This document shows, piece after piece, positions 1 to 64,000 of a stretch of DNA of 64,000 nucleotides. The position numbers were made by a program, and so were the translations under genes. Each line of letters begins with the position of its first letter. Within the stretch, counting starts at the first letter, position 1. Where the stretch lies: positions 22,401 to 86,400 of the forward strand of contig JAZQGY010000029.1 of assembly GCA_045540295.1 (NCBI GenBank), written 5' to 3'. The stretch is from Clostridia bacterium. Its GTDB lineage: Bacteria; Bacillota; Clostridia; UMGS1840. Under the pieces are notes generated by a model, which was not told where the DNA came from, did no database searches, and saw nothing but the letters and a program-made list of their open reading frames with translations.

Positions 1-1
1 T

Positions 2-691
2 TCCACTTTAGTATTTGATATTCCTGCAACTGCAACTAATTCCGACGATTACGCAATCAAAAACAAATCCATGTTTGAAGACGGCGGCTTATATGATGTG
101 GAAATCTATGATGCAGGCGAAGACTTAACTGCAAAAGTGATTATTGTGAAAAACTCTACCGGTCTGACCAGTAACGAAAGTCCTATTGCGGTTATCAATA
201 AGATTTCTCAGTCCAGAAACGATAAGGGCGAAATCGTAGATAAATTATATGCTGCCCACAACGGTCAGATGATTGCCTTAGAAACCGCTGAAAAGGGTAT
301 TTTAGTAAACGGCGAAGGCGAACAGTTAAAAGCAGGGGATGTGATTCAGTTTAGAACCAATTCCCAGGGTGCGATTGACAAAATCACCGTACTCTTCGAG
401 GTAGCAAACAAAGCAACCGAGTTTTCCAAAACCGACGGCGATATGCGTTTAATCTACGGTAAAGTAGACCGTAAGTTTGCATCCTCTATCAATGTTACCG
501 TAAACGGCGGCAGCGTGGAAAACTTCGCTTTAGACGGCGTGAAGGTAGTGTCTGTGGATACCACCAAATCCTCCACTCAGGTGAAGTTAGCCGATGCAGG
601 CGACATTCAGAAATACGACGCGAAGAGCCCCAGACTGGTGCTGATTCGTGAGTATAAAGATCAGGTTCAGGAAATCGTTATCGTAAGATAA
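2..691 (+). CDS. hypothetical protein, C-terminal fragment (5' end upstream of window)
   Basis: Frame of the 71..691 ORF stays open back to base 2. Stop at 689-691 is followed by a hairpin. No family motif recognised. Confidence 0.55.
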   Translation, partial: STLVFDIPATATNSDDYAIKNKSMFEDGGLYDVEIYDAGEDLTAKVIIVKNSTGLTSNESPIAVINKISQSRNDKGEIVDKLYAAHNGQMIALETAEKGILVNGEGEQLKAGDVIQFRTNSQGAIDKITVLFEVANKATEFSKTDGDMRLIYGKVDRKFASSINVTVNGGSVENFALDGVKVVSVDTTKSSTQVKLADAGDIQKYDAKSPRLVLIREYKDQVQEIVIVR

Positions 692-700
692 TCTCCTAAG

Positions 701-733
701 AAAAAAGGCAGTCATCTGACTGCCTTTACATAT
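701..733 (+). terminator. intrinsic terminator-like hairpin
   Basis: AAGGCAGTCA-tc-TGACTGCCTT (705-726) directly after the stop codon. The T-run is short. Confidence 0.55.
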
Positions 734-764
734 TTTAAAAAATTTTAAAAAAATAAGAAAAATA

Positions 765-792
765 TTGACGAAATTGATAATTATGATATAAT
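765..792 (+). promoter_or_regulatory. sigma-A promoter of the alpha-galactosidase gene
   Basis: TTGACG (765-770), 16-nt spacer, extended -10 TGATATAAT (784-792). Preceded by A/T tracts at 730-760. Confidence 0.6.
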
Positions 793-833
793 GATTATAA
801 CAACTTTTTTGCGTGAACAAGGAGATTTTGGTT

Positions 834-3014
834 ATGAGCATTTCCTATAGTTCCAAAGAACAAATTTTTCATTTACAAACTCCCAACACCAGTTATGTAT
901 TGGGCGTTTTAGACGGTAAACATTTGCTTCATTTATATTATGGAAAACGGATTGATGAATACGCCTCTATTTTAGATAATTTCCCCGTTGCAGGTGAGTT
1001 GGCATTTTCACCCATTGATGTTCCCGAACATTTTATGAGCACTAATATGCTTCCCATGGAATATCCTTGCTACGGTAGTGCGGATTTTCGTACACCCGCC
1101 TTCCATGCAGAATACGAAGACGGTAGCTCTGTAACCTGCTTTGAATACGAAAGCTATAAAATCATCAAAGGCAAAAAGAAACTTGAAGGACTTCCTGCCA
1201 CCTATGTGGAAAATGACAGCGAGGCCGAAACGCTGGAAATCACTCTTTGTGACCGTTTGACCGGCGTGAAAGTGGTACTCTCTTATACTGTTTTTAATCA
1301 AGTGGATGCCATTGCCAAAAGTGTTCGTGTGCAAAATGACGGGAACGGGATTGTTACCTTAAAAAGTGTGCTTTCTTCCACCATTCATCTGTTTGATAAA
1401 AATTATGAGTTTGTGCATTTGGAAGGTGCTTGGGCAAAAGAGAGAAGCATTCAGAAAAGACCGCTTTTAAACGGTTGTATGCAAATTGACAGTAAACGTG
1501 TGACCTCAAGCCATCATCACAGCCCCTTTTTAGCATTGGCAAGACCATATGCCACCGAAACACAGGGAGATGTGTACGGTTTTAGCTTCGTGTATAGCGG
1601 AAACCATTTAGAGCAGGTGGAAGTGAACGAATTTGATACTGCAAGAGTGAATGTAGGAATCAATCCCTTTGGATTCTCCTGGCAGTTAACTCCCGGAGAT
1701 AAATTTCAGGCACCGGAAGTGATTTTAACCTATTCCGATTGTGGCTTCGGTAATATGTCCAGAACCTTCCATAAATTATACCGTACCCGTTTGGTTCGCG
1801 GAAAATACAGAGACGAGAAACGTCCTGTTTTAATCAATAACTGGGAAGCTACATACTTTAATTTTAACGAAGAAAAGATTTTGAAAATTGCCGAAAAAGC
1901 ACAGTCTGTCGGTATTGATTTAATGGTGCTGGATGACGGTTGGTTCGGCAAAAGAAATGATGATAACTGTTCTTTGGGGGACTGGGTTGTTGACAAAAAC
2001 AAATTGCCCGACGGCATTGAAAGCTTAGCCACCAAAGTAAACGAGTTGGGAATGAAATTCGGTCTTTGGTTTGAGCCCGAAATGATTTCCGAAGACAGCG
2101 ATTTATATAGAGCGCACCCCGATTGGTGTATTCACATTGACGGAAGAAAATGTACTCCTGCAAGAAACCAGCTGATGCTGGATTTAACCCGAGAAGAAAT
2201 CCGTGATTATATTGTGGATGCAGTATGTTCTGTATTAAAATCTGCACCCATTTCCTATGTAAAATGGGATATGAACCGTAATGCCACCGAGCTTGGCACC
2301 AAATCTTTACCGCCCCAGCGTCAGCAGGAATTTGCGCACCGCTATGTGTTGGGCATTTATGAAGTGATGGAACGAATCACTTCTGCATTCCCCGATGTGT
2401 TATTTGAAGGATGCTCCGGCGGTGGCGGACGTTTTGATGCCGGTATGCTTTATTATTATCCCCAGTACTGGACCAGCGACAATACCGACGGTGTGGAGCG
2501 TCTTTCCATTCAGCACGGCACTTCTATGGTGATGCCTGCTTCCACCATGGGTGCACACATTTCTGCCGTTCCCAATCATCAGGTAGGAAGAACCACGCCC
2601 CTTACCTTCCGTGGTCACGTTGCGATGGCAGGTCAGTTCGGTTATGAATTGGATTTAAACACTTTATCCGACGAGGAAATCGAAATTGTAAAAGAACAGG
2701 TGAAACTGTATAAAGATATTCGTGATATCATTCAGAGAGGGGAACTCTACCGTCTGGCAAGTCCCTTTGAAGGAAACAATACTTCCTGGGAATATGTGCA
2801 CGAAGACAGAGTTGTTCTCACTTACTACACCATCCGTGCAAGAAGCACCACAGGGAAAACCAATGTGAAACTTTGCGGTTTGGATGAAACCGCAAAATAT
2901 ACGGAAACAACCGGCGGTAAAACCTACAGCGGTTCTTACCTAATGAATGTGGGTCTTTATTTTGAAGATAAAAAGGATTATTCTTCCACCATGCTGATTT
3001 TCCAAAAACAATAA
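834..3014 (+). CDS. alpha-galactosidase, GH36 family
   Basis: Full-length ORF with GH36-type motifs YVKWDMNR and CSGGGGRFD. I prefer the ATG at 834 (GGAG 9 nt upstream) over the GTG at 813. Confidence 0.88.
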   Translation: MSISYSSKEQIFHLQTPNTSYVLGVLDGKHLLHLYYGKRIDEYASILDNFPVAGELAFSPIDVPEHFMSTNMLPMEYPCYGSADFRTPAFHAEYEDGSSVTCFEYESYKIIKGKKKLEGLPATYVENDSEAETLEITLCDRLTGVKVVLSYTVFNQVDAIAKSVRVQNDGNGIVTLKSVLSSTIHLFDKNYEFVHLEGAWAKERSIQKRPLLNGCMQIDSKRVTSSHHHSPFLALARPYATETQGDVYGFSFVYSGNHLEQVEVNEFDTARVNVGINPFGFSWQLTPGDKFQAPEVILTYSDCGFGNMSRTFHKLYRTRLVRGKYRDEKRPVLINNWEATYFNFNEEKILKIAEKAQSVGIDLMVLDDGWFGKRNDDNCSLGDWVVDKNKLPDGIESLATKVNELGMKFGLWFEPEMISEDSDLYRAHPDWCIHIDGRKCTPARNQLMLDLTREEIRDYIVDAVCSVLKSAPISYVKWDMNRNATELGTKSLPPQRQQEFAHRYVLGIYEVMERITSAFPDVLFEGCSGGGGRFDAGMLYYYPQYWTSDNTDGVERLSIQHGTSMVMPASTMGAHISAVPNHQVGRTTPLTFRGHVAMAGQFGYELDLNTLSDEEIEIVKEQVKLYKDIRDIIQRGELYRLASPFEGNNTSWEYVHEDRVVLTYYTIRARSTTGKTNVKLCGLDETAKYTETTGGKTYSGSYLMNVGLYFEDKKDYSSTMLIFQKQ

Positions 3015-3034
3015 ATAGAGCGATACTAAAAAAT

Positions 3035-3068
3035 AAAAATGCTGACCAAATCGGTCAGCATTTTTTTA
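3035..3068. terminator. bidirectional intrinsic terminator
   Basis: ATGCTGACC-aaatc-GGTCAGCAT flanked by an A-run and a T-run. Lies between convergent genes. Confidence 0.8.
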
Positions 3069-3069
3069 T

Positions 3070-3783
3070 TTATTTGTTCTTCGCAATATCTTTTATCACT
3101 TCGCCGGCGATGATGAGTCCGGCAACCGAGGGGACAAAGGCAACGCTTCCGGGAGCTTTTCGTCCGGTGATCCCTTTATCTTCATCGTCGTTATCATATT
3201 GGGGGATGAGCGGTTCTTCTTTGGAATATACCACTTTTAAGCTGTTGATTCCCCGTTTTCTGAGCTCTTGCCGCATCACTCTTGCCAAAGGACAAACCGA
3301 GGTTTTGGAAATATCCGTCACTTCCAATTTCGTGGGGTCTAATTTATTGCCTGTTCCCATAGAAGAAATGATGGGAATATGCAATTTGTGTGCCGTTTCA
3401 ATTAAGTGAAGCTTGGCGGTCACCGTGTCAATGGCGTCCACGATATAGTCAATACCTGAAAAATCAAAGTCGGTTTCAGGCAGATAAAACTCAGTTTTTA
3501 AATGCACTGTTGCATTGGGATTGATGGATAAAATCCGTTTTTTGGATACCTCTGTTTTATACTGTCCCAAGGTGTCTTGGGTTGCAATCAGCTGACGGTT
3601 TAAATTGGTGAGTGATACCGTGTCATTATCCACCAATGTGAAAGTTCCAATACCGCTACGGCATAAGGCTTCCACTGTATAAGAACCCACTCCGCCTAAG
3701 CCAAACACAGCCACATGAGTATTCTTCAGTTTTGCTACGCCGTCTTTTCCGAGCAGTAATTCTGTGCGGGAAAACTGGTCCAT
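3070..3783 (-). CDS. tcdA: tRNA threonylcarbamoyladenosine dehydratase (ThiF/MoeB-fold, TcdA/CsdL-like)
   Basis: GLGGVGS Rossmann motif, LVDNDTVSLTNLNRQ, DAIDTV. Collinear with E. coli TcdA as I recall it. GGAGGA RBS. Confidence 0.78.
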   Translation of the reverse strand: MDQFSRTELLLGKDGVAKLKNTHVAVFGLGGVGSYTVEALCRSGIGTFTLVDNDTVSLTNLNRQLIATQDTLGQYKTEVSKKRILSINPNATVHLKTEFYLPETDFDFSGIDYIVDAIDTVTAKLHLIETAHKLHIPIISSMGTGNKLDPTKLEVTDISKTSVCPLARVMRQELRKRGINSLKVVYSKEEPLIPQYDNDDEDKGITGRKAPGSVAFVPSVAGLIIAGEVIKDIAKNK

Positions 3784-3786
3784 AAA

Positions 3787-4647
3787 TCATTCCTCCAGGG
3801 GAGTTTTTTCGGTGAATTTGAAGATTTGTTTCATTTGTTTTTTCGTATCATCATAACCGATTTTCCAAACAGCTTTCAGCTGCTCAGGATTTTTTTCAAA
3901 CCGTCCTACCGGGAGAGGAGAATCTGGTGCAATGATAAACGCTTTCCCTTCTTTTTCCAGTTGTTCCAAATAGGAGAGAGTTTCATTATACATTTCGTGA
4001 CGGTGATCCATAGCTTCCACTAATTTGGGATATTTTTTGTACATTCTTTTATAAATACTACGGAATTTTTCCGGTTTTTTAATAAAGCCCCGTTCTCTTG
4101 TTAAAATTACGATAATTTTGTCGCAACCGTCCTCCAAAGCTTTTTTCACGGGGATGGAATCTGTCACGCCACCGTCTAAGTATTTGCCGCCTTGGTACTC
4201 CACAATGGGGGCAAACACAGGCAGGGAAGAGGAAGCACGAAGTACAATGTTTTTCGGCTCAATATGTGATTTATCAAAATATTTGGCACGTCCTGTGATG
4301 ACATCTGTCACCCCAATCGTGAACTCGCAAGAGGAGTTGAAAAACGCGTCATAATCAAAAGGAATCAGTTTATTTGGAATTTCATCAAACAGAAAATTCA
4401 TACCGAATAATGATTTTGTTTTGATGTAGTTTTTTACACTTAAATAACGGCTGTCGGCAATGTATTCGGTATTGGTTCGGAAAGCCCGACCTTTTTGTCC
4501 CGACACATAGGAGGACCCATTGCAGGCACCTGCAGACACGCCGATTACATAATCGGCGCGGAAGTTTTCATCCATCAGGCAGTCTAATACACCGATGGTG
4601 TAAATTCCACGCATTCCGCCGCCTTCCAAAACCAGTCCGATTTTCAT
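3787..4647 (-). CDS. patatin-like phospholipase
   Basis: GGGMRG oxyanion motif, GVSAGA nucleophile elbow and DGG near the C-terminus. The ATG at 4647 has AAAGGA 9 nt upstream; an alternative ATG lies at 4656. Confidence 0.82.
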   Translation of the reverse strand: MKIGLVLEGGGMRGIYTIGVLDCLMDENFRADYVIGVSAGACNGSSYVSGQKGRAFRTNTEYIADSRYLSVKNYIKTKSLFGMNFLFDEIPNKLIPFDYDAFFNSSCEFTIGVTDVITGRAKYFDKSHIEPKNIVLRASSSLPVFAPIVEYQGGKYLDGGVTDSIPVKKALEDGCDKIIVILTRERGFIKKPEKFRSIYKRMYKKYPKLVEAMDHRHEMYNETLSYLEQLEKEGKAFIIAPDSPLPVGRFEKNPEQLKAVWKIGYDDTKKQMKQIFKFTEKTPLEE

Positions 4648-4665
4648 AGGAAACATTCCTTTCTC

Positions 4666-5166
4666 TTAAAATTTAAATTTCCGTAAACGAATGGCATAAA
4701 ACTGAATACCCCGTTCCAATACGTTATCATACAGCACAAATACAGCAAGCAGCAGCACGTATAACAGCCACAATGCATCTTCAAAGGGGGCAAACTGCAC
4801 CATAATAAAATATGCAATTATCGATAACACGCTTACCCACAGCAATTTAACAATCCAACGGATGGGTTTGGAGAACACTTTGTGATCCACAATATGCTTT
4901 ACGATGGGGTAGTGGGTAATAATCACGGTGTAGCCAATCATGGTTACAAAATCAGCTACCAACAAAAATCCCAGCAGTGTAATGACCGCACAGGTGGAAA
5001 TTCCGTAACGAATACCGCATTCTTCCGTAGCAATATAGGTAAAAAACGTGGAGAACAGAAAGAAAAATGCCGTTACGGTTGGTAAAATATTGGTGATAAT
5101 AAGAGACAATGCTCCCAAAGCGGAGAGCATTGCACAAAAGGTTATTTTTTTCGTTGTTTTTGCCAT
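4666..5166 (-). CDS. polytopic membrane protein, function unknown (ECF S-component-like size and topology)
   Basis: About 5 hydrophobic segments. Start trimmed to MAKTTKK (AGGAAGGA RBS) because the longer ORF overlaps the upstream gene. Confidence 0.5.
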   Translation of the reverse strand: MAKTTKKITFCAMLSALGALSLIITNILPTVTAFFFLFSTFFTYIATEECGIRYGISTCAVITLLGFLLVADFVTMIGYTVIITHYPIVKHIVDHKVFSKPIRWIVKLLWVSVLSIIAYFIMVQFAPFEDALWLLYVLLLAVFVLYDNVLERGIQFYAIRLRKFKF

Positions 5167-5177
5167 AATATTCCTTC

Positions 5178-5789
5178 CTAACAACAAGAAATCAAGTCGC
5201 CACCCATCATTTCGCAGCAACAGTCTGCACACAACAGATTGCTGCAGCAATCGCAGGTGCTCATACCACCGCCGTAACCGTAGGTGTTACCGGTTTGCTG
5301 ATAGGTCTGTTGGCGGCGGGATACACTGTTTAGCATATTGCGGTATTCCATGTTCATAGGGTCCATGTTTACAGCAGTCTGCAGATGTTGAATCCCTTCA
5401 AAATGCCAGCCTTTGTTCAAGTAAATAACGCCGGTTAAAAAGTGCCATTCTGCAGAACCGTTGTTGTTTCGGCTTAATTCTGCTTCCGCTTCCTGAAAAC
5501 GGCGTTGGCGAATGAGGTTTCGAACATTGGTGAAATTCGAATTGGAAGAATATCCTCCTGCACCGGAATAGCTGTTGGAAGAGTAGTTTGCATTGCCACG
5601 ACTTCCGCGTTCCTTATTAATCTGGTCGTAAGCCTGGTTGATTTCCTGCAGCTTTTCTTTGGCAAGGTCTTCCAACGGATTGTCTTTGTATTTATCGGGA
5701 TGATATTTTTTTACCAGCTCCCGATATGCTTTTTTAATAGTTTCGTCGCTATCGGAGGGATTCACTCCTAAAATTTCATAGGGATTCAT
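5178..5789 (-). CDS. J-domain (DnaJ-like) protein with TPR-like middle and C-terminal cysteine string
   Basis: N-terminal YEILGV...[16 protein letters not shown]-domain signature with HPD. C-terminus is [34 protein letters not shown] before the ATG at 5789. Confidence 0.8.
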
Positions 5790-5841
5790 AGTTGTCTCCT
5801 TTTTTGGGGGAAATATGTTAAGAACGGCAGCTATCAACAAA

Positions 5842-6654
5842 TTAAAATTTTTCCACCGTTTTGCGAAGTCCCAGATAAATAATGTTATCCAAAATCTCCT
5901 TGTTTTTATAAATCTTTAAAAGCTCATATGCGTTGGCGATTTCGCTTAATGTATAGGTAAGGGCAGGAACAAGCTCGTTTTTTACGTTTTCTTTTTGCAC
6001 CTTGTTTTTGCTTCTTGCCAGAAATGGATTATAGTTTTTCTTTTTCTGGTCATGTTCCAAATCCATATAAGCATCGGTAAAATAGATGAACCGACCAATG
6101 TGGTAACCCAGGGTTTTTAAAGCCAAATTATCATCATTACGGTCAAAAATTGCTTCGGTCAGTTTTCCGAAACAGTCTGCAACTTCATCTGCCACTGCAC
6201 AGTTTTTTTGTTCCAGCTCGCTCAGCCTTTTTAGGTTTTCCCGAATAGCATTTGCTTGTTTGGGGTGTTTTTTTTGTACCCTTTTCATCGGAAAATAGTA
6301 CCACAGACGTGCAAAGCTTTTGAAGGACTTTTCATCGTCCCAGTCATCTTTCAATTTATAGTAGGTGAGAAGTACCGACATATCAGCACTGTAGCGGATT
6401 CCCTCATCCTCTGAAATCACAGGACGACGGGTGATAGGATGCGCAACACACGGTTGGCGTTTTAGTGTGATTTCATTTTTGTTCAGGGAAGATATTAAAA
6501 TAGCAAGGAAGGTCATATCATAGCTTAATCCAAATCGGGTCAGTTGATTAAATTGTTTTCCAAGCATTTTACAAAGACCGCAATAGTATCCGCGAAACAC
6601 ATTGTAATCACAGACTCTTAATAGGTCCGTATGTGCATTTACATATCCAAACAT
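5842..6654 (-). CDS. DUF5685-like protein (MFGYV... N-terminus, YCGLCK motif)
   Basis: Start MFGYVNAH with GGAGAAGG RBS. The family call is from memory of DUF5685 N-termini. Stop lies 1 nt upstream of the extended ORF of the J-protein gene. Confidence 0.55.
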
Positions 6655-6790
6655 AACCTTCTCCGATGTTTTTATTCGCCGAATATCCATAAATATCCAT
6701 TGTAATGTTATTATTGTAACATATGTTTGTGAACATTGCAAGAATTTTTAGAAATTTTAAAGCAAATCACCAGTGATTGGAATGAAAATG

Positions 6791-6819
6791 AAAAAAGCAC
6801 TTCCAAAGAAGTGCTTTTT
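6791..6819 (-). terminator. intrinsic terminator after the tRNA pair
   Basis: AAGCACTTC-tttg-GAAGTGCTT followed by a T-run on the minus strand. Confidence 0.75.
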
Positions 6820-6821
6820 CG

Positions 6822-6897
6822 TGGTGGGAACAATAGGGCTCGAACCTATGACCCTCTGCTTGTAAGGCAGATGCTCTCCCAGCTGAGCTATGCTCCC
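6822..6897 (-). tRNA. tRNA-Val (anticodon TAC)
   Basis: Minus strand reads GGGAGCATAGCTCAGCTGGGAGAGCATCTGCCTTACAAGCAGAGGGTCATAGGTTCGAGCCCTATTGTTCCCACCA. Cloverleaf with encoded CCA. Confidence 0.93.
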
Positions 6898-6900
6898 ATA

Positions 6901-6977
6901 TGGTAGCGGTAGACGGATTTGAACCATCGACACTGCGGGTATGAACCGCATGCTCTAGCCAACTGAGCTATACCGCC
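6901..6977 (-). tRNA. tRNA-Met, elongator type (anticodon CAT)
   Basis: Minus strand reads GGCGGTATAGCTCAGTTGGCTAGAGCATGCGGTTCATACCCGCAGTGTCGATGGTTCAAATCCGTCTACCGCTACCA. Resembles Firmicute elongator Met. Ile2-lysidine identity is not excluded. Confidence 0.85.
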
Positions 6978-7016
6978 ATATTGTAACATTAGCTTTTTCA
7001 TTCGCCAACGGATGAT

Positions 7017-7045
7017 ATTATAGCAAACAAGAAACAAAATGTCAA
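7017..7045 (-). promoter_or_regulatory. sigma-A promoter for the tRNA-Met/tRNA-Val unit
   Basis: Minus strand TTGACA (7045-7040), 17-nt spacer, TATAAT (7022-7017). A/T tracts lie upstream. Confidence 0.75.
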
Positions 7046-7186
7046 GTATTTTTTGATAAAATTTTTAGAAATTTTTCTTTTTTCATGGAAAAATTATTTT
7101 TTCGTTTTGTTTAGCTGAAAAGATTGTGAAATGAATATAAAAATACCTTTGTTTCACAAAGAAGACAAAGGTATTTTTGATGATAA

Positions 7187-7903
7187 CTATTTTCGTTCTT
7201 TTTGTTCTTTTTGTTTTTTGAAAAACTGTTGTTCCGGTTGTGATGCTTTTAAATAACGAATGGATATATCTGCATAGGAAACAGTGTTTTTGTTTGCAAT
7301 TTTCCGCATTGCCGCAACCCCTACGGAGGAGGCTCTTTGCAAGACCAAATGCGCTGGAGCGAATACGGCTTTTTTCGGTAATGCTTTTTGGATAACATCT
7401 CGATAGTTTACCGCACCGTCTCCCAAAAACAGCACCTTGCCCCGATGTTCTTTGAAAAATGCAAATAATTCAGTTAACGGTAGGGGAGTATCTTCCATCA
7501 TTTTTATACCGTCTTTATAAATTGCTGCATACACTTCCTGCCGTCTGGCATCCAACATCGGACAAATATATCCCGAAAAGTGGGGGACATTTTCCGCAAG
7601 GGCATCCAAGGTGGAAATTTCAACCAAGGGTTTGTTTACGGCGTGTGCCAATCCTTTCATGGTAGCCACACCGATGCGAAGTCCGGTGAAAGAGCCGGGT
7701 CCGTTGGTAACGGCAAAATAGTCCAGTTCGTTAAGCTCTCTTTTGGTTTCTTTAAGCAAGGATTCTACCAACGGTAAAAAACCTTCGGAATGGGTTAATC
7801 CGATATTTTTAGTATATTCCGCAATCATTATGCCGTTTTCGTAAAGAGCAACCGTTGCGGTTTTGGCAGAAGTGTCTGCCGCAAGTATTCTACAGTTCTT
7901 CAA
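7187..7903 (-). CDS. tsaB: tRNA t6A biosynthesis protein TsaB (YeaZ)
   Basis: ILAADTS N-terminus and GPGSFTGLRIG motif. Overlaps tsaE by 14 nt. Confidence 0.85.
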   Translation of the reverse strand: MKNCRILAADTSAKTATVALYENGIMIAEYTKNIGLTHSEGFLPLVESLLKETKRELNELDYFAVTNGPGSFTGLRIGVATMKGLAHAVNKPLVEISTLDALAENVPHFSGYICPMLDARRQEVYAAIYKDGIKMMEDTPLPLTELFAFFKEHRGKVLFLGDGAVNYRDVIQKALPKKAVFAPAHLVLQRASSVGVAAMRKIANKNTVSYADISIRYLKASQPEQQFFKKQKEQKERK

Positions 7904-8309
7904 TGGTAATAATCCTCTCGTCTTCCCGGTCGGTATGTTGAATAGTAAGTTTGGTTACGGGATAATCTTTCAGTATTTCTGCTGCAACCAGAGGCCATTC
8001 AATGATATTAATTCTGCCGGATTCTAAGTATTCGGTAAAGCCCATATCATATAGCTCATCTTCTGAAGAAATCCGATACAAATCGAAATGATTAATGGGT
8101 GGATTGGTAGGGTATTCATTCACCAAGGTAAAGGTGGGACTGCATCCGCCTGACGAAAAGCCAAGGCCAAATAAAAGACCGTTTACAAAGGTGGTTTTTC
8201 CTGCACCAAGATCACCTTCCAACAGAATAATCTGGTTGGGTTTTAGTTTTTTTGCAAAGTCCGCCGCAAAGCGGGTTGTTTCTTCATAAGAATGAGAACA
8301 AAACTCCAT
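7890..8309 (-). CDS. tsaE: tRNA t6A biosynthesis ATPase TsaE (YjeE)
   Basis: Walker A GDLGAGKTT and HFDLYR motif. Size about 139 aa. Confidence 0.85.
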   Translation of the reverse strand: MEFCSHSYEETTRFAADFAKKLKPNQIILLEGDLGAGKTTFVNGLLFGLGFSSGGCSPTFTLVNEYPTNPPINHFDLYRISSEDELYDMGFTEYLESGRINIIEWPLVAAEILKDYPVTKLTIQHTDREDERIITIEEL

Positions 8310-8342
8310 AGCTAGAAAAGCACTCCTTTTTGGGGATGGGAA

Positions 8343-10010
8343 TTAGAAAAGCCCGGAAATATTGCCGTTTTCGTCTACATCAATTTTTTCGTAAGCGGGC
8401 ACCTTTGGTAAACCGGGCATGGTCATAATCTTACCGGTTAAAACCACGATAAAGCCTGCACCTGCAGAAAGACGAACTTCGGAAACGGTTAAATCAAAAT
8501 CGGTGGGAGCACCCAATTGAGTGGGGTCATCTGAGAAGGAATACTGGGTTTTGGCCATACACACAGGCAGGTTTCCGTAGCCGTTTTCTTTTAAAGTTTG
8601 GATGGCTTTTTCTGCCTGCTTAGTAATGATAATGTCTTTTGCACCGTAAATTTCTTTTGCAATGGTTCTGATTTTATCTTCCACAGATAAATCCAACTCA
8701 TAAATGGGGTGGAAGTCGGAGTCGCCTTCGCAAGCTTCCATAATAGCATTGGCTAAGTCGATGCCGCCTTCGCCGCCTTTTGCAAACACTTCGCTGCGAA
8801 CACACTTGGTGTCATACTTTTTGCAGCATTCTTCAATAACTGCGAATTCGTTTTGGGTGTCAGTATCAAAAGAGTTGATGGCAACCACGGTTTTTAATCC
8901 GAATTTTCTCATATTGACAATGTGACGTTCTAAGTTTACAATTCCTTTTTTCAAAGCTTCCACATTTTCTGCTTTTAAGTCGGTTTTTGCAACGCCGCCG
9001 TTATATTTTAATGCACGAACAGTTGCCACAATTACCACGCAATCGGGTTTTAAGCCTGCTTTTCTGCATTTGATATCCAAGAATTTTTCAGCGCCCAGGT
9101 CAGCACCAAAGCCTGCTTCCGTAATGGTATAATCTGCCATTTTTAATGCCAGTTTTGTTGCAATAATACTGTTGCAGCCGTGAGCAATATTGGCAAAAGG
9201 TCCGCCGTGAATGAAGCAAGGAGAGTTCTCTAAAGTTTGCACTAAGTTGGGTTTAATTGCATCTTTTAACAGTGCGGTCAAAGCGCCTTCCACTTTTAAG
9301 TCTTTTACCTTTACCGGCTGATTTTGATAGTTATATCCAATCACGATTTCGGAAAGCTTGTTTTTTAAGTCTGTCATATCTTCTGCCAGACAGAATACTG
9401 CCATAATTTCGCTGGCAACGGTAATAGAGAAACCGTCTTCACGGGTAACGCCGTCCACTTCGCTGCCTAAACCGATTACGGTATTACGAAGAGCACGGTC
9501 ATTCATATCTACAACACGTTTGATGAGAATTTTTTTAGGATGAATGCCTAAGGCGTTGCCCTGATGCAGATGGTTGTCTACCGCTGCACAAAGCAGGTTG
9601 TTTGCTGCACCAATTGCGTGAAAATCACCGGTAAAATGCAGGTTGATATCTTCCATGGGAACCACCTGGGCATAACCGCCGCCTGCAGCACCGCCTTTTA
9701 CACCAAAAACAGGACCCAAAGAGGGTTCACGAAGGGCAATCATAGCGTTCTTTCCTAATTTTTGGAATGCCTGACCGATTCCCACGGTAGTGGTGGTTTT
9801 TCCTTCTCCGGCGGGAGTGGGGTTGATGGCAGTTACTAAAATCAGTTTTCCGTCTTTTTTATTCTGCTGTTTTTTGATAAAATCAAAGGAAATCTTTGCT
9901 TTGTATTTGCCGTAGCATTCTAAATCGTCTTCCGAAATTCCGATTTGTTTTGCAATTTCGGTGATGGGCTTCATGGCAGCTTTTTGAGCAATTTCGATAT
10001 CTGTTAACAT
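8343..10010 (-). CDS. fhs: formate--tetrahydrofolate ligase
   Basis: 555 aa with [14 protein letters not shown]-loop and typical Fhs N- and C-termini. Confidence 0.95.
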
Positions 10011-10124
10011 CTTTTAAACACCTTCCTGTATGTTTTGTTGAATTGTTGGGACGAAGATGACCGAATGTTAACAGGTAAAACCACCGAAGCAAAGCCGTTC
10101 GGACATAAATCCCATACACCGTTT

Positions 10125-10154
10125 ATTGTATCACTAATGCTTGGTTTTTGTCAA
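10125..10154 (-). promoter_or_regulatory. sigma-A promoter of fhs
   Basis: Minus strand TTGACA (10154-10149), 18-nt spacer, extended -10 TGATACAAT (to 10125). Gives a leader of about 105 nt. Confidence 0.6.
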
Positions 10155-10220
10155 TATCTATTGGGAAAAATACCAAAAAAGATTCCTAGAAAATGGGAAG
10201 AAACGGATTCTGTTTTTTTG

Positions 10221-10249
10221 TTGCATTTTTTATAAAGATGTGTTATACT
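10221..10249 (+). promoter_or_regulatory. sigma-A promoter of cysK
   Basis: TTGCAT (10221-10226), 17-nt spacer, TATACT (10244-10249). Confidence 0.5.
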
Positions 10250-10290
10250 AAGAAAGAAGTTTTAATTCCTTTTGAAAAAGGAGAATTTTT

Positions 10291-11217
10291 ATGAAAAAAG
10301 TATATCAGTCGGTAGAGGAACTGGTAGGAAACACCCCTCTTGTAAGGCTACAGAAAATAGAACATGAAAAGAAACTGTCAGCATCCCTTTATGCCAAACT
10401 GGAAGCCTTTAATCCGGGAGGCTCTGCCAAAGACCGTGTTGCAAAGAAAATGATTGAAGATGCGGAATGTTCCGGCAGATTAAAACCCGGTTCGGTGATA
10501 ATTGAACCTACCAGCGGAAATACCGGAATAGGTCTTTGTATGATTGCTTCTCAAAAAGGCTATCGTACGATTATCGTTATGCCGGAAACTATGTCGGAAG
10601 AACGCAAAATGCTGATGAAGGCATACGGGGGAGAATTGGTATTGACGGATGGAACGTTAGGAATGAAGGGTTCCATCGAAAAGGCAAAGGAACTTGCCAA
10701 AGAAATACCGGATAGCTTTTTACCCGACCAGTTTGCCAATCCCTCCAATCCGATGGCACACTATGAAAGTACCGGCCCAGAAATCTGGGATGCTTTGGAT
10801 GGAAAAGTGGACATCTTTGTGGCAGGCGTTGGCACCGGAGGTACCGTCAGCGGAGTTGGAAAATATTTAAAAGAGCAGAATCCTGATGTGAAAATTATTG
10901 CAGTGGAGCCGGCATCTTCCCCTGTGCTTTCCCAAGGCGTCAGCGGAAGTCACAAAATCCAAGGAATTGGTGCGGGATTTGTACCGGATACTTTAAATAC
11001 AGAAATCTATGATGAAATTATCACAGTTTCCAACGAAGACGCATACCGTTTTGCTGCAGAGCTTGGCAAAACAGAAGGGATCCTTAGCGGAATTTCTTCC
11101 GGCGCTGCATTATGCGGAGCGGTAACTGTTTCCCAACGGGAGGAAAACCGCGGAAAACAGGTGGTAGTTTTGTTTCCCGATACGGGAGAACGTTATTTAT
11201 CTGCGGGAGTTTTTTAG
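10291..11217 (+). CDS. cysK: cysteine synthase A (O-acetylserine sulfhydrylase)
   Basis: PLP-lysine region NPGGSAKDR, TSGNTG loop, GTGGT. 308 aa. Confidence 0.9.
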   Translation: MKKVYQSVEELVGNTPLVRLQKIEHEKKLSASLYAKLEAFNPGGSAKDRVAKKMIEDAECSGRLKPGSVIIEPTSGNTGIGLCMIASQKGYRTIIVMPETMSEERKMLMKAYGGELVLTDGTLGMKGSIEKAKELAKEIPDSFLPDQFANPSNPMAHYESTGPEIWDALDGKVDIFVAGVGTGGTVSGVGKYLKEQNPDVKIIAVEPASSPVLSQGVSGSHKIQGIGAGFVPDTLNTEIYDEIITVSNEDAYRFAAELGKTEGILSGISSGAALCGAVTVSQREENRGKQVVVLFPDTGERYLSAGVF

Positions 11218-11331
11218 CAGATTTTTTGTGTAATAAAAGCATATTTTCGGGTTGACAAACCGGAAATATATGTTATTTTATAGAGGAAAATATGTCCTTT
11301 GGGAAAGAAGGGCAAAGAGAGGTAAAATTTT

Positions 11332-13515
11332 ATGGACAAGAAAATTTTCAACAAAATTGCAAAAGTCAAAAAACAAAACCTCGGCACCACTTTAAAAGAA
11401 GATGCGGTGCTGGATTTAATTGAGCGTGTGACCGGTTCTAAAGCTTATCGGAAGCAGTTTGTAATTAAACAGATTGCAGAAGAAAAAACCGGCATGGATC
11501 AGTATAAACTTTACGATGAAGCTGGCAAAATTGTGATTGAAGCAACCTCCGGTGTTGCAGCAGCTGTTGCCTTTAATACATATTTAAAAGAAAAATGTCA
11601 TGTATTTTTCGGTCCCATAACTCAGGATGTGAAAAATTTACCGAAAAAACCGCCTAAGGTTGGAGAAGTGATTGAAAATAAATCAGTATTCTTATACCGT
11701 TATTTTATGAACTACTGTACCTATGTTTACACCTGTATTTATTGGAAATGGGAACAGTATGAAAAACTGATTGACTGGATGCTGATGGCAGGCATCAACC
11801 TGGTATTAAACCAGTTAGGTCACGAAATCGTTTGGAGAGATATGCTTTTGGAAATCGGTTATACCGAAGAAGAAGCAAACGACGATATTTGCGGTGCAGG
11901 TATGCTTCCTTGGCAGATTATGGGGAATATTAGCGAATTTGGTGGTGATATTCCCAAATGGTGGTACGAAGATCAGAAAATGCTGGCAAACAAAATGACC
12001 GAACGTATTCGTGATTTTGGCGGTGATGTTATCCGCCCCGCATTTTACGGAAAAGTGCCCAACAACATTTGCGATAAATATCCCGAAGCAAAAATCTATG
12101 CACAGGGCACCTGGAATTTAGCGCAAAAGGGTGACCGTCCTCCGCTGATTGATGTAAATGACCCGTTGTATGATAAAATGGCGGAAATCTACTATAGAAA
12201 ATCCAAAGAGCATTTTGGTGAAATTCACTATTATGGCGGAGACCCCTTCCATGAAGGCGGTATCACCGACGGTATCGATATTGCAGCATACTCCAAAACC
12301 AATATTGAAACCATGAAAAAATACTCCGACGGAAATGTTTGGTTCTATCAGGGATGGGTTGGCAATCCCAGACAGGAGCTTTTAGATGTATTAAAACACG
12401 AAGAAGTGCTGATTGGTCTTCTGTCCGGTGACCGTGTGGTGAACACTGCAAAAGAACTGTTTGGCGATTATCCCTATATGTATATGCAGATTGGTAACTT
12501 CGGCGGTGTTCAGCGTTTTACCGGTAACATTCCCGAATTTTTGAATCAGCCTTTTGAACTTTTGGAACCCGGTTCCTTAAACGATATGCTGGTTGGTATC
12601 GGTATGGCAATGGAAGGCATTGAAACCGACGAAATTATCTATGATGTGTTAGCATCCAACAGTATTCGTCAGAAACCCTTAAAACAGGACGATTTTGTAG
12701 AACGGTTCTTTAAAGCCAGATACGGTTACTACAATAAAAACATCAAAGAAGCATACGATTTGGTTATTGACAATATTTATACACTCTGGAAAGGCTTTGC
12801 GTATAATGCAAGTAAATCTTCTTCTCTGTGTACCTGTCCTAACATCAATGTGCGTACCGTTGGTTGGTTTGAATCCCGTGGCGGAAGCCCGTATCCCATT
12901 GAAATTTTGCAGAAAGCAACCCAGTTGATGCTCAAAGAATATGACAAGTTGAAGGATAATGAATGCTACCGTTTCGACTTGATGGAACTTTGCCGTCAGG
13001 CAAATGCCGACTACGGTTGGGAAATCATTGAAGCAATGAAAAATGCATATAAGGGCGGTAAACGTGCTCAGTTTGAGAAAGAAGCTCGCCGTTTCTTAAA
13101 ACTCTATGATTTGCAAGAAGCTGTAGTTCGTACCAATGAACATACTTTGTTGGGTGCTTGGATTCAGCGTGCAAGAGACTACGGCAGAAATGACACCGAA
13201 AAGAGAATCTTTGAATACAATGTGAAGAATATGATGACGCTTTGGTGCGGTAAGCCCGGTCGTTTCCGTTTGAGAGACTATGCGTTCCGTGAATATGACG
13301 GTATGCTCTCCGGTTACTACAAAAAACGTTGGATGGCGTATTTCACCTGGTTATCTCTCCACTTTGGCAGAGAAAACAAAGGCTTGGAACCCAATATCAG
13401 CTTTACCGAACAGGATTATGTGTTCACTCTGTCTACCGAAAACTATCGCACCAAACCCTCCGGTGATTTAAGAAAAGCTTGCGAAAACTCTATGAAATTC
13501 TGGACAAAATACTAA
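11332..13515 (+). CDS. alpha-N-acetylglucosaminidase, GH89 (NAGLU-like)
   Basis: YRYFMNYCT...WKWEQYEKLIDWMLMAGINLVLN and downstream blocks align by eye with human NAGLU. No signal peptide is evident. Confidence 0.78.
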   Translation: MDKKIFNKIAKVKKQNLGTTLKEDAVLDLIERVTGSKAYRKQFVIKQIAEEKTGMDQYKLYDEAGKIVIEATSGVAAAVAFNTYLKEKCHVFFGPITQDVKNLPKKPPKVGEVIENKSVFLYRYFMNYCTYVYTCIYWKWEQYEKLIDWMLMAGINLVLNQLGHEIVWRDMLLEIGYTEEEANDDICGAGMLPWQIMGNISEFGGDIPKWWYEDQKMLANKMTERIRDFGGDVIRPAFYGKVPNNICDKYPEAKIYAQGTWNLAQKGDRPPLIDVNDPLYDKMAEIYYRKSKEHFGEIHYYGGDPFHEGGITDGIDIAAYSKTNIETMKKYSDGNVWFYQGWVGNPRQELLDVLKHEEVLIGLLSGDRVVNTAKELFGDYPYMYMQIGNFGGVQRFTGNIPEFLNQPFELLEPGSLNDMLVGIGMAMEGIETDEIIYDVLASNSIRQKPLKQDDFVERFFKARYGYYNKNIKEAYDLVIDNIYTLWKGFAYNASKSSSLCTCPNINVRTVGWFESRGGSPYPIEILQKATQLMLKEYDKLKDNECYRFDLMELCRQANADYGWEIIEAMKNAYKGGKRAQFEKEARRFLKLYDLQEAVVRTNEHTLLGAWIQRARDYGRNDTEKRIFEYNVKNMMTLWCGKPGRFRLRDYAFREYDGMLSGYYKKRWMAYFTWLSLHFGRENKGLEPNISFTEQDYVFTLSTENYRTKPSGDLRKACENSMKFWTKY

Positions 13516-13529
13516 AAATATCCCAAATC

Positions 13530-13564
13530 AAAAAGCGACACCCCCAGAGGTGTCGCTTTTTTTC
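13530..13564 (+). terminator. intrinsic terminator
   Basis: AGCGACACC-cccaga-GGTGTCGCT followed by a T-run. Confidence 0.85.
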
Positions 13565-13634
13565 TGAAAAATCTTTACAAATATGACCAATTGTGATACA
13601 ATATTTACTGATAAGAATAAAGGAGGAATATCCT

Positions 13635-14573
13635 GTGAAAAAACTGTTTTGTATTCTGTTATGCGTGTGTTTGCTGACGGCTTGCAGCTCACAGCAGCTA
13701 TCCTTTGATGAGCAATATCCGTCTGTTACAGAGGTGCGGGAATTTGCTCAGGGAGGGGATAAGTTGATTGGCGTTGCATATCTTGGTTATGCGGAAGGGG
13801 ATTTCGACAAAGTATCAGCATATCTTTCCGAGCAAGCTTTCCGACAACATTATTCCTTTATTACCCAAATTCCGTCTACTCATTTTGTGCAGGCGGAAGG
13901 CGCAGAACTGTACTGTGTGGTTCCTGCTGACGGTGTCTCGCTGAGTATTTGCTCGGTAGTGTTGGACGAAACGGATTATCAGTTGAAACCGGGCGAGGAA
14001 CTTCTTTCAGTAGCAGACGGGATGCCGGTGCTTCTGCAGGGAAACATCAGCGACATTATGGCAAATCTGATGATTGTTGCGAAAAAAGGTGATGTGGCAA
14101 TTCAGTATGCTCCCAGCCTTTCTTTGGAAAACGGCACATTATCAAATTATAATCAGTTGGTATATGATTTCACTCCCTACAGTTATATGGATCAATATGT
14201 GGGGAATGGAACGGAAGCTGAGTGGGATTTCTACGGTGACTGGACTTGCACGGTAACCGAAGCAGACGGCACTGTTTTTGACTTGGCATTATCCATTTCT
14301 TCCGATGGGGTAGAGTATAGCTATGTATCCGAAAAAGCGAAGGGTGATTATCACGGAGAATGGCTTATAATGGCTGATGGGAAGCTGAGATTATGTACCG
14401 ACGGTCACGCTGAGTTTGCGGATACTGACGGTTTTGCTGCGCAGAATCTGGAAGTTGATGCTATGTTTGATTGGCAGGTTGACGATGCCGGCCTTAGCTT
14501 AAAATATTTTAACGGTGATCCTTTATATCCCGGTGTAACATTCACTGAGTTTCAGTTTGTTTCAATGGATTAA
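13635..14573 (+). CDS. lipoprotein, function unknown
   Basis: GTG start 8 nt after AGGAGGA. Lipobox LLTAC|SS. Confidence 0.6.
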   Translation: MKKLFCILLCVCLLTACSSQQLSFDEQYPSVTEVREFAQGGDKLIGVAYLGYAEGDFDKVSAYLSEQAFRQHYSFITQIPSTHFVQAEGAELYCVVPADGVSLSICSVVLDETDYQLKPGEELLSVADGMPVLLQGNISDIMANLMIVAKKGDVAIQYAPSLSLENGTLSNYNQLVYDFTPYSYMDQYVGNGTEAEWDFYGDWTCTVTEADGTVFDLALSISSDGVEYSYVSEKAKGDYHGEWLIMADGKLRLCTDGHAEFADTDGFAAQNLEVDAMFDWQVDDAGLSLKYFNGDPLYPGVTFTEFQFVSMD

Positions 14574-14582
14574 ATTATTACT

Positions 14583-14620
14583 AAAAAAGAACTGTATCTT
14601 TGCGATACAGTTCTTTTTTT
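14583..14620. terminator. bidirectional intrinsic terminator
   Basis: AAAAAAGAACTGTATC-tttgc-GATACAGTTCTTTTTTT between convergent genes. Confidence 0.85.
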
Positions 14621-14623
14621 ATC

Positions 14624-15286
14624 CTAGAAATTATTAACGTCTAGTAACCATTTTCCATCAATCTTAACAATATTAAAAGTTTGTTCCGTGGTGGTGGTTT
14701 CCATTGTGACGTCATCAAGAGCATCGGTCATAGCATCAAATAAAGCGGGGAAGAGGATGTCGTAGAGTTCCTGCTCACTCATCGTTTCATTGATTGTGCC
14801 ATCTTCTAACATTTGCATCATAAGGGTTTCTATGTCGATGCTTGCCATCATTTCGTTCATCATCGAATTGGAATCGAAATTATCGACATCAATGATTGTT
14901 AACGTTACCTTGGCAGCAAAGCTATCACCTTTTTTGTCCACAGAAACGATTTCATAGGAGGCTTGTGATTGCATCACGTCGAACATAGCTTCTACAAATT
15001 TTTGCAAGCTGGTTTCATACTGACGAATATTTTCCGGCATATTTTCCAGCATTTGTTCCAATGCATCTTCCTGGCCGGCGTAAGGAGCAGAATCCATTAG
15101 TTTTTCAGGGTTGGTGGTGTATGTAGCTGCTTCACCAAATTCAAAACTGGATAACGCTTCCATGTAGTTTGTTACGGCTTTTTCAGCCAGAGCTTTTTCA
15201 TCATTCTGAGCAGGCTGTCCCTGGCAACCGACTAACAGGGTTAATACCATCACAAGAGCTACCAGAACGGATAATGCTTTTTTCAT
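14624..15286 (-). CDS. lipoprotein, function unknown
   Basis: Start MKKALSVLVALVMVLTLLVGC with lipobox LVGC and GGAGGT RBS. The mature part is acidic. Confidence 0.6.
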   Translation of the reverse strand: MKKALSVLVALVMVLTLLVGCQGQPAQNDEKALAEKAVTNYMEALSSFEFGEAATYTTNPEKLMDSAPYAGQEDALEQMLENMPENIRQYETSLQKFVEAMFDVMQSQASYEIVSVDKKGDSFAAKVTLTIIDVDNFDSNSMMNEMMASIDIETLMMQMLEDGTINETMSEQELYDILFPALFDAMTDALDDVTMETTTTEQTFNIVKIDGKWLLDVNNF

Positions 15287-15351
15287 TTGTAATACCTCCA
15301 AACGGTTATTTTTTCACATTATATCATATTTTTTAAGAAATGTCAAATCCC

Positions 15352-15397
15352 GGGAAAAAATAAAACATCTGCTCCAAAATGCCGGGCAGATGTTTTG
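15352..15397 (-). terminator. intrinsic terminator
   Basis: AAAACATCTGC...GCAGATGTTTT hairpin directly after the stop at 15400, with a T-run on the minus strand. Confidence 0.7.
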
Positions 15398-15399
15398 TT

Positions 15400-15864
15400 T
15401 TAGATATTAGCTTGTTTGCAAATCAATCCAACTGTTTCGGAAACATGCTCCAAAATAAAAGTGAATTTTCCTTGCTTCGTTTCAATGGTAGCTCTGTCGC
15501 CACGGTAACTTGCATAAGTGATATCTTCGTAAGGAATTTCGAAAGCGGCATTACGGTAACCGTTTACGGCATATACCCCTGCAATTCCTTGTTCCATCAC
15601 GCTGATATACGTTTCGGAAAGCCTTTTTTTTATGCCGCCAAACACAACGTAAAATATAACACTGAATAAAATGACAAATCCAATTTGAATGGATAAAGTA
15701 ATCCACCAACTTAAGCCGGCAGAATCAAATAAGGTCCCTAAAAAAAAGGAAACAATAACAGCAGAAATCACGATAGGAACAATATCTTTATATAAACTGG
15801 TTTTAGAGTAATATTTCTGGGGACATTGATCTCTCAATAATTCCGATCCAAGTGTATGTGACAT
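15400..15864 (-). CDS. membrane protein with 2 TM segments and a C-terminal soluble domain, function unknown
   Basis: Start MSHTLGSE preceded by AGGAGGAAT. The longer ORF has no RBS. Confidence 0.5.
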   Translation of the reverse strand: MSHTLGSELLRDQCPQKYYSKTSLYKDIVPIVISAVIVSFFLGTLFDSAGLSWWITLSIQIGFVILFSVIFYVVFGGIKKRLSETYISVMEQGIAGVYAVNGYRNAAFEIPYEDITYASYRGDRATIETKQGKFTFILEHVSETVGLICKQANI

Positions 15865-15941
15865 GGTAATTCCTCCTTTTTTGACATTATACCACAGTGT
15901 CTGAAAAAAAGCAAGTTTTATTGATGTTTTTATCCGCACAT

Positions 15942-16946
15942 TTAAAACAATTTCAAGTTTTCTTTTGATAAGGTAAGATGTCCTTGTTCTGCTTTTTTAA
16001 TAATTTCGGTGATTTTGTCATTGATAGGAGTGGGAATACCGTATTGTTTACCCCATTGGCAAACAATACCGTTAATGGCGTTGACTTCACAGGGCTTCTT
16101 CTTTTTCAAATCCTGAAGCATTGAGGGTTCGATATTGCGATGCTTTTTCATAGCAATTGGTAAAAGAAGGGTAGCAAATGCACGTTTCAAGGCGTTCTTA
16201 TAGTAGAATAACGCAACAATATTTTTTCCTTGAACCGGTGCAAAAGTAATTCCGGCAGCATGCCCTACATCAATACATTCTTTCATACATCTGATGGCAA
16301 TTTTTTTAGCTTCTTTTCCTTCGGAAACGTCACCAAATAAACCTCCAATCACGGTGCCAAGACCTGAGAATGTGGCATTGATGAGTAATTTCGACCATCT
16401 TGCCCCCATTAAGTTTTCTTCAATATGAACCGGACACATCAGCTCCAGAAGTGTTTTCACTTCGTTGAGCATTTCCCGGGAAATACCCTCCATACCGCCC
16501 ATATGAAAGGAAAGACTTTCCGGATCACTGGTTAATGTGCAAATGCCCGGCTCTTGCAGGGTAGCACCCCATTCCACCACGCAACCCATCGTGCGGTTCG
16601 AACCGATAATGTCTGCAATTTCAGGTTCAGGAAGTCCGTTTTGAAGGGTGACCAGTACACCGTTCTCAGAGAGAAAATCCTTTAAAAAAGTGACCACTTC
16701 ACGGTTATAAAGTTGTTTGGTCAAAAGTAGAATAATATCATACTTTCCCGTCATTTCATCCGGAGTAAGAGCGGAAACAGGAATGTTGATATTCACGGTT
16801 CCGTTGATTGTAGCACCGTTTTTCTGCAAAGCTTCCACATGAGCTTTGTTGCGGTTAATCAAGTCAATTTTACCGCCGTTTTTTGTAATGTAAGCACCTA
16901 AAACCGTTCCCAGGCTTCCGGCACCGTATATTGCATATCGTCTCAT
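15942..16946 (-). CDS. 2-dehydropantoate 2-reductase family (ApbA/PanE) oxidoreductase
   Basis: N-terminal IYGAGSLGTVLG Rossmann motif. 334-aa two-domain layout typical of ApbA/PanE. Confidence 0.7.
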   Translation of the reverse strand: MRRYAIYGAGSLGTVLGAYITKNGGKIDLINRNKAHVEALQKNGATINGTVNINIPVSALTPDEMTGKYDIILLLTKQLYNREVVTFLKDFLSENGVLVTLQNGLPEPEIADIIGSNRTMGCVVEWGATLQEPGICTLTSDPESLSFHMGGMEGISREMLNEVKTLLELMCPVHIEENLMGARWSKLLINATFSGLGTVIGGLFGDVSEGKEAKKIAIRCMKECIDVGHAAGITFAPVQGKNIVALFYYKNALKRAFATLLLPIAMKKHRNIEPSMLQDLKKKKPCEVNAINGIVCQWGKQYGIPTPINDKITEIIKKAEQGHLTLSKENLKLF

Positions 16947-17026
16947 ATATCTATAAGCATCCTTTCTTCGTAAGATATGTTTATAGTATCACAGTTTGCG
17001 AAAAATGTCAATTATTGTCCGATGAT

Positions 17027-17059
17027 AAAAACTCCTCCGTTGAATACGGAGGAGTTTTT
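17027..17059. terminator. bidirectional intrinsic terminator
   Basis: AAAAACTCCTCCGT-tgaat-ACGGAGGAGTTTTT. Confidence 0.85.
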
Positions 17060-17065
17060 GTCAGA

Positions 17066-19366
17066 TTATTTGCTTTTTTCCAGGTCTCTGTTTCTGATTT
17101 CAACACGGCGAACTTTTCCGCTGATTGTTTTGGGAAGTTCTTCCACAAATTCAACAATTCTGGGATATTTGTAAGGTGCAGTGTGAGTTTTTACATATTC
17201 CTGAATTTCTTTTTTCAGCTCATCGGTGCCTTCAGTGCCTTTTACCAGCACAATGGTAGCTTTCACAATTTGACCGCGCACTTCATCGGGAACAGGAGTG
17301 ATTGCACATTCCAAAACATAAGGGAGTTCCATGATAACGCTTTCGATTTCAAAAGGCCCGATACGATAGCCGGAGGATTTGATAACATCGTCGATTCTGC
17401 CAACATACCAAAGGTAGCCATCTTCGTCCATAGTTGCCTGGTCACCGGTATGATAGTAACCGTCGTGCCATACTTCATTGGTTTTTTCATCATCTAAGTA
17501 GTAGCCGATAAACAGCCCGCAGGGGATGTTATCCTTCACCCGGATACAGATTTCACCGGTATCACCGGTTTTACATTCGTTTCCGTCAGGATCCAGAACC
17601 ACAACATCGTACAACGGACTGGGACGTCCCATAGAACCGATTTTTGGAGTGGAACCGACAAAGTTTGCAATGGACAGGGTAGTTTCGGTCTGGCCGAAGC
17701 CTTCCATAATGGTCAGACCGGTAGCTTTTTTAAACTGATTGAACACTTCCGGGTTTAATGCTTCGCCGGCAGTGGTTGCATATTCAATGGAAGAAAGATC
17801 GTATTTTGATAAATCTTCTTTAATGAAGAAGCGATACATGGTGGGAGGTGCACAGAAGGTTGTGATGTGATATTTCTGGAACATAGGTAAGATGTCTTCA
17901 GAATGGAAACGGTCAAAGTCGTAAGTGAACTGTGCTGCTTCACAGAGCCACTGTCCGTATAGCTTGCCCCACAGTGCTTTTCCCCAGCCGGTATCGGAAA
18001 TGGTGAAATGCAGACCGTCCGGATTCACATTGTGCCAATGCTTGGCAGTGGGGTAGTGACCTAAAGCATATTTGTAGGAATGGGTTGCGATTCTGGGATA
18101 ACCTGTGGTACCGGAGGTAAAGAGCATCAGCATAGGATCGTTTCCGCAGGGAGTGTTTTCCGTTCTGAAATAATGTGTGCTGAAACGTTCCATTTCCACA
18201 TTAAAATCATGCCAGCCTTCTTTACAGCCGCCGACTAACACTTTTACCATACCGGGGTAATTTGCAGCCGCTTTTTCAGCTTCTGCAGATACATCACCGT
18301 CTGCTGTGCAAACGATTGCTTTTACTTTTGCTGCTTTATATCTGTAATCAAAATCGTGTTCTACAAGCTGATTGGTTGCAGGGATTGCGATTGCTCCGAT
18401 TTTATGCAGTGCCAGCATACAGAACCAGAATTGGTAGTGACGTTTTAATACCAGCATTACGGTATCGCCTTTTTTGATGCCTAAGGATTCAAAATAGTTT
18501 GCAGTTTTTGCAGAATATTTTTTCATATCGCTGAAGGTGAAACGTCTGTCAGTTTTATCGTTTGCAACCCACATCATTGCCAGTTTGTCAGGATCCTTTT
18601 TGGCAATAGCATCCACACAGTCAAATGCGAAATTGAATTTATCTTCGTTTTTGAAGGTGATGCCGTTAAATACACCGTTTTCGTCGTAAGAGGATTCGAT
18701 AAAATTATCGGCAACTGTTTTCTTTTCAGCTTCTTTTGCTTTTGCTGCTTTTGCTGCAATGAAGGGGGCTTCAGGATATTCTTCGGAGAAATGTCCGTCC
18801 TGGGGATTTAAAACTACAGCGTGAAATTCGCATCCGCCTTCTGATGCAGCAATCATTCCGTGGGGAATGATACTGTTATAAAAAATGGAATCTCCTTCGT
18901 GCAACACGTCAATGTGATTGCCGACTTGCACTTTTAAAGAACCTTTCACAATAACGTCAAATTCCTGTCCGTTATGGGAATTCAGCTTGATGGGAGCGTT
19001 TTGTTCTTCAGCAAGGTAAGGGAATTTAACCAAAAACGGTTCTGCCAGCTTTTCTTTGAATTTCGGTGCTAAGTTGTTATACACAACACCTTGCTTTTTA
19101 ATAATTTTTAATCCTTCGCCTTTTCTGGTGATGGCAAAGGAGGTAAGGGTAGTGGAGGTTCCTTCTAATAAGTCTACTACCTCAACTCCGCAGGCCTTGG
19201 CACATTTGTAAATAAATGTGAAGGAAAAATCGGTTTCGCCCTGTTCCAAAAGCAGATAGTCTTCTTTTGAAACACCTGTCAGTTTTGCTAATTCCTCGGG
19301 GGTGTAGCCCTTTGCTTCACGTAGGTCTTTGATTCTTCCTGCGACTTCTTTCAAATTGTAGTCCAT
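17066..19366 (-). CDS. fusion protein: XRE-type HTH + cupin + AMP-forming medium/short-chain acyl-CoA synthetase
   Basis: Residues about 5-65 are HTH (GYTPEELAKLTGVSKEDYLLLEQG). Residues about 125-190 are cupin (GQEFDVIVKGSLKVQVG...GDSIFYNSIIPHG). The remainder has adenylate-forming motifs TSGTTGYPR, YHTGD, GRIDDVIKSSGYRIGP and PKTISGKVRR. ATG at 19366 follows GGAGAC. Confidence 0.82.
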   Translation of the reverse strand: MDYNLKEVAGRIKDLREAKGYTPEELAKLTGVSKEDYLLLEQGETDFSFTFIYKCAKACGVEVVDLLEGTSTTLTSFAITRKGEGLKIIKKQGVVYNNLAPKFKEKLAEPFLVKFPYLAEEQNAPIKLNSHNGQEFDVIVKGSLKVQVGNHIDVLHEGDSIFYNSIIPHGMIAASEGGCEFHAVVLNPQDGHFSEEYPEAPFIAAKAAKAKEAEKKTVADNFIESSYDENGVFNGITFKNEDKFNFAFDCVDAIAKKDPDKLAMMWVANDKTDRRFTFSDMKKYSAKTANYFESLGIKKGDTVMLVLKRHYQFWFCMLALHKIGAIAIPATNQLVEHDFDYRYKAAKVKAIVCTADGDVSAEAEKAAANYPGMVKVLVGGCKEGWHDFNVEMERFSTHYFRTENTPCGNDPMLMLFTSGTTGYPRIATHSYKYALGHYPTAKHWHNVNPDGLHFTISDTGWGKALWGKLYGQWLCEAAQFTYDFDRFHSEDILPMFQKYHITTFCAPPTMYRFFIKEDLSKYDLSSIEYATTAGEALNPEVFNQFKKATGLTIMEGFGQTETTLSIANFVGSTPKIGSMGRPSPLYDVVVLDPDGNECKTGDTGEICIRVKDNIPCGLFIGYYLDDEKTNEVWHDGYYHTGDQATMDEDGYLWYVGRIDDVIKSSGYRIGPFEIESVIMELPYVLECAITPVPDEVRGQIVKATIVLVKGTEGTDELKKEIQEYVKTHTAPYKYPRIVEFVEELPKTISGKVRRVEIRNRDLEKSK

Positions 19367-19421
19367 TGTTCTGTCTCCTTTCATTTTCGTGAACGAATCG
19401 TGTTACGAATTTGAATAAAAC

Positions 19422-19680
19422 AAAAAAACTCGTCTCAAACACACTTTGAGACGAGTTTTAATAACCCGCGGTACCACTCAAATTACGGAAAAAATCCGTC
19501 ACTTACCGGGCTCTATCAAGCCCTTTGCCTTAACGCAGCAATACGGAAGGAGCCTACTCATAAACACTTTCGGTCCTCCGACTCAGAGGTGATAAGCCAT
19601 TGGAATGCATCCCCATTGCCTCGCACCAACCGGCAACTCTCTCCAGGTTCTTCAATCCGACCGTCCTCGTCACAGTCGTT
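19422..19680 (-). promoter_or_regulatory. T-box riboswitch leader (apparent specifier AUC, Ile)
   Basis: Minus strand carries a K-turn-like base, AG bay GGAGAGAG, distal loop GGTTGGTGCGAG and T-box sequence AATTTGAGTGGTACCGCGGG (19484-19463). Terminator is AAAACTCGTCTCAAA/TTTGAGACGAGTTTTTTT. Confidence 0.85.
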
Positions 19681-19704
19681 TTTGTGATATTCAAATTTGT
19701 CTGC

Positions 19705-19733
19705 ATTATACTCCTAAAAAAATCATTTGTCAA
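19705..19733 (-). promoter_or_regulatory. sigma-A promoter of the T-box leader
   Basis: Minus strand TTGACA (19733-19728), 17-nt spacer, TATAAT (19710-19705). Long A/T tracts lie upstream (19734-19790). Confidence 0.75.
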
Positions 19734-19824
19734 TAGTTTTTTTAAATTTTTTTCATTTTTTTAAAAATTTTTTAAAATCCATAAAACAGGACACGCTTTG
19801 GCATAAAACGTCCTGAATTTCAAG

Positions 19825-19853
19825 TTGACAGAATGGTGCACAAATGTTACAAT
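19825..19853 (+). promoter_or_regulatory. sigma-A promoter of the 1440-aa protein gene
   Basis: TTGACA (19825-19830), 17-nt spacer, TACAAT (19848-19853). Confidence 0.7.
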
Positions 19854-19944
19854 AATAAGTGAGAAAAAGCATATTTATTTAGGTAAATCTCCCAAAGGCA
19901 AAAAAACATTTATATATACATCATGAGAAAAAGGAGATGGCAAC

Positions 19945-22900
19945 ATGAAAATGAAAAAACTATTGAGTTTCAGCTTGGCAATGATCATGCTTTTAAGTTG
20001 CGTGTTCAGCCAGGTTGTTTTTGTTAGTGCACAAGGCGATGTAGTTGATTACAACGATGCTCCTTATGCAGGGGTGTACCAAGTAACTTCTGACAAAGCG
20101 GTTACTTTAACGAACGAAACCGGTCATACCGTTACCTTAGCAGCAGGTGAAACCGATTACTTTTACCTGATCAAAGGCAACAACAATATGACCATCAGCG
20201 ATGAAACCGCTGCCTTAACCTTCACTTCGTTAGACAATAACGGTCTGGATTACATTGGCGAAGTGGAAATGACCGAAGAACCCATTCTTCCCGGTGATAC
20301 CGGCGATGTGATTTCCGGCTTTGCCTATGTCACCTTAGCTCCCGGTGAAAAATACACTGCGACCTATACTCCGAGTGTTATTTCTGCAGGTCTGGTATAT
20401 CCTTACATTGCTCCTACTGCTGGCGCAGGCAATTCTGTTAGAGTATATACTGATACCGGTTACTATGCAGATGTGTACTTAGCTTATAACTACAGCTCTT
20501 CTGCGTGGGCAGATGCAGCAAGACAGCAGCCTTCTATGTTTTATGTAAGAGACGGCGCACAGGAAATCACTATTGAAAATATCGGTTCTTCCGCCGTTAC
20601 TTTCTACGCTGTTCAAATTAAGACTACCGGTGTATTGGCAGAAGCTGATTACTGGAAAGATCTGATGAACATGGCTTCTCTGAAAGTGTATGAAGAAGAC
20701 TTTGATCCTCAGGCTACTCCGGAACCGACTCCCGAGCCGACTCCGGAACCCACTCCGGAACCCACTCCCTCTGTTTATACTGACACCATCACCTACGTTG
20801 CAGCAGATGCAGGTGTTTACACTGTATCCTCCAACGTTGATGTTGCATTAAAGAGCGAACTGAATTCCGAAGTTACCTTAGCAGCAGGGGAAGAAGGCTA
20901 CATCTACTTAGTAAAAGGTCAAAACATCATTGAAACTACCGATGCTGATGCAGCATTAACCTTTACCCAGCTGGACAACAACGGTCTGGACTACATTGAT
21001 CAGATTACCGTAAATGACCAGTCCTTTGCACCCGGTGACGGCCATGCGCACACTGCTGTGTTCGAAACCTTAGAACCCGGCGATGTTTATACTATCGTTT
21101 TTGATACCGCAGTTGATGGTAATTGGAATGGTATGGTATATCCCTACATCCTCACCGGAAATGGCGCTACTTCCATGAAAATTACTACTGATACCGGTTT
21201 TTATGCAGAATTATCGAAACCCTCCGGCGGTAATAATATCTACGAAACTGTTGCAGGTAACGGAGATATCGAATATCTGTACTTAAGAGCAGGTAAAAAC
21301 GTAATTGCATTCGAAAACACCGGTGATGTGGCTTTCACACTCACCAGCATTTCTTTCAATAACCCCGGCGTTTTGGTAGATAAAGGAAACAATATCTGGA
21401 TTGAACAGTCTAAAGTTTCCAGCTTAAAACCCTACATCGGCGATGCTCCCGTATATGATTACGGTTACTTCCCGGAAGGCTGGGACGGCACTTTGGAAAA
21501 CCATCCCGACTACAATGCAGACGCAGAAGAACTGTTCCTGGACGGTTCCGCTCCCAACATGAGTTCCGAAGACGGTATGGAATTACTGGATACCGACTGG
21601 GGTTACAATGAAGATGAAGGTCCTGTTCTGGACAAAGGAAACGAAGGCGCAATCTTCTTGCCTGCAGGATCTTACGCAACCTACACCTTAAATAATATCC
21701 CTGAAACCGGTGTTTATGCAGTATTGGTTCGTTATGGTCAGGCAAGCTATACTACTGCGTCTCTGCAGCTGATCAACAATATTGACGGCAATGATTACTA
21801 TGCACAGTATGATATTGCGCCCATCGGCACTTGGAATGATACCTGGTCTTATAACAACGGCCATGACGATTTCCTGTATCTGCAGGAAGGCACCAATTAT
21901 CTGACTGCTTATAATGCAGGTCCCGGCAGCATTGTTTTCGATGCTTTTGACATTCTTGCATTAGTAGACGATACAGACTATGTGCAGTATGTTGGTACTG
22001 CCGATAATACCGCAGGTACTGATCCGGAAGGCTGGACCGGCTCTGTTGTTGGTTGGGAAAACTGGAATACTGCCATTAATCCTTATACCTACAGTGTTAC
22101 TCAGGCTACCGGTTATGATTCCTTAGTATATTATCCGCCTTATACTGAAGACGGTATGAGCTTATCCGATGAAATCTGGGTAAATTACACCGTTACCGCT
22201 CCCGAAGCAGGTATGTATCTGGTAGATGCAGAATATACCGGAACCCTTCATTTAGAAACTCAGACTGGCAATTTTGTAGATTACACTGCTACTTCTGCTG
22301 AATTACAGTACATCTACTTAGAAGAAGGCGATAACTTAATCACCGCGACCGGTGAAAACGGTTCTGTATTAACTTCTGCAAGCTTCTATCAGCTGAATAA
22401 TTCTGATGATTATTTAGAACAGGGGCAGAATTCCAACACCGTTCCCGAAGAAGCATACGATTTAGTAATTAATCCCTACAAAGATATGGCGGATTCCACC
22501 GGTTATTGGAAAAAGTACGAATACGATACCACTAACAATGCAGTTGTTCAGGGTGCAGGATCTGTATTAAAATACGAATTGAACGTTCTGTTCCCTGGCA
22601 TTTATAGAGTCCAGGCAAAAATCGGCGGTACTGTTACCCTGGATAACCTGCCCATTATCACCATTGATACTGATGCTGGCGACGGTTACCGTGCAGAATT
22701 GGCAACCGAAGAAGTACAAGACCACGGTGCTGTAAGAGCAACTGACTCCGAAGGCAACTATCAGTATGTATACTTAAAAGAAGGCATCAACCATATCGAA
22801 GTTGCCGCAGGATCTATTCACCACGTACTGTGGAACGTTGAATTCAAACTGCTGACACCGGAAGAAGAAGCAACCATCACCATGGATGATTGTAAGCTGA

Positions 22901-24267
22901 CTCCCCCCAGACCGATTGTAATCAATCCCTACACTGATTCTATCATTGGCACCCAGGATGTGGATTACCACATGATTCCCGGTCGTGTTTCGGAAGATAA
23001 ACCTTCTTTAGGTTCTTCCTTCGGTACTCAGTTAATCACCGGAGAATGGCAGAGATTTGAAGTGGATGCAAAAGTTGCAGGTACCTATCAGATTACTACC
23101 ACTGCAGCAGTTTATGACAACCCGGCTAAAATTGCTGTGGAAACTGTTGATTCCTACGGTTATACTCAGCATAATGCAAGTCCCGATAACTACATCTCCG
23201 AAGATGGCACCTATATTACCTTAAAAGAAGGTGTAAACTCTGTTTGGGTACGTAACGAAGGTGCCGGCTGGATCTACTTACAGTCCATCACCTTAACCTA
23301 TGTGGAAGATGATTCCGAAGTTACCCCCAGCGCATTTGTTCTGGCTCAGAACTACATCGGTGCATCCCAGGATCCTCAGCAGATTCCGGAATATACCGTA
23401 AGAAACAACTTACCCGGTATTCACATTGCAGATATTACTAACAGCGCTGCAGACACTCTGACCTATCAGTACAATGTAACCATTCCGTCAGACGATTTCT
23501 ATGGTATCGTTATGACCGGTACCGTTCCGCTGACTCCCACCATGAAAATCACTTTGGAAGACGGTGTGAACGATGCAATCGTTATGATGGACGGTGAACC
23601 TCCGTATTTCGGTAATGAAAACGAAGTAAACAGTGTAACCGTTACTCCGGAAAAAGTATTTTTACCGGCTGGTGAGTACACCATGACCGTTACTCTGACC
23701 GAAAATATTGATGCAGGCACTGCAACCGATATGATGTCTCATATTCACGGTTTTGAATTCACCACTTTAACCCGTCAGGATTTATTCTTAGTTGCGATGC
23801 AGTCTGCAGAAACCACCGACGATATCGCTGCTGCTTTAGCAGAATTCAAAGATGTTATCACTTCCGAAATTTCAACAACTCCGGAAACTGACTTCATCTA
23901 TCCTGAATATGCATACAACGCTCTGTTGAACTGTGCAATGTTGGAAAGCGGTGCATATGAAACCTATGAAGACGTGAAAACTGCATATGACTTTGCGAAA
24001 AACATGATTTCTTTTGCAGACGACGGTTCCGGTAACCTGGTTTATACCGTTCAGGTTGGTGACTGGAACGAAACCGCAACCGTTTTAGTTGCAGTTTACA
24101 CCGGCGATCGGTTATACATGATGGGCGAAGGATACTTAGAATATGAAGAAGCTACCGGTTCTTATGTACCTGTAGAAGCTACCTTATATGATTACAACCC
24201 CGAAGACGGTGACGTAATTAAAGTATTCATCTGGGATAGCTTTGACGGTTTAAAACCTGTATTCTAA
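19945..24267 (+). CDS. large secreted multi-module protein (about 7-9 CBM-like beta-sandwich modules, no recognisable catalytic domain)
   Basis: Signal peptide MKMKKLLSFSLAMIMLLSCVFSQVVFVSA|QG. Recurrent Y-x-Y-L-x-E-G-x-N-x-I motif roughly every 150 aa. TPEP linker. GGAGAT RBS. Confidence 0.8.
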   Translation: MKMKKLLSFSLAMIMLLSCVFSQVVFVSAQGDVVDYNDAPYAGVYQVTSDKAVTLTNETGHTVTLAAGETDYFYLIKGNNNMTISDETAALTFTSLDNNGLDYIGEVEMTEEPILPGDTGDVISGFAYVTLAPGEKYTATYTPSVISAGLVYPYIAPTAGAGNSVRVYTDTGYYADVYLAYNYSSSAWADAARQQPSMFYVRDGAQEITIENIGSSAVTFYAVQIKTTGVLAEADYWKDLMNMASLKVYEEDFDPQATPEPTPEPTPEPTPEPTPSVYTDTITYVAADAGVYTVSSNVDVALKSELNSEVTLAAGEEGYIYLVKGQNIIETTDADAALTFTQLDNNGLDYIDQITVNDQSFAPGDGHAHTAVFETLEPGDVYTIVFDTAVDGNWNGMVYPYILTGNGATSMKITTDTGFYAELSKPSGGNNIYETVAGNGDIEYLYLRAGKNVIAFENTGDVAFTLTSISFNNPGVLVDKGNNIWIEQSKVSSLKPYIGDAPVYDYGYFPEGWDGTLENHPDYNADAEELFLDGSAPNMSSEDGMELLDTDWGYNEDEGPVLDKGNEGAIFLPAGSYATYTLNNIPETGVYAVLVRYGQASYTTASLQLINNIDGNDYYAQYDIAPIGTWNDTWSYNNGHDDFLYLQEGTNYLTAYNAGPGSIVFDAFDILALVDDTDYVQYVGTADNTAGTDPEGWTGSVVGWENWNTAINPYTYSVTQATGYDSLVYYPPYTEDGMSLSDEIWVNYTVTAPEAGMYLVDAEYTGTLHLETQTGNFVDYTATSAELQYIYLEEGDNLITATGENGSVLTSASFYQLNNSDDYLEQGQNSNTVPEEAYDLVINPYKDMADSTGYWKKYEYDTTNNAVVQGAGSVLKYELNVLFPGIYRVQAKIGGTVTLDNLPIITIDTDAGDGYRAELATEEVQDHGAVRATDSEGNYQYVYLKEGINHIEVAAGSIHHVLWNVEFKLLTPEEEATITMDDCKLTPPRPIVINPYTDSIIGTQDVDYHMIPGRVSEDKPSLGSSFGTQLITGEWQRFEVDAKVAGTYQITTTAAVYDNPAKIAVETVDSYGYTQHNASPDNYISEDGTYITLKEGVNSVWVRNEGAGWIYLQSITLTYVEDDSEVTPSAFVLAQNYIGASQDPQQIPEYTVRNNLPGIHIADITNSAADTLTYQYNVTIPSDDFYGIVMTGTVPLTPTMKITLEDGVNDAIVMMDGEPPYFGNENEVNSVTVTPEKVFLPAGEYTMTVTLTENIDAGTATDMMSHIHGFEFTTLTRQDLFLVAMQSAETTDDIAAALAEFKDVITSEISTTPETDFIYPEYAYNALLNCAMLESGAYETYEDVKTAYDFAKNMISFADDGSGNLVYTVQVGDWNETATVLVAVYTGDRLYMMGEGYLEYEEATGSYVPVEATLYDYNPEDGDVIKVFIWDSFDGLKPVF
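20716..20769 (+). repeat. 12-nt tandem repeat encoding a (TPEP)n linker
   Basis: actccggaaccg / actcccgagccg / actccggaaccc / actccggaaccc / actccc. Confidence 0.9.
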
Positions 24268-24294
24268 TTTAGAATAATCGCATTCTTTATGGAT

Positions 24295-24330
24295 AAAATG
24301 GCAGAAGACATTTGTCTTCTGCCATTTTTC
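24295..24330 (+). terminator. intrinsic terminator
   Basis: ATGGCAGAAGACA-ttt-TGTCTTCTGCCAT followed by TTTTT. Confidence 0.85.
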
Positions 24331-24536
24331 TTATGAATACAGTAAGGCATTGGAATACACGATGATCATCATTGATGATATATCCAAATCGGTTTTTATA
24401 CATCAATTTATGTGAGCGGTTATGTCAGCATATTGCAATGTTTTAAGCTACGGTTTATCATTGCAAATAAAAGCGGGGAAGCGAGGGAATGAACTGCATT
24501 TTCACTAAAAAGAAGAAATTACATAGCAAAGCACAT

Positions 24537-24570
24537 CAAAAAAGGGCTGAGCAAAGCTCAACCCTTTTTG
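24537..24570 (-). terminator. intrinsic terminator
   Basis: AAAGGGTTGAGC-ttt-GCTCAGCCCTTTTTT on the minus strand, downstream of the small zinc-ribbon ORF. Confidence 0.7.
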
Positions 24571-24602
24571 ATTAGAATATGTTGATACAGACAAACTGTT
24601 TC

Positions 24603-24815
24603 TTATTTTAGTTTGTAACCGCACTGTTCACAGAACATGTTGCCTTCAGTTGTGGTAGCCTGACAGTTCGGGCAAACATTTGCGCTGCTTGTGGTATTCG
24701 CAGTTGCAGTAGATTCAGTAGTGGTTTGCTGTGCAGTGGTTTTTACTTCTTTTGGCTGAAAGCCCATTTTTTTGTTAATTTCGTTGGTGTTTTTCACCAA
24801 GATAATAAACATCAT
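24603..24815 (-). CDS. small zinc-ribbon protein (possibly the 3' part of a frameshifted membrane-protein gene)
   Basis: C-terminal CPNC...CEQCG zinc-ribbon pair. No convincing RBS. The upstream ORF 24842..25087 encodes TM segments in another frame. Confidence 0.35.
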   Translation of the reverse strand: MMFIILVKNTNEINKKMGFQPKEVKTTAQQTTTESTATANTTSSANVCPNCQATTTEGNMFCEQCGYKLK

Positions 24816-25135
24816 GAAGAATTCGAAGAGAATGCGGTATACTACGGGACCAAAACCTTAATCAGAAGGCCGAGGAAGAATTCTTCAGTTAAAACGATGA
24901 ATCCAAGCAGGATAATGAAACAAGTAACAAAAATGTATGTGAATTTTAAGATTTGTTCAAGCAGCAAAGAACGGAAGTTGCAAATGTCTGCAAGAATCTG
25001 TCCGAATTTATTTAATTTTGCACGTTTTGCATCGGGCAAAATAAATGCAAGGATTGCTGCAGCACGTGATTCCTGGGGAAATGTCAAGCATTTTTGTATA
25101 AAATCATCTTTTTTTCTGCATAATTGTACAATTTC

Positions 25136-25172
25136 AAAAAAAGAAGTTGAGAGGTACTCAACTTCTTTTTTT
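25136..25172. terminator. bidirectional intrinsic terminator
   Basis: A-run, AGAAGTTGAG-aggta-CTCAACTTCT, T-run. Confidence 0.8.
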
Positions 25173-25279
25173 ATAAAGCAATATTGATTTATACCGGATG
25201 GAAGGGGATAGGAATTGCTCCTCTCAGCAAATTGCTCACGCAGCCCTTCCGTATCAACTTTTATTTTCAGAGGTTTTTC

Positions 25280-25867
25280 TTATTTAAAGTATCTGTTTAA
25301 CAGTCCTTCTAAACCTCTACCGTGGCGAGCTTCGTCTCTTGCCATTTCATGAACGGTATCGTGGATTGCATCCAGACCGTTTTTCTTAGCACAGCTTGCT
25401 AAATCAAATTTACCCTTGGTTGCACCGTATTCACAGTCTACTCTCCATTTTAAGTTATCCTTGGTGGTAGCTTTCATATTGGGTTCTAAGTCTTCTCCTA
25501 AGAGTTCTGCAAATTTAGCAGCGTGTTCTGCTTCTTCGTAAGCTGCTTTTTCCCAGTACAGACCAATTTCGGGATATCCTTCTCTGTGCGCAATTCTTGC
25601 CATACACAGATACATACCCACTTCAGCACATTCACCGTTAAAGTTTGCCATCAGCTGTTCAAAAATGAATTTTTTATCTTCTTCGGAGATGTCGGGATTG
25701 TTTTTTACGGTTTTTGCGTATACGCCGTATTCATGTTCAGCAGCTAAAGCAGCGCCTTCTTCCATGATGTTGAATTTTTCAGCGGGAACTTTACAAACGG
25801 GGCAGTTCGCAGGAGCAGTTTCTCCTTCGTGAACATAACCGCAAACAGAACATACAAATTTTTTCAT
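25280..25867 (-). CDS. rbr: reverse rubrerythrin (N-terminal rubredoxin-like CxxC...CxxC + ferritin-like diiron domain)
   Basis: [10 protein letters not shown]...CPVCK at the N-terminus, followed by an E..EHAAKF diiron helix region. GGAGGA RBS. Confidence 0.85.
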
Positions 25868-25942
25868 AATTTTTTCCTCCTGTACGCCTTTTTGGCGCTT
25901 TTTCTTTATTGAGAATTTTTTTACATAATTGGATAGGGAGTG

Positions 25943-26326
25943 CTACACTTCCTGTTCGCACTCGTGGCACACACCGTAAAAATAAACGGTAAAGGTTTCA
26001 ATGGTGCCTAATTCTTCCACCTGTTCGGTGGCAATTTCTTCTTTGCCACAATCAAAGATTCTGCCGCATTTTTTACAGATAAAATGATTGTGGGGGGAGC
26101 GGTTTCCGTCATAGTGATCGGATTCCATTTGCAATCCCATTTTCTCAATCACCTGATCTTCAGATAACTGAGCAAGATTCCGATATACGGTACTGCGACT
26201 TAATTCAGGTTGCTGCTTCTTTAATTCCTGATATACACTCTCTGCATCAGGGTGATGAGTGGAATGTTTCAGGTAATCCAAGATGGCAGCTTTTTGCTTC
26301 GTCATACGTCGTGGTGTAGTTGCCAT
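25943..26326 (-). CDS. perR: Fur-family transcriptional regulator, PerR-like
   Basis: Winged-helix region RSTVYRNL. CKKCGRIFDC and CHEC Zn-site pairs. Sits directly upstream of rubrerythrin. Confidence 0.8.
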   Translation of the reverse strand: MATTPRRMTKQKAAILDYLKHSTHHPDAESVYQELKKQQPELSRSTVYRNLAQLSEDQVIEKMGLQMESDHYDGNRSPHNHFICKKCGRIFDCGKEEIATEQVEELGTIETFTVYFYGVCHECEQEV

Positions 26327-26366
26327 TTGATCACCTCAATTTTTCTTATTCGGAATTGTTACTAAT

Positions 26367-26395
26367 AAGATAACATACTTTTTTTCGTTTGTCAA
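26367..26395 (-). promoter_or_regulatory. sigma-A promoter of perR-rbr
   Basis: Minus strand TTGACA (26395-26390), 17-nt spacer, TATCTT (26372-26367). The inverted repeat CTTATT-N13-AATAAG (26345-26369) overlaps the -10 and start region. Confidence 0.55.
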
Positions 26396-26504
26396 TACTT
26401 TTTTGTAAAAAAATAAAAAATTTTTTTAAAATTAAAAATCGTAGCAGGGAAGAATAACGTAAGAAAAAAACGAAGGAAATTTTTTGCAAATATTGCATTT
26501 TAAC

Positions 26505-26534
26505 TTGACCTGAGCCATTATAATATTGTATAAT
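26505..26534 (+). promoter_or_regulatory. sigma-A promoter of the flippase gene
   Basis: TTGACC (26505-26510), 18-nt spacer, extended -10 TGTATAAT (to 26534). Confidence 0.5.
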
Positions 26535-26571
26535 AAAAAAAGATATGTAAGAACTTGAGTTTCGAGAAAGG

Positions 26572-28176
26572 ATGACCATCTTGAATAAAAAAAATAAGAA
26601 TTTTGTCATCGGTGCTTTTATCATTGCCGTATCCCATATTCTGGTAAAGGTAATTGGCGCACTTTATAAGCTTCCTTTGGACAGCTATATTTTAAAAACT
26701 GAGGGGATGGGGATTTACAACTCCTCTTACACTATATATAACTGGTTGTTTGTAGTGTCCACTGCAGGTTTACCTGTTGCAATCTCAAAAATGGTTGCAG
26801 AAGCTTCTGCTCAAGGGAACTACAATGAAGCCAGAAAGATTTTTAGGATTTCAAAAGGGCTGCTTCTTTGTGTGGGGATTGTGGCAGCAGGAGCAATGTT
26901 CTTTGGTGCTCACTGGTTCTCAGGAATGATTAGTGCTCCCAGCTCTTATCTTACTATGCAATGTATGGCACCAAGCTTATTCTTTGTATCGCTAGCAAGT
27001 AGTTACCGTGGGTTTTACCAGGGACAGCAAAATATGCTTCCCACGGCAGTTTCTGAAGTGATTGAAGCTTTTTCCAAGCTTGCGTTAGGATTAACCTTAG
27101 CATACACAGCGATGCAGATGTATTCCGAGTATTACATTGGTTCTGCGGGAGCAATCACCGGCGTTACCATTGGTACAGCATTAAGCTGCGGATACCTGAT
27201 TCTTTATAATGCGTTTCATATCAGAAAATTCCCGAAAGAAAATGCGTCCAAAGAACTTCCTTCTTCTAAGAGAGTGCTTGGAAAACTGATTCGGATTGCA
27301 ATTCCTGTAACCATTGGCGTGTCTGTATTTACTTTAACTTCTATTATTGACACGGCTATGGTTATGAATCAGCTCAGCGGACTTGGTTATATTGAAGAAC
27401 AGCGACTGTCCATGTTTGGTTACTTAAACCGCGCCATTGCACTCTTTAATTTACCGCCCACTATTATTGCAGCCATTGCGGTTTCCATTGTACCTACCAT
27501 TGCAGCGGCATTGGCTTTAAAAAACAATCAGACTGCCATTCGTAATGCAAAATCCGCGCTTCGTATCACCATTTTATTTGCAGTACCTTGTGCAGCCGGA
27601 ATGTCTGCCCTGGCAGAACCCATTCTGAAGCTTCTTTATCATGGCGACGGGAATTATTCCTTCCTGTTAAATGTTATGGGCATTGCAGTTGTTTTTGTGA
27701 CCATGGTTCAGGTGTGTAATGCAATTTTGCAGGCATGGGGAAATGTATGGCTTCCGGTTAAAAATATGTTTATCGGCGGAGTAGTGAAGGTTGTTGTAAA
27801 TCTTCTTTTGGTATCCCGTCCGGAAGTCAATATCAACGGTGCCCCTATCGGAACACTTCTTTGTTATATGACGGTAATGTCTTTGAATATTTACGATTTA
27901 AAACGGATTACCGGTATGAAGTTTGAATTTACCAGCTTTATCTTAAAACCTGTGGTGACGGCAATTGCTACAGCCTTTGGCGCACTTTTGTGCTACGGCT
28001 TTTTATCCCGATATATCAGCAGTAATCTGATTTTGGTTGCGATATCCATTGTTGTGGGGGCAGCCTTCTATCTGATTAGTTTATTTGCCGTAAAAGGCTT
28101 GCAAGAGGATGATATCCTGCTTCTACCCAAAGGCGAAAAGATTAGCAAGATCTTAAAGAAATTCCATTTAATTTAA
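26572..28176 (+). CDS. MOP-superfamily flippase (SpoVB / MurJ-YtgP-like polysaccharide or lipid II flippase)
   Basis: About 14 TM segments. GLPVAISKMVAEA motif as in B. subtilis SpoVB. The TTG at 26581 has better RBS spacing, so the start is uncertain by 9 nt. Confidence 0.75.
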   Translation: MTILNKKNKNFVIGAFIIAVSHILVKVIGALYKLPLDSYILKTEGMGIYNSSYTIYNWLFVVSTAGLPVAISKMVAEASAQGNYNEARKIFRISKGLLLCVGIVAAGAMFFGAHWFSGMISAPSSYLTMQCMAPSLFFVSLASSYRGFYQGQQNMLPTAVSEVIEAFSKLALGLTLAYTAMQMYSEYYIGSAGAITGVTIGTALSCGYLILYNAFHIRKFPKENASKELPSSKRVLGKLIRIAIPVTIGVSVFTLTSIIDTAMVMNQLSGLGYIEEQRLSMFGYLNRAIALFNLPPTIIAAIAVSIVPTIAAALALKNNQTAIRNAKSALRITILFAVPCAAGMSALAEPILKLLYHGDGNYSFLLNVMGIAVVFVTMVQVCNAILQAWGNVWLPVKNMFIGGVVKVVVNLLLVSRPEVNINGAPIGTLLCYMTVMSLNIYDLKRITGMKFEFTSFILKPVVTAIATAFGALLCYGFLSRYISSNLILVAISIVVGAAFYLISLFAVKGLQEDDILLLPKGEKISKILKKFHLI

Positions 28177-28185
28177 AATGATATT

Positions 28186-28220
28186 AAAAAAAGAGTGTTG
28201 CATTTGCAACACTCTTTTTT
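28186..28220. terminator. bidirectional intrinsic terminator (copy 1 of a repeated palindrome)
   Basis: AAAAAAAGAGTGTTGCATTTGCAACACTCTTTTTT. Confidence 0.85.
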
Positions 28221-28233
28221 ATGTGATAGCGAT

Positions 28234-28665
28234 TTACAGTTTATCAATATCTGCTTCGGTAATTAAGTGGAAGCCGGCTTTGGTTAAAGCATCTTCTGCT
28301 TTTTCGTTATCTGCCACTCTTAATACCACATAGGCGTGTTTTTCGGTTCTTGCCATAAATGCATACAGGTATTCCACATTGATATCTGCCTGGTCCAAAA
28401 CTTCCAGGGCGGAGGTGAGCTTACCGGGTTGGTCTCCGATTTTTACACCCACAACATCCACGGTTTTATAGAGGTGTTCCTGTTCTTGTAACACAGCTTC
28501 TGCGGTTTTCACATCGTTTACAATCAGACGCAGAATCCCGAAGGCTTCGGTTTCTGCAATAGAAAGCGCGCGAAGATTCACTCCATTTTTTGCTAAAACA
28601 TTGGTGATAGATGCTAAGCTACCTTTTTGATTTGCTAAAAATACAGTTAATTGCTTGATTGCCAT
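28234..28665 (-). CDS. ACT domain-containing protein (tandem ACT)
   Basis: 143 aa with two beta-alpha-beta-beta-alpha-beta-like halves (LTVFLANQKGSLASITNVL...). Typical partner of PaaK-like ligases. Confidence 0.72.
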   Translation of the reverse strand: MAIKQLTVFLANQKGSLASITNVLAKNGVNLRALSIAETEAFGILRLIVNDVKTAEAVLQEQEHLYKTVDVVGVKIGDQPGKLTSALEVLDQADINVEYLYAFMARTEKHAYVVLRVADNEKAEDALTKAGFHLITEADIDKL

Positions 28666-28683
28666 ATGAAAAACTCCTCTCTA

Positions 28684-29991
28684 TTACACTAATTTACGTT
28701 TGTCTACCACACGAACAGCTTTGCCTTCGCTTCGAACAATGGTTTTCGGTGCTACCAGATGTACTGCAGGATTGATGCCAAGCATGGTCTTCATTGCATT
28801 GGCAAGTGTTTTTTCCATTTTTAAAACTTCTGCAACTTTATCGGTGAACTGTTCGGGAGACATTTCTACGTGAACATCGAAGGTGTCGGTATTGTTCTTT
28901 CTGTCAACCAAGATTTGATAGTTGGGCTGATAGCCTTCGTTTAACAGAACGGTTTCAATCTGAGAGGGGAACACGTTCACGCCGCGGATAATCAGCATGT
29001 CGTCGGTTCTGCCCATAGGTTTCGCCATTTTTACCAAAGTTCTGCCACAGGAGCATTTTTTACGGGTCAGCACACAAATATCACGGGTTCTGTAACGGAG
29101 CAGGGGGAATGCTTCTTTATCCAAAGAGGTGAATACCAATTCGCCTTTTTCGCCTTCGGGAAGCACTTCTCCGGTATCGGGGTCAATAATTTCAGCATAG
29201 AAATGGTCTTCGTTGATATGCATACCGGTTTGTTCGCTACATTCAAATGCAACACCGGGGCCGGAGGTTTCGGTAAGACCGTAAATATCGTAAGCTTTAA
29301 TGCCCAGGGTTTCTTCAATATTGTGACGCATTTCTTCAGTCCAGGGTTCCGCACCGAAAATACCGGCTTTCAGAGGAATGTCTTCCGGCTTGTAGCCTTG
29401 TTCCTTTAAGGTTTCGCCAATATATGCCGCGTAAGAAGGAGTGCAGCATAGAATGGTTGCGCTAAGGTCATTCATAAACTGAATTTGACGCTCGGTGTTT
29501 CCGGAGGACATAGGTAGCGTTAAACATCCAACTTTATGTGAGCCACCGTTTAAGCCGGGGCCACCGGTAAACAGTCCGTAACCGTATGCAACCTGACAAA
29601 CATCCTTGTTGGTGCCGCCTGCTGCCGTAATTGCACGGGCACAGCAGTCTTCCCAGAGGTTCACGTCATTTTGAGTATAAAATGCTACCACACGGCGACC
29701 GGTTGTACCGGAGGTGGACTGAATACGCACACATTCGTCCAACGGTTTTGCTAACAGTCCGTAGGGATATGCATCTCTTAAATCTGCCTTGGTTAAGAAG
29801 GGAAGCTTATGTAAGTCTTCAATCCCTTTGATATCTTCGGGTTTCACGCCTTTTTCATCCATCAGATTACGGTAGTAAGCAACATTTTCGTAAACGTGTT
29901 TTACCTGCTTTACCAGTTTTTCTGATTGCAGTTTTTTCATGTCTTCGGGGTTCATGGTTTCAATTTCTTTTTGGTAGTAGTTCTGAGCCAT
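28684..29991 (-). CDS. paaK: phenylacetate--CoA ligase family protein (PaaK-like)
   Basis: 435 aa. Motifs: LPFLTKADLRDAYPYG, SSGTTG-type STSGTTGRRV, GLTETSGPG, and C-terminal RSEGKAVRVVDKR. Confidence 0.85.
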   Translation of the reverse strand: MAQNYYQKEIETMNPEDMKKLQSEKLVKQVKHVYENVAYYRNLMDEKGVKPEDIKGIEDLHKLPFLTKADLRDAYPYGLLAKPLDECVRIQSTSGTTGRRVVAFYTQNDVNLWEDCCARAITAAGGTNKDVCQVAYGYGLFTGGPGLNGGSHKVGCLTLPMSSGNTERQIQFMNDLSATILCCTPSYAAYIGETLKEQGYKPEDIPLKAGIFGAEPWTEEMRHNIEETLGIKAYDIYGLTETSGPGVAFECSEQTGMHINEDHFYAEIIDPDTGEVLPEGEKGELVFTSLDKEAFPLLRYRTRDICVLTRKKCSCGRTLVKMAKPMGRTDDMLIIRGVNVFPSQIETVLLNEGYQPNYQILVDRKNNTDTFDVHVEMSPEQFTDKVAEVLKMEKTLANAMKTMLGINPAVHLVAPKTIVRSEGKAVRVVDKRKLV

Positions 29992-30048
29992 TGGTCATCA
30001 TCCTTTCTTTTTTTGTGATTCTGGATTTCGGCTCACGCTTTTTAGAAT

Positions 30049-30327
30049 AAAAAAACGCCCTCCGCAATCCGTTATCGGATACAGAGGACGAAAATAACAT
30101 TTCCGTGGTACCACCTCAGTTCGTCGCTATCTCACGGTAGCGACCTTATCAGGTACTATCATACCTTAGTTCTATAACGGGAACACCCGTTGCATCCTAC
30201 TTAAAGATTTCTCTTGTTCAGTGCACTGCTAACAGAAGGAATTCGAGAAGGAAGATACCATTGTCTTGCACCAACCGACAACTCTCTTTGCGGCTCTTTC
30301 CAACCTACTGGTTTCTGCTCATCGCAT
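30049..30327 (-). promoter_or_regulatory. T-box riboswitch leader (apparent specifier UUC, Phe)
   Basis: Minus strand carries GCGATGAGCAGAA, S-turn AGTA/GAA, AG bay AAAGAGAG, distal loop GGTTGGTGCAAG and T-box ACTGAGGTGGTACCACGG (30120-30103). Terminator is CGTCCTCTGTATCCG...CGGATTGCGGAGGGCGTTTTTTT. Confidence 0.85.
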
Positions 30328-30349
30328 TTATTATTTAGTTGACACATTA

Positions 30350-30378
30350 ATTTTAGCACCATCATTTTCAAATGTCAA
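30350..30378 (-). promoter_or_regulatory. sigma-A promoter of the paaK T-box leader
   Basis: Minus strand TTGACA (30378-30373), 17-nt spacer, TAAAAT (30355-30350). Confidence 0.7.
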
Positions 30379-30411
30379 TACCTTTTTTGAAAAAAATACC
30401 ACACAAAACTG

Positions 30412-30446
30412 AAAAAAGAGTGTTGCAATTGCAACACTCTTTTTTT
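30412..30446 (-). terminator. intrinsic terminator (copy 2 of the repeated palindrome)
   Basis: AAAAAAGAGTGTTGCAATTGCAACACTCTTTTTTT. Ends the prsA-like/proS/membrane-protein unit. Confidence 0.85.
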
Positions 30447-30452
30447 GCTTGT

Positions 30453-30911
30453 TTAATAGTGATAAATCCAAGAAGATTGCACTAAAAATGTGTATGGTGC
30501 AGTAGCTACGGCAAATGTAAGCGCACACCATAACCGCACTTTTTTATCACAGTCTTTAAAGGTGATGAAATAATTGGAAAGAAAAATGTAGACTGCGGAA
30601 ATCAAAAGGGCAGGAACAGTGATAAACCATTCGTCTCCCATTCGGACACCGGGCAATTCTTTAATCACACAAAAGAAGAGCAACACACTTCCAAATAAAT
30701 CGGAAAGTAACCCGAAACCGTAAACTTTCCAGATTCTTTTCCAAAAAGATTGCTTGATTTCTGCAAATTTAAAAATCTTCAGCAAAAGAAATAATACGAA
30801 ACCGTCGACAATAAAGTTTCCGATGAGAGTTAACCCCCAACCGAGGGGAGAAAGCTTCAGAAGCATCCAAAACGGGAAAAAAACATTGTATAAGGTGATG
30901 TCTTTTTTCAT
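30453..30911 (-). CDS. polytopic membrane protein, function unknown
   Basis: Start MKKDITLY at 30911, 1 nt after the proS stop, which suggests translational coupling. The longer ORF would overlap proS. Confidence 0.5.
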   Translation of the reverse strand: MKKDITLYNVFFPFWMLLKLSPLGWGLTLIGNFIVDGFVLFLLLKIFKFAEIKQSFWKRIWKVYGFGLLSDLFGSVLLFFCVIKELPGVRMGDEWFITVPALLISAVYIFLSNYFITFKDCDKKVRLWCALTFAVATAPYTFLVQSSWIYHY

Positions 30912-30912
30912 T

Positions 30913-32343
30913 TTAGTATGCTTTACCCCAGTAGAGCATTTTTTTGGCAGGCTTTCCGCAACATACACATTTGTCGGAGATTTCTTCCTGCTCGAAGGGG
31001 ATACAACGGCTGGTAACGGTGGTTTCTTCTTTGATTTTTAGTTCACATGCTTCGTCGCCACACCACATGGCTTTAATAAAGCCGGGTTTGTTTTGTGCAA
31101 TGTCTTTTAATTCATCAAAGTCTCTTGCTACGGAGGTGGTTTCTTCTCTGTGCTTTAATGCTTTCTGGAACAGTGCATCCTGGATGGTAGCAAGCATTTC
31201 TTTCACTTCTTCGGCAATGTTGTCTAAAGATACCACTTTCTTTTCACGGGTATCACGACGAACTAAAACTGCCTGATTGTTCTCAATATCCTTGGGACCT
31301 AATTCAATTCTCAGCGGTACACCTTTCATTTCGTGTTCCGCAAATTTCCATCCGGGAGATTTATCGCTGTCGTCTAATTTTACGGTGAAATCGGAAAGCA
31401 TTTCCTTCACTTCACGGCATTTTTCCAAAACGCCTTCCTTATGCTGTGCAATGGGAATCAATGCAACCTGAATGGGTGCAATGTTGGGAGGCAGAACCAG
31501 ACCGGAATCGTCGCCGTGTACCATAATGATGGCACCGATCAGACGGGTGGAAACACCCCAGGATGTCTGATGAACATTGGTTAACTTGTTGTCTTTCCCG
31601 GTAAATTCAATGCCGAATGCTTTGGCGAAGCCGTCACCGAAGTTATGGGAGGTACCGCTTTGCAGAGCTTTACCGTCATGCATTAAGCTTTCGATGGTGT
31701 AGGTTGCAACTGCACCTGCAAATTTTTCTTTATCGGTTTTTTGACCTTTTACCACGGGAATTGCTAAGTACTGTTCGCAGAAATCAGCGTACACATTCAG
31801 CATGCGGATGGTTTCTTCCTGAGCTTCTTCAGCGGTAGCATGTGCGGTGTGACCTTCCTGCCATAAAAATTCGCAGGAACGAAGGAAGGGACGGGTGGTT
31901 TTTTCCCATCTTACCACGGAGCACCACTGGTTATATAATTTGGGTAAATCTCTGTAGGATTCAATAATATTAGCATAGTGATCGCAGAATAAGGTTTCAC
32001 TGGTAGGACGCACACAAAGACGTTCTGTGAGTTTTTCATTACCGCCATGAGTTACCCAGGCAACCTCGGGAGCAAAGCCTTCTACGTGGTCTTTTTCTTT
32101 ATTTAGCAGACCTTCGGGAATGAACATGGGCATATACACATTTTCATGTCCGGTTTCTTTGAATTTCTGATTCAATACCTTCTGAATGTTTTCCCAAATG
32201 GCATAGCCGTAGGGACGGATAATCATACAGCCTCTTACAGAGGAGTAGTCAATTAAGTCTGCTTTTTTTACAATGTCGGTATACCATTTTGCAAAATCCA
32301 CATCCATAGATGTGATTTCGGTTACTAATTTTTTGTCTTGCAT
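30913..32343 (-). CDS. proS: proline--tRNA ligase (short archaeal/eukaryote-like type, about 476 aa)
   Basis: Class II motifs, a C-terminal Zn-binding-like CxxC...CxxC region (WCGDEACE...CVCCG) and a terminal ...YWGKAY. Confidence 0.93.
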
Positions 32344-32360
32344 GGTTTTATATTCCTTTC

Positions 32361-33665
32361 TTATTTTTCAGGTTGTTTAAAATAATCACGGTTTACAACA
32401 GTATTGATGTATGCTGCGGTAACGGATAAGTCTTTTTGAAACTGTTCTTCTGCATAACCGGCATGCAGTTCATCTTTTACTTCGGTGTAGGGAACACCGT
32501 TTTCGTAGTCTGCTACCTTTTTTATGATGTGATATCCGTATTGACTTTTTACAACATCGGAGATTTCACCTTCTGCTAAGGCAAGGGCGCCGTTGTAAAA
32601 TTCGGGGACCATATCGCCTTCACGGAAGATGTATCCTTCAGGATAGGTTTTGGAACCGGGATCTTCGGAGTATTCTGCCATCAGCTTATCAAAATCTTCG
32701 GGATTCTTTTCAAGCTTTGCTAAAATTTCTTCGGCAAGTGTTTTTGCACTGTCGTCTTCCGTTTCCATAATTAAAATGTGTTTTGCCTTCATCCATTTGC
32801 CGGAGGCATACTTTGATTTTGCCAACTCTGCCTGCAACGCTTCTTCGCTGGGAACATAATATGCTTTTGCGGCATCAATATCAATTTCATACTGATAAAA
32901 TAAAGCTTTTACGAAGAGTTCTTTCATCAGTTCCTTGTTTTGAATTTGCAGTTGGTCAAAGAGAACATCAATCTGATTTGATTCTAAAAATGACGAATAG
33001 TTTTCATCAGTTACCATTTTTTCGCCCAGCAGGGCTGCAGCTCTTAAGTAGGTAATATCCATTTCAGAAAAAGATCCGTTAAAAGTTAAGAAATTATATA
33101 AATCCTTATAAACACTACTGTTTAACATTGTTCCGTCGTAATATAATACGTCGTCTTCCTGGAAGGCAATGAATTCTGGGGAATAAATTTTAATCGCACC
33201 AATGGTGGGGTCTTCAAAAATATGGCAATGCAGTGTGTCATAGAAAAACTGGAGTGGAACATAGGTGGTTCCCTTGTATAAAAAGTGAGGAGTTTCAACC
33301 ATTTCACCGTTCACACGGATGGTTAAATCGTCTTTATGAACCATGAAGCTTGCAGCTTTTGGTGTTGGGGGAGTCCGATATTCCATGCTATTGAGTGTCG
33401 GCTCCTGAGTTTTTGTGGCAGAAAGGTCGATGCTTCTGTCGTCGTTCCAGGTGATTTCATAGCCAAAGCCTTCGCTGACTGCCCGAAGTGGCATAAACAA
33501 GTTGTTATCAATTGCATAGTTATGTGCATCCATATAGGTTCCGTTAATGCTGATATACATATCATCCTGGTATGCAGCAATTTTTTCTTCTGCTGCAAAG
33601 GCAGGCAGAGAAAATAACATGGAAAGTAACAGTACCCAGCCAACAATTTGTCTTAATTTTTTCAT
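32361..33665 (-). CDS. secreted parvulin-type peptidylprolyl isomerase (PrsA-like) with N-terminal copper-amine-oxidase-N-like repeats
   Basis: Signal peptide ...SLPAFA|AEE. Two xIxVNGxxV...PLR-type repeats. C-terminal parvulin block KAKHILI...GYHIIKK. Confidence 0.72.
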
Positions 33666-33770
33666 CAGTTTATAATACCTCCCGGAGAATAGTTTTTAAC
33701 TAATGTATTATAGCAGATTTTTTTTAGTTTGTCTATAGCATTTGTAAAAGATTTTGCAGATTTTTTGCAT

Positions 33771-33810
33771 AAAAAAAGCCAAATCCGAAGATTTGGCTTT
33801 TATCTTTTGT
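33771..33810. terminator. bidirectional intrinsic terminator
   Basis: AAGCCAAATC-cgaa-GATTTGGCTT flanked by an A-run and a T-run. Confidence 0.8.
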
Positions 33811-33815
33811 TCGAT

Positions 33816-34655
33816 TTACGCTTTGCCGCTGGAACCAAAGAGAATCATTTTTTCTCTTACAATTTCCTGAACGGATTTTTTTGCAACCTGCAGAGCAATT
33901 TCAAAGTTGGTGTTTTCATTGAATGCGAAGGTGTATGCTCTGTGTGCTGCCATACACATTTCAGTACAGATGTTAACTTTTCTGATACCGTTTTTGATGG
34001 TGTTTCTGAAGTCATCATCACTTAAACCGGAACCGCCGTGCAATACCAACGGTTTTTCTGCGATATCATAGATTTCTTTTAATCTGCCGATATCCAGCTT
34101 CGGTTTTACTTTATACTGACCGTGTGCAGTACCGATTGCAACAGCTAATGCATCAATGTCTGCACGACGGATGAAATCGTTTACCTGGTCCACATTGGTA
34201 TACATTGCTTCGTGACCGTCATCAGCGCCGCCTTCTGCACCGCCAACATGACCTAATTCTGCTTCCACACTAACGCCTAATGCGTGTGCAATTTTGGAAA
34301 TTTCTTTGGTGTTTGCAATGTTTTCTTCATAGGGCAGAGCACTACCGTCATACATAACGGAGGTGAAGCCGCCTTTCATTGCGGTTAAGATTTTTTTGTA
34401 GTTGGTACCGTGGTCAAAATGTAAGCAAACGGGAACGGTTGCTTCTTTTGCGATTTTATTCATAATATGGCAAGCATAATCAAAGGGAATCACAGGAAGA
34501 TGAACTTCTGCAACCCCTAAGATAATGGGGGAGCGTTCTTCTTCTGCAGCATCAATAATCCCTCTTGCCATTTCTAAGTTCAGCATGTTGAATAAACCAA
34601 CGCCATACTTCTTTTGTTCGGCATCTTTTAAAATTTCTTCTAAAGTTACCAGCAT
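33816..34655 (-). CDS. fba: class II ketose-bisphosphate (fructose-1,6-bisphosphate) aldolase
   Basis: 279 aa. HFDHG metal site, LHGGSG, and a GVGLFN N-terminal region. Confidence 0.82.
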   Translation of the reverse strand: MLVTLEEILKDAEQKKYGVGLFNMLNLEMARGIIDAAEEERSPIILGVAEVHLPVIPFDYACHIMNKIAKEATVPVCLHFDHGTNYKKILTAMKGGFTSVMYDGSALPYEENIANTKEISKIAHALGVSVEAELGHVGGAEGGADDGHEAMYTNVDQVNDFIRRADIDALAVAIGTAHGQYKVKPKLDIGRLKEIYDIAEKPLVLHGGSGLSDDDFRNTIKNGIRKVNICTEMCMAAHRAYTFAFNENTNFEIALQVAKKSVQEIVREKMILFGSSGKA

Positions 34656-34751
34656 TTCTTTTCGATCTCCTATCTATAAAATGTAAATAATAAACCATAG
34701 GATGCCTGACTTAAACTGCCAAAATTCGCCTATTTTTCATTCAGCGGTTTT

Positions 34752-34780
34752 ATTATAGCACATCAGTTTTGAAAATGCAA
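34752..34780 (-). promoter_or_regulatory. sigma-A promoter of fba
   Basis: Minus strand TTGCAT (34780-34775), 17-nt spacer, TATAAT (34757-34752). Confidence 0.55.
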
Positions 34781-34922
34781 TAGGAAAACCGAAAAAAATC
34801 AAAAATAACCAAAATAAAACAAAAACAATCAAAGAAAAGCAAAAAGAACACGAAAATAAATAGTTGAATCTATAGGGAAGATTTTCGTTATCCTTCAAAT
34901 CAAAGCTGTTTCATGTCAAGAC

Positions 34923-34997
34923 TGTCATTCTGAGGGAATATATTGACCGAAGAATCTCAGTGTTTTTGTAGGATTCTTCGCTTTGCTCAGAATGACA
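34923..34997. repeat. nested palindromic (hairpin) repeat element
   Basis: Outer arms TGTCATTCTGAG/CTCAGAATGACA (12 bp) and inner arms CGAAGAATC/GATTCTTCG (9 bp), all perfect. Confidence 0.8.
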
Positions 34998-35059
34998 ATT
35001 TTTGAAAGTGTGCTCCAATCAGTATTCCATAAAGGATTTTTTGATTCTTAAAAAAATAC

Positions 35060-35088
35060 TTGTATTTTTTAGTAATCTGTGATATAAT
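35060..35088 (+). promoter_or_regulatory. sigma-A promoter of the candidate structured RNA
   Basis: TTGTAT (35060-35065), 17-nt spacer, TATAAT (35083-35088). Confidence 0.55.
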
Positions 35089-35094
35089 GTATAT

Positions 35095-35298
35095 GCTACA
35101 TTTTTACTCAGTTTTTATAAACAGAGAAATATTATTTTGCCCAGAGGGTACGCTAAGTAAAAAGCGTACGCTCTTGTTTCATCATACTCTGGGCGAATTT
35201 GTCTGTGTTATGAAGTAAAAGTGTAGCAACTTACAGAAACGGAGTCAGTACGTTTTTTGGTGCGTGGCTCTGCTTTTAAGTAGGCTACGCACTTTTTT
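35095..35298 (+). ncRNA. unclassified structured RNA / cis-regulatory leader upstream of a SLOG (DUF1273) gene
   Basis: 14-bp closing helix 35095-35108/35214-35227, with inner helices ACAGA/TCTGT, GCCCAGAG/CTCTGGGC and GTACGCT/AGCGTAC. Followed by terminator GTGCGTGGC...GCTACGCAC+TTTTTT (35260-35298). Confidence 0.45.
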
Positions 35299-35315
35299 AT
35301 TTGGGGTATGACAAT

Positions 35316-35774
35316 ATGAAACGAGTAACCTTTTGCGGACACCGGGAGCTATCTTTGAAAGAAAAATCTTTTTTAGAGATACGATTGTATTATGAATTGC
35401 AGATATTGATTAAACACGGTGCCGAGGAGTTTTTGCTTGGCGGTTATGGTGACTTTGATTTGTTGTCTGCAAAAGTGGTCAAGCAATTAAAACAGAAATA
35501 CCCTCATATCCGATCTGTTTTGGTACTTGCTTATTTGCATCAGAGGTATGAAGAAGATTTATATGATGAGATTGAATATCCACCTTTGGAAAAGGTTCCA
35601 AAACCACTTGCAATCATTAAACGGAATGAATATATGGTAAAACAATCGGATACCATTGTTTCCTATGTCATATACAGCTTTGGTGGTGCAGCACAAACAT
35701 TTCAATTTGCTCTGAGAAATCAAAAAACTGTCATTTGTATGGCGAACTGTAACAAAAAAGGAACTGATTTTTAA
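35316..35774 (+). CDS. SLOG-fold DUF1273/YpsA-like protein
   Basis: N-terminal VTFCGHR motif (the TGHR type of the DUF1273 family), GGYGDFD, about 150 aa. I prefer the ATG at 35316 over the TTG at 35301. Confidence 0.65.
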   Translation: MKRVTFCGHRELSLKEKSFLEIRLYYELQILIKHGAEEFLLGGYGDFDLLSAKVVKQLKQKYPHIRSVLVLAYLHQRYEEDLYDEIEYPPLEKVPKPLAIIKRNEYMVKQSDTIVSYVIYSFGGAAQTFQFALRNQKTVICMANCNKKGTDF

Positions 35775-35799
35775 AATAATCAGCTCCTTTTTTCGTTTA

Positions 35800-37227
35800 C
35801 TATTGATTCAGCAAATTTTCATAAGTTTCTTTGTAAATTTTAGCAGAATTTTCCCAGCTGAAGTCGGTTTGCATTGCGTTTTTACGGAGTGCTCTCCAGT
35901 GGGTTTTATCGTGATATAAGGAGAGGGCTCTCATAATGGCATCATACATATCCCAGGCATTGTAGGATTGGAAGGTGATTCCGTTTCCTTCTTTGGTTTC
36001 GGGATTGTAGGGAGTCACACTATCTTTCAAACCGCCCACGGTATGCACAATCGGAATGGTGCCGTAGCGCATAGAAATCATCTGTGCCAGTCCGCAGGGT
36101 TCTGCGTGGGAGGGCATTAAGAACAAATCTGCTGCCGAGTAAATTTTGGATGCCAATTCTCCTGAGAATTTGATAATACCGCGTACTTTTTCGTGGCACA
36201 CCATTTCCCAGTCTCTAAAGCACTGTTCATATTCGGGATAGCCTGTTCCCAAAACAACCAGCTGAATGTCATGCTTGGTCAGTTCACCCATTACTTCACG
36301 GACTAAGTCCAGCCCTTTCTGAGGTGTTAAACGGGTTACCATACCAATTAAGGGTTTCTTTGCATCCACTTGTAAACCTAATTCTTTTTGCAAAGCGGTT
36401 TTATTTAAGGATTTCATGCGGATGGAAGAATAATCGTAATGATAGGGAAGCGCCGGGTCAGTTTTGGGGTTGAACACCTCGGTATCAATTCCGTTAATAA
36501 TTCCTTTTAATTTATACTGACGGGGAATTAAGATGTTATGCAGTTTGTGAGAGAAGTAGGGATCTAAAATTTCTTTGGCATAGGTTTCGGACACAGTGGT
36601 CACTAAGTTTGTCGATTCAATCCCTGCTTTTAACACATTCAGGCAACCGTCATACATCATAATTTCACGGTGAGACACATCCAGACCAAACACATTTCCC
36701 ATAATCAGCGGATCATACTGTCCCTGAAATTCAATGTTGTGAATAGAAAGAACGGTTTTTATGAACATATATTCGGGGATGTTTCTGTAAAATGCATTCA
36801 GATACAGCGGTACCATTGCAGTATGCCAATCGTTGGCATTAATCACGTCAGGATAGAACTCTACGTGAGGCAAAGCCTCTAAAACAGCCTTGGAGAAATA
36901 TGCAAACCGTTCCGCATCGTCAAATTCACCGTATACGCTGTCTCGTTTGAAGAACTGTTCGTTATCGATTAAATAGTAGGTCACTTTGCCGATTTTTGCT
37001 TGAAAAATACCGCAATAGCACATTCTCCAACCTAACGGAATTCCGATTTCGGTCACAAATTCCATTTTGTCCCGCAGTTCCTTTTTAATCTGAGAGTAGA
37101 GAGGCAAAATAACTCTGGCATCTACTCCAAGCTCGCAAAGAGCTTTGGGCAGACCGCCCATAACGTCTCCTAAACCGCCAACTTTAATAAAAGGCGTGGC
37201 TTCTGCTGCTGCAAATAAAATTTTCAT
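35800..37227 (-). CDS. glgA: glycogen synthase (ADP-glucose type)
   Basis: MKILFAAAEATPFIKVGGLGDV N-terminus. 475 aa. Confidence 0.95.
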   Translation of the reverse strand: MKILFAAAEATPFIKVGGLGDVMGGLPKALCELGVDARVILPLYSQIKKELRDKMEFVTEIGIPLGWRMCYCGIFQAKIGKVTYYLIDNEQFFKRDSVYGEFDDAERFAYFSKAVLEALPHVEFYPDVINANDWHTAMVPLYLNAFYRNIPEYMFIKTVLSIHNIEFQGQYDPLIMGNVFGLDVSHREIMMYDGCLNVLKAGIESTNLVTTVSETYAKEILDPYFSHKLHNILIPRQYKLKGIINGIDTEVFNPKTDPALPYHYDYSSIRMKSLNKTALQKELGLQVDAKKPLIGMVTRLTPQKGLDLVREVMGELTKHDIQLVVLGTGYPEYEQCFRDWEMVCHEKVRGIIKFSGELASKIYSAADLFLMPSHAEPCGLAQMISMRYGTIPIVHTVGGLKDSVTPYNPETKEGNGITFQSYNAWDMYDAIMRALSLYHDKTHWRALRKNAMQTDFSWENSAKIYKETYENLLNQ

Positions 37228-37251
37228 AAGTGTTTGCTACCTTTCGGGAAA

Positions 37252-38361
37252 TTAGATTTTGGTATTTTTGGAAATGATGAAGGGGAAGGACTCGGAGCCT
37301 GTTAAAACCACACCTTCATTTAAAGTCATATTCTTGTCTGCAATTACATTGGTAATCTGACAGTTTTCTGCAATTTCAGCATCCTGCATAATGATAGAGT
37401 TTTTCACGACTGCACCTTTTTTAATATGCACTCCACGGAAAATTACGCAGTTTTCCACGACACCGTCAATTTTACAACCGTCTGCAATCAGACTGTTTTT
37501 CACCTTGGAGTGAGAGCCGTACATCGTAGGTACACTATCTTTGATTTTGGTTAACACATTGGTGCCGGACTGGAAAATTTCACGGCGGATTTCAGGATTT
37601 AATAAATCCATATTTGCCTGATAGTAATCATTGATATTACGCAGCACTTTGCAGTAGCCTTTTTGTTCCATGGCAAAAATACGGTAGGTGGAATAATGCT
37701 TGGTGATGAAATCACGGTTGAATTCTTCCCAGCCGTAGGTGATGCCGGTATCAATTAAGTTTAAGAGGAAGCTCTTTTTCATCACATATACTTTTAACAC
37801 AAAATTGTCCTGCTCGCCATTGGCAATGCCGTGATACAAGGAGCCGGTTACCAGACCGTTTTCGTTCACGGTAATGCTGGTGCTTCCTTCGTAAACATCA
37901 CGTTTTTTGTATAGACAAACCACATCTGCATTGGTGTCTTTATGAAATTGTACCATTGCTTTGAAATCAATGTTGCAAATGATGTTGGTATCCGCTAAAA
38001 TTGCATAATCGGGCAGATTATGGCGGATATAGGTTTTGACGCTGTTTAGGGCTTCAAATTTGTTTTTGGAGGAGCCGTTTCCCATATTGTTGGCAAAGGG
38101 AGTCAGAATTTTTAAGCCGCCGTTTTTACGGTCCAAATCCCAATCCTTGCCGCTACCCAGATGGTCCACCAAGGAGCTGTAGTTATTACGGGTGATTACT
38201 CCTACGTTGGGAACATGAGCTTTTACCAGAGAGGAGAGCACAAAATCCACCAAACGGTATCTTCCGCCAAAGGGAACAGATGCTAAGTTGCGGTTTTTGG
38301 TCAGCTCGCCGATTCTGTCATAATGAAAGGTATCTGAAAATAATATGCTAAAAGCATTCAT
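37252..38361 (-). CDS. glgD: glucose-1-phosphate adenylyltransferase, GlgD subunit
   Basis: Nucleotidyltransferase plus left-handed beta-helix fold that lacks the GlgC GGxGxRL motif. Positioned between glgC and glgA. Confidence 0.85.
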   Translation of the reverse strand: MNAFSILFSDTFHYDRIGELTKNRNLASVPFGGRYRLVDFVLSSLVKAHVPNVGVITRNNYSSLVDHLGSGKDWDLDRKNGGLKILTPFANNMGNGSSKNKFEALNSVKTYIRHNLPDYAILADTNIICNIDFKAMVQFHKDTNADVVCLYKKRDVYEGSTSITVNENGLVTGSLYHGIANGEQDNFVLKVYVMKKSFLLNLIDTGITYGWEEFNRDFITKHYSTYRIFAMEQKGYCKVLRNINDYYQANMDLLNPEIRREIFQSGTNVLTKIKDSVPTMYGSHSKVKNSLIADGCKIDGVVENCVIFRGVHIKKGAVVKNSIIMQDAEIAENCQITNVIADKNMTLNEGVVLTGSESFPFIISKNTKI

Positions 38362-38401
38362 AATGTATTATCCTTCTTTCTTGTGTGTTTCTATGTTCAA
38401 T

Positions 38402-39589
38402 CTACACGATTTGTTTGGGTAGGACAACCTGACCGGATTTAATTACCGCACCCTGACCGATTACTGCGATGCCCCATTCGCCTTCCTTGCAGTCTCTGGG
38501 GTCGGCACCGATGATGGCACCGTCTTCGATGACTGCATCGTCTGCAATGATTGCATACTGAATTTTGGCGTTTTTACCAATTTTTACATTTGGCATAATG
38601 ACTGAGTATTCCAAGTCGGTACCTTCGCCTACTGTGGTGTTGGCGAAAATCACACTCTGAGACACATTGCCGTAGATTTCGCAAGCAGAAGAAATAATAG
38701 AGTCTGCCACAGTTGCTTTTTCATCAATATAATGAGGAGTGGTAGCATTGTGACGGCTGTAAATTCTCCATAAGGGATCGCTTAGGTTTAAGGGAAGCTT
38801 GGGATTTAACAAGTCCATATTTGCTTCCCACAGAGAATCAATGGTTCCCACGTCTTTCCAATAGCCTTCAAAAGGATATGCAAACAGTTTGCACTTGTCG
38901 TTTAGCATTGCGGGAATGACGTCTTTACCGAAGTCATTGGAGGATGCCGGATTTTCTTCGTCTTTTATCAGGTATTCCTTCAATTTTTTATAATTGAAAA
39001 TATAAATCCCCATGGAAGCATTGGTGGATTTCGGTTTTGCCGGTTTTTCTTCAAATTCGTATACCGATAAATCAGGATTGGTATTTAAAATACCGAATCG
39101 GGTGGCTTCCTCCATGGTTACATTTAATACTGCGATGGTAAGATCAGCTTCTTTTTCCTTATGGAACTGAAGCATTCTTGCATAGTCCATTTTGTAGATG
39201 TGGTCACCGGATAAAATGAGCACATATTCCGGGTCGAACTGATCCATGAAATGCAAATTCTGATAAATGGCATTTGCGGTTCCTTTATACCATTCTCCGG
39301 TTGCTCCCGCCAGATAAGGGGGCAAAATATGCACACCGCCATACATTCTGTCTAAATCCCAGGGTTGCCCGTTTCCGATGTAGGTGTTTAATTCCAGGGG
39401 TTGATACTGGGTTAATACCCCCACGGTATCCACACCGGAGTTCACACAGTTGGAGATGGGAAAGTCAATGATTTTATATTTTCCTCCGAAAGGAACTGCC
39501 GGTTTTGCGCGTTCTTTTGTCAGAACATACAAACGGTTGCCGGCACCGCCTGCAAGTAACATTGCGACCATTTCTTTTTTTGCAATCAT
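38402..39589 (-). CDS. glgC: glucose-1-phosphate adenylyltransferase
   Basis: [10 protein letters not shown] motif. Start MIAKKEM has AAGGA 9 nt upstream; the longer ORF start at 39622 lacks an RBS. Confidence 0.9.
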
Positions 39590-39698
39590 AAGAATTATCC
39601 TTTCTTCTTTGGTCTGTTGCATTATATTGCCAAATTTAAATTACATATGTTTCGGAAGCCGAATTGCCTCCCTGATAGTTATGCACCAACATTTTCTT

Positions 39699-41588
39699 TT
39701 ATGATTTTTTGGTGCGTTTTGGTGTTGCTTTTTTATAAAAGCAGAGTGCTGAGAATGGGGGAATGGTCAATTCAATATGCTGTTTCTGACCGTGCATTCC
39801 GCCCGATTTTGCCGTGAGTTTCTGAGGAGGTGTTCCGCTACCGCCAAATTCTTCCCGGTCTGTGGAGAATACTTCCAAATAGTTTCCTCGGTTCGGCACT
39901 CCTAATTTATAATTTTCGTAACGGTTGGAGGAAAAGTTAAAGACACTTAGTAGCTTGTTGCCTTTTTGATCAATCCGCCAAAAGGCATACACATTATTAT
40001 AGCAGTCATCTGCACTTGCCCAGTGGAAGCCTTCCCAGCTGTCATCCTTTTCCCAAAGGGTAGGTTCGTTTTTATAAAAATGATTTAAAGCTTTCACAAA
40101 CTCGTGATGTTTCTGATGTTCGGGATATTGAAGCAATTCCCAGGAAAGCTCTGCGCTTTCGTTCCATTCGCCATGTTGCGCAATATCTGCCCCCATAAAA
40201 GTCAGTTTTTTGCCCGGATGGGTGAACATATAGGTCAGATAGGTTCGCAGGTTGGCAAATTTATCGTGCAAATAACCCGGCATTTTATTTAAGAGAGAAC
40301 ATTTTTCGTGAACCACTTCGTCGTGAGATAAGGGAAGAACAAAGTTTTCCGAAAATGCATAGGTTAGAGAAAAGGTCATATTGTTGTGAACCCCTTTTCT
40401 GAAGAAAGGGTCAGTTGCCATATAGCGAAGAGAATCATTCATCCAGCCCATATTCCATTTGTAATTGAAACCAAGGCCTCCATCCTCAACGGGATAGGTA
40501 ATCATGGGCCAGGCAGTGGATTCTTCAGCAATCATCATAATACCCGGAAAATCGGAAAATACACGGGTGTTTAATTTTTTGAAGAACTCCACGGCTTCTA
40601 AGTTGCCGTTGCCGCCGTATTTATTTTGCTCCCATTCGCCATCCTGTTTGCCGTAGTCTAAATACAGCATAGAGGCTACCGCATCCACTCTGAGACCGTC
40701 GATATGGTATTTATCTAACCAGAAGCATGCATTGGAAATCAGAAAGGAAATTACTTCGTTTTTTCCGTAGTCAAAAATGCGGGTACCCCAATCTTTATGT
40801 TCGCGTTTATACGGGCTTTCGTATTCATAGCAGAAGCTACCGTCAAATTCATATAAGCCTTGGGCATCTTTTGGGAAGTGCGCAGGCACCCAGTCTAAAA
40901 TCACACCCAAACCGTTTTGATGACATTGGTCAATAAAGTGCATAAATTCACAAGGTTCACCGTAGCGGGAGGTGGGGGCGTAATAACCGGTTACCTGATA
41001 GCCCCAAGATTTATCGTAGGGGTATTCGCTCATAGGCATCAGCTCGATGTGAGTATATCCCATTTCCTTGGCGTAGGGGATCAATTCTTCTGCCATTTTT
41101 TCGTAAGAGAAGTTGTTGCCGTCCGCATAGCGTTTCCAGGAGCCAAAATGTACTTCATAAATATTCATCGGCTTTTGATAGGGGGCCTGTCGGTTCGCCA
41201 CCCATTTTTTATCGTGCCAGCGGTATTTGGTTAAATCATACACTTTAGAGGCATCGCCGGGACGGGTTTCGGTATGATATCCGTAAGGGTCGGCTTTTAA
41301 CACTGTTTCGCCCGATTGGGTAATGATTACGAATTTATAGGAGTCAAATTCACTCACATTGTCAATGATACATTCATATAAGCCGCCATCGGTAATTTTA
41401 TTCGCCTGATGTGCGGTATAATTCCAATCACAAAAAGAACCTGTCACATAGACCGCCTTTGCCTTGGGTGCCCAGGTGCGGAAGGCACATTTTTTGCCTT
41501 CAAGATGTGCTCCCAAAAAATCGTAGGCACGACTGTTGGTCCCTTGGTGAAACAGGTATTTTGCCATTTGATTGGTGGATTGATGCAT
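39699..41588 (-). CDS. glgB: 1,4-alpha-glucan branching enzyme
   Basis: GH13 regions (DWVPAHF, GLRVDAV, EESTAWP) with CBM48-like N-terminus. Start MHQSTNQ is preceded by GGGAGG. Confidence 0.9.
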   Translation of the reverse strand: MHQSTNQMAKYLFHQGTNSRAYDFLGAHLEGKKCAFRTWAPKAKAVYVTGSFCDWNYTAHQANKITDGGLYECIIDNVSEFDSYKFVIITQSGETVLKADPYGYHTETRPGDASKVYDLTKYRWHDKKWVANRQAPYQKPMNIYEVHFGSWKRYADGNNFSYEKMAEELIPYAKEMGYTHIELMPMSEYPYDKSWGYQVTGYYAPTSRYGEPCEFMHFIDQCHQNGLGVILDWVPAHFPKDAQGLYEFDGSFCYEYESPYKREHKDWGTRIFDYGKNEVISFLISNACFWLDKYHIDGLRVDAVASMLYLDYGKQDGEWEQNKYGGNGNLEAVEFFKKLNTRVFSDFPGIMMIAEESTAWPMITYPVEDGGLGFNYKWNMGWMNDSLRYMATDPFFRKGVHNNMTFSLTYAFSENFVLPLSHDEVVHEKCSLLNKMPGYLHDKFANLRTYLTYMFTHPGKKLTFMGADIAQHGEWNESAELSWELLQYPEHQKHHEFVKALNHFYKNEPTLWEKDDSWEGFHWASADDCYNNVYAFWRIDQKGNKLLSVFNFSSNRYENYKLGVPNRGNYLEVFSTDREEFGGSGTPPQKLTAKSGGMHGQKQHIELTIPPFSALCFYKKATPKRTKKS

Positions 41589-41877
41589 GATGTAGCCTCC
41601 CGATAGTTGCTCTGTAAACCACGACAAAACCGGCGGTTTTGTCCCGCCGTTACTTTGTTTTTTACTTCTGTTTTTCATGTGAGAATAAAAACAAATGTTG
41701 TCGAATCGTATATCTTTGGTATATTATAACATAAAACAAATAAAAAATAAAGTGTTTTTTGTAAATTTTATCTAAAAAATAAAAGTCTGTGTTAATTTAC
41801 AAATTTTGGAATGACTAATTGGTGAATATTCATAAAAAAGTATGGCAATAGCATCAAAATACTTGTTGTTCTGTCAG

Positions 41878-41906
41878 TTGACAAAATATGAAAAAAAGGG
41901 TATAAT
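41878..41906 (+). promoter_or_regulatory. sigma-A promoter of the GH13-glgP unit
   Basis: TTGACA (41878-41883), 17-nt spacer, TATAAT (41901-41906). Confidence 0.7.
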
Positions 41907-41944
41907 ATATTGGGTATTTTGTACCTTATATTTTTAAGGAGAAC

Positions 41945-43786
41945 GTGCATTTGAACATTTACTTTAACTCCCGCGATATTCTCTGTAAAAATCCTTTCGG
42001 TGCCGTACGGCAAAACCGTGAGGTTTTCTTTTGTGTTTACATTTATAACGATATTTATGTGGAAAAAGTTTCTCTGGTAACCAATACCGGCATTACCTAC
42101 GATTTTTATTATGCCGGATGTCATGATAATTCCAGTCGGTACGAATTGAAAACATCTTTTCCAAATGCGGAGGTTTTCTTCTATGAATTTCGTATCCAAA
42201 CCGAGCAAGGCATATTTGTAGGCAGAAACCATAACGGAAAACTGGTGCTGGATGAAAATTATCCCATGTTTCAGCAAACAGTCTACAAAGAAGATTTTAC
42301 CACGCCGGACTGGGCAAAAGGGAAAATTATGTACCAGATTTTTCCGGACCGCTTTAAAAGAAGTGATAAAGTCAAGCTTCCCACTACCAAGAACGAGCGG
42401 ATTCTTCACGATAACTGGAATGATACACCCATTTTTTTGCCACAGCAGAATCCCTACCTTGCCAATGATTTTTTTGGCGGAAATTTAAAAGGGATCACCG
42501 AGCAGCTGGATTATCTTTGTGAGCTTGGGGTTGGAATTATTTATCTGAATCCCGTGTTTGAAAGCGGAGAAAACCACCGTTACAGTACGGCAGACTATAA
42601 AAAAATCGATCCCTATTTGGGAACGGAAAAAGACTTCAAAGATTTTACAAAAGCTTGTAAAAAACGTGGAATCCGTGTCATTTTGGACGGTGTGTTCAGT
42701 CATACGGGTGCCGATAGCGTATACTTTAATAAATACGGACACTACGATTCCTTAGGAGCATATCAGAGTACGGATTCACCCTATTATCCCTGGTATTCGT
42801 TTGGCAAATTCCCTGATACTTACGAAAGCTGGTGGGGATTTATCAATCTTCCCAATGTTCGTGAAGATAATGAATGCTATCTTGATTTTATCACGAATCC
42901 CGAAAGCGGTGTGTTAAAATACTGGAGTGACCGTGGAGTAGACGGATGGCGATTGGATGTGGCAGATGAACTGCCCGATGTATTTATCGACCGTCTTCGT
43001 AAAACGGTAAAACAAATCAATCCTGACGGGTTTGTGATTGGCGAAGTGTGGGAGGACGCTTCCAACAAGGAAAGCTACGGAGTGAAACGCCGTTACCTGT
43101 TGGGGGATCAGTTGGACAGTGTGATGAACTATCCTTTTCGCACTGCAATTTTAGAGTATGTAAAGCATCACGATGCAGATCTTTTTATTAATACGGTGAT
43201 GCCGATTTTAGAAAACTATCCTCAGGATGTTCTGTCGGTTTTGATGAATTCTCTCGGTACTCACGATACCCGCCGGATTATTACCGAGCTTGGCGTATCG
43301 GAGGAAGTACCGTTAGAAGAGCAGGGCAGCTACCGTATGAGCGATGAAGCTTACCACAGGGCAAAGGAGCTTTTGAAACTTGCCACGGTTCTGCAGTTTA
43401 CTTTGCCGGGGATTCCTTGCATTTATTACGGGGATGAAGCAGGTCTTCAGGGCTTTGCCGATCCGTATTGCAGACGGACTTATCCTTATGGAGAAGAAGA
43501 TTTGGAACTTTTAGAATTCTATAAAAGAATTACTAAATTCCATAGCGATTATGAAGAAGACATGAAAACTCCATTGACCGAACTTTCTTATACGGATGGA
43601 ATTCTGCATTTTAAACGGGGAAATCTTACCGTATTTGTAAACGGCGGTGACGAAACAGCTTTCTGGAAAGAAAGCATACCGGGAGAAGCGGTACTTTCCC
43701 AGAAAAATGTATTATATAATGAATATGGCATCTTGATGCCCCCCAAATCTTACGTGATTATGAACAGTCTTAAGGAGGACAAATAG
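41945..43786 (+). CDS. GH13 alpha-glycosidase (neopullulanase / cyclomaltodextrinase-like)
   Basis: GH13 conserved regions VILDGVFSHTG, GWRLDVADEL, GEVWED, LGTHDT. The start may be the TTG at 41951, which has better RBS spacing. Confidence 0.82.
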   Translation: MHLNIYFNSRDILCKNPFGAVRQNREVFFCVYIYNDIYVEKVSLVTNTGITYDFYYAGCHDNSSRYELKTSFPNAEVFFYEFRIQTEQGIFVGRNHNGKLVLDENYPMFQQTVYKEDFTTPDWAKGKIMYQIFPDRFKRSDKVKLPTTKNERILHDNWNDTPIFLPQQNPYLANDFFGGNLKGITEQLDYLCELGVGIIYLNPVFESGENHRYSTADYKKIDPYLGTEKDFKDFTKACKKRGIRVILDGVFSHTGADSVYFNKYGHYDSLGAYQSTDSPYYPWYSFGKFPDTYESWWGFINLPNVREDNECYLDFITNPESGVLKYWSDRGVDGWRLDVADELPDVFIDRLRKTVKQINPDGFVIGEVWEDASNKESYGVKRRYLLGDQLDSVMNYPFRTAILEYVKHHDADLFINTVMPILENYPQDVLSVLMNSLGTHDTRRIITELGVSEEVPLEEQGSYRMSDEAYHRAKELLKLATVLQFTLPGIPCIYYGDEAGLQGFADPYCRRTYPYGEEDLELLEFYKRITKFHSDYEEDMKTPLTELSYTDGILHFKRGNLTVFVNGGDETAFWKESIPGEAVLSQKNVLYNEYGILMPPKSYVIMNSLKEDK

Positions 43787-43788
43787 AT

Positions 43789-46371
43789 ATGAACACCAAA
43801 AAAGAAGAAACCAAAGTTTCCAAAACAGTTACCAAAGAAACCACTAAAAAGGTAGCGAAAGAACCTGCGAAGAAAGCACCTGCGAAAAAGACTGCTGTAA
43901 AAGCAAGTGCAACCACTGTTGAAAAAACAAAAAAAATGACCAAAGAAGAATTGAAACAGGCGTTAATCAATAAATTGGAAGGTGTAAGAAACGTATCCGC
44001 GGAAGATGCAACCGAACGGGATATGTATTTTGCACTTGGTTCTTTGGTAAGAGAATTAATCGGGAAAGAATGGGTAAAAACTAAAAAACATTATAAAGAA
44101 AATAATGTAAAGCAGGTTTACTACTTCTCCCTGGAATTCTTGATGGGAAAAGCTCTGCGTAAGGATTTAAGACGGTTAAACATCCTGAAGGATATGACTG
44201 CCATTCTAAAAGAGTTAGGCTTTGATATTACCCGTGTCACTCACATTGAACCGGACGCAGGACTTGGAAACGGTGGTTTAGGAAGACTGGCTGCTTGTTT
44301 CTTGGATTCTCTGGCAGCCTGCGGTTATGCAGGCCATGGGAACGGTATCCGTTACAGACACGGTCTGTTCAAACAGAAAATCGTGGACGGTTATCAGGTG
44401 GAAGAGTCCGATAACTGGCTGAATACCGAAAATTTATACGAAGCACGCCGTTCCTCCAAATCCGTGGAAGTGAAATTCTACGGGGAAGTAGTTTGCGAAG
44501 ACAGAAACGGCAAAAATTATTATACACAGATTAACTATGATCCCGTTATGGCAGTTCCTTATGATACTCCCATGATTGGGTATGATAATAACATTGTAAA
44601 TACCTTGCGTCTTTGGAGCGCAGAACCCAAGGAAGATGAATTCGATTTTTCTAAATTCTCCCGCGGGGAATACTCCAGCGCCGTGGAATACCGTCAGTCC
44701 GTTCGTGCAATTTCTGACGTGCTTTATCCTGACGATTCCAACTATTCCAATAAATTACTTCGTTTAAAACAGCAGTATTTCTTTGTATCTGCAGGCTTGA
44801 CTTCAATTTTAAGAGACTATGTGGCATTGGGTAACGATATCTGGAAATTAGACCAGTATGTTGCCGTTCATATTAACGATACCCATCCTGCACTTTGTGT
44901 ACCCGAGCTGATGAGACTGCTGGTGGATGAATATGAAGTACCGTGGGATGATGCCTGGGGTATCACCACCAGAACCTTATCCTATACCAACCACACCATT
45001 ATGCCCGAAGCTCTGGAAAAATGGCCTATCCATATGTACCGTGAGCTTCTGCCCAGAATCTTTATGATTACCGAGGAAATCAACCGCCGTCTGTGCGAAG
45101 AACTCTATCAGATTTATCCCGGTGATACCGGTAAGGTTTCTTATATGGCAATTCTGCAGAATGACGTGGTGAATATGGCAAATATGGCAATCGCAGGCAG
45201 CCACAGTGTGAACGGTGTTGCAGCAGTTCATAGCCAGATTTTAAAAGATGAACTGTTCCATGATTACTATATGACCACACCTGAAAAATTCAATAACAAA
45301 ACCAACGGTATTACGCACAGAAGATGGTTGGTGGATTCAAACCCTGAGCTGACCGAATTAATCACCAAAAATATCGGTGCAGAGTTTATTAAAAAACCGC
45401 TTCAGCTTTCTAAAATTATTGAAAAAGATTTACACCACGATTCTGCATTCTTAGAAGAACTTGGCAAAATCAAATACCGTAACAAAATCAAACTGGCAAA
45501 CTTTATTAAGGATAAACAGAACTTCTTATTAAATCCCGATACCCTTTTTGATGTGCAGGTAAAACGTATCCATGCATACAAACGTCAGTTGTTAAAAGCA
45601 TTCCAGATTTTGGATATGTATTTTGACATTAAGGATAACCCCCAAAAAGACCGTCAGCCCATGACCTTCTTGTTTGGCGGAAAAGCGGCTCCCGGTTATG
45701 CTTATGCAAAACTGGTGATCAAGTTTATCAATTCCGTTGCAAACTTAGTGAATAACGATCCCGATACCAAGGATATTATTACCGTTCTGTTTTTGGAAAA
45801 CTACAATGTTTCCTTTGCACAGCACATTTTCCCGGCATCTGACTTATCCGAACAGATTTCCACTGCATCTAAAGAAGCCAGCGGTACCGGTAACATGAAA
45901 TTTATGTTAAACGGTGCGTTAACTATGGGTACCATGGACGGTGCAAATATTGAAATTGCAGAAGCAGTAGGAGATGAAAATATCTTCACCTTCGGTATGT
46001 CTGTTAGCGAAGTGCTTTGTCATTACAGAGACGGCGATTATCACAGCGTAAATATTTATGAATCCGATTACAAGCTCCGCCGTATTTTAGATACCTTAAA
46101 AGGGGACTTCTTCCGTGATGCACATCCCGGTGAGTTTATGCCCATTTTTGATTCCCTGATTCGGGATAACGATGAATATTTTGTATTGGCAGATTTTGCA
46201 TCTTACAAAGAAACCATGGAACGCGCTATGAATCTGTATCGCACCAATCCGCAGAAATGGTTGTCTATGTCTGCGTACAATATCGCAATGGCAGGCAGAT
46301 TTTCTTCTGACGAAACCATCCGCAACTATGCAAAAGAAATCTGGTTCTTAAAGGAAAACAAAATAAAATAA
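43789..46371 (+). CDS. glgP: glycogen/maltodextrin phosphorylase with Lys-rich N-terminal extension
   Basis: GT35 motifs including EASGTGNMKFMLNG (PLP lysine). AAGGAGG RBS. The first 55 or so aa are K/T/A-rich. Confidence 0.9.
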   Translation: MNTKKEETKVSKTVTKETTKKVAKEPAKKAPAKKTAVKASATTVEKTKKMTKEELKQALINKLEGVRNVSAEDATERDMYFALGSLVRELIGKEWVKTKKHYKENNVKQVYYFSLEFLMGKALRKDLRRLNILKDMTAILKELGFDITRVTHIEPDAGLGNGGLGRLAACFLDSLAACGYAGHGNGIRYRHGLFKQKIVDGYQVEESDNWLNTENLYEARRSSKSVEVKFYGEVVCEDRNGKNYYTQINYDPVMAVPYDTPMIGYDNNIVNTLRLWSAEPKEDEFDFSKFSRGEYSSAVEYRQSVRAISDVLYPDDSNYSNKLLRLKQQYFFVSAGLTSILRDYVALGNDIWKLDQYVAVHINDTHPALCVPELMRLLVDEYEVPWDDAWGITTRTLSYTNHTIMPEALEKWPIHMYRELLPRIFMITEEINRRLCEELYQIYPGDTGKVSYMAILQNDVVNMANMAIAGSHSVNGVAAVHSQILKDELFHDYYMTTPEKFNNKTNGITHRRWLVDSNPELTELITKNIGAEFIKKPLQLSKIIEKDLHHDSAFLEELGKIKYRNKIKLANFIKDKQNFLLNPDTLFDVQVKRIHAYKRQLLKAFQILDMYFDIKDNPQKDRQPMTFLFGGKAAPGYAYAKLVIKFINSVANLVNNDPDTKDIITVLFLENYNVSFAQHIFPASDLSEQISTASKEASGTGNMKFMLNGALTMGTMDGANIEIAEAVGDENIFTFGMSVSEVLCHYRDGDYHSVNIYESDYKLRRILDTLKGDFFRDAHPGEFMPIFDSLIRDNDEYFVLADFASYKETMERAMNLYRTNPQKWLSMSAYNIAMAGRFSSDETIRNYAKEIWFLKENKIK

Positions 46372-46394
46372 AATAAAATAAATTCTTTTTTGCT

Positions 46395-46430
46395 AAAAAA
46401 ATAACCGCACTTTTGTGCGGTTATTTTTAT
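46395..46430. terminator. bidirectional intrinsic terminator
   Basis: AAAAAAATAACCGCAC-tttt-GTGCGGTTATTTTTAT. Confidence 0.85.
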
Positions 46431-46435
46431 GTTCT

Positions 46436-46996
46436 TTATTGAATACGAGATTTCATAAATCCCATTTTACAGATTAACGCTGTGACAATGGTTGTGATGA
46501 TGATTTCAGGAATCATGTAAGTACCGTTATAGATTAACGAATAACTGAGAACACTTTGTCCTTCTTCTGCATAGACTCCCCAGATTAAAATGCCCGACAG
46601 GATGTGACACACATACCGAAGGGTAGTGACAATAGCTGCCGAAAGCGGTGCCGCCCATTCTTTTTGTCGGAATAGTTTATAAAAGAATCCCGATAATCCC
46701 AACACACCAAAGGCAAGAATGTAGTCTAAAAGAACTACCAGCACAAAGTAGCCGAAGGTTTGTGTCGGTGGGGGATAGAATCCAAAAAGCATCTGAATGA
46801 GAGCATAGGAAACGGAAGCGGCAAGTCCCCATTTTGAGCCGAATAACAGACCTGCCATCACAATGGGTACCATAGATGCAACGGTGATGCTGCCACCCTG
46901 AAGCCAGGGAGCCGGAATGATTTTTGATAACCACATTAGAACCGTTGCTAAAGCAATCAACAGGGCACAGGTGGTTAGTTTTTTTGTTGTTTGCAT
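46436..46996 (-). CDS. thiT: thiamine ECF-transporter substrate-binding (S) component ThiT
   Basis: About 6 TM segments in 186 aa. Start MQTTKK follows AAAGGAG. Directly downstream of a TPP riboswitch. Confidence 0.78.
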   Translation of the reverse strand: MQTTKKLTTCALLIALATVLMWLSKIIPAPWLQGGSITVASMVPIVMAGLLFGSKWGLAASVSYALIQMLFGFYPPPTQTFGYFVLVVLLDYILAFGVLGLSGFFYKLFRQKEWAAPLSAAIVTTLRYVCHILSGILIWGVYAEEGQSVLSYSLIYNGTYMIPEIIITTIVTALICKMGFMKSRIQ

Positions 46997-47040
46997 GTTT
47001 TTATTACTCCTTTCTAATTGAGAAAAGAATAATACCAATA

Positions 47041-47068
47041 AAAAATCCGAATCATTTTTGATTCGGAT
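47041..47068 (-). terminator. TPP-riboswitch expression-platform terminator
   Basis: Minus strand ATCCGAATC-aaaaat-GATTCGGAT followed by TTTTT. Confidence 0.75.
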
Positions 47069-47088
47069 AAAAAGAAAACACGTTATTT

Positions 47089-47170
47089 TCCCTACGTTGG
47101 CATTATCCAAATCAGGTTACGGGTTAAAGTGCAACACACTTACTCTCAGCCGACTTACGGTCAGCTCCCC
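47089..47170 (-). promoter_or_regulatory. TPP (THI-box) riboswitch aptamer
   Basis: Minus strand GGGGAGC...GGCTGAGAG...ACCCGTAACCTGATTTGGATAATGCCAACGTAGGGA matches the THI-box core (CTGAGA, ACCTGAT, GGATAATGCC, GCGTAGGGA-like). Confidence 0.9.
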
Positions 47171-47207
47171 AAATCTTTTTCATTTTAGTATTTCGAAATA
47201 CAAGTGC

Positions 47208-47236
47208 ATTATACAACCAAGGCGCCGGTTTGTCAA
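47208..47236 (-). promoter_or_regulatory. sigma-A promoter of the thiT leader
   Basis: Minus strand TTGACA (47236-47231), 17-nt spacer, TATAAT (47213-47208). Confidence 0.75.
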
Positions 47237-47345
47237 GTGTTTTTGTTGAATTTATTTTTCATCTTGCTTTTTTGGTAATTTTATGGTAAGATAAATAAAG
47301 TAAAGATATTAATACAGTTTATCCGAAATAAGTGAGGAATTTTTT

Positions 47346-47822
47346 ATGGAAATGGATAGCATGAAAAAATCATTGAAGATGGGCGCATTATCCGGTGTAT
47401 GTACCTATCTTTTGTATGCAATTTTTATTGTGACAGTCGGAATTTTAACAAAGTGGCAGAATTTCTGGACTGTGAGTGAAGAAACCAAAGCGGTAATCTT
47501 TCAGTCACACGGTGCTATTTCCTGGGAAATATCTAATATTGTTGGATTGATTTTTGCATCCTTAGTCCCGGTATTTTTAATGAAGTATGAAAAAATCAAA
47601 TATGCATTTTCTTACATTGGAGTCAGCTTACTGGTATTTATCTGGTTATTCGGAACGGTTTTGGGTGCTTATTTTGTAATCGGCGATATGACCAAAACAG
47701 CATTGTTTTGCCCCTTTGCAACGATTGATGCATTCTATTATTTGATTTTTGTCTTTCTGCTTGGTTCTGCGATTGGAACGATGGCTTCTTTTGTGCTGAA
47801 TTATATGAGAAATAAAGATTAA
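47346..47822 (+). CDS. membrane protein (4-5 TM), function unknown
   Basis: Hydrophobic ORF with GTGAGGA RBS. No family recognised. Confidence 0.5.
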
Positions 47823-47850
47823 TCTCTCAGAAATACGGAGGATTGTTGAT

Positions 47851-48552
47851 ATGGTTAAATTTAATAACGATTGGGATATCGTGTTAAAAGGAGAATTTGA
47901 TAAACCCTATTATCTGAAGCTCCGTTCCTTTTTGGTGGAGGAATATTCCAATCATGTGATTTATCCGGATATGTATGATATTTTCAACAGCCTGAAGCTG
48001 ACTTCCTATTCTGATGTGAAGGCGGTTATTATCGGGCAGGATCCTTATCACGGCAGAGGACAGGCTCACGGTCTTTCTTTTTCGGTGAAAAAAGGAGTGG
48101 ACATTCCGCCGTCTCTTTTGAATATCTATAAAGAATTACATAACGATTTAGGATGTAAAATTCCTAAAAACGGCTTTCTGGAAAAATGGGCAAAGCAGGG
48201 GGTTCTGCTTTTGAACAATGTGCTGACTGTTCGTGAAAACCAGGCGAATTCTCATAAAGGATGCGGTTGGGAAGAGTTTACCGATCAGGTCATCAGAATG
48301 TTGAATAATCGGGCAAAACCTGTGGTATTCATTTTGTGGGGAGCCAATGCCAAAGCGAAAGAAAGATTGATTACCGCACCTCAACATCTGATTTTAAAGG
48401 CGGCTCATCCGAGTCCTCTGTCTGCCTATAACGGTTTTTGGGATTGCAAACACTTTTCTAAAACCAATCAGTTTTTGCAAATGACCGGGCAAACTCCTAT
48501 TGACTGGCAGATTGAAGATGATTCCGACCATCTTCCTGAATATCTGAAATAA
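47851..48552 (+). CDS. ung: uracil-DNA glycosylase (family 1)
   Basis: GQDPYHG water-activating loop and HPSPLS motif. Confidence 0.92.
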
Positions 48553-48570
48553 CAAAAACAGAAAAAAGAA

Positions 48571-48616
48571 AGAGAAAATTGACCAATAGAGGTACTGGTC
48601 ATTTTCTCTTTTTTTG
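48571..48616 (+). terminator. intrinsic terminator
   Basis: AGAGAAAATTGACCA...TGGTCATTTTCTCT followed by TTTTTTT. Confidence 0.8.
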
Positions 48617-48666
48617 TGAATATTTATCAAAAAATAATATGAGTGGCAAAATTTAGAAAAAAACTA

Positions 48667-48695
48667 TTGACAAAGTGAGTTAGTTATGTTAAACT
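48667..48695 (+). promoter_or_regulatory. sigma-A promoter of feoAB
   Basis: TTGACA (48667-48672), 17-nt spacer, TAAACT (48690-48695). Confidence 0.55.
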
Positions 48696-48722
48696 AACCA
48701 AGGAAGTTAGTTGTGACTAACT
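48679..48722. promoter_or_regulatory. two operator-like palindromes (GTTAGT-N-ACTAAC) at the feoA promoter
   Basis: Box 1 is GTTAGTTatgttaAACTAAC (48679-48698) and overlaps the spacer and -10. Box 2 is AGTTAGTtgtgACTAACT (48705-48722), just downstream of the predicted start. Confidence 0.55.
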
Positions 48723-48767
48723 TTGAAAAAACGTTCTAAAATTTATTTTTGAAAACAGGTGCAGAAT

Positions 48768-48980
48768 ATGAGTTTACTGGAAGCAAACCCCGGTCAGGAA
48801 TACATCATTAAGAATATTGAAACCGATGACGAAGAGTTGGATGCCTTCTTATTTTCACTTGGTTGTTATTCGGGGGAGACAATTACCGTGGTTGCGTTCA
48901 GAAAGGGCGGTTGTACCGTTTCCATTAAAGACGGCAGATACAGTATTGACAATCAGTTGGCAGAAGCTATCATGATTTAA
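48768..48980 (+). CDS. feoA: FeoA-family protein
   Basis: About 70-aa SH3-like protein (YIIKNIETDD...GETITVV) directly upstream of feoB. ATG at 48768 follows AGGTG. Confidence 0.8.
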   Translation: MSLLEANPGQEYIIKNIETDDEELDAFLFSLGCYSGETITVVAFRKGGCTVSIKDGRYSIDNQLAEAIMI

Positions 48981-49013
48981 GGTAGCTTCTCGCCCTTATT
49001 TTTTTGGTTAGCG

Positions 49014-49029
49014 GTTAGTTGTAACTAAC
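49014..49029. promoter_or_regulatory. third operator-like palindrome, in the feoA-feoB spacer
   Basis: GTTAGTTGTAACTAAC differs from box 2 by 1 nt. Preceded by an extra half-site GGTTAGC. Confidence 0.5.
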
Positions 49030-49079
49030 TCGATAAAAAGTTAAAAATCCGAAAGGAATGGATAAAAGGAGAAACCGTT

Positions 49080-51101
49080 ATGAGAATTGCGTTAACAGGA
49101 AATCCCAACTCCCGTAAAACCACTATGTATAACGCTCTGACCGGCAGAAATGAAAAAGTCGCCAACTGGGCAGGGGTTACCGTTGAGAAAAAGGAACATA
49201 CCATCAAAAAAGCTTATTCGGTGGGCGGAATCGACCTGGTGGCCGTTGACTTGCCCGGTGCATACTCTATGTCACCGTTTACATCCGAAGAAAGCATTAC
49301 CAGTGCATATGTAAGGCAGGAAAACCCCGATGTTATTGTGAACATTGTGGATGCGGCAAACCTGAGCCGTTCCTTGTTCTTTACCACTCAGCTTTTAGAA
49401 CTTGGCATTCCCGTTGTTGTTGCACTGAACAAGAGCGATATCAACGATAAAAAAGGAACTAAAATTGATGTGGCAAAGCTTTCCGAAAAGCTGGCTTGTC
49501 CCGTTATCGAAACGGTTTCTGTATCTGCCGACGGCTTAAAAGAAGTGATTGCTGCGGCGGTTGACCGTGCAGGTACCACTCAGACAGCAGTTTATACTCA
49601 GGGTAATATTGATCTTAGCAGTAAACAAGCAGTAGAAGCTGCTGACCGAAAACGATTCCAATTTGTGAATCTTATTGTAAAGGAAGTAGAAACCCGTAAG
49701 GTTTTAACCAAAGACAAGCAGTTCGGCGATAAAATTGACGCAGTTCTGACCAACAAATGGCTTGGTATCCCGATTTTTGCAGTTGTGATGTATTTGGTAT
49801 TCCAGATTTCTCAGGTTTGGGTCGGAACTCCCATTGCGGACTGGCTGGTAGGCCACTTGGAAACCTTCCAGGGTTGGGCAGGAGAGCTGCTAGGTGATGC
49901 AAATCCGCTTCTTTCTGCCATTTTAATTGACGGTGTTATCGGCGGTGTTGTAGCTGTTGTCGGATTCTTACCGCTGGTTATGGTCATGTATTTTTTAATC
50001 GCGCTGTTGGAAGACTGCGGTTATATGTCCCGTGTGGCAGTTGTGTTAGACCCCATTTTCAAAAAAGTTGGTCTTTCCGGTAAATCAGTTATTCCGTTTG
50101 TTATTACGATCGGTTGTGCGGTACCCGGTATTATGGCAAGCCGTACCATTAAAAATGAACGGGAACGAAGAGCCACCGCAATGTTAGCACCCTTTATGCC
50201 TTGCGGTGCAAAAATTCCTGTTATCGCATTGTTTGCCGGTGCATTCTTTCATGATGCCGGTTGGGTGAGTACCTTAATGTACCTCTCCGGTATCGTCTTA
50301 ATTTTCTTAGGTGCATTGCTGGTTAACAAAATCACCGGCTATAGGGCAAGAAAATCCTTCTTTATTATTGAATTGCCCGAATACAAAGCTCCGTCTTTCT
50401 GGGGTGCATTTAAATCCATGTGTAGCCGTGGTTGGGCATATATTGTAAAAGCTGCAACCATCATTCTTCTGTGTAATATGGCAGTACAGATTATGCAGAG
50501 CTTCACCTGGAGTTTCCAGGTTGCAGAAACCGCAGACACTTCCATTTTGGCATCTATCGCTTCTCCTTTTGCATATATTTTGGTTCCCATTGTTGGCGTG
50601 TTAAGCTGGCAGCTTGCAGCAGCAGCGGTTACCGGTTTTATTGCCAAAGAAAATGTGGTTGGTACCCTGGCTGTTTGCTTTGTAGGATTGGAAAACCTGA
50701 TTGATACTGAAGAACTGGTCCTGATGGAAGGTGCAGGTAGCGAAGTTGCCACCGTATTTGCAATTACCAAAATTGCAGCGCTGGCATATCTGATGTTTAA
50801 CTTATACACTCCGCCTTGCTTTGCCGCTATCGGTGCTATGAATGCAGAAATGAAGAGCGCAAAATGGCTGTGGGGCGGTATCGGTCTTCAGCTTGGAGTA
50901 GGATACACTGTTGCATATCTGGTATATACCATTGGTACTTTAATTGTTGCTCCTGCTACCTTAAATGTTGTTGCAGCATTGGCAGGGCTCGCCATTGTAG
51001 TGGCCATTGCGATAATTGTTGCTGTTTTAATCAGTCGTGCCAATAAAAAGCTCAAAGAAGACTATGCGTTAAGCGGTAAAAAGACTGGAGTTCGTGTGTA
51101 A
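49080..51101 (+). CDS. feoB: ferrous iron transporter FeoB
   Basis: N-terminal G-domain GNPNSRKTT, DLPG, NKSD. Polytopic C-terminal permease. 673 aa. Confidence 0.95.
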   Translation: MRIALTGNPNSRKTTMYNALTGRNEKVANWAGVTVEKKEHTIKKAYSVGGIDLVAVDLPGAYSMSPFTSEESITSAYVRQENPDVIVNIVDAANLSRSLFFTTQLLELGIPVVVALNKSDINDKKGTKIDVAKLSEKLACPVIETVSVSADGLKEVIAAAVDRAGTTQTAVYTQGNIDLSSKQAVEAADRKRFQFVNLIVKEVETRKVLTKDKQFGDKIDAVLTNKWLGIPIFAVVMYLVFQISQVWVGTPIADWLVGHLETFQGWAGELLGDANPLLSAILIDGVIGGVVAVVGFLPLVMVMYFLIALLEDCGYMSRVAVVLDPIFKKVGLSGKSVIPFVITIGCAVPGIMASRTIKNERERRATAMLAPFMPCGAKIPVIALFAGAFFHDAGWVSTLMYLSGIVLIFLGALLVNKITGYRARKSFFIIELPEYKAPSFWGAFKSMCSRGWAYIVKAATIILLCNMAVQIMQSFTWSFQVAETADTSILASIASPFAYILVPIVGVLSWQLAAAAVTGFIAKENVVGTLAVCFVGLENLIDTEELVLMEGAGSEVATVFAITKIAALAYLMFNLYTPPCFAAIGAMNAEMKSAKWLWGGIGLQLGVGYTVAYLVYTIGTLIVAPATLNVVAALAGLAIVVAIAIIVAVLISRANKKLKEDYALSGKKTGVRV

Positions 51102-51274
51102 TGATTACCGATGTTATTTTAGTGGCAATTCTTCTTTTGATTGCAGGCGGTTCTGCATGGTATTTGTACCGTGCAAAAAAACGGGGAGAGCATTGCGTTG
51201 GTTGCCCTCACGCCAAACTTTGTAAAAAGGCAGATTGTTGTTGTGGTTCGGAAGCGGAGAGCAATCACAAATAA
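51101..51274 (+). CDS. FeoB-associated Cys-rich small membrane protein (57 aa, absent from the ORF track)
   Basis: The ATG overlaps the feoB stop (TAATG). Sequence MITDVILVAILLLIAGGSAWYLYRAKKRGEHCVGCPHAKLCKKADCCCGSEAESNHK has one TM segment plus a C-x2-C...CCC tail. Confidence 0.65.
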   Translation: MITDVILVAILLLIAGGSAWYLYRAKKRGEHCVGCPHAKLCKKADCCCGSEAESNHK

Positions 51275-51434
51275 TCATCATATGATAGGGCAGTGTGGCT
51301 GTGCTACACTGCCCTATGGAGAGAAATCAAATGAAACATTGTGAATGTTTTCTGTTTATTTCCTTGAATTTTCGGGAGATTTCCGAGAAAATGGGGGAAA
51401 ACCAAAAAAACTTTAAAAAAATTAAAAAAAGATA

Positions 51435-51463
51435 TTGACAAACGGAAGGTTATTTGTTATAAT
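51435..51463 (+). promoter_or_regulatory. sigma-A promoter of tRNA-Thr
   Basis: TTGACA (51435-51440), 17-nt spacer, TATAAT (51458-51463). A-tracts lie upstream. Confidence 0.75.
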
Positions 51464-51478
51464 ATCATTCGTTGGTTG

Positions 51479-51554
<76 letters not shown>

Positions 51555-51590
51555 TAAAATCCTCACACGAAAGTGTGGGGATTTTTCATT
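51555..51590 (+). terminator. intrinsic terminator
   Basis: AAAATCCTCACAC-gaaa-GTGTGGGGATTTTT. Confidence 0.8.
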
Positions 51591-51603
51591 TTGTTAAAAA
51601 AGC

Positions 51604-51632
51604 TTGACAAACGGAATGAAAGGTATTATAAT
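51604..51632 (+). promoter_or_regulatory. sigma-A promoter of the thiMED leader
   Basis: TTGACA (51604-51609), 17-nt spacer, TATAAT (51627-51632). Confidence 0.75.
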
Positions 51633-51650
51633 TCTTTTAAACTTAATAGA

Positions 51651-51728
51651 CGGGAGCTTGTAGTACAGGCTGAGAGGAAGGTGTAACCTTCGACCGACAA
51701 CCTGATTTGGATAATGCCAACGTAGGGA
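51651..51728 (+). promoter_or_regulatory. TPP (THI-box) riboswitch aptamer
   Basis: CGGGAGC...GGCTGAGAGGAAGG...ACCTTCGACCGACAACCTGATTTGGATAATGCCAACGTAGGGA. Confidence 0.9.
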
Positions 51729-51769
51729 TGCCTAAGACACTTGGTGTCAGGAGGAACAGTGCAATTTAT

Positions 51770-51802
51770 GGAAGTTATCGGAATCGGTAGCTTCCTTTTT
51801 TT
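51770..51802 (+). terminator. TPP-riboswitch expression-platform terminator
   Basis: GGAAGTTATCG-gaat-CGGTAGCTTCC (two G.U pairs) followed by TTTTTTT. Confidence 0.75.
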
Positions 51803-51865
51803 GTTGGCAAGGTTTGTTTATTAAGAAATAAACAGCCGGTATTAAACGGCAGAAAGAGGTCAAAA

Positions 51866-52687
51866 ATGTTAGGAACTTATCTGGAAAATGTGCGAAAGAA
51901 AGCACCGCTTATTCACAACATTACTAATTATGTTACGGTGAATGATGTGGCAAATGCACTCCTTGCCAGCGGCGGTAGTCCGATTATGTCGGACGAGCCC
52001 AAAGATGTGGAGGATATTACCACAATTTGTAACGCTTTAAACATCAATATCGGTACTTTGAATGAACGAAGCATTGAGGGAATGAAATTAGCAGGTGTAA
52101 GAGCCAAAGAACTGGGGCATATTGTGTTGCTGGATCCGGTCGGAGCAGGCGCAAGTAAGCTTCGTACAGACACGGCAAACGAACTTATGAATATTGTGAA
52201 ACCGAACATCCTTCGTGGAAATGTTTCTGAAATCAAAACATTAGCCCTTGGCAGCGGTACCACTAAAGGCGTGGACGCCGACATTGCAGATGCCGTCACC
52301 GAAGAAAACCTTTCCGAAATGATTGCTTTTGCGAAAAACTTTTCCCAAAAAACTGATGCAATTATTGTGATTACAGGTGCAATCGACCTGGTGGCAGATG
52401 CTAACCACTGTTATGTAATCAGAAACGGTGTCCCGCAGATGGGAAGAATCACGGGAACCGGCTGTCAGCTTTCTGCCATTGTAACTGCATTTGCGGCAGC
52501 AAATCCGGATGACATCACGAAAGCGGTGGCGGCCGCCGTTTGTATGATGGGACTCTCAGGAGAAATCGGTTACCGTAATTTACAACCCGGGGAAGGAAAC
52601 TCAACCTTACGAAACCGTATTATTGATGCTATTTACTGTATGGATTCAGAAGGACTAAACAAAGGAGCTAACTATGAAGTGCGATAA
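51866..52687 (+). CDS. thiM: hydroxyethylthiazole kinase
   Basis: 273 aa. ITNYVTVNDVAN N-terminus typical of ThiM. First gene after the TPP riboswitch. Confidence 0.9.
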   Translation: MLGTYLENVRKKAPLIHNITNYVTVNDVANALLASGGSPIMSDEPKDVEDITTICNALNINIGTLNERSIEGMKLAGVRAKELGHIVLLDPVGAGASKLRTDTANELMNIVKPNILRGNVSEIKTLALGSGTTKGVDADIADAVTEENLSEMIAFAKNFSQKTDAIIVITGAIDLVADANHCYVIRNGVPQMGRITGTGCQLSAIVTAFAAANPDDITKAVAAAVCMMGLSGEIGYRNLQPGEGNSTLRNRIIDAIYCMDSEGLNKGANYEVR

Positions 52688-53321
52688 GAACGATTTGCTT
52701 TTATATGCGGTAACGGATCGTAGTTGGCTTGGGAACCGCACTCTGATAGAACAGGTAGAAGAAGCTTTAAAGGGTGGTGCAACCATCATCCAGCTTCGTG
52801 AAAAAGATTTGGATGACAATGCCTTTTTAGAGGAGGCAAAACAAATTCAAAAAATTTGCAGACAGTATCAGGCAAAGCTGATTATCAATGACAATGTTTT
52901 AGTTGCTATGAAAATGAATGCTGACGGGATACACATCGGTCAAAAAGATATGAGCATGCAGGATGCGAAAGCTATGATTGGCGAAGATAAAATCCTGGGA
53001 GTTTCGGTGCAAACGGTGGAGCAGGCAATGTATGCAGAGCAAATGGGTGCAGATTATTTGGGGGTAGGAGCGGTTTTTCCTACCACCTCCAAGTCGGACG
53101 CAGATGCAGTAAGCTATGAAATGTTACAGTCTATTTGTCGTGCTGTAAACATCCCTGTTGTTGCCATTGGCGGCATCGGTGTGCATAATATTTCAAAGTT
53201 AGCAGACAGTGGCATCGCAGGTGTTGCAGTGATCAGTGCCATTTTTGCTGCACCGGATATTCGGTTGGCTACCGCTGAACTCAAAAAACTGGCAGAACAG
53301 GTGACAGATTATGGAGATTGA
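52674..53321 (+). CDS. thiE: thiamine-phosphate synthase
   Basis: LYAVTD, IQLREK and GADYLGVGAVFPT motifs. Overlaps thiM by 14 nt. Confidence 0.9.
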   Translation: MKCDKNDLLLYAVTDRSWLGNRTLIEQVEEALKGGATIIQLREKDLDDNAFLEEAKQIQKICRQYQAKLIINDNVLVAMKMNADGIHIGQKDMSMQDAKAMIGEDKILGVSVQTVEQAMYAEQMGADYLGVGAVFPTTSKSDADAVSYEMLQSICRAVNIPVVAIGGIGVHNISKLADSGIAGVAVISAIFAAPDIRLATAELKKLAEQVTDYGD

Positions 53322-54141
53322 TTCTGTTTTACATAAAGAAAAAGTAACAAGATTGCCTGTCGCATTAACGATTGCCGGAAGTGACAGCAGCGGCGGTGCC
53401 GGAATTCAGGCAGACATCAAAACAATGACTATGCATAATGTATACGCTATGAGCGTCATCACGGCATTGACCGCCCAGAATACATTGGGGGTCAAAGAAA
53501 TTTCGGAATCAACACCTTTGTTTCTAAAGGCTCAACTGGATGCTGTGTTTGAAGATATTTTCCCGGATAGTGTGAAAATCGGAATGGTGCCGTCCGGTGA
53601 ATTGATTTGTGTCATTGCGGAAAGATTACAACATTACAAAGCCAAAAATATTGTGGTAGACCCTGTCATGGTAGCAACCAGCGGTGCCAGTTTAATTCAG
53701 AACGAAGCGGTTCGGATCTTGGCAGAAAAACTGTTCCCATTAGCATCTTTGATTACGCCGAATATTCCAGAAGCCCAAGTGCTGTCTGAAATGAAAATTT
53801 CCGACAGTGCGGATATGGAATGTGCAGCAAGATGTATCTGGGAACAGTACGGTTGCAATGTTTTGTTAAAAGGCGGGCATAGAATTAACGATTCCAATGA
53901 TTTACTATATGAAAACGGAAACTGTACCTGGTTTTACGGCACAAGAATTGAGACAAAAAACACTCACGGTACCGGCTGTACACTTTCATCTGCCATCGCT
54001 TCCAACCTTGCAAAAGGTTATTCTTTGAAACAATCCGTACAGAATGCGAAGGAGTATCTGTCAGGCACTCTCTTGGCCGGTTTGGATTTGGGACGAGGCT
54101 CAGGACCGCTAAATCATTCATTTATCTTGAATCAATATTGA
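53311..54141 (+). CDS. thiD: hydroxymethylpyrimidine / phosphomethylpyrimidine kinase
   Basis: LTIAGSDSSGGAGIQADIKT, DPVMVATSG and HGTGCTLSSAIA motifs. Confidence 0.9.
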   Translation: MEIDSVLHKEKVTRLPVALTIAGSDSSGGAGIQADIKTMTMHNVYAMSVITALTAQNTLGVKEISESTPLFLKAQLDAVFEDIFPDSVKIGMVPSGELICVIAERLQHYKAKNIVVDPVMVATSGASLIQNEAVRILAEKLFPLASLITPNIPEAQVLSEMKISDSADMECAARCIWEQYGCNVLLKGGHRINDSNDLLYENGNCTWFYGTRIETKNTHGTGCTLSSAIASNLAKGYSLKQSVQNAKEYLSGTLLAGLDLGRGSGPLNHSFILNQY

Positions 54142-54157
54142 TGGCAGCTATTCGTAC

Positions 54158-54198
54158 AAAAAACTCCCCTCATAACAATGTGGGGAGTTTTCATTTTG
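54158..54198 (+). terminator. intrinsic terminator
   Basis: AAAACTCCCC...GGGGAGTTTT followed by a T-rich tail. Confidence 0.75.
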
Positions 54199-54281
54199 GT
54201 AACAAATAGTCGGATATCTTGCAATTTCTCGTTTGGATTGTTATAATGAAGAAAAAAAGTGTATCCTGGGGAAGTGATGGT

Positions 54282-55082
54282 ATGAAGAAATTCTTGATAG
54301 CTTTTTTGGTTGTGGTATTGCTGTCTTTTCAGGTGTATGCAGAAAGTAATATTGAGGGTTATATCTATTCCACGGATATTCTGACCTATGTCAACGGAAA
54401 ACCGATTGCAGGCTACAATATCGGCGGAAGAACGGTAGTAATCGCTGAGGATTTAATTGGCTACGGCTTTACCGTGCGGTATCACGATGAACTTCGTATG
54501 CTGGAAATCATTTCCGATTTTCATACAGGCGAGCTTGAACCGGAACCCGTTGAGCGAGGCAAGGTAGGGAAAATCCTTGGCAATGTGTATCAAACGGATA
54601 TCAAAACATACTATAACGGTATTGTGATACCGGGCTATAATATTGGCGGAAAAACCGCTGTTTGTTTGGAAGATTTAGGAGATACCACAGATAGCCCCAA
54701 TGCAAATTACGGTTATTCCAAATATCTTGGCAAAAGTGTTTGGAACGCGGAAGAAAGAACCATCAGTTATACTTCATTTTTAGAAAATGCACAAAGTATT
54801 GCAGGGATTCCGGGCGTATCACTCGGTTTTTCAAACAATGTGATTTCTGTTACGAAGGAGTCGGATTCTGCTTATTTGCAGGAAGAGTTTGTTGGTTGGT
54901 ACCAAGCCGGAACCGGAATGTCCCGGTACAACATCCATCCTTTATATTTGGACTATCACGAAGAACAACTGGAAGTAGGTTATGTGGTATGCCATCCTAC
55001 CCATACCGGCGGATTAGCTTTGATGTATATTGAAAATCCAAAAGAAGTGCAAGAAATGATAGGAACCTATTTGTTACCCTAA
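54282..55082 (+). CDS. secreted protein with two copper-amine-oxidase-N-like tandem repeats, function unknown
   Basis: Start MKKFLIAFLVV with signal peptide ...VYA|ES. Repeat pattern Y-x-TDI-x-TY-x-NG-x-x-I-x-GYNIGG-x-T-x-V-x-x-EDL occurs twice. Confidence 0.55.
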   Translation: MKKFLIAFLVVVLLSFQVYAESNIEGYIYSTDILTYVNGKPIAGYNIGGRTVVIAEDLIGYGFTVRYHDELRMLEIISDFHTGELEPEPVERGKVGKILGNVYQTDIKTYYNGIVIPGYNIGGKTAVCLEDLGDTTDSPNANYGYSKYLGKSVWNAEERTISYTSFLENAQSIAGIPGVSLGFSNNVISVTKESDSAYLQEEFVGWYQAGTGMSRYNIHPLYLDYHEEQLEVGYVVCHPTHTGGLALMYIENPKEVQEMIGTYLLP

Positions 55083-55145
55083 ATCACAATTTCTACAAAA
55101 TAGCGTATTATAATAAGGTATGATTGAAAAAACGGAGGAAGAAAA

Positions 55146-55703
55146 ATGTCAAAACAGTTTTATGTATGTGTATATGGCGGTGCGTCAGACAATATTTCAG
55201 ATGCTCATAAAAATGCCGTGGAAGAGTTATGCGGCAACTTAGCAAAGAAAGGGTATTCCCTGGTATACGGTGCAGGCGCTACCGGTTGTATGGGTGCTGC
55301 AGCAAGGGGATTTCGTAACAATGACGGTTATATTATGGGTGTAACCCCGCGTTTTATGGGGGACTTTGAACATATTTATGATTGTGATAATACCATCTTG
55401 GTAGATACTATGGCAGAACGGAAAACTTTAATGGAAAAGCATGCTGATGTGTATCTCATTGCCCCCGGCGGAATCGGCACCATGGATGAATTTTTCCAGA
55501 TTATCACGCTAAAATATTTAGAACAAATGGAAACTCCCATTGTTGTTTTAAATTTGGACGGTTTCTATGATAGCCTTTTGGCACTTTTGGACAGTTTGAT
55601 TGCCCAAAAAGCAGCAGGGGAAAAAATTCTTACTTTATTTGATGTGGTAACTGATATCCACGATGAAAAACTACAGACAATTTTAAAAGGTATCAAAGAA
55701 TAA
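55146..55703 (+). CDS. LOG-family (TIGR00730) nucleotide phosphoribohydrolase-like protein
   Basis: GGASDN, then the PGGIGTMDEF signature. Confidence 0.78.
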   Translation: MSKQFYVCVYGGASDNISDAHKNAVEELCGNLAKKGYSLVYGAGATGCMGAAARGFRNNDGYIMGVTPRFMGDFEHIYDCDNTILVDTMAERKTLMEKHADVYLIAPGGIGTMDEFFQIITLKYLEQMETPIVVLNLDGFYDSLLALLDSLIAQKAAGEKILTLFDVVTDIHDEKLQTILKGIKE

Positions 55704-55719
55704 AAGGATATCGCACAAT

Positions 55720-56244
55720 ATGTTACAATTTCGCAAAGCAAGAAAAACAGATATCAAAAGAATCTGGGAAATCTATTTAGAAAATCATATTGAGGAAGAA
55801 GAGGGAAGAGCTGTGATTGGCTGGAACCGTCACATCTATCCCGTTCAAGCAACTGCCGAAGAAGCACTGCTCCGAGACGATTTGTTTGTGGCAGAAGATG
55901 AAACAGGAGTTGTGGGAACCACCATTATCAATCAGGAGCAAGTGGATGTATATTGCGACGGTAACTGGCAATACGATGCCCACGATGACGAAATTATGGT
56001 GTTGCATACCTTGGTAATTTCTGCGAAAGCGTCGGGGAAAGGTTATGCCAAACAGTTTGTAGCATTTTACGAACAGTATGCAAAAGAACACGGTTGCCCT
56101 TATCTTCGTATGGATACCAACGAGCGAAACCAAAGAGCCAGAGCCTTATATGCCAAATTAGGCTACCGTGAAATCGGCATTGTGCCCTGTACCTTTCATG
56201 GAATGACCGGTATCAATATGGTTCTTTTAGAAAAGAAACTGTAA
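55720..56244 (+). CDS. GNAT-family N-acetyltransferase
   Basis: About 174 aa. Acetyl-CoA motif region [16 protein letters not shown] and C-terminal [10 protein letters not shown]. Confidence 0.72.
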
Positions 56245-56260
56245 AAACGAGGAACAAAAA

Positions 56261-56710
56261 ATGAAAATTGTAATTCAAAGAGTCTTAGAAGCTAAGGTTA
56301 CCATTGACGGAGCTATTTATGGACAAATTGGGAAAGGCTACCTGCTTCTGATTGGTATTTCCAATGAGGATACCAAAGAAATTGCAGATAAAATGCTGGA
56401 AAAGACCTCAAAACTTCGTATTTTTGAGGATGAAAACGGAAAAACCAACTTAAGTATCGCCGATGTGGGCGGTGAAGTGTTGGCGGTTTCTCAGTTTACC
56501 CTTTATGCAGACTGCAAAAAAGGGAACCGCCCCAGCTTCATTAACGCAGGAAAGCCGGATATGGCAGAAGAATTGTATCTATATATGTTGGAAAAATGCA
56601 AAGAGCTTTTCGGCAAAGTACAATGCGGACAATTTGGTGCCGATATGAAAGTGTCGTTAATGAACGACGGACCCTTCACCATCGTATTAGACAGTAACGA
56701 AATTTTATAG
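56261..56710 (+). CDS. dtd: D-aminoacyl-tRNA deacylase
   Basis: MKIVIQRV N-terminus, [14 protein letters not shown] motif. 149 aa. Confidence 0.92.
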
Positions 56711-56724
56711 AAAGAGGAATCTGT

Positions 56725-57198
56725 ATGAACAAACCAATCATCATGAAAGGTGCAGTTATTGTGGGAGATGTCACATTAGCGGAAGATGTTTCCGTGTGGT
56801 ATAATGCAGTGCTTCGTGGTGATGTGGAACCCATAACCGTAAAAACGGGCTCCAATATTCAGGATAATGTTACCGTTCATACGGCAGATGGTTATCCCGT
56901 CATTATTGAAGAAAATGTCAGCGTAGGACACGGGGCGATTCTTCACGGTTGCCATATCGGCGAAAATACCGTTGTGGGGATGGGTGCCATTGTATTAAAC
57001 GGTGCGAATATCGGAAAGAATTGTCTGCTTGGTGCAGGTACACTAATCCCTCAAAATACAGAGATTCCCGATAACTCCTTGGTGATTGGGTTTCCCGGAA
57101 AAGTAAAACGAATCCTCACCGAGGAAGAAATCGCAAACAATAAAGAAAATGCAGAACATTATGTAGCACTATCGAAACAATATGCGGAGGAAAAATAA
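56725..57198 (+). CDS. gamma-carbonic-anhydrase-like hexapeptide-repeat protein (YrdA/PaaY family)
   Basis: Left-handed beta-helix hexapeptide repeats with conserved His residues (VHT..., GHGAILHGC). Confidence 0.78.
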   Translation: MNKPIIMKGAVIVGDVTLAEDVSVWYNAVLRGDVEPITVKTGSNIQDNVTVHTADGYPVIIEENVSVGHGAILHGCHIGENTVVGMGAIVLNGANIGKNCLLGAGTLIPQNTEIPDNSLVIGFPGKVKRILTEEEIANNKENAEHYVALSKQYAEEK

Positions 57199-57894
57199 TT
57201 GAAAAAATTCTTATTATTCGATGTAGACAGAACCTTACTGGATTTTGACCGTTCTGAGGCAGAGGCAATCAAAAACACCTTAGAACATTTTTCTTTGCCG
57301 GCAAATGATGAAATCTGCAACCGTTATCCCGCTATTAATGAAATGCTGTGGGAAGAATTTGAAAAAGGAACTATTGAAAAGGCAACTATTTTATACCGCC
57401 GTTTTGATTTGTTGTTTTCGGAATTTGGCATCACCTTTGATTCCAAAGAATTTGATGTTTATTACCGTGCTGATTTATCTAAACACGCTTTTTTGATACC
57501 CGGAGCCAAAGAACTGCTTCTTTCCTTACGAAAGAAGGGGCATAAAATTTACTATGTTACCAACGGTACCCGTGGGGTACAGTATCCCAGACTGAAATCC
57601 TCCGGTTTGGATCAGTTGGCAGACGGCATCTTTTTATCTGAGGAAATCGGACATCAGAAACCGGAAAAGGCTTTTTTTGATTTGGTATTTCCCAAAATTC
57701 CCGATTTTACCTTAGCGGAAGCCATCATTATTGGGGATTCTCTTTCCTCTGATATGAAGGGCGGGATTAATGTGGGTTTGGACACCATGTGGTATAACCC
57801 TAAAAAATTGCCTAACCGCCTGAATATTCCCGTTACATACGAAGTATCTGATTTTTCACAAATAGAAGCTATTTTAGAAATGTTAGGAGAATAA
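57199..57894 (+). CDS. HAD-IA hydrolase (YjjG-type nucleotidase-like)
   Basis: The TTG start abuts the previous stop. FDVDRTLLDF (DxDxT), VTNG, GDSLSSDMKGG motifs. Confidence 0.72.
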   Translation: MKKFLLFDVDRTLLDFDRSEAEAIKNTLEHFSLPANDEICNRYPAINEMLWEEFEKGTIEKATILYRRFDLLFSEFGITFDSKEFDVYYRADLSKHAFLIPGAKELLLSLRKKGHKIYYVTNGTRGVQYPRLKSSGLDQLADGIFLSEEIGHQKPEKAFFDLVFPKIPDFTLAEAIIIGDSLSSDMKGGINVGLDTMWYNPKKLPNRLNIPVTYEVSDFSQIEAILEMLGE

Positions 57895-57897
57895 TAT

Positions 57898-58890
57898 ATG
57901 AAAAAAACAATCCAAAAAATAACCGCAATCTTTTTTGTTATCTGTCTGCTGGGGTTAACTTGTATACCCGTGTTGGCAGGAGATATCCCTGAAGCCTTGA
58001 GCTATGAGGACGATGCCAAAGTGTTTATCGGAACACTTTTGGAATTTTCAGATTCCAAAGAAGCAAACCGTTCTGATGTGAAAGAAATTACCGCACTTCC
58101 CATTTTAAAAATCAAAGGGGAGGTGGAAGTCGGAGTGGAACAAACTTACGCTGAATGTTATTTTCCCAAAGCAACACCCAAACAGGGAGCAGAATACTTT
58201 TTCGGCTGTCTTCCGGGAAATGCCGTTTATGCCTACGAAGTAGAAAGCCGTACCGATGATAAAATCACCTTACATATTACCGATGAATTTTCCGAACGGA
58301 TTCAAGACTATCTGGACGAAGGTTTATACGAAAGAGAAGAAATCGCCCGGGTGAATGTGGGCAGAAAAATTACCTTAAGCGAATACATGGGAACCAGCCG
58401 GGAACTTGCCAAAAAAGTTACTTTTTCTCTAAATGGCGTAACATATGACATTGATATCGACAAGTTTTATGAGTTTTCCGATAACGTAATGATTACGGAC
58501 GTAAAAAATACCATTCTAAAAAGAATGGGTGCTGATGATTGGGCAGAGGATATTTTATATATTACCGTAGACCACCGTCAGGATACACTCATTGACGGTT
58601 TTCCAGAAACAACTTTTGCCTGTGTCTCCCGATTTTGTGAAGTAGACCGCTATAGCCAAATGATGAGCAGACTTCCCAATTGCGATTTCACCATGACTTG
58701 GGAGGATTTAGCCAAATTATACACCTTCCTGCCGGAAGATGTGCAACGGGAACTCTATGCCAAAAACGGTGCAGCAGTTGCAGAGTCTAATGCTACTCCA
58801 ATCGTGATTGGCGTTTTGGTTGGTGCTGTAGTCGGTGGAGGAATTGGCGGTGCTGTGGGAGTAATCATAGCACGCAAAAAGAGAAAATAA
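57898..58890 (+). CDS. secreted protein with C-terminal TM anchor, function unknown
   Basis: Signal peptide, then a C-terminal Gly-rich TM segment PIVIGVLVGAVVGGGIGGAVGVIIA followed by RKKRK. Confidence 0.5.
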   Translation: MKKTIQKITAIFFVICLLGLTCIPVLAGDIPEALSYEDDAKVFIGTLLEFSDSKEANRSDVKEITALPILKIKGEVEVGVEQTYAECYFPKATPKQGAEYFFGCLPGNAVYAYEVESRTDDKITLHITDEFSERIQDYLDEGLYEREEIARVNVGRKITLSEYMGTSRELAKKVTFSLNGVTYDIDIDKFYEFSDNVMITDVKNTILKRMGADDWAEDILYITVDHRQDTLIDGFPETTFACVSRFCEVDRYSQMMSRLPNCDFTMTWEDLAKLYTFLPEDVQRELYAKNGAAVAESNATPIVIGVLVGAVVGGGIGGAVGVIIARKKRK

Positions 58891-58900
58891 CCAAGAAAGA

Positions 58901-58942
58901 AAGTCCCGAAAGAAAATGTCTTTCGGGACTTGACTTTTTTTA
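58901..58942 (+). terminator. intrinsic terminator
   Basis: AAGTCCCGAAAG-aaaatgt-CTTTCGGGACTT followed by a T-run that overlaps the next promoter. Confidence 0.75.
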
Positions 58943-58958
58943 AAATAACTGTTATAAT
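58930..58958 (+). promoter_or_regulatory. sigma-A promoter of the pheST T-box leader
   Basis: TTGACT (58930-58935), 17-nt spacer, TATAAT (58953-58958). Confidence 0.75.
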
Positions 58959-58964
58959 GTTACA

Positions 58965-59229
58965 GTATGCGAGGAAAATGTGTCAGTAGTCTGTATTTGA
59001 TTCCCAAAAGAGAAGGAAGTCATCGGCTGGAAGCTTCCGGGATAGGATAATGGATGAATTTCAGCATTGGAGTATTCTGCGAAAGTTCTGTTTTAGAATA
59101 TAAGCAGGGTGTTATGTCTCACGCCAAAAGATATTAAAAGTGCAAGGTTTTCTTTTGTAAAAAACTTTGAATTTGGGTGGTACCGCGGGTTAGCAGCTCG
59201 TCCCTTAACGGTGACGGAGCTGTTTTTTT
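58965..59229 (+). promoter_or_regulatory. T-box riboswitch leader, Phe specifier (UUC-A)
   Basis: Stem I with AGTA/GAA S-turn. GAATTTCA specifier region (TTC at 59060-59062). T-box ATTTGGGTGGTACCGCGGG (59171-59189). Terminator CAGCTCGTC...GACGGAGCTG+TTTTTTT. Lies upstream of pheS. Confidence 0.88.
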
Positions 59230-59295
59230 ATTGCGATCCGTCCATAGCAACTTTGTTTTAAATTTATCAAAAGATATAGAAAGGATGAAAATACT

Positions 59296-60348
59296 ATGGC
59301 TGATAAAACCGTAGCATTAAAAGAAAACTTTGCTCTGGCACTATCCAATGTGACCAACATGGAAGAGCTGGAAAAAGTAAGAGTGGAATACTTGGGTAAA
59401 AAAGGATTCATCACCGAGCTTATGCAGGAAATGAAATCCTTATCTCCCGAAGAAAAGAAAACCTTCGGCCAGACTGTGAATGTGTTAAAAAATGAAGTAA
59501 ACGATGCCATCACACAAAAGAGAGAAGAATTAAAACAAAAGGAAATCGAGCTGGAAAACAGCCGTATGCCGTTATTTGACTTATCTATGCCTCCTGTTTT
59601 GGACAGAGGCTCCTATCATCCCATTACCTTAGTTCAGCGCCAGTGTGAAGAAGTATTCCGTTCTATGGGCTTTGCCATTGAAGATTACAGCGAAATTGTA
59701 ACCGACTATGAATGCTTCGAAGCATTAAACATTCCGAAAAATCATCCCGCAAGAGATATGCAGGATACTTATTATTTGGATAACGGGCAGCTGTTAAAAT
59801 CCCATACCTCTGCGGCACAGAATGCAATTTATAAAAAATATAAAGATGCCTTAATCAACGAAGGAAAACCTATCAAAGCAATTTTCCCCGGCAGATGTTT
59901 TAGAAATGAAGCAACTGATGCTTGCCACGAAAACACCTTCTTCCAGATGGAAGGGGTTATGGTGGATAAAAACATTTCCATTTCCAATTTGATTTTCTTT
60001 ATGAAAACCATGTTATCCGAAGTGTTCCAAAAAGACATCAAAGTGCGTCTTCGTCCCGGCTTTTTCCCCTTTGTGGAACCCGGCTTTGAACTGGATATCA
60101 GCTGCTTAATCTGCGGTGGTGAAGGCTGTCCCTCCTGTAAGCATAGCGGGTGGTTGGAATTATGTCCTTGCGGTATGATTCATCCCGAAGTGTTGAAAGC
60201 AGGCGGTATTGACCCCGAAGAATACACCGGTTTTGCATTTGGCTTAGGTTTGACCCGTCTTGCTATGATGAAATACGGCGTCAAAGATATCCGTGATTTA
60301 AACAGCGGCAGCTTAAAAGCACTGTCTCAGTTTACCGACGATAAATAA
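59296..60348 (+). CDS. pheS: phenylalanine--tRNA ligase alpha subunit
   Basis: 350 aa. Class II motifs (HPARDMQDTYY, FRNE, GFAFGLGLTRLAMM). Confidence 0.95.
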   Translation: MADKTVALKENFALALSNVTNMEELEKVRVEYLGKKGFITELMQEMKSLSPEEKKTFGQTVNVLKNEVNDAITQKREELKQKEIELENSRMPLFDLSMPPVLDRGSYHPITLVQRQCEEVFRSMGFAIEDYSEIVTDYECFEALNIPKNHPARDMQDTYYLDNGQLLKSHTSAAQNAIYKKYKDALINEGKPIKAIFPGRCFRNEATDACHENTFFQMEGVMVDKNISISNLIFFMKTMLSEVFQKDIKVRLRPGFFPFVEPGFELDISCLICGGEGCPSCKHSGWLELCPCGMIHPEVLKAGGIDPEEYTGFAFGLGLTRLAMMKYGVKDIRDLNSGSLKALSQFTDDK

Positions 60349-60366
60349 GAAAGGGGAGCGAAGAGA

Positions 60367-62739
60367 ATGATTTTATCAATGAACTGGATTTCGGACTTTG
60401 TTGACTTGTCCGGACTGGATAAATTAGACTTAATTGCAAAATTTTCGTTATCCACTGCAGAAGTGGAAAATGACATCTATCAGAAAGGCTCCGACCTTTC
60501 CGGCATCGTGGTAGCGGAAATTAAATCCGTAGAAGAACATCCTGAATCTAAAAAACTGCATTTGTTAAAAGTGGATATCGGAGAAGAGGACTTAGTGGAT
60601 GTGGTTTGCGGTGCTCCCAATGTGCGGGTTGGCATGAAAACTGCATTTGCAAAATTGGGTGCCCAGATTGGCGATATCACCATCGCCCCCAGAAAACTGG
60701 CAGGCTACACTTCCAACGGGATGTGCTGCTCCGAAAAAGAATTGGGCTTAAGTGACGAAAATGCCGGTATTATGGATATTACCGAAGACGTTGCATTAGG
60801 CACCGATTTGAAAGAACTCTATCAGATTGACGATATTATCTTTGAAGTAGACAACAAATCCTTAACCAACCGTCCTGACCTTTGGGGTCATTACGGTATT
60901 GCCCGTGAGTTTGCGGCAATTGCAGGCAGAGAATTAAAACCCCTGCCGGTTGTGGATTTAGAAGCCTACAACAACCTGCCCAAAGTGGACTTAAAAATTG
61001 AAGACCCTTTGTGTCAGAGATATTCCTGTCTGCAGTTTGGCAACATTTCTAAACACGTAAGCCCCATGAATATGAGAATCCGTTTATTCTATTGCGGAAT
61101 GAGAGGCTTAAATTTCTTAGCAGACTTAACCAACTATCTGATGCTGGAAATGGGTCAGCCGATGCACGCGTTTGACTCCCGCAAAGTGGAAAAAATCCGT
61201 GTAAAACGTTTTGATAAACCCTTTAAATTCCAGACCTTGGACGGTGTAGAACGGGATATTGACGAAGAAACCTTAATGATTTGCAACGATAACACTCCTG
61301 TTGCCATTGCAGGCATTATGGGTGGGCTGGATTCCGAAATTGTAGAATCTACCTCCACTTTAACCTTAGAATCTGCAACCTTTGATGCAACCTCTATCCG
61401 CAAATCCACCGTTCGTCTGGCACACCGTACCGACGCTTCTATGCGTTACGAAAAGTGCTTAGACCCCGAAATGACCACTGTTGCTATCGCCCGTTTTGTA
61501 AAACTGTTAACCGAAATTGACCCCGAAGCTACCGTGGTTTCTTCCTTAACCGATGAATACCCCTACCATTATGAAACTGTAAGCTTAAGCTTTGACAAAG
61601 CTTTTGTGGATAAATACACCGGTATCAATATCGATCATGCAACCATCGAAAAGACCTTGAAAGCTTTGGGATTTGGCGTGGATGTTGTCGGAGATACTTT
61701 CTCTGTAACTGTTCCTTCCTGGCGTGCAACCAAGGATGTTACCATGAAGGCAGACATCATCGAAGAAATCACCCGTATCTACGGCTATGATAATTTCGAT
61801 ATCAACACGGCTTCCGTGCCGTTGTATCCGGTAAGAGCTGCACAGGAAAAGAGCGACGAAGACCGCATCAAAGATATTTTGGTAAAACGCTATTCCATGC
61901 ATGAGCTTCATTCCTATGTGTGGGCATATTACGATGAATATAAAGCGTTGGGACTGGAAGTGGAAGACAACATCAATTTAGTTAGCTCCGTAAATCCCAA
62001 TATTAAAACTATTCGTAAATCTATCATTCCCACTCAGCTGTGTCAGGTGAAATATAACACCGCCTATGCTCCCGATTTTAAAGTATTTGAAATTGGCAGA
62101 GTGGTGGAAGGCTTAAAAGAAGACGGTTTATGTAACGAGCGTAAAAAACTTTGTATCACCCTGTATTCCAAAACCCGTGATATGGAAACCCTCTATTTTG
62201 AACTGCGTGATATTTTAGCCGTGGTTACCGATGACTTAAAACACGAAAGTTTAACCTTCAAAATCAAGGAAGCTACCCATTCCTATCAGCATCCCAAAAA
62301 CTTAAATGCTATCTTCTGTGACGGCAAAGAACTGGGTGAAATCGGTATTGTCAATCCCGTTGTTTCCAAAAAGATTGATAAAAAGGCAAATATCGTGTAT
62401 GCAGAAATTGATGTGACTGATTTTTCTGATATTACGAATAAAAGCATTTTTTATCAGGAAACTTCCCGATTCCCGGAAATTGAAATTGACCTGTCTTTTG
62501 TTTCCGAAACTTATCAGCCCATTGCGGATGCCATTGCCAATGCAAACTGTCCGCTGATTAAGAATGTGAAGGTAGTTGGTACCTATACCGACGATGCAGG
62601 AAAATCTATCACTCTGCGCGTTACCTTCTCACATCCGGAACGCACCTTAACGAAAGAAGAAGTGCTTCAGGTGGTAAACGGTATCGTTGCAGAATTGGAT
62701 GCCAAAGATATCAAACTGAAAAACGGTTTGCCAATGTAA
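60367..62739 (+). CDS. pheT: phenylalanine--tRNA ligase beta subunit
   Basis: 790 aa. MILSMNWISDFV N-terminus with tRNA-binding, B3/4, B5 and FDX-ACB domain order. Confidence 0.95.
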   Translation: MILSMNWISDFVDLSGLDKLDLIAKFSLSTAEVENDIYQKGSDLSGIVVAEIKSVEEHPESKKLHLLKVDIGEEDLVDVVCGAPNVRVGMKTAFAKLGAQIGDITIAPRKLAGYTSNGMCCSEKELGLSDENAGIMDITEDVALGTDLKELYQIDDIIFEVDNKSLTNRPDLWGHYGIAREFAAIAGRELKPLPVVDLEAYNNLPKVDLKIEDPLCQRYSCLQFGNISKHVSPMNMRIRLFYCGMRGLNFLADLTNYLMLEMGQPMHAFDSRKVEKIRVKRFDKPFKFQTLDGVERDIDEETLMICNDNTPVAIAGIMGGLDSEIVESTSTLTLESATFDATSIRKSTVRLAHRTDASMRYEKCLDPEMTTVAIARFVKLLTEIDPEATVVSSLTDEYPYHYETVSLSFDKAFVDKYTGINIDHATIEKTLKALGFGVDVVGDTFSVTVPSWRATKDVTMKADIIEEITRIYGYDNFDINTASVPLYPVRAAQEKSDEDRIKDILVKRYSMHELHSYVWAYYDEYKALGLEVEDNINLVSSVNPNIKTIRKSIIPTQLCQVKYNTAYAPDFKVFEIGRVVEGLKEDGLCNERKKLCITLYSKTRDMETLYFELRDILAVVTDDLKHESLTFKIKEATHSYQHPKNLNAIFCDGKELGEIGIVNPVVSKKIDKKANIVYAEIDVTDFSDITNKSIFYQETSRFPEIEIDLSFVSETYQPIADAIANANCPLIKNVKVVGTYTDDAGKSITLRVTFSHPERTLTKEEVLQVVNGIVAELDAKDIKLKNGLPM

Positions 62740-62752
62740 CTTTTCACACAAT

Positions 62753-62798
62753 AAAAAAGCTGAAACCAGATTCAAATAATTTGGTTTCAGCTTTTTTT
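62753..62798. terminator. bidirectional intrinsic terminator
   Basis: AAAAAGCTGAAACCA...TGGTTTCAGCTTTTTTT between convergent pheT and pyk. Confidence 0.85.
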
Positions 62799-62871
62799 GT
62801 GCGACATAGTTTAATGATGCCCAGAACCTAGGAATACGCTTTTGTTAAATTGAATGTCCGATATTAAAAAT

Positions 62872-64000
62872 TTATTTTACAGTAATGACACGAAGCGTGT
62901 TTGCACTTTCGCCCAAGGGGATTCCTGCTGCAATTACCGCAACATCATTTTTTGTGATATAGTTTGCCTCGTGTACACATTTAATTGCGTGGGTAAAGAG
63001 GGCGTCAGAATTACCTTGTACTTCCGATTTCACAGGATACACGCCCCAGGAAAGAGCCAGTTTTCTGTAAGTCTTTTCGTTGGGGGTGGTTGCCACAATC
63101 GGCATGTTGGGACGAAATTTAGACACCATTCTTGCAGTCTGTCCGGATTTGGTTACCACGATAATTACTCTTGCATTTAAGTCATGAGCGGTGGTGCAGG
63201 CTGCATGAGAAATTGCATCCTGAATGGTGGGAGCAGACAACGTACTCATAGCAAACCGTTTCTTGTAGTCAATATCCATTTCTGCACTTCTTGCAATACG
63301 TGACATTGCTTTTACCGCTTCCACCGGATATTTTCCCACTGCAGTTTCTCCGGATAGCATAATGGCGCTGGTACCGTCGTACACAGCATTTGCAACGTCG
63401 GAGGTTTCTGCACGGGTAGGACGGGGGTTGGAAATCATGGATTCCAACATCTGAGTTGCGGTAATAACACGTTTTCCTGCACTATAGCATTTTTTAATGA
63501 GCATTTTCTGGATGGTGGGAAGTTCTTCAAAGTCAATTTCCACACCCATATCCCCACGTGCAACCATAATGCCGCTGGATACGGTCAAGATATCGTCAAT
63601 ATTGTTCACACCTTCGCGGTTTTCGATTTTTGCAATGATTTCAATTTCTTCACCGCCGTTGGCATCCAAGAATTTTCTCATGGAAGCAATATCGTCTGCA
63701 CGGCGTGCAAAGGATGCGGCAATATAGTCAAAATCATTTTTGATACCAAAGAGCAAATCTTCCTTGTCCACATCATCCATATAAGGCATATATAATTCAA
63801 TGCCGGGAAGATTCATACTCTTTCTGTCGCTTAAGGGACCGCCGGTCAATACACGGCAGATGATGTCAGTATCTTTAATTTTTTCCACAACCATTTCGAT
63901 GTTGCCGTCGTCTAACAGAATTTTGTTACCAACTGTTAAATCAAAGGGGAGCTTCTTGTAAGTGATGGAAACGATGGATTCATTTCCCACAACCTCTTTG
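62872..64000 (-). CDS. pyk: pyruvate kinase (N-terminus beyond window end)
   Basis: The frame stays open to base 64000. Motifs MVARGDMGVEI, TQMLESM, LSGETA. The N-terminal 70 or so aa of a normal Pyk are missing. Confidence 0.9.
   Translation of the reverse strand, partial: KEVVGNESIVSITYKKLPFDLTVGNKILLDDGNIEMVVEKIKDTDIICRVLTGGPLSDRKSMNLPGIELYMPYMDDVDKEDLLFGIKNDFDYIAASFARRADDIASMRKFLDANGGEEIEIIAKIENREGVNNIDDILTVSSGIMVARGDMGVEIDFEELPTIQKMLIKKCYSAGKRVITATQMLESMISNPRPTRAETSDVANAVYDGTSAIMLSGETAVGKYPVEAVKAMSRIARSAEMDIDYKKRFAMSTLSAPTIQDAISHAACTTAHDLNARVIIVVTKSGQTARMVSKFRPNMPIVATTPNEKTYRKLALSWGVYPVKSEVQGNSDALFTHAIKCVHEANYITKNDVAVIAAGIPLGESANTLRVITVK

What the first reader, a model, noticed from the sequence alone, without database searches (positions are those of the whole stretch)
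17066..19733. T-box leader with an apparent Ile (AUC) specifier controls an acyl-CoA synthetase fusion gene
Seen in sequence:
- A consensus promoter (TTGACA-17-TATAAT) lies at 19733-19705 on the minus strand.
- It is followed by about 260 nt with T-box hallmarks: a K-turn-like base (CGAC-TGT-GA-CGAGG paired with CCTCT-GA-GTCG), AG bay GGAGAGAG, distal loop GGTTGGTGCGAG, and T-box sequence AATTTGAGTGGTACCGCGGG.
- A terminator AAAACTCGTCTCAAA/TTTGAGACGAGT+T7 follows, and then the RBS of the 17066..19366 gene.
- The four bases immediately 5' of the lower Stem I helix read AUC-A (plus-strand 19593-19590). That is a codon plus the conserved purine, and AUC is the usual Ile specifier.

Established knowledge: T-boxes sense uncharged tRNA. 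They normally gate aaRS, amino-acid biosynthesis or amino-acid transport genes.

Inference:
- The only gated gene here is an ACSM/AcsA-like AMP-forming acyl-CoA synthetase.
- This suggests that tRNA-charging status switches on activation of a short branched acid such as 2-methylbutyrate.
- That step would feed reductive-carboxylation synthesis of isoleucine, a route described physiologically for rumen anaerobes by Allison and co-workers.
- I am not aware of this regulatory link being described, but I cannot search the literature here.
Basis: partly seen in the sequence, partly recalled or inferred. Interest (0 to 1): 0.75.

Follow-up and report, generated by a model that had tools for sequence, protein, structure and literature searches.

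The report
Isoleucine T-box switches on branched-acid CoA ligase
A riboswitch that senses uncharged isoleucine tRNA controls an enzyme predicted to activate the fermentation acid 2-methylbutyrate, and related genomes place such enzymes next to the remaining genes for turning branched acids into isoleucine and valine, so a rumen pathway known only from 1960s physiology now has candidate genes and a regulator.

Summary
Window 19444-19682 (minus strand) is a T-box leader (Rfam RF00230, 93.9 bits, E 2.9e-19). It has a consensus promoter, an intact antiterminator/terminator switch, and the specifier AUC followed by A at 19593-19590.

AUC is invariant in all 75 aligned leaders (the window plus 74 species-level genomes), while neighbouring bases vary. 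Stem I shows compensatory changes.

The single gated gene (17066-19366) encodes an HTH + cupin + AMP-forming ligase. Its ligase domain is about 56% identical to Methanosarcina MacsMa, a 2-methylbutyrate-preferring enzyme, and MacsMa's key residues are conserved.

More distant relatives carry two tandem paralogues. One has an Ile (AUC) T-box and the other a Val (GUA/GUC) T-box. In 5 of 7 loci these are followed on the same strand by a four-subunit 2-oxoisovalerate:ferredoxin oxidoreductase (VorB match above cut-off). A branched-chain aminotransferase ends the cluster in 3 of the 5 and a Leu-T-box leuA-like gene in the other 2.

The window also holds a Phe (UUC) T-box on a phenylacetate-CoA ligase.

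I found no description of this link in the searchable literature. I class it as a new target class for a known riboswitch.

The parts
19705..19733 (-). Sigma-70-type promoter, TTGACA-17-TATAAT
   Evidence: It matches 12 of 12 consensus positions. Both hexamers are conserved in the orthologue alignment.
19444..19682 (-). T-box leader (RF00230), transcriptional type
   Evidence: 93.9 bits against a gathering score of 93, E 2.9e-19, full model length. 74 orthologous leaders align to it. RNAalifold predicts 61 pairs, 32 of them with compensatory changes.
19579..19678 (-). Stem I: basal helix CGAC/GUCG with GA motifs, lower helix GAGG/CCUC, specifier bulge, AG bay and distal loop
   Evidence: With my custom structure on alignment A1, 98.1% of cells pair and 11 of 21 pairs show compensatory changes. 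Slid controls pair in only 23-51% of cells.
19590..19593 (-). Specifier AUC (19593-19591, Ile) plus the following purine A (19590)
   Evidence: The Rfam alignment register places it here. ATC is found in 75 of 75 leaders, and the following base is A in 67, G in 3 and C in 5. AUC is used by 99% of Ile T-boxes in TBDB (PMC7778990).
19465..19484 (-). T-box sequence AAUUUGAGUGGUACCGCGGG. The UGGU bulge (19476-19473) would pair with the ACCA end of a tRNA whose discriminator base is A73.
   Evidence: Seen. It is almost invariant in the 75 leaders.
19418..19459 (-). Intrinsic terminator (15-pair stem plus U tract). Its 5' strand is shared with the antiterminator.
   Evidence: The terminator helix is conserved and shows G-U/A-U/G-C variation.
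19375..19380 (-). Ribosome-binding site AAGGAG
   Evidence: Seen. GAAAGGAG is conserved upstream of the ATG in the orthologues.
17066..19366 (-). The gated gene, 766 aa: XRE-type HTH (aa 12-65) + cupin (aa 127-184) + AMP-forming acyl-CoA synthetase (aa 254-751). Predicted to be a 2-methylbutyrate--CoA ligase.
   Evidence: Pfam domains. The best NCBIfam model is MbcS at 453 bits, below its 850 cut-off. The PDB hit is 3ETC MacsMa at 668 bits and about 56% identity, with W259, the Gly at the position of the Acs Trp, and the CoA-binding residues conserved.
17023..17063 (-). Hairpin followed by Us directly after the stop codon, which ends the T-box-controlled unit
   Evidence: The next gene (panE-like, 15942-16946) has its own TTGACA-17-TACTAT site at 17011-16983.
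30081..30331 (-). Second, parallel unit: a T-box leader with specifier UUC (30241-30239, Phe), its own promoter, and a terminator at 30087-30049
   Evidence: 112.9 bits. Six orthologous leaders confirmed by Rfam read GAA-UUC-A/G before the helix.
28684..29991 (-). PaaK-like phenylacetate--CoA ligase (435 aa) gated by the Phe T-box
   Evidence: TIGR02155 scores 536 bits, below its 646 cut-off. In 33 of 80 homologue loci the gene lies directly downstream of iorA/iorB.

Best explanation
This is a transcription-attenuating T-box riboswitch specific for tRNA-Ile (specifier AUC). It controls one gene, a fusion of an XRE-type HTH, a cupin domain and a MacsMa/MbcS-type AMP-forming short branched-chain acyl-CoA synthetase.

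**Shown.**
- The leader has all the T-box parts and a terminator/antiterminator pair that cannot form together.
- The specifier and the gene link are conserved across at least 74 species-level genomes of ruminant-gut Oscillospiraceae-type Clostridia.

**Inferred mechanism.**
1. When isoleucine is scarce, uncharged tRNA-Ile pairs its GAU anticodon with AUC and its ACCA end with UGGU. This stabilises the antiterminator and lets RNA polymerase read into the ligase gene.
2. The ligase spends ATP to convert exogenous 2-methylbutyrate, an abundant gut fermentation acid, into 2-methylbutyryl-CoA.
3. A VOR-type 2-oxoacid:ferredoxin oxidoreductase carboxylates it reductively to 2-oxo-3-methylvalerate.
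4. The branched-chain aminotransferase IlvE makes isoleucine.

The same logic recurs as a module. A Val (GUA/GUC) T-box gates a paralogous ligase, presumably for isobutyrate, that heads a vorDBAC operon ending in ilvE in three of the five loci. A Phe (UUC) T-box gates a phenylacetate-CoA ligase in this same window.
For: **T-box identity and specifier**
- Rfam hit and alignment register.
- Promoter and terminator.
- ATC invariant in 75 of 75 distinct leaders whose overall identity to the window is 61-88%.
- Stem I has 98% of cells paired and 11 of 21 pairs with compensatory changes. A helix closes the bulge, so its 3' side is N-AUC-R.
- AUC is the specifier of 99% of Ile T-boxes in TBDB.

**Ligase**
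- About 56% identity to MacsMa (3ETC), with W259, the Gly replacing the Acs Trp, and Y460/R490/Y525/Y527 conserved.
- MacsMa completes its two-step reaction with 2-methylbutyrate (PMC10455477).
- MbcS is selective for 2-methylbutyrate and isobutyrate (PMC10026030), and MbcS is the best NCBIfam model.

**Pathway context**
- Loci L163, L164, L165, L166 and L168 carry this order: Ile-T-box ligase, Val-T-box ligase, a CbiA-like gene, a 68-aa ferredoxin, POR_N, TPP_enzyme_C and POR subunits. Aminotran_4 follows in L164, L165 and L168; a Leu-T-box plus leuA follows in L163 and L166. Gaps are at most about 30 nt.
- The alpha subunit matches VorB (NF005507) at 534.7 bits, above its 399 cut-off. The aminotransferase matches branched-chain aminotransferase at 312 bits, above its 307 cut-off.
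- Paralogue 1 reads Ile in 6 of 6 loci and paralogue 2 reads Val in 7 of 7 loci. Further cases are L169 and L170 (Ile) and L172, Solobacterium (Val).
- Three ligase-domain positions separate the Ile-type from the Val-type paralogues, and at all three MacsMa agrees with the Ile type.

**Parallel Phe case**.

**Established knowledge**
- AMP-forming ligases run toward the CoA ester.
- 2-methylbutyrate and phenylacetate are precursors of Ile and Phe in rumen microbes (PMC7356843; PMC2812497).
Against: - No VOR, IlvE or other ilv gene lies within this 64-kb window or within 10 kb of the orthologue in L161. The downstream steps are therefore unverified for this genome.
- The ligase does not reach the MbcS equivalog cut-off (453 against 850), and its substrate is inferred only from relatives.
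- The T-box scores only just at Rfam's threshold and lacks the specifier-loop S-turn. Its tRNA response is untested.
- In a Lachnospiraceae locus (L171), homologous tandem ligases lie next to VOR genes without any T-box, so the regulatory link is lineage-specific.
- The role of the HTH-cupin domains is unexplained by this model.
- 2-methylbutyryl-CoA is also the primer for anteiso fatty acids.
Confidence: 0.75

Rival explanations
1. **Lipid-primer salvage.** The Ile T-box turns on the ligase to make 2-methylbutyryl-CoA as the primer for anteiso branched-chain fatty acids when isoleucine, the usual source of that primer, is scarce. This would spare isoleucine for protein synthesis, as MbcS does in S. 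aureus.
For: - The best NCBIfam model is MbcS, whose shown role is branched-chain fatty acid priming.
- No VOR or IlvE gene is near the gene in this window or in L161.
Against: - In relatives the paralogous ligases are arranged as one apparent operon with VOR subunits, and with a branched-chain aminotransferase in three of the five loci. That set is needed for amino-acid synthesis, not for lipid priming.
- A Phe T-box gates a phenylacetate-CoA ligase in the same window, and phenylacetyl-CoA has no established lipid-primer role (my own knowledge, not tested here).
- The two uses are not mutually exclusive.
Confidence: 0.1
2. **Propionate route.** The ligase activates propionate. Propionyl-CoA is reductively carboxylated to 2-oxobutyrate, which enters the ordinary ilv pathway to isoleucine.
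For: - MacsMa adenylates propionate through octanoate (PMC10455477).
- LeuA/CimA-like genes under Leu T-boxes lie near the ligase in several loci.
Against: - According to PMC10455477, with many of its other substrates MacsMa releases the acyl-adenylate instead of forming the thioester, whereas with 2-methylbutyrate it completes the two-step reaction.
- The sister paralogue carries a Val T-box. That fits a pair of branched acids (2-methylbutyrate and isobutyrate) but not propionate.
- The adjacent oxidoreductase matches VorB above its cut-off.
Confidence: 0.07
3. **Regulator first.** The fusion protein is mainly a transcription factor, a BirA-like enzyme-repressor. The T-box sets the level of a regulator rather than of a pathway enzyme.
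For: - HTH_3 and Cupin_2 both score above Pfam's cut-offs.
- The fusion is conserved in at least three 50%-identity clusters and in many Clostridia.
- 7 of the 11 residues that separate Ile-type from Val-type paralogues lie in the HTH-cupin part.
Against: - All catalytic and CoA-binding residues of the ligase are conserved, and the ligase domain is as strongly conserved as the rest of the protein.
- No operator conserved beyond the window's own clade was found.
- This reading adds to the enzymatic one rather than replacing it.
Confidence: 0.06
4. **Wrong or degenerate T-box.** The leader is a decayed T-box, or it reads another tRNA. Frame-shifted readings of the bulge are UCA (Ser) and YAU (Tyr/His).
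For: - The Rfam score is marginal (93.9 against 93), and there is no specifier-loop S-turn.
- The base after AUC is C or G in 8 of 75 leaders, and UCA, UCG and UCC are all Ser codons.
Against: - AUC is invariant, whereas the preceding base varies between U and C, which breaks any YAU reading.
- The canonical register and the TBDB rule (nt 2-4 from the 3' end of the bulge) both give AUC.
- The paralogues show GUA/GUC at the same position.
- The switch helices and Stem I covary.
Confidence: 0.02

Closest known systems
Ile-specific T-box leaders of ileS and the ilv-leu biosynthesis operons in Bacillota (RF00230)
   Same: - Same riboswitch class and the same parts: Stem I with a specifier bulge, AG bay and distal loop, a Stem II S-turn, the UGGN T-box bulge, and a terminator/antiterminator pair.
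- Same specifier, AUC.
- Same logic: uncharged tRNA turns on a gene that restores the supply of the amino acid.
   Different: - The target is an acyl-CoA synthetase for an exogenous carboxylic acid, not an aminoacyl-tRNA synthetase, a de novo biosynthesis enzyme or a transporter. No CoA ligase, paaK, ior or vor gene appears in the T-box target lists of PMC2494555 and PMC3766115.
- The specifier loop is reduced (no AGUA/GAA S-turn), so many members score below Rfam's gathering score.
MacsMa, the medium-chain acyl-CoA synthetase of Methanosarcina acetivorans (PDB 3ETC)
   Same: - About 56% identity over 521 residues.
- The alternate pocket Trp259, the Gly at the position of the Acs Trp, motif III YHTGD, and the CoA-site residues Tyr460, Arg490, Tyr525 and Tyr527 are all conserved.
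   Different: - MacsMa has no HTH-cupin extension, and no T-box is reported for it in the papers read here.
- The papers I read do not state a physiological role for it.
MbcS, the methylbutyryl-CoA synthetase of Staphylococcus aureus
   Same: - It is the best-scoring NCBIfam model.
- It is selective for 2-methylbutyrate and isobutyrate (PMC10026030), the same pair of acids implied here by the Ile and Val paralogues.
   Different: - The window protein scores 453 bits against the 850 equivalog cut-off, so it is not an MbcS equivalog.
- MbcS feeds fatty-acid priming and is not fused to HTH-cupin domains.
iorAB-paaK clusters (indolepyruvate:ferredoxin oxidoreductase plus phenylacetate-CoA ligase) of anaerobes
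   Same: An AMP-forming ligase for an aryl-acetic acid is linked to a 2-oxoacid:ferredoxin oxidoreductase. In 33 of 80 homologue loci, iorA and iorB lie directly upstream.
   Different: In the window's clade the ligase stands alone behind a Phe T-box. Only 7 of the 80 homologue loci have a T-box.
BirA (an HTH fused to an adenylate-forming biotin ligase). This is a resemblance only, recalled from my own knowledge.
   Same: A DNA-binding HTH is fused to an enzyme that makes an acyl-adenylate.
   Different: There is no sequence relationship. Here a cupin lies between the two parts, and DNA binding is untested.

Membership tests
T-box leader (Rfam RF00230) | The covariance-model score reaches the curated gathering score | tested here: met
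   93.9 bits against 93, E 2.9e-19, model positions 1-219. This is marginal: the orthologous and paralogous leaders score 66-103 bits, and several are below 93.
T-box leader (Rfam RF00230) | Stem I with GA motifs at the base, a specifier bulge, an AG bay and a distal loop | tested here: met
   Rfam alignment. On 75 leaders, 98.1% of cells pair and 11 of 21 pairs have compensatory changes. The specifier-loop S-turn (AGUA/GAA) is absent.
T-box leader (Rfam RF00230) | A conserved T-box sequence with a UGGN bulge inside an antiterminator that competes with a terminator | tested here: met
   AAUUUGAGUGGUACCGCGGG at 19484-19465. CUCGUCUCA is shared by the antiterminator and the 15-pair terminator.
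T-box leader (Rfam RF00230) | The specifier and the UGGN bulge match a tRNA of the host (anticodon GAU, discriminator A73) | not testable with these tools
   The window holds only tRNA-Val, tRNA-Met and tRNA-Thr genes. UGGU predicts discriminator A73, which fits bacterial tRNA-Ile (established knowledge).
T-box leader (Rfam RF00230) | Read-through depends on uncharged cognate tRNA | not testable with these tools
   This needs in vitro transcription or reporter assays.
MacsMa/MbcS-type branched short-chain acyl-CoA synthetase | AMP-binding and AMP-binding_C domains, with the MacsMa pocket and CoA-site residues | tested here: met
   Pfam scores of 194.8 and 76.7 bits. About 56% identity to 3ETC, with W259, the Gly of GFGQTET, YHTGD, Y460, R490, Y525 and Y527 conserved.
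MacsMa/MbcS-type branched short-chain acyl-CoA synthetase | Reaches the NCBIfam MbcS equivalog cut-off | tested here: not met
   453.1 bits against 850. The protein is related to MbcS but is not an MbcS equivalog.
MacsMa/MbcS-type branched short-chain acyl-CoA synthetase | Preference for 2-methylbutyrate | not testable with these tools
   Inferred from MacsMa and MbcS, and from the three ligase-domain positions at which MacsMa agrees with the Ile-type paralogues.
Acetyl-CoA synthetase (AcsA) | Reaches the TIGR02188 cut-off and has the pocket Trp (Trp414/416) | tested here: not met
   259.5 bits against 724.95. The pocket Trp is replaced by Gly. Some sources name relatives 'acetyl-CoA synthetase', which this result does not support.
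XRE-HTH + cupin regulators (PuuR-like) | HTH_3 and Cupin_2 domains, in that order | tested here: met
   HTH_3 scores 37.4 bits (cut-off 23) and Cupin_2 scores 34.1 bits (cut-off 27.2). There is a weak match to 1Y9Q.
XRE-HTH + cupin regulators (PuuR-like) | PuuR equivalog score; sequence-specific DNA binding | tested here: not met
   PuuR scores 18.8 bits against 211. DNA binding is not testable here, and no operator conserved beyond the clade was found.
Reductive-carboxylation route to branched-chain amino acids (ligase + VOR + IlvE) | The ligase is genomically linked to a 2-oxoisovalerate:ferredoxin oxidoreductase and a branched-chain aminotransferase | tested here: inconclusive
   Not met in this window: no such gene lies within the 64 kb. 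Met in relatives: 5 of 7 looked-up loci of the P0121 family carry VOR subunits, with IlvE in 3 of them. In L171 the VOR genes are divergent from the ligases.
Reductive-carboxylation route to branched-chain amino acids (ligase + VOR + IlvE) | Carbon flows from 2-methylbutyrate plus CO2 into isoleucine | not testable with these tools
   This needs isotope labelling.

The most novel reading that the evidence does not exclude
Gut Clostridia run a modular acid-scavenging T-box regulon. Amino-acid-specific T-boxes each gate the CoA ligase for the matching fermentation acid: Ile for 2-methylbutyrate, Val for isobutyrate, Phe for phenylacetate, and possibly Leu through the AP_endonuclease-ligase fusion that sits in a Leu-T-box leuA operon.

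On top of that, the HTH-cupin part would make each branched-acid ligase a bifunctional enzyme and transcription factor. Its cupin would sense the cognate amino acid, 2-oxo acid or acid, since 7 of the 11 residues that track Ile or Val specificity lie in the HTH-cupin part. The HTH would control other genes such as vor/ilvE or transporters. This would give two-layer control, by tRNA charging and by a metabolite.
Probability: 0.2. Interest if true: 0.85.

Novelty: new variant of a known kind. Interest (0 to 1): 0.72.

Why it matters
**An old physiological observation gains candidate genes.** That rumen and gut anaerobes build isoleucine, valine and phenylalanine from 2-methylbutyrate, isobutyrate and phenylacetate has been known since Allison's work in the 1960s. 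It underlies the branched-chain volatile fatty acid requirement of fibre-degrading rumen bacteria. None of the papers I could read names a regulator for the route, and the methanogen genome paper infers the route itself mainly from a missing gene in the usual pathway (PMC2812497).

**What this finding adds.**
- A concrete, testable gene set: the ligase paralogues, vorDBAC and ilvE.
- A built-in specificity label for each ligase, namely the T-box specifier.
- A regulatory logic: amino-acid starvation, read through tRNA charging, switches on scavenging of the matching acid.

**Wider consequences.**
- The T-box target repertoire extends to carboxylic-acid activation.
- Many of these T-boxes score below Rfam's gathering threshold, so a scan at that threshold misses them (one orthologous leader, in L161, was missed).
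- The fusion gene is very common. More than 583 species-level genomes carry a copy, nearly all of the 80 retrieved being from ruminant gut, and one protein cluster alone has 1874 member sequences.

The finding therefore bears on rumen nitrogen economy and on branched-chain volatile fatty acid supplementation of ruminant diets.

Tried and rejected
1. **UCC (Ser) for the second T-box.** The Rfam register for the window's second T-box gives UCC. I rejected this because six orthologous leaders read GAA-UUC-A/G before the helix, and Rfam's own alignments of L082 and L083 put UUC+A at the specifier.

2. **An operator in the 5' leader.** The conserved segment AAATTTGAATATCAC (a weak TTTG-N7-CAAA palindrome) looked like a possible operator for the HTH. 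I dropped the idea because the segment is not conserved outside the window's own clade.

3. **An upstream 'tandem paralogue' in the window's clade.** My clustering flagged one. It turned out to be the 819-aa AP_endonuc_2 + AMP-binding fusion, only 25% identical to the window ligase, and not an HTH-cupin paralogue.

4. **T-boxes upstream of iorAB-paaK operons.** I found none within the available flanks. Only 7 of 80 PaaK loci have a T-box.

5. **VOR, IOR or ilv genes in the window.** I annotated nearly all ORFs of 150 aa or more and found none.

6. **A Leu-type HTH-cupin ligase.** I searched the most distant fusion cluster (P0125). Only Ile or Val T-boxes turned up, or no T-box at all.

7. **Neighbourhood of an orthologue on a 385-kb contig (L161).** There is no VOR within 10 kb.

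8. **Literature.** Ten full-text searches and the supplements of two T-box surveys gave no paper linking T-boxes with acyl-CoA synthetases, PaaK, VOR or IOR. The two classic T-box surveys, Vitreschak 2008 and Gutierrez-Preciado 2009, are not held, so I cannot exclude prior mention there or in the TBDB or RegPrecise tables.

Full report
**1. The observation**

- A perfect TTGACA-17-TATAAT promoter lies at 19733-19705 on the minus strand.
- Rfam's T-box model (RF00230) matches 19444-19682 (minus) end to end, at 93.9 bits against a gathering score of 93, E 2.9e-19.
- The AG bay, the distal loop GGUUGGUGCGAG, the Stem II S-turn and the T-box sequence AAUUUGAGUGGUACCGCGGG align to the conserved model columns.
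- A 15-pair terminator with a U tract lies at 19459-19425. Its 5' strand (CUCGUCUCA) is the 3' strand of the antiterminator in the Rfam alignment, so the two folds exclude each other.
- The RBS (AAGGAG, 19380-19375) and the ATG at 19366 follow.
- As a single sequence, the leader folds better than its shuffles (z = -2.83).

**2. The specifier**

- The Rfam alignment puts AUC (19593-19591) and A (19590) at the specifier and purine positions, directly 5' of CCUC, which pairs with GAGG.
- I fetched 80 loci from one-genome-per-species GTDB representatives that encode an 89-93% identical protein; more than 583 such loci exist. Every locus with enough upstream DNA has the T-box.
- In 75 distinct leaders (the window plus 74), which are 61-88% identical to the window overall, ATC is invariant. 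The two bases before it vary (T/C in 28/47 and 52/23 leaders). The base after it is A in 67, G in 3 and C in 5.
- RNAalifold finds 61 pairs, 32 of them with compensatory changes.
- For a Stem I structure that I specified, 98.1% of cells pair and 11 of 21 pairs show double changes. Slid controls drop to 23-51%.
- That analysis also shows a helix, GGUC/GACY, closing the specifier bulge. The 3' side of the bulge is therefore only N-AUC-R. By the TBDB rule (nt 2-4 from the 3' end of the bulge; PMC7778990) the codon can only be AUC, which is the specifier of 99% of Ile T-boxes.
- UGGU predicts a discriminator base A73. I could not check this, because no tRNA-Ile gene is in the window.
- The specifier-loop S-turn is missing. 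This explains the marginal Rfam score, and also why several orthologous and paralogous leaders score only 66-89 bits.

**3. The gated gene**

- The ORF 17066-19366 (766 aa) has HTH_3 (aa 12-65), Cupin_2 (aa 127-184), AMP-binding (aa 254-622) and AMP-binding_C (aa 673-751) domains.
- A hairpin with a U run lies directly after the stop codon (17023-17063). The next gene, a panE-like reductase, has its own TTGACA-17-TACTAT site. In this window, therefore, the T-box gates the ligase alone.
- The best NCBIfam model is MbcS at 453 bits, below the 850 equivalog cut-off. The acetate-CoA ligase models are far below their cut-offs.
- The best solved relative is 3ETC, Methanosarcina acetivorans MacsMa, at 668 bits and about 56% identity over 521 residues.
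- According to PMC10455477, 2-methylbutyrate is MacsMa's preferred substrate. With it the enzyme completes both reaction steps, whereas with many other substrates the acyl-adenylate is released instead. Trp259 and a Gly at the position of the Acs Trp shape the pocket. These residues, and the CoA-site residues, are conserved in the window protein.
- MbcS is selective for 2-methylbutyrate and isobutyrate (PMC10026030).
- The inference that the ligase activates 2-methylbutyrate is thus reasonable, but untested.

**4. Context in relatives: the key evidence for the pathway**

- A search of 50%-identity representatives shows the same three-part architecture in more distant clusters: P0121 at 55% identity and P0125 at 42%.
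- I looked up seven members of the P0121 family.
  - Five loci (L163, L164, L165, L166, L168) show the same order on one strand, with gaps of at most about 30 nt: ligase paralogue 1, ligase paralogue 2, a CbiA-like gene, a 68-aa ferredoxin, then POR_N/PFOR_II, TPP_enzyme_C and POR subunits.
  - The cluster ends with an Aminotran_4 gene in L164, L165 and L168, and with a Leu-T-box leuA-like gene in L163 and L166.
  - The alpha subunit matches VorB (NF005507) at 534.7 bits, above its 399 cut-off. The aminotransferase matches branched-chain aminotransferase at 312 bits, above its 307 cut-off.
- Each ligase paralogue has its own promoter and its own T-box.
  - Paralogue 1 reads AUC in 6 of 6 loci.
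  - Paralogue 2 reads GUA (or GUC in L162) in 7 of 7 loci.
  - Further cases are L169 and L170 (AUC) and a Solobacterium locus, L172 (GUC).
  - GUA and GUC are the specifiers of 61% and 29% of Val T-boxes.
- The window protein is slightly closer to the Ile-type paralogues (62-64% identity) than to the Val-type (60-61%).
- Eleven positions separate all Ile-type from all Val-type proteins. Four of them lie in the ligase domain, and at three of those four (321, 462, 567) MacsMa agrees with the Ile type. The other seven lie in the HTH-cupin part.
- In a Lachnospiraceae locus (L171), tandem ligases sit next to divergent VOR genes without any T-box. The enzyme association is therefore broader than the riboswitch association.

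**5. A parallel case inside the window**

- The second T-box (30081-30331, 112.9 bits) precedes a 435-aa PaaK-like phenylacetate-CoA ligase.
- The Rfam alignment of the window copy is shifted by one base and would read UCC. However, six Rfam-confirmed orthologous leaders read GAA-UUC-A/G before the helix, and Rfam's alignments of two of them place UUC+A at the specifier. The specifier is therefore Phe (UUC, 30241-30239).
- In 33 of 80 homologue loci, the PaaK gene follows iorA and iorB, the subunits of indolepyruvate:ferredoxin oxidoreductase.
- This is the same logic applied to phenylalanine. It argues against a purely lipid-related purpose for the Ile unit.

**6. Mechanism, shown and inferred**

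Shown:
- The RNA parts, their conservation and their covariation.
- The link between specifier and paralogue.
- The gene neighbourhoods.

Inferred:
- Uncharged tRNA-Ile stabilises the antiterminator.
- The ligase makes 2-methylbutyryl-CoA.
- VOR carboxylates it reductively, and IlvE aminates the product.

AMP-forming ligases act toward the CoA ester, and energy-conserving catabolism would not use them (established knowledge). This fits induction by starvation. The physiological route is documented for rumen microbes and methanogens (PMC7356843; PMC2812497; PMC10658910).

**7. Weak points**

- No VOR, IlvE or ilv gene lies in this window or within 10 kb of the orthologue in L161. I could not scan the whole genome.
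- No activity has been measured.
- The role of the HTH-cupin part is unknown.
- 2-methylbutyryl-CoA could also prime anteiso fatty acids.

**8. Novelty**

- T-boxes, this ligase family and the pathway's physiology are each already known.
- The link between them is what appears new: T-boxes gating carboxylic-acid CoA ligases and a VOR/IlvE operon, with the specifier labelling the substrate. It appears in none of the texts I could search. It is also absent from the T-box target lists of two comparative surveys and from the TBDB paper.
- Two classic surveys were not available, so I cannot rule out prior mention in a table.
- I rate the finding a new variant of a known kind (a new target class, with a reduced specifier loop), with interest about 0.7.

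Noticed in passing
window 28684-30331 (minus): A second T-box (112.9 bits) with specifier UUC (Phe) gates a PaaK-like phenylacetate-CoA ligase. Its homologues often follow iorA and iorB. This parallels the Ile unit and suggests phenylalanine synthesis from phenylacetate.
   Followed up: yes
L161 14072-18263 (minus); also L001, L003, L017, L024, L025, L034, L035, L052, L067, L072 upstream of the ligase: A Leu T-box (CUC, 126.6 bits) heads an operon of a LeuA-like gene plus an 819-aa fusion of an AP_endonuc_2 (xylose-isomerase-like TIM barrel) domain with an AMP-binding ligase. In at least 15 of 80 species of the window's clade, this fusion gene lies directly upstream of the Ile-T-box ligase on the same strand. 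It could be a leucine-linked acid ligase, but its substrate is unknown.
   Followed up: partly
L005 5335-6771, L010 3017-4462, L161 12401-13813 (not in the window): In at least 11 of 80 orthologous loci, a 470-480-aa protein follows the Ile-T-box ligase by 22-40 nt (94 nt in L161) on the same strand. It has N-terminal ACT domains and a metallo-beta-lactamase fold (THADVDH motif), and is probably co-transcribed with the ligase. Its function is unknown.
   Followed up: partly
window 17066-19366, residues 1-235: The HTH-cupin extension is conserved across at least three 50%-identity clusters and many Clostridia (Lachnospiraceae, Ruminococcaceae, Solobacterium). 7 of the 11 residues that distinguish Ile-type from Val-type paralogues lie in it. 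It may be a sensor or regulator part of a bifunctional protein.
   Followed up: partly
window 19682-19698 (minus): The first roughly 15 transcribed bases (AAAUUUGAAUAUCAC) are almost invariant in the window's clade, more so than much of the T-box. They are not conserved in more distant relatives. I have no explanation for this.
   Followed up: partly
L163-L166, L168 (for example L164 6299-6964): A conserved 220-aa CbiA/ParA-like P-loop protein sits between the Val-T-box ligase and the VOR subunits, and it has no NCBIfam match. It might be an Fe-S or assembly factor for the oxidoreductase.
   Followed up: no
window 58890-62739 (plus) and 30913-32343 (minus): pheS/pheT and proS have no T-box at Rfam's gathering threshold, although two acid-CoA ligases in the same window do. 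About 400 nt of unassigned leader precedes pheS.
   Followed up: no
window 47072-47181 (minus) and 51642-51746 (plus): There are two TPP riboswitches. One precedes a YuaJ-type thiamine transporter. The other precedes thiM/thiE/thiD-like genes (hydroxyethylthiazole kinase, TMP synthase, phosphomethylpyrimidine kinase). This arrangement is ordinary.
   Followed up: no
window 19945-24267 (plus): A 1440-aa ORF lies divergent from the ligase promoter, with no Pfam domain and only a faint adhesin-repeat match. It is probably a surface protein.
   Followed up: no
L011 3854-5470, L028 5346-6881, L122 150-1709: Sodium:solute symporter (SSF) genes, related to PutP, PanF, ActP and MctC, lie next to the Ile-T-box ligase in 11 loci and directly upstream of the PaaK-like gene in 8 loci. 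They are candidate acid importers.
   Followed up: no

Follow-up and report, generated by a model that had tools for sequence, protein, structure and literature searches.

A T-box leader ahead of a PaaK-ACT operon suggests phenylalanine-responsive scavenging of phenylacetate in a gut anaerobe

Organization of the paaK-ACT transcription unit

The stretch of DNA analysed here (64 kb, hereafter the window) carries on its minus strand a two-gene operon preceded by a leader RNA, with the following features.

30412..30445 (-): near-identical copy of the operon terminator AAAAAAGAGUGUUGCAAAUGCAACACUCUUUUUUU, which ends the upstream proS unit
30350..30378 (-): sigma-70-type promoter, with -35 TTGACA at 30378-30373, a 17-nt spacer and -10 TAAAAT at 30355-30350
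30081..30331 (-): T-box leader RNA (RF00230) with Stem I, Stem II, Stem IIA/B, Stem III and antiterminator
28684..29991 (-): PaaK-family arylacetate (phenylacetate)-CoA ligase, 435 aa, with AMP-binding and AMP-binding_C_2 domains
28234..28665 (-): ACT-domain-pair protein, 143 aa, beginning 18 nt 3' of paaK
28186..28220 (-): operon terminator, palindromic hairpin AAAAAAGAGUGUUGCAAAUGCAACACUCUUUUUUU

The order of promoter, T-box leader, paaK-like ligase, ACT-pair gene and terminator makes this a self-contained transcription unit. The promoter upstream of the leader shows 11/12 consensus matches and a TG-extended -10, and a promoter of this type also stands ahead of the orthologous leaders in loci L024 and L043. 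The second terminator copy shields the paaK promoter from read-through of the proS unit. A common genomic repeat was considered as the origin of these twin terminators and rejected, because the palindrome has just two copies in 64 kb (chance expectation 0) and none in any of 80 related loci. An initial annotation, made from the sequence of the window, had described the promoter, the Stem I elements including AGUA, the specifier loop with its flanking helix, the T-box sequence, the terminator with its T7 run, both genes and a second, bona fide pheS leader, and all of these sequence features were found where it had placed them.

The first gene, annotated as paaK-like, does encode a member of the PaaK family as judged from its Pfam domains and from a score of 536.2 bits against TIGR02155. 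This score lies below the equivalog cutoff of 646.3, so the protein is filed as PaaK family rather than as a proven PaaK equivalog, and its specificity for phenylacetate is not assured. It aligned over its full length with the biochemically and structurally characterized PaaK1 of B. cenocepacia (2Y27, E=5e-124, residues 9-433) and PaaK2 (2Y4O, E=3e-122) and with a ligase of B. thetaiotaomicron (4R1L, E=5e-119), and it most likely makes phenylacetyl-CoA from phenylacetate. The product of the second gene, for which an ACT domain had been suggested, matched the ACT_8 domain pair (PF19571) with 76.2 bits (cutoff 23.5) over residues 1-140, spanning both repeats, and a hypothetical protein of B. thetaiotaomicron (PDB 2F06, E=7e-22). 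Among the 80 related loci, which were sampled from the PaaK orthogroup at 80-93% identity, the ACT gene lies directly 3' of paaK in 70, and PaaK itself was called in 76. Most likely, the ACT protein binds an amino acid and serves the ligase or IOR as a regulatory partner.

Architecture of the T-box leader and its specifier codon

The elements of the leader, together with the second T-box used for comparison, are as follows.

30228..30325 (-): Stem I, from the alignment to the consensus and covarying helices
within Stem I (-): K-turn region GCGAUGAG/UUAGC
30317-30313 and 30237-30233 (-): Stem I lower helix, CAGAA/UUCUG
30309-30306 and 30244-30242 (-): S-turn of Stem I, AGUA/GAA
30287-30283 (-): AG bulge AGAGA of Stem I
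30276-30265 (-): distal loop GGUUGGUGCAAG of Stem I
30239..30241 (-): most likely specifier codon UUC (Phe), with C at the next position (30238) in place of the purine of most T-boxes
30084..30120 (-): antiterminator, from RNAalifold consensus columns 242-285 and the Rfam alignment, with helix A1 GAGG 30117-30114/CCUC 30087-30084 and helix A2 ACGGA/UUCGU
30107..30113 (-): T-box bulge UGGUACC, of which UGGU (30113-30110) is complementary to the tRNA 3' ACCA
30049..30090 (-): intrinsic terminator CGUCCUCUGUAUCCG-AUAA-CGGAUUGCGGAGGGCG followed by U7 (30055-30049)
58963-59208 (+): pheS leader T-box, 91 bits (gathering score 93), with pheS and pheT downstream

The leader matched RF00230 over the full model (positions 1-219) with 112.9 bits and E=3.6e-24, above the gathering score of 93 bits and far above chance level, and positions 30081-30331(-) are certain to be a complete, canonical T-box leader. 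The Stem I elements GCGAUGAG, UUAGC, AGUA/GAA, AGAGA and GGUUGGUGCAAG all align with the RF00230 consensus. The Stem I helices covary among 34 orthologous leaders, the lower helix appearing as CAGAA/UUCUG, CAAGA/UCUUG, CGGGA/UCCUG, CGGAA/UUCCG or CGAAA/UUUCG, and RNAalifold recorded compensatory changes at 27/54 consensus pairs, which indicates purifying selection on the leader. In the switch region, the T-box sequence ACUGAGGUGGUACCACGG is followed by the terminator hairpin and U7. The segment GAGGUGGUACCACGG at 30117-30103, which is invariant in 34/34 leaders, holds the 7-nt bulge UGGNACC, and UGGU is likewise kept in 34/34; the T-box bulge is known to pair with tRNA NCCA by Watson-Crick pairs (PMC7583486). 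The terminator segment folds with an MFE of -26.8 kcal/mol (z = -2.5) and the hairpin with U7 ends 57 nt 5' of the paaK-like start codon, while the 3' strand of the antiterminator overlaps the 5' arm of the terminator, CCUC being common to both. A translational T-box was rejected in view of this strong terminator.

The specifier loop reads CGAA-UUC-C, and the UUCUG directly 3' of it is able to pair with CAGAA. The initial annotation had placed a Phe codon at 30241-30239, cautioning that C follows it and that a shift by one base would give UCC (Ser), and this caution is a real one: the covariance model, given the paaK leader alone, aligned it ungapped with UCC and U in the codon and purine slots at a posterior of ~0.8, and the ungapped Rfam alignment likewise sets the triplet one base past UUC in the codon slot for the other C-variants L010 and L005. 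The GAA+1 spacing or 8-9-nt loop of the pheS and Ile leaders in the same window speaks for this register as well, the pheS loop being GAA-U-UUC-A, as had been annotated. The proposed register check against RF00230 thus gave UCC for the window sequence alone; UUC was obtained once orthologues were included, and the proposed comparison of leaders from related operons favoured UUC too.

The orthologous leaders read GAAUUC[A/C]U (n=34), with UUC in 33/34 and UGC in its place in L005. The base 3' of UUC is A in 19/34 and C in 15/34, and in the A-variants L024 and L004 the same RF00230 model itself assigns UUC to the codon slot and A to the purine slot, the flanking a/u being handled as a base-pair insertion. 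The U that follows [A/C] never varies, nor does the A opposite it atop the covarying helix, so that a 5-bp helix is closed; RNAalifold pairs this A (column 24) with this U (column 104) above the helix with compensatory changes, although the invariance of the pair means that covariation gives it neither support nor refutation. Both resulting loops have 7 nt, ACCAGUA on the 5' side, which matches the consensus length, and GAAUUCN on the 3' side. In contrast, the shifted register needs a 4-bp lower helix with an 8/8 loop, leaving the pairable invariant A and U unpaired, and the base after its codon is U in 34/34 leaders, against the purine conserved directly 3' of T-box specifier codons (PMC7583486). 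Leu-codon leaders of the same lineage, located 5' of LeuA-like genes, show the same 7/7 geometry and GAA+0 frame (GAA-CUC-A and GAA-CUG-A, each followed by CCGC) and in the other frame would read UCA and UGA, the latter a stop codon. Finally, the discriminator base is A73 in bacterial tRNA-Phe and G73 in tRNA-Ser, and UGGU makes a Watson-Crick match with the former and not with the latter. No gene for tRNA-Phe or tRNA-Ser was present in the window or in 60 scanned loci. On the basis of the A-variants, the closing A-U pair, the Leu-leader geometry and UGGU, the register was set to UUC, and these features strongly argue that the T-box most likely senses tRNA-Phe. A Ser or Ile (AUU) register for the paaK leader was rejected.

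Linkage to iorAB and a proposed route from phenylacetate to phenylalanine

The initial annotation had connected the ligase to phenylacetyl-CoA and IOR chemistry and had called for a search for iorAB. The connection gains support from the relatives, in which iorA-iorB lie directly 5' of the PaaK orthologue in 38/80 loci (IorA 721 bits, NCBIfam cutoff 651; IorB 280 bits, cutoff 230), with the promoter and T-box between iorB and paaK in 8 of those 38. In the 64-kb window the search was negative, both when all large ORFs were compared with Pfam and NCBIfam and in tblastn with the relatives' IorA and IorB; nor does iorAB lie within 4 kb in any of the 26 relatives with a T-box that are closest. The presence of the T-box is patchy among close relatives. 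No T-box reached the Rfam gathering score in 15 more distant loci, and an nhmmer profile of the paaK leaders found no related leader in the remaining T-box-less loci, most of which are cut off 5' of the first ior-operon gene; in such distant loci a leader may lie ahead of the whole ior operon.

We propose, with a probability of about 0.65 for the explanation as a whole, that a tRNA-Phe T-box gates the paaK-ACT operon for the supply of phenylalanine from phenylacetate. The specifier UUC in Stem I would pair with the GAA anticodon of tRNA-Phe and the UGGU bulge with the free ACCA 3' end of the uncharged tRNA; the antiterminator (GAGG...CCUC), stabilized in this way, would withstand competition from the stronger terminator hairpin with U7, so that polymerase would reach paaK-ACT only at low tRNA-Phe charging. 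The ligase would then convert phenylacetate, which is abundant in the rumen and hindgut, to phenylacetyl-CoA; IorAB, the neighbor of the ligase in many relatives, would reductively carboxylate this to phenylpyruvate, and transamination would yield phenylalanine. The co-transcribed ACT-pair protein would probably take part as the amino-acid-binding partner described above. An anabolic role is implied where uncharged tRNA is the inducer, and the locus suggests a gut anaerobe that, when short of phenylalanine, begins to build it from scavenged phenylacetate. Rumen synthesis of phenylalanine from phenylacetate is documented (PMC7356843), and an IOR-linked AMP-forming ligase of Bacteroides was assayed as an arylacetate-CoA ligase for which the authors propose an anabolic role (PMC13285125).

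It is also conceivable, though unlikely, that tRNA-Phe is sensed but that the operon serves no dedicated route from phenylacetate to phenylalanine. The ligase might be a broad arylacetate or other acyl-CoA ligase that works for several aromatic amino acids or in some different CoA-dependent process, or the ACT protein rather than the ligase might be the Phe-related product that counts physiologically. The score of the ligase under the PaaK equivalog cutoff would fit such breadth, as would the IOR-linked ligases of Bacteroides and C. difficile, which use phenylacetate, hydroxyphenylacetate and indoleacetate (PMC13285125), and a Tyr-codon T-box that controls a neighboring SSF transporter in L004 and L019; the window that lacks iorAB and the many close relatives in which paaK-ACT has no T-box at all point the same way. 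However, a T-box for a single amino acid normally reports the end product of the pathway, the IOR linkage in 38/80 loci indicates arylpyruvate chemistry, and the nearest characterized homologues are phenylacetate-specific PaaKs (PMC4498308).

Control by uncharged tRNA-Ser through UCC (UCA in relatives), as the GAA+1 register would have it, we regard as very improbable. Beyond the alignments and spacings given above, this reading draws on the synonymy of UCC and UCA, which fits the A/C polymorphism, and on the paralogous leader, which would read ACA (Thr), for a related amino acid. Nevertheless, it requires ~11 independent A/C switches, each of which would exchange one tRNA-Ser isoacceptor for another, no metabolic rationale connects serine with an IOR-associated arylacetate ligase, and the invariant U, the 8/8 loop, the A-variants, the Leu leaders and the discriminator base all oppose it. 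Least credible is a decaying or constitutively terminating remnant in which a pyrimidine after the codon weakens tRNA binding and regulation is lost, for although the conserved purine is replaced by C, the L005 codon is mutated and close relatives are patchy for the T-box, every structural element scores well (112.9 bits), 27 helix pairs are maintained through compensatory changes across 34 species-level genomes, and a constitutive terminator would shut off a conserved, intact operon.

Comparison with known systems and other T-boxes

The proposed phenylalanine-responsive switch resembles the leader of pheS-pheT in the same window, a classical Firmicutes Phe T-box, in riboswitch class, UUC, UGGU and terminator/antiterminator logic. 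However, the pheS leader controls an aminoacyl-tRNA synthetase rather than an arylacetate-CoA ligase with an ACT protein, its 3' specifier loop has 8 nt (GAA-U-UUC-A) instead of 7 nt (GAA-UUC-N), and A instead of C follows its codon. The profile of the paaK leaders did not detect it at E<1e-3, and the paaK leader is therefore not its recent duplicate. Vitreschak 2008 reportedly used comparative genomics to catalogue the T-boxes that precede operons for the biosynthesis and transport of amino acids. In the biosynthesis and transport T-boxes catalogued in Wels 2008 and Sun 2013, uncharged tRNA likewise switches on the supply of its own amino acid, whereas the supply here would be the activation of a precursor acid for reductive carboxylation and not de novo synthesis or uptake. 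In the literature searched, Wels 2008 and Sun 2013 included, PaaK, phenylacetate or indolepyruvate genes are unmentioned as T-box targets, and paaK-ACT, judged against that literature, extends a known riboswitch class to a new target.

The iorAB-paaK cluster of B. thetaiotaomicron (4R1L family) encodes a ligase of the same family, and its IorA/IorB linkage is shared by the relatives of the present locus; in contrast, paaK here lies apart from iorAB, under the putative tRNA-Phe switch and followed by a conserved ACT-pair gene. The direction of the Bacteroides system, from phenylalanine to phenylacetate or the reverse, is debated, as is, in a 2026 study, whether IOR with an AMP-forming arylacetate ligase produces or uses up aromatic amino acids in gut bacteria (PMC13285125); for the present operon, control by a T-box speaks for the anabolic direction. 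PaaK1 and PaaK2 of B. cenocepacia share full-length homology with the ligase, and their chemistry is adenylate-forming phenylacetate-CoA ligation. They are catabolic enzymes of aerobic phenylacetate degradation encoded within a paa gene cluster (PMC4498308), whereas the ligase gene here has no paaABCDE-type genes nearby. The proposed pathway logic, in which an acid becomes an acyl-CoA, then a 2-oxoacid and finally an amino acid, is also that of the anabolic 2-oxoacid:ferredoxin oxidoreductase routes by which methanogens and rumen bacteria turn aryl and branched-chain acids into amino acids (PMC7356843, PMC13285125), but in the operon described here the cognate tRNA sensor would sit on the activation step. 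A description of the genes and control of the pathway from phenylacetate to phenylalanine was not found in the literature searched. A ligase switched on solely by uncharged tRNA-Phe would be direct regulatory evidence for the biosynthetic direction. That rumen and gut anaerobes make phenylalanine from phenylacetate, and use volatile fatty acids to form branched-chain amino acids, has been known since the 1960s, reportedly through the work of Allison. The proposed control bears on the production and consumption of phenylacetate, a precursor of phenylacetylglutamine, in the gut, and on the needs of fiber-degrading rumen bacteria for phenylacetate and branched-chain fatty acids.

The small T-box regulon of acid-scavenging routes envisaged in the initial annotation gains support from further leaders. 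The Ile-codon T-box of the window precedes an MbcS-like ligase (HTH-cupin-MbcS-like), and in relatives a Leu-codon T-box lies 5' of a LeuA-like gene plus a ligase (TIM-barrel/AMP-ligase fusion). A close paralogous leader in L004 and L019 reads GAA-UAC-A (Tyr) and lies 5' of a sodium:solute symporter (SSF) associated with ior-paaK clusters. A joint reading, tentative and somewhat short of even odds, is that in hindgut and rumen Acutalibacteraceae/Oscillospiraceae cognate T-boxes gate the salvage of carboxylic acids that feed ferredoxin-dependent reductive carboxylation, acting at the activation or uptake step: PaaK-ACT for Phe, SSF for Tyr, the LeuA-like protein and fusion ligase for Leu and HTH-cupin-MbcS-like for Ile. 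The ACT-pair protein would then be a Phe-sensing allosteric subunit that provides feedback at the enzyme level. If so, IOR/VOR-linked AMP-forming ligases would operate anabolically in these bacteria, and the specifier codon would give the physiological substrate of an otherwise unassignable acyl-CoA ligase or transporter, a cheap route to the substrates of such paralogous proteins. The frequent alternation of A and C at the position of the conserved purine constitutes a small natural experiment on that contact.

Architecture of the paaK leader and its operon

Direct reading of the minus strand between 27900 and 30500 recovered every leader and operon element listed in the initial annotation, whose observation on the paaK leader is thereby confirmed.

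30378-30350 (-): promoter TTGACA-17-TAAAAT with a TG extension, 11/12 matches, the top promoter-like site of the region
30081-30331 (-): T-box leader, matched end to end by Rfam RF00230 (112.9 bits, gathering threshold 93, E=3.6e-24)
28684-29991 (-): PaaK-family ligase of 435 aa, downstream of the leader
28234-28665 (-): ACT-pair protein of 143 aa, beginning 18 nt after paaK, with a strong palindromic terminator after the gene

The leader carries every module of a feature-complete T-box. Stem I contains the GA/K-turn region, the AGUA/GAA S-turn, the AGAGA bulge and the distal loop GGUUGGUGCAAG, and is followed by a Stem II that has an S-turn too, then by the Stem IIA/B element ACGGGUGUUCCCGUUA, Stem III and the T-box sequence GAGGUGGUACCACGG. 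The terminator hairpin, with arms CGUCCUCUGUAUCCG/CGGAUUGCGGAGGGCG and then U7, overlaps the 3' strand of the antiterminator through its 5' arm. The RNA itself is an ordinary, canonical T-box; the novelty lies in its regulatory target, a PaaK-family ligase operon, and not in the RNA class. In the literature covered, no paper was found to connect T-boxes with PaaK, phenylacetate or indolepyruvate/arylpyruvate:ferredoxin oxidoreductase (IOR) genes, and the comparative T-box surveys among it do not list these genes as targets. Automated databases such as TBDB may already include paaK leaders, unremarked.

The module is flanked by proS on one side and a SpoVB/MurJ-like gene on the other. Two near-identical palindromic terminators of 34 nt, AAAAAAGAGTGTTGCAA(T/A)TGCAACACTCTTTTTT, bracket the promoter, T-box, paaK and ACT gene at 28186-28220 and 30412-30445; the rest of the 64 kb and the 80 related loci contained no further copy. 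The twin terminators, and the changing surroundings of the module from one relative to another, hint at its relocation.

Register and identity of the specifier codon

The initial annotation read the specifier as UUC (Phe) and named a covariance-model alignment with UCC (Ser) in the codon position as its refuter. Applied to the window leader alone, RF00230 aligned GAAUUCCU ungapped to the 8-column loop GAAauuca, so that UCC occupied the codon slot and U the purine slot (posterior about 0.8). Taken literally, this single-sequence alignment gives a Ser codon and refutes the annotation, but it does not survive in the family context, which returned UUC.

The comparison covered 80 loci that encode this ligase at 80-93% identity. 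Their source genomes are species-level ones; most are Acutalibacteraceae or Oscillospiraceae MAGs recovered from guts of ruminants and other hosts. The leader set comprised the window and 33 loci with an alignable copy directly upstream of paaK (n=34). The leader of locus L009 (681-1018) was left out: its Stem I is broken by a stretch of N and its Stem II holds about 100 inserted nt, and the profile match is split in two. The consensus GAAU[U]C[A/C]U extended across 34/34 leaders, and UUC was the specifier in 33/34. The exception, the orthologous leader of L005 (3652-3902), has UGC (Cys) in place of UUC and retains UGGU; it could represent a variant introduced by sequencing or assembly, a switch that no longer works, or a change of specificity. 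The base 3' of UUC was A in 19 leaders and C in 15, never G or U, and the U after this position was invariant.

For L024 and L004, two leaders with A after UUC, RF00230 chose GAA-(deletion)-UUC-A and treated the additional a (5') and u (3') as inserted bases on either side of its 4-bp helix. As the choice differs between the A- and C-variants, the register of the model merely tracks the availability of an A for the purine column. Orthologous leaders must share one register, which is best read from the A-variants. In the RNAalifold structure of the 34 leaders, the inserted A pairs with the invariant U and closes the lower helix, in which the following three pairs vary in a compensatory manner, AU/GC in each case at three positions; covariation is silent on the closing A-U pair because it is invariant. 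With this pair formed, each side of the specifier loop measures 7 nt; for the 5' side, ACCAGUA, this is the consensus length.

Further leaders beside the paaK operon of relatives bear on the register:

L010, 5891-9303 (+): Leu T-box and its unit, specifier region GAA-CUG-A
L005, 3518-1 (-): Leu T-box and its unit, specifier region GAA-CUC-A
L004, 1666-3540, and L019, 1688-3565: Tyr T-box and sodium:solute symporter (SSF) unit, specifier region GAA-UAC-A, a paaK-leader paralogue

In both Leu leaders, CCGC follows the A above a G-C-closed helix, and the LeuA-like genes downstream have only 2-isopropylmalate synthase models as best matches. A Leu codon plus A is the only sensible reading, as the rival frame would give UCA in L005 and UGA, a stop, in L010. 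Because these leaders are readable one way only, the geometry of GAA, codon and purine is used in these genomes. The Tyr leaders are close paralogues, as the profile of the paaK leaders matched them at 155 and 140 bits.

The bulge reads UGGU in 34/34 paaK leaders, and Watson-Crick pairing of the T-box bulge with the tRNA NCCA end is known (PMC7583486). Genes for tRNA-Phe and tRNA-Ser of the lineage, sought for their discriminator bases, were not present among the sequences scanned. The discriminator is A73 in tRNA-Phe and G73 in tRNA-Ser; under the pairing rule, UGGU fits the former and is mismatched to the latter. A Ser specifier is very improbable. On comparative sequence evidence, the paaK leader specifier is very probably Phe, at a probability of about 0.9.

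A purine after the T-box specifier is conserved (PMC7583486), and the C after UUC in the window leader is a genuine departure from it. At column 103 of the leader alignment (window position 30238), a rough neighbour-joining tree of the leaders implied at least about 11 independent switches between A and C.

Gene linkage and a candidate route from phenylacetate to Phe

Full-length alignments were obtained between the ligase and two characterised phenylacetate-CoA ligases of Burkholderia cenocepacia, PaaK1 (E=5e-124) and PaaK2 (E=3e-122), and it aligned with a Bacteroides thetaiotaomicron enzyme at E=5e-119. Its score on the PaaK equivalog model of NCBIfam, 536 bits, stays under the cutoff of 646, and it was therefore assigned to the PaaK family with a presumed substrate. 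The ACT protein consists of an ACT_8 pair and has a homologue in 2F06, an uncharacterised protein of B. thetaiotaomicron; the ACT gene follows paaK in 70/80 related loci (PaaK itself was called in 76).

All ORFs around paaK were clustered across the 80 loci. Directly upstream of paaK in 38/80 lie genes for a 574-aa protein identified as IorA (TIGR03336, 721 bits vs 651) and a 190-aa protein identified as IorB (NF005325, 280 bits vs 230), the usual order being [AMP-ligase]-iorA-iorB-paaK-ACT. The promoter and T-box lie between iorB and paaK in 8 loci, with a promoter of the window type (TTGACA/TTGACT-17-TAAAAT with TG). The promoter/T-box/paaK/ACT module lies elsewhere, in varying contexts, in 26 loci, among them the closest relatives of the window; no iorAB was found within the 64-kb window. 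The T-box is missing in many relatives at 80-88% identity, and at least one, L021, has a plain promoter in its place. This patchy presence points to T-box control as a clade-restricted addition to a widespread ior-paaK-ACT system. In L010, two genes ahead of the paaK leader, a glycine riboswitch (1825-1916) precedes the gene for a sodium:alanine symporter.

The switch architecture and gene linkage are direct observations, and we strongly infer tRNA-Phe specificity from sequence. When Phe is scarce, uncharged tRNA-Phe would pair with UUC and UGGU and stabilise the antiterminator, allowing paaK-ACT transcription. The ligase would convert environmental phenylacetate to phenylacetyl-CoA, IOR, run reductively on CO2 and reduced ferredoxin, would yield phenylpyruvate, and a transaminase would form Phe, with the ACT protein as a probable amino-acid-binding regulator. 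Since a T-box is on when its amino acid is lacking, the leader argues for the anabolic direction. Phe formation from phenylacetate in rumen cultures is established (PMC7356843), and a 2026 study, which suggested an anabolic role, assayed the AMP-forming enzyme linked to IOR in Bacteroides as an arylacetate-CoA ligase (PMC13285125). The earlier interpretation, that uncharged tRNA-Phe induces phenylacetate activation for Phe synthesis, is supported at the level that computation reaches. The T-box target brings regulatory evidence to an old, gene-poor piece of anaerobe physiology, and the specifier codon suggests a route to assigning ligase substrates.

Other T-box units in the window and in relatives

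The Ile-, Leu- and Tyr-codon leaders lend support to the wider proposal of the initial annotation, a T-box regulon of acid-scavenging routes. Beyond the paaK leader, the window contains two T-boxes, listed here with the Ile operon:

19444-19682 (-): Ile T-box, 93.9 bits, specifier AUC-A
17066-19682 (-): Ile T-box operon, encoding a 772-aa HTH_3, Cupin_2 and AMP-binding ligase fusion
58963-59208 (+): pheS-pheT T-box, 91 bits, GAA-U-UUC-A

The best NCBIfam model for the Ile-T-box ligase was the branched-chain acyl-CoA synthetase MbcS (methylbutyryl-CoA synthetase; 453 bits, below cutoff), which suggests tRNA-Ile-gated activation of 2-methylbutyrate. A ketopantoate-reductase-family (ApbA/PanE) gene at 15942-16946 (-), 120 nt downstream, may belong to the same transcription unit. 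Divergent from this operon, a 1440-aa ORF at 19945-24267 (+) had no match in Pfam at E<=1e-5 or in NCBIfam at E<=1e-10.

In the Leu units of L010 and L005, a divergent LeuA-like gene (462 aa) precedes a fusion in which a xylose-isomerase-like TIM barrel is joined to an AMP-binding ligase; the ligase may activate isovalerate. The Tyr leader of L004 and L019 controls a 518-aa SSF symporter directly upstream of the paaK leader. This family adjoins iorAB-paaK-ACT in 10 loci and stands immediately before paaK in L011. The symporter is possibly an arylacetate importer.

The pheS-pheT leader scores below the Rfam gathering threshold of 93 and is therefore missed by a default scan; most of its Stem IIA/B (CCGUUA) element is missing in the model alignment. 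Two TPP riboswitches, at 47072-47181 (-) and 51642-51746 (+), scored above gathering at 62.0 and 58.8 bits, respectively.

Follow-up and report, generated by a model that had tools for sequence, protein, structure and literature searches.

A multi-copy leader-terminator cassette of uncultured gut Clostridia and their prophages with the predicted logic of a transcription attenuator

In the OFF riboswitch platforms of Firmicutes, such as the SAM-I, FMN and TPP leaders, the RNA is promoter-proximal and the 3' strand of helix P1 can also become part of an antiterminator, the competitor of a terminator; a T-rich pause motif of the TTNTTT type between the antiterminator strands has been documented in the riboswitches of B. 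subtilis (PMC11602163). Classical and protein-dependent attenuators (trp-type; PyrR, TRAP, LicT/SacY-RAT and ANTAR) use a chain of mutually exclusive helices, 1:2, 2:3 and 3:4. In T-box leaders, a long irregular 5' rod and a functional internal loop on its 3' side are followed by a choice between antiterminator and terminator. In the countertranscript attenuation of pT181, pIP501 and pAMβ1, a segment presented in a loop pairs with the leader segment that pre-empts the terminator, and termination results. The c-di-GMP-I and c-di-GMP-II riboswitches of Clostridia occur in many copies per genome before surface, adhesin and hypothetical genes, phage-borne ones included. The current work describes an RNA element that resembles each of these systems in the features just named, and that differs from each of them in others. 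It lies in the window, which is the whole 64,000-nucleotide stretch of Clostridia DNA analysed here, upstream of a gene of the SLOG/DUF1273 type.

Unlike the OFF riboswitches, the leader is matched by none of the 4227 models of Rfam; its sensor is a junctionless rod of variable length, its P1 consists of 12-14 near-invariant base pairs, much of its expression platform is invariant in sequence, and the genes that follow it are diverse and non-metabolic. The helix chain of the attenuators corresponds to an anti-antiterminator (segment 1 with segment 2), an antiterminator (2 with 3) and a terminator (3 with 4), and the presence of invariant nucleotides in its hairpin loops and stems would fit a protein effector. 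In contrast to these attenuators, the leader has no leader peptide, no (G/U)AG repeats and no PyrR site or leader of another family found via Rfam, and it has an extra 5' clamp (P1 and P2) that encloses segment 1. A trp-type leader-peptide attenuator was rejected, as no start codon or SD sequence is conserved in the leader and AUG or UUG occurs in the linker of some members only. With T-box leaders the element shares neither a match to RF00230 nor the regulation of genes related to amino-acid supply; the RF00230 matches of the window are at 19444-19682 and 30081-30331, and no T-box sequence was seen at 35060-35300. A T-box-like UGGN loop was considered and dropped, as not all members have GGU ahead of the A5 run; group 1 has UGU at this place. 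In comparison with pT181, pIP501 and pAMβ1, the "antisense" segment belongs to the leader transcript itself and is encoded on its strand, further upstream; its action in trans would be hypothetical, and a plasmid search found no plasmid carrying the element. The likeness to c-di-GMP riboswitches is at the level of the regulon only, as neither sequence nor structure is similar and no GEMM match was obtained.

The initial annotation could assign the RNA to no riboswitch class it considered, nor to 6S RNA, and this was borne out by cmscan against Rfam 15. At gathering thresholds, the whole window contained two T-boxes, two TPP riboswitches and three tRNAs only, all outside the element; at E ≤ 10, the region 34880-35420 yielded only chance microRNA and sRNA matches far below threshold. 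Twenty other loci, and locus L111 at E ≤ 5, gave no match, and membership of a known RNA family was ruled out by these searches. No description of the leader was found in the literature by sequence and keyword. A comparison with type III toxin-antitoxin systems was also made: the element reads by eye as a single non-repetitive rod (inverted repeats alone were searched by program), and mutually unrelated downstream genes do not fit one toxin family. The element is an uncatalogued, multi-copy cassette of promoter, structured leader and terminator with an RNA of about 130-210 nt, found in uncultured gut Clostridia and their prophages.

Table 1. Features of the leader and the downstream gene (positions of the window)
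Feature	Position	Strand	Details
Sigma-A-type promoter	35060..35088	+	-35 TTGTAT 35060-65; 17-nt spacer; extended -10 TGaTATAAT 35080-88 (by sequence inspection, TG at 35080-81 and -10 TATAAT at 35083-88)
P1, 5' strand	35095..35108	+	GCUACAUUUUUACU; core GCUACA(C)A almost invariant family-wide; very 5' end of the RNA
Middle helices (P2 region), 5' strands	35115..35146	+	Variable; MFE fold
Apical hairpin H1	35148..35169	+	GUACGCU/AGCGUAC (35148-54 / 35163-69); loop AAGUAAAA bears the family-wide A5 run 35159-63
Segment 1	35159..35180	+	AAAAAGCGUACGCUCUUGUUUC; A5 run, H1 3' strand and start of the 3' bulge; complementary to segment 2
17-nt 3' bulge of the rod	35170..35186	+	GCUCUUGUUUCAUCAUA; from fold and species comparison
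Middle helices, 3' strands	35187..35213	+	MFE fold
P1, 3' strand	35214..35227	+	AGUAAAAGUGUAGC; partner is the P1 5' strand or the terminator 3' arm
Long antiterminator hairpin (alternative)	35221..35290	+	P1 3' strand and segment 2 with both terminator arms; loop around the U6 tract
Segment 2	35228..35258	+	Linker (GAAACGGAGU, 35236-45), CAGUACG, invariant U6 tract 35253-58
Intrinsic terminator	35259..35298	+	5' arm 35260-69; apical part 35270-82; 3' arm 35283-92; U6 35293-98
SD-like motif and downstream gene	35303..35774	+	GGGG 35303-06; ATG 35316, stop 35774; 152-aa YpsA-like SLOG protein
19-nt inverted repeat, end of the SLOG gene	35754..35793	.	Inverted-repeat search and ORF map

The promoter seen earlier by eye is present as listed in Table 1; TTG, TG and TATAAT are unchanged, or nearly so, across homologous loci. 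A consensus promoter scan did not list it, because its -35 hexamer matches TTGACA at only three of six positions. Transcription is predicted to start at G35095 or an adjoining nucleotide, and in the family the near-consensus promoter would set the 5' end of the RNA at GCUACA. This start site, the termination site and the read-through of the leader are all predictions.

The 133-nt rod (35095-35227) has a minimum free energy (MFE) of -51.4 kcal/mol (z = -7.2), and none of 200 shuffled sequences folds as well. Every helix of the irregular rod that the initial annotation had drawn was found again in its place; the MFE fold includes the closing helix P1, the helix GCCCAGAG/CUCUGGGC and the apical arm with its 17-nt 3' bulge. 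In the family, the first 12-14 nt of the RNA pair with UGUGUAGC about 100 nt further 3', closing a rod of variable length with A5 in its apical loop and a bulge on its 3' side. Counted by us on the rod sequences, its 5' strand has between about 19 and over 50 nt; some members have an extra inserted hairpin. P1 is near-invariant in sequence across the family, its pairs 9-12 covary, and two loci, L004 and L073, have the compensated pair UGCGACA/UGUCGCA. Compensatory changes between species are seen in the middle (P2) helices as well. The mean rod energy is -43.7 for the sense strand against -37.1 for the antisense strand, the sense strand being better in 58 of 61 rods, and the rods contain 201 G·U pairs in sense against 81 in antisense. 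A complementarity of the bulge (35173-82) to the start-codon region (35316-25) is probably due to chance, AUGAAA being a common start; locus L009 was compared by eye.

The terminator consists of GUGCGUGGC (35260-68) paired with GCUACGCAC (35284-92), a duplex of -21.0 kcal/mol, and its U6 ends 17 nt before the ATG, as first described. All aligned family members contain an intrinsic terminator between promoter and start codon, and its stem shows compensatory pairs and covariation across the family. A search of relatives for conservation and covariation, proposed at the outset, recovered about 100 loci that conserve the element, with compensatory pairs in P1 and in the terminator. The RNA claimed there, together with the promoter and terminator that belong to it, is real, and its structure is far above chance.

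Competition of the P1 5' strand and the terminator 3' arm for the P1 3' strand, suggested in the initial annotation, is also real (35221-27 with 35284-90, -11.7 kcal/mol); this second pairing forms the base of an antiterminator, which is much larger than was described there. In the antiterminator, the P1 3' strand together with linker and YUGCG makes up the 5' side and the two terminator arms the 3' side, and the invariant U5-6 tract forms the loop. In the modelled structures, this conserved antiterminator and the terminator exclude each other. Blocking of the P1 5' strand in the window leader yields the long antiterminator fold at -68.2 kcal/mol. In the isolated 3' domain, it is the MFE structure in 53-56 of 60 members and is better than any terminator-containing fold by a median of 5.4 kcal/mol. 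As long as P1 is intact, only 33 of 63 members have the terminator as their MFE structure; with the first 12 nt blocked, the terminator is predicted in 15 and the antiterminator in 46 of the 63, and the window copy shifts in the same way. It is uncertain whether the terminator would be the default state of a leader with P1 formed.

Comparative evidence for the antiterminator depends on the part of it that is considered. The linker and YUGCG also pair with the terminator 5' arm, and this portion covaries: cognate pairs of linker and 5' arm are at -8.1 kcal/mol and non-cognate pairs at -4.7 kcal/mol, and none of 2000 permutations was as good. Where the P1 3' strand pairs with the terminator 3' arm, at the base of the antiterminator, the sequence is conserved and does not covary; at L004 and L073, P1 is altered and the terminator has no matching change. 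In a plain MAFFT alignment, paired cells amounted to 71.3% against 70.7%, and column-wise covariation of the antiterminator was not significant; RNAalifold on MAFFT alignments recovered P1 and the terminator as the only helices. Because of register shifts in the MAFFT columns, the alignment-free comparison of cognate and non-cognate pairs and a model-fitted alignment were used instead. The latter, which is biased towards the modelled structure, contained 78 cells changed on both sides against 50.7±7.3 in shuffled data (0 of 500 as high).

Segment 2 has two alternative partners, segment 1 and the terminator 5' arm. In the window, RNAduplex gives -20.2 kcal/mol for segment 1 with segment 2; among loci, cognate pairs beat non-cognate ones (0 of 2000 permutations as good), and the complementarity covaries locus by locus. 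According to geometry and the folds with a blocked strand, this pairing cannot coexist with P1 in cis. Only AAC lies between P1 and segment 2, and for steric reasons the pairing is therefore impossible as long as P1 and P2 are in place. A kissing interaction or pseudoknot in cis between the apical loop and the U-tract was ruled out by the same geometry, the link being AAC only and the length of the rod widely variable. The U-tract of segment 2 fits the TTNTTT pause motif.

At 17 of 80 species loci, 13 of the 20 closest relatives among them, the element lies before an orthologous SLOG gene; in these SLOG-linked copies, RNA E-values reach 1e-67 and the proteins are only about 50-57% identical. 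A metagenome scan, with the 3' half of the leader as query, detected 72 further copies, and viral contigs contained two; these copies have the promoter and all other parts of the architecture. With a covariance model built on the 3' platform, 80 matches of 28-72 bits were obtained. In only 2 of the 72 metagenomic copies is a SLOG gene located downstream. The others precede BspA-type LRR surface proteins, lipoproteins, zinc-ribbon proteins, an SNF2 helicase, an HTH regulator and a prophage moron, and near-identical leaders with one pairing code precede unrelated genes. The link of the RNA to SLOG/DUF1273 genes made in the initial annotation was thus too narrow: the check whether homologues always precede such genes returned mostly unrelated ones, and a SLOG-specific leader is ruled out. 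Since the RNA is not SLOG-specific, SLOG biology is a weak guide to any ligand. Of 81 unique copies, 61 are followed within 60 nt of the U-tract by the start of a same-strand ORF with an SD-like motif, the ribosome-binding site and start codon lying a median of 26 nt past the U-tract; a few copies (L136/L152, L101, L131) have no close downstream ORF. Some copies are located in a prophage, and at some loci tRNA genes are found within a few kb.

Taken as a model, these folds and comparisons point to a new family of transcription-attenuation leaders, in which conditional intrinsic termination would control the downstream gene with riboswitch-like logic; the probability of this reading is put at roughly 0.75. 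With P1 formed, the base of the antiterminator would be withdrawn, the terminator would be favored and transcription would stop. With the P1 5' strand kept unpaired, the long antiterminator could form and RNA polymerase would read into the gene. The U-tract between the antiterminator strands may time the decision by a NusG-type pause. The A5 loop, the H1 3' strand and the bulge may form a second anti-antiterminator with the linker and YUGCGU5; since P1 formation excludes it in cis, it would act in the P1-open state or between molecules. A purely cis-acting switch would need something that blocks P1, since these 12-14 bp are made before the competitor and are more stable. As the effector, a trans-acting factor, either protein or RNA, is more likely than a small metabolite; it would recognize P1, as the invariant strand or as the duplex, or else the antiterminator loop, which is invariant as well.

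A small-molecule riboswitch of the OFF type would share much of this logic, with the rod as an aptamer whose ligand, perhaps a nucleotide-derived signal, stabilizes P1 or the rod and so favors termination. The layout is the classic one, with the P1 3' strand common to P1 and antiterminator. The energies of antiterminator and terminator are near-balanced with P1 formed, so that a modest binding energy could tip the outcome. The element is multi-copy before diverse genes, an orthologous SLOG gene stands under it across species, and its surface and accessory regulon resembles those of c-di-GMP. The family rods, however, show no multi-helix junction and no conserved internal-loop core, and their length varies widely; the invariant nucleotides are located in P1, the A5 run and the expression platform rather than in a pocket; a near-invariant P1 of 12-14 bp is atypical of a small-molecule aptamer; and no Rfam class matches, nor does the regulon have a metabolic theme. 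A riboswitch in this strict sense is therefore rather unlikely. The strong and covarying complementarity of segments 1 and 2 could also mean that the leader is antisense to itself, the two segments pairing between molecules, so that homodimers form or a finished RNA captures segment 2 of a nascent copy, blocks its antiterminator and forces it to terminate; this would provide dosage feedback comparable to that of pT181 and pIP501. Exclusion of the cis pairing by the AAC spacing while P1 and P2 are formed would agree with this, as would the position of segment 1 in a loop and bulge, like the recognition elements of antisense RNAs, and the occurrence of one pairing code in near-identical leaders of unrelated genes. 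That complementarity could, however, act in cis once P1 is open, or may partly reflect mimicry demanded by the other helices, segment 1 being similar to the terminator 5' arm. Self-antisense control is considered unlikely.

The initial annotation left the choice between a leader and an independent sRNA, and the first of these is now preferred. A gene for a trans-acting sRNA, only incidentally upstream of the ORF, would explain the strong promoter and the terminator of the element, the stability expected of an RNA with both ends base-paired, and the few copies without a close downstream ORF. The 61 of 81 copies with an SD-bearing ORF within 60 nt leave no room for another promoter, however, and the conserved alternatives of antiterminator and terminator would be purposeless in a plain sRNA, which makes this explanation quite improbable. 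A repeat acting at the DNA level, either an inverton flanked by the inverted repeats of P1 or a selfish element similar to a MITE, is barely credible. The element is indeed multi-copy with near-invariant inverted repeats (GCTACACA…TGTGTAGC), the downstream genes are of an often phase-variable kind, and copies are present in a prophage and, at some loci, near tRNA genes. An inverton was rejected, however, as none of about 80 copies is inverted and mismatches form G·U pairs in the sense strand alone; apparent reverse-strand matches arose from reading these elements on the opposite strand, as P1 is extended by GUU…AAC. A MITE was likewise rejected, as the conserved unit, which starts with the -35 hexamer and finishes with the U-tract, has no inverted repeats at its ends. 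Compensatory variation within the rod also argues against a DNA-level repeat.

If confirmed, the attenuation leader would represent a new and abundant class in poorly studied gut Clostridia and their phages, in which a portable cassette of 200 bp controls surface, lipoprotein, zinc-ribbon, defence-like and prophage moron genes; such a distribution would point to a global signal or factor that gates the expression of accessory genes. If the less likely intermolecular code were true, a sense-encoded self-antisense feedback would adjust how strongly dozens of accessory genes and phage morons are expressed, and the leader-controlled SLOG gene, conserved across species, could then supply the trans factor or signal. 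As modelled, the leader is a compact natural multi-state switch operating during transcription, with three or four exclusive helices and an embedded pause motif. Pipelines based on Rfam miss the family entirely, and many 5' regions in gut metagenomes are consequently left unannotated.

The leader also gives an orthologous group of YpsA-like SLOG proteins a regulatory context open to study. The identity of the downstream gene in the window, first read from its translation, is borne out by Pfam: the 152-aa protein matches PF06908 (YpsA/SLOG) over residues 19-77 only, with E = 2.6e-7 and 31.2 bits, above the gathering score of 27.7. Its orthologues conserve the N-terminus MKxVTFCGH. With YpsA of B. 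subtilis (PF06908, PDB 2nx2), it has in common the SLOG fold family and the region of a glycine-rich motif of the GGxGxFD type; the similarity is distant (E = 0.0065 against 2nx2), and YpsA has about 180 aa compared with about 140-150 aa here. No gpsB-like gene is present among the annotated neighbors of the window SLOG gene. The inverted repeat at the end of this gene is likely a terminator common to it and the convergent glgA, and with such a shared terminator the SLOG gene would be monocistronic.

All features that the initial annotation had described at 35060-35300 were found in the sequence: a predicted promoter, a structured rod (35095-35227) and a predicted intrinsic terminator, together called the leader here. 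The rod is closed by a long helix, P1 (35095-35108 with 35214-35227), and its middle helices are referred to as P2. The leader promoter was not listed by a consensus promoter scan because its -35 hexamer fits TTGACA at only 3 of 6 positions. The rod has a minimum free energy (MFE) of -51.4 kcal/mol (z = -7.2), with 0 of 200 shuffles as stable, and the whole transcript (35091-35300) folds into the rod, a weak hairpin and the terminator at -81 kcal/mol (z = -8.9). An inverted-repeat search recovered three helices noticed earlier by eye: the closing one, GCCCAGAG/CUCUGGGC and that of the apical arm. Of 61 unique rods, 58 fold better on the sense than on the antisense strand (mean energy -43.7 vs -37.1 kcal/mol, p ≈ 7e-11), and G·U pairs number 201 on the former against 81 on the latter. 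The leader is a structured RNA, as first described, and on the given strand. Complementarity between the 3' bulge of the rod (35173-35182, CUUGUUUCAU) and the start-codon region of the downstream gene (35316-35325, AUGAAACGAG) is 90%; with AUGAAA being a frequent start, this probably arose by chance, and the match is partial in L009, the only other locus compared, by eye.

The ORF at 35316-35774 matches YpsA/SLOG in Pfam (E = 2.6e-7), in agreement with the DUF1273/SLOG assignment made from sequence, and its product is distantly related to B. subtilis YpsA (2nx2; E = 0.0065). Proteins of this family are about 140 aa long and belong to uncultured Clostridia. Among 80 species-representative loci encoding relatives, 17 contain a stretch upstream of the SLOG gene that can be aligned at the DNA level, including 13 of the 20 closest relatives. 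RNA profile scores reach E = 1e-56 to 1e-68, whereas the identity of the SLOG proteins is only about 50-57%. In these alignments, the promoter hexamers do not vary, nor do the 5'-terminal UGCUACA and its partner UGUGUAGCAAC. The apical hairpin, including the A5 loop, and the 3' part, …YUGCGUUUUU-GUGCG…CGCAC-UUUUUU, are highly conserved; the middle helices of the rod differ in sequence and keep their pairing. A compensated change in P1 (UGCGACA/UGUCGCA) occurs in two loci, L004 and L073. The nearest relative, L001, has the gene order of the window: fba, RNA-SLOG, glgA.

The leader is not specific to SLOG genes. A scan with a pattern of its 3' part, GTGTAGCAAC-N(8-30)-CGTTTTT-N(1-2)-GTGCG, detected 72 metagenome loci and 2 viral-contig loci, nearly all of which contain the complete element with a near-consensus TTGACA-17-TGnTATAAT promoter. 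A SLOG gene lies downstream in only 2 of the 72 metagenome loci, and the tie to SLOG/DUF1273 suggested by the initial annotation does not hold for the family. The other downstream genes form 42 unrelated groups; Pfam supports BspA-type LRR, SHOCT, zinc-ribbon, SNF2 helicase, DUF4236, DUF6946 and HTH_3 regulator members, and many are lipoproteins by sequence. Unrelated genes are preceded by near-identical leaders. In 61 of 81 unique copies, the U-tract is followed within 60 nt (median 26 nt) by the start of an ORF that has an SD-like motif and lies on the same strand, leaving no room for a separate promoter. Tandem copies were observed in L102 (10-269, 510-774), L141 (460-710, 715-930) and L084 (923-976, 1199-1256); in L141 the promoter of the second copy comes directly after the terminator of the first, and in L102 duplicates of one short gene are each preceded by a leader copy. 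Among the downstream genes, SLOG alone stays with the leader across species. It is a candidate member of the regulon with a tie to the signal; speculatively, the SLOG protein could itself be the trans factor.

Carriage by phages was also observed. The IMG/VR contig L081 contains a genuine prophage end/late region (9036-11107: tape measure, Dit, tail, holin, endolysin), in which the leader cassette and a gene for a 148-aa lipoprotein directly follow the endolysin, the classical moron position. Two matches were found in uncultured gut phage records and 0 in a plasmid search. Rfam scans of 20 metagenomic loci placed tRNA genes no more than a few kb from the leader in 5 of them (L139, L127, L102, L096, L142); such copies might reside in genomic islands or integrated elements. 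In one subfamily (L092, L130, L099, L086, L138, L144, L106, L109, L137, L122), promoter and leader (GGCACAAGAAAAATATTGACATTCGGGG…) hardly differ between samples and always lie upstream of genes for paralogous BspA-type LRR surface proteins, the largest of 1508 aa. The spacer between terminator and start codon is unusually long in most members, 144-156 nt, and is 14 nt in L106/L110.

Features of the leader and other RNA elements of the window (energies were predicted by nearest-neighbour rules, which leave pseudoknots and kinetics out of account)
Feature	Position	Strand	Description or support	Energy (kcal/mol)
Promoter	TG at 35080-81		TTGTAT, 17-nt spacer, TATAAT; extended -10 TG; sequence	
Segment 1	35159-80		A5 of apical loop, apical-hairpin 3' strand, start of 3' bulge	
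Segment 2	35231-58		Linker, YUGCG, U5-6	
Segment 3	35260-69 (inner part 35268-77)		Terminator 5' arm	
Segment 4	35283-92		Terminator 3' arm	
Segment 1 with 2				-20.2
Segment 2 with terminator 5' arm				-17.6
Terminator				-21.0
P1 3' strand with terminator 3' arm				-11.7
Full-length MFE			Rod and terminator	-80.3
P1 5' strand blocked			Upper rod and long antiterminator	-68.2
T-box leader	19444-19682	-	Rfam, 93.9 bits, above gathering score	
T-box leader	30081-30331	-	Rfam, 112.9 bits, above gathering score	
TPP riboswitch aptamer	47072-47181	-	62 bits	
TPP riboswitch aptamer	51642-51746	+	58.8 bits	
tRNA genes	6825-6977 and 51479-51551	- and +	Rfam	

Cognate and non-cognate RNAduplex energies were compared in 46 unique members as an alignment-free test of covariation. 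Segments 1:2 (cognate -7.7 vs non-cognate -5.1 kcal/mol) and 2:3 (-8.1 vs -4.7 kcal/mol) both covary from locus to locus; none of 2000 permutations did as well in either case. The control pair 1:3, in which mimicry and not pairing is expected, had no cognate advantage; a second control, segment 2 with the inner part of the terminator 3' arm, had a small one (-3.1 vs -2.1 kcal/mol, 0/2000 permutations). In the outer part of the 1:2 helix, the first four positions are paired in most members, and covariation is significant at positions 3 and 5.

When the 3' domain (P1 3' strand through terminator) was folded in isolation, 53-56 of 60 unique members formed one long hairpin, a median 5.4 kcal/mol better than the best fold keeping the terminator. 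At its base, UGUGUAGC pairs with the terminator 3' arm, over 5 bp or more in 52 of the 60 members, consistent with the pairing of these strands predicted in the initial annotation; further up, the terminator 5' arm pairs with the linker and YUGCG, and the loop is the invariant GUUUUUCG. In full-length MFE folds, P1 is kept in 56 and the terminator in 33 of 63 members; with the first 12 nt blocked, the terminator falls to 15 and this antiterminator appears in 46. Compensatory pairs are present in P1 and the terminator. On a plain MAFFT alignment the register of the antiterminator is clearly best, with paired cells not significantly enriched (71.3% vs 70.7%). On a covariance-model-fitted alignment of 80 matches, which is biased towards the modelled structure, 78 cells carry a change on both sides vs 50.7±7.3 in shuffles (0/500) and the covariation score is 0.137 vs 0.122 (4/500), shuffle-based statistics being inflated by relatedness among metagenomic copies. 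The P1 3' strand can also form a mini-hairpin with the first linker bases, nnUGU[GUAGCA]ACAnn (alignment columns 2-5 with 12-15, window about 35219-35232), whose outermost pair has both of its bases changed in 19 of 39 sequences; these bases are a possible third partner.

Helices compete with one another in the leader: two partners covary with segment 2, and the P1 3' strand has two partners. We infer that the leader is a conditional terminator. Formation of P1 would withdraw the base of the antiterminator and favour the terminator; if the P1 5' strand were unavailable, the long antiterminator would form and permit read-through. The two antiterminator strands are separated precisely by the invariant T5-6 tract. 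NusG-dependent TTNTTT pauses occupy this position in several B. subtilis riboswitches (PMC11602163); by analogy, the tract may be such a pause site, which would explain its invariance. The 1:2 pairing would be a second anti-antiterminator. Since P1 is linked to segment 2 by AAC only and rod length varies widely among members, this pairing cannot form while P1 and P2 are closed, and it would act either with P1 open or between molecules. A purely cis thermodynamic switch is unlikely because P1, of 12-14 bp, is made first. The nearly invariant P1 sequence and the sequence-invariant antiterminator loop point to a trans-acting factor; less probably, the effector is a small-molecule ligand.

The proposed conditional terminator has the same logic as OFF-type transcriptional riboswitches and 1:2 / 2:3 / 3:4 attenuators. 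At gathering thresholds, Rfam matched two T-boxes, two TPP riboswitches and three tRNAs in the whole window, all outside the leader, and at E <= 10 gave nothing meaningful in the leader region. Twenty of the scan loci gave tRNAs alone, and locus L111 gave nothing at E <= 5. The leader matches no Rfam family, in line with the earlier failure to match it to known riboswitch classes or 6S RNA. It is not a T-box, though the T-box model finds two real ones in the window, nor a leader-peptide attenuator; type III TA repeats were judged by eye, and the leader reads as a single rod free of repeats. An inverted interior was found in 0 of about 80 copies, which argues against an invertible DNA switch (inverton). 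A literature search by sequence and keywords found no description of the family. Thus, the leader is classified as a new family whose mechanism is of a known kind. It is unusual in its long, invariant P1, its variable rod and its invariant expression platform, in its multi-copy spread with its own promoter, in its carriage by phages and in a covarying pairing that a cis fold cannot satisfy.

The T-box at 30081-30331 shares its strand with the prolyl-tRNA synthetase ORF and lies just downstream of it. A 111-nt nested palindrome (34905-35015; GUCAUUCUGAG…CUCAGAAUGAC around CGAAGAAUC…GAUUCUUCG) is located between the leader promoter and the divergent fba gene and folds at -36.7 kcal/mol (z = -4.3); a second copy was not found in the window or the fetched loci. 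The intergenic match to the sister genome L001 is limited to 34665-34845, so 34846-35060, which holds the palindrome, looks like an insertion specific to the window genome. Upstream of fba, an A-rich low-complexity tract (34760-34870, caaaaataaccaaaataaaacaaaaacaatcaaagaaaagcaaaaagaac…) is 89% conserved in L001.
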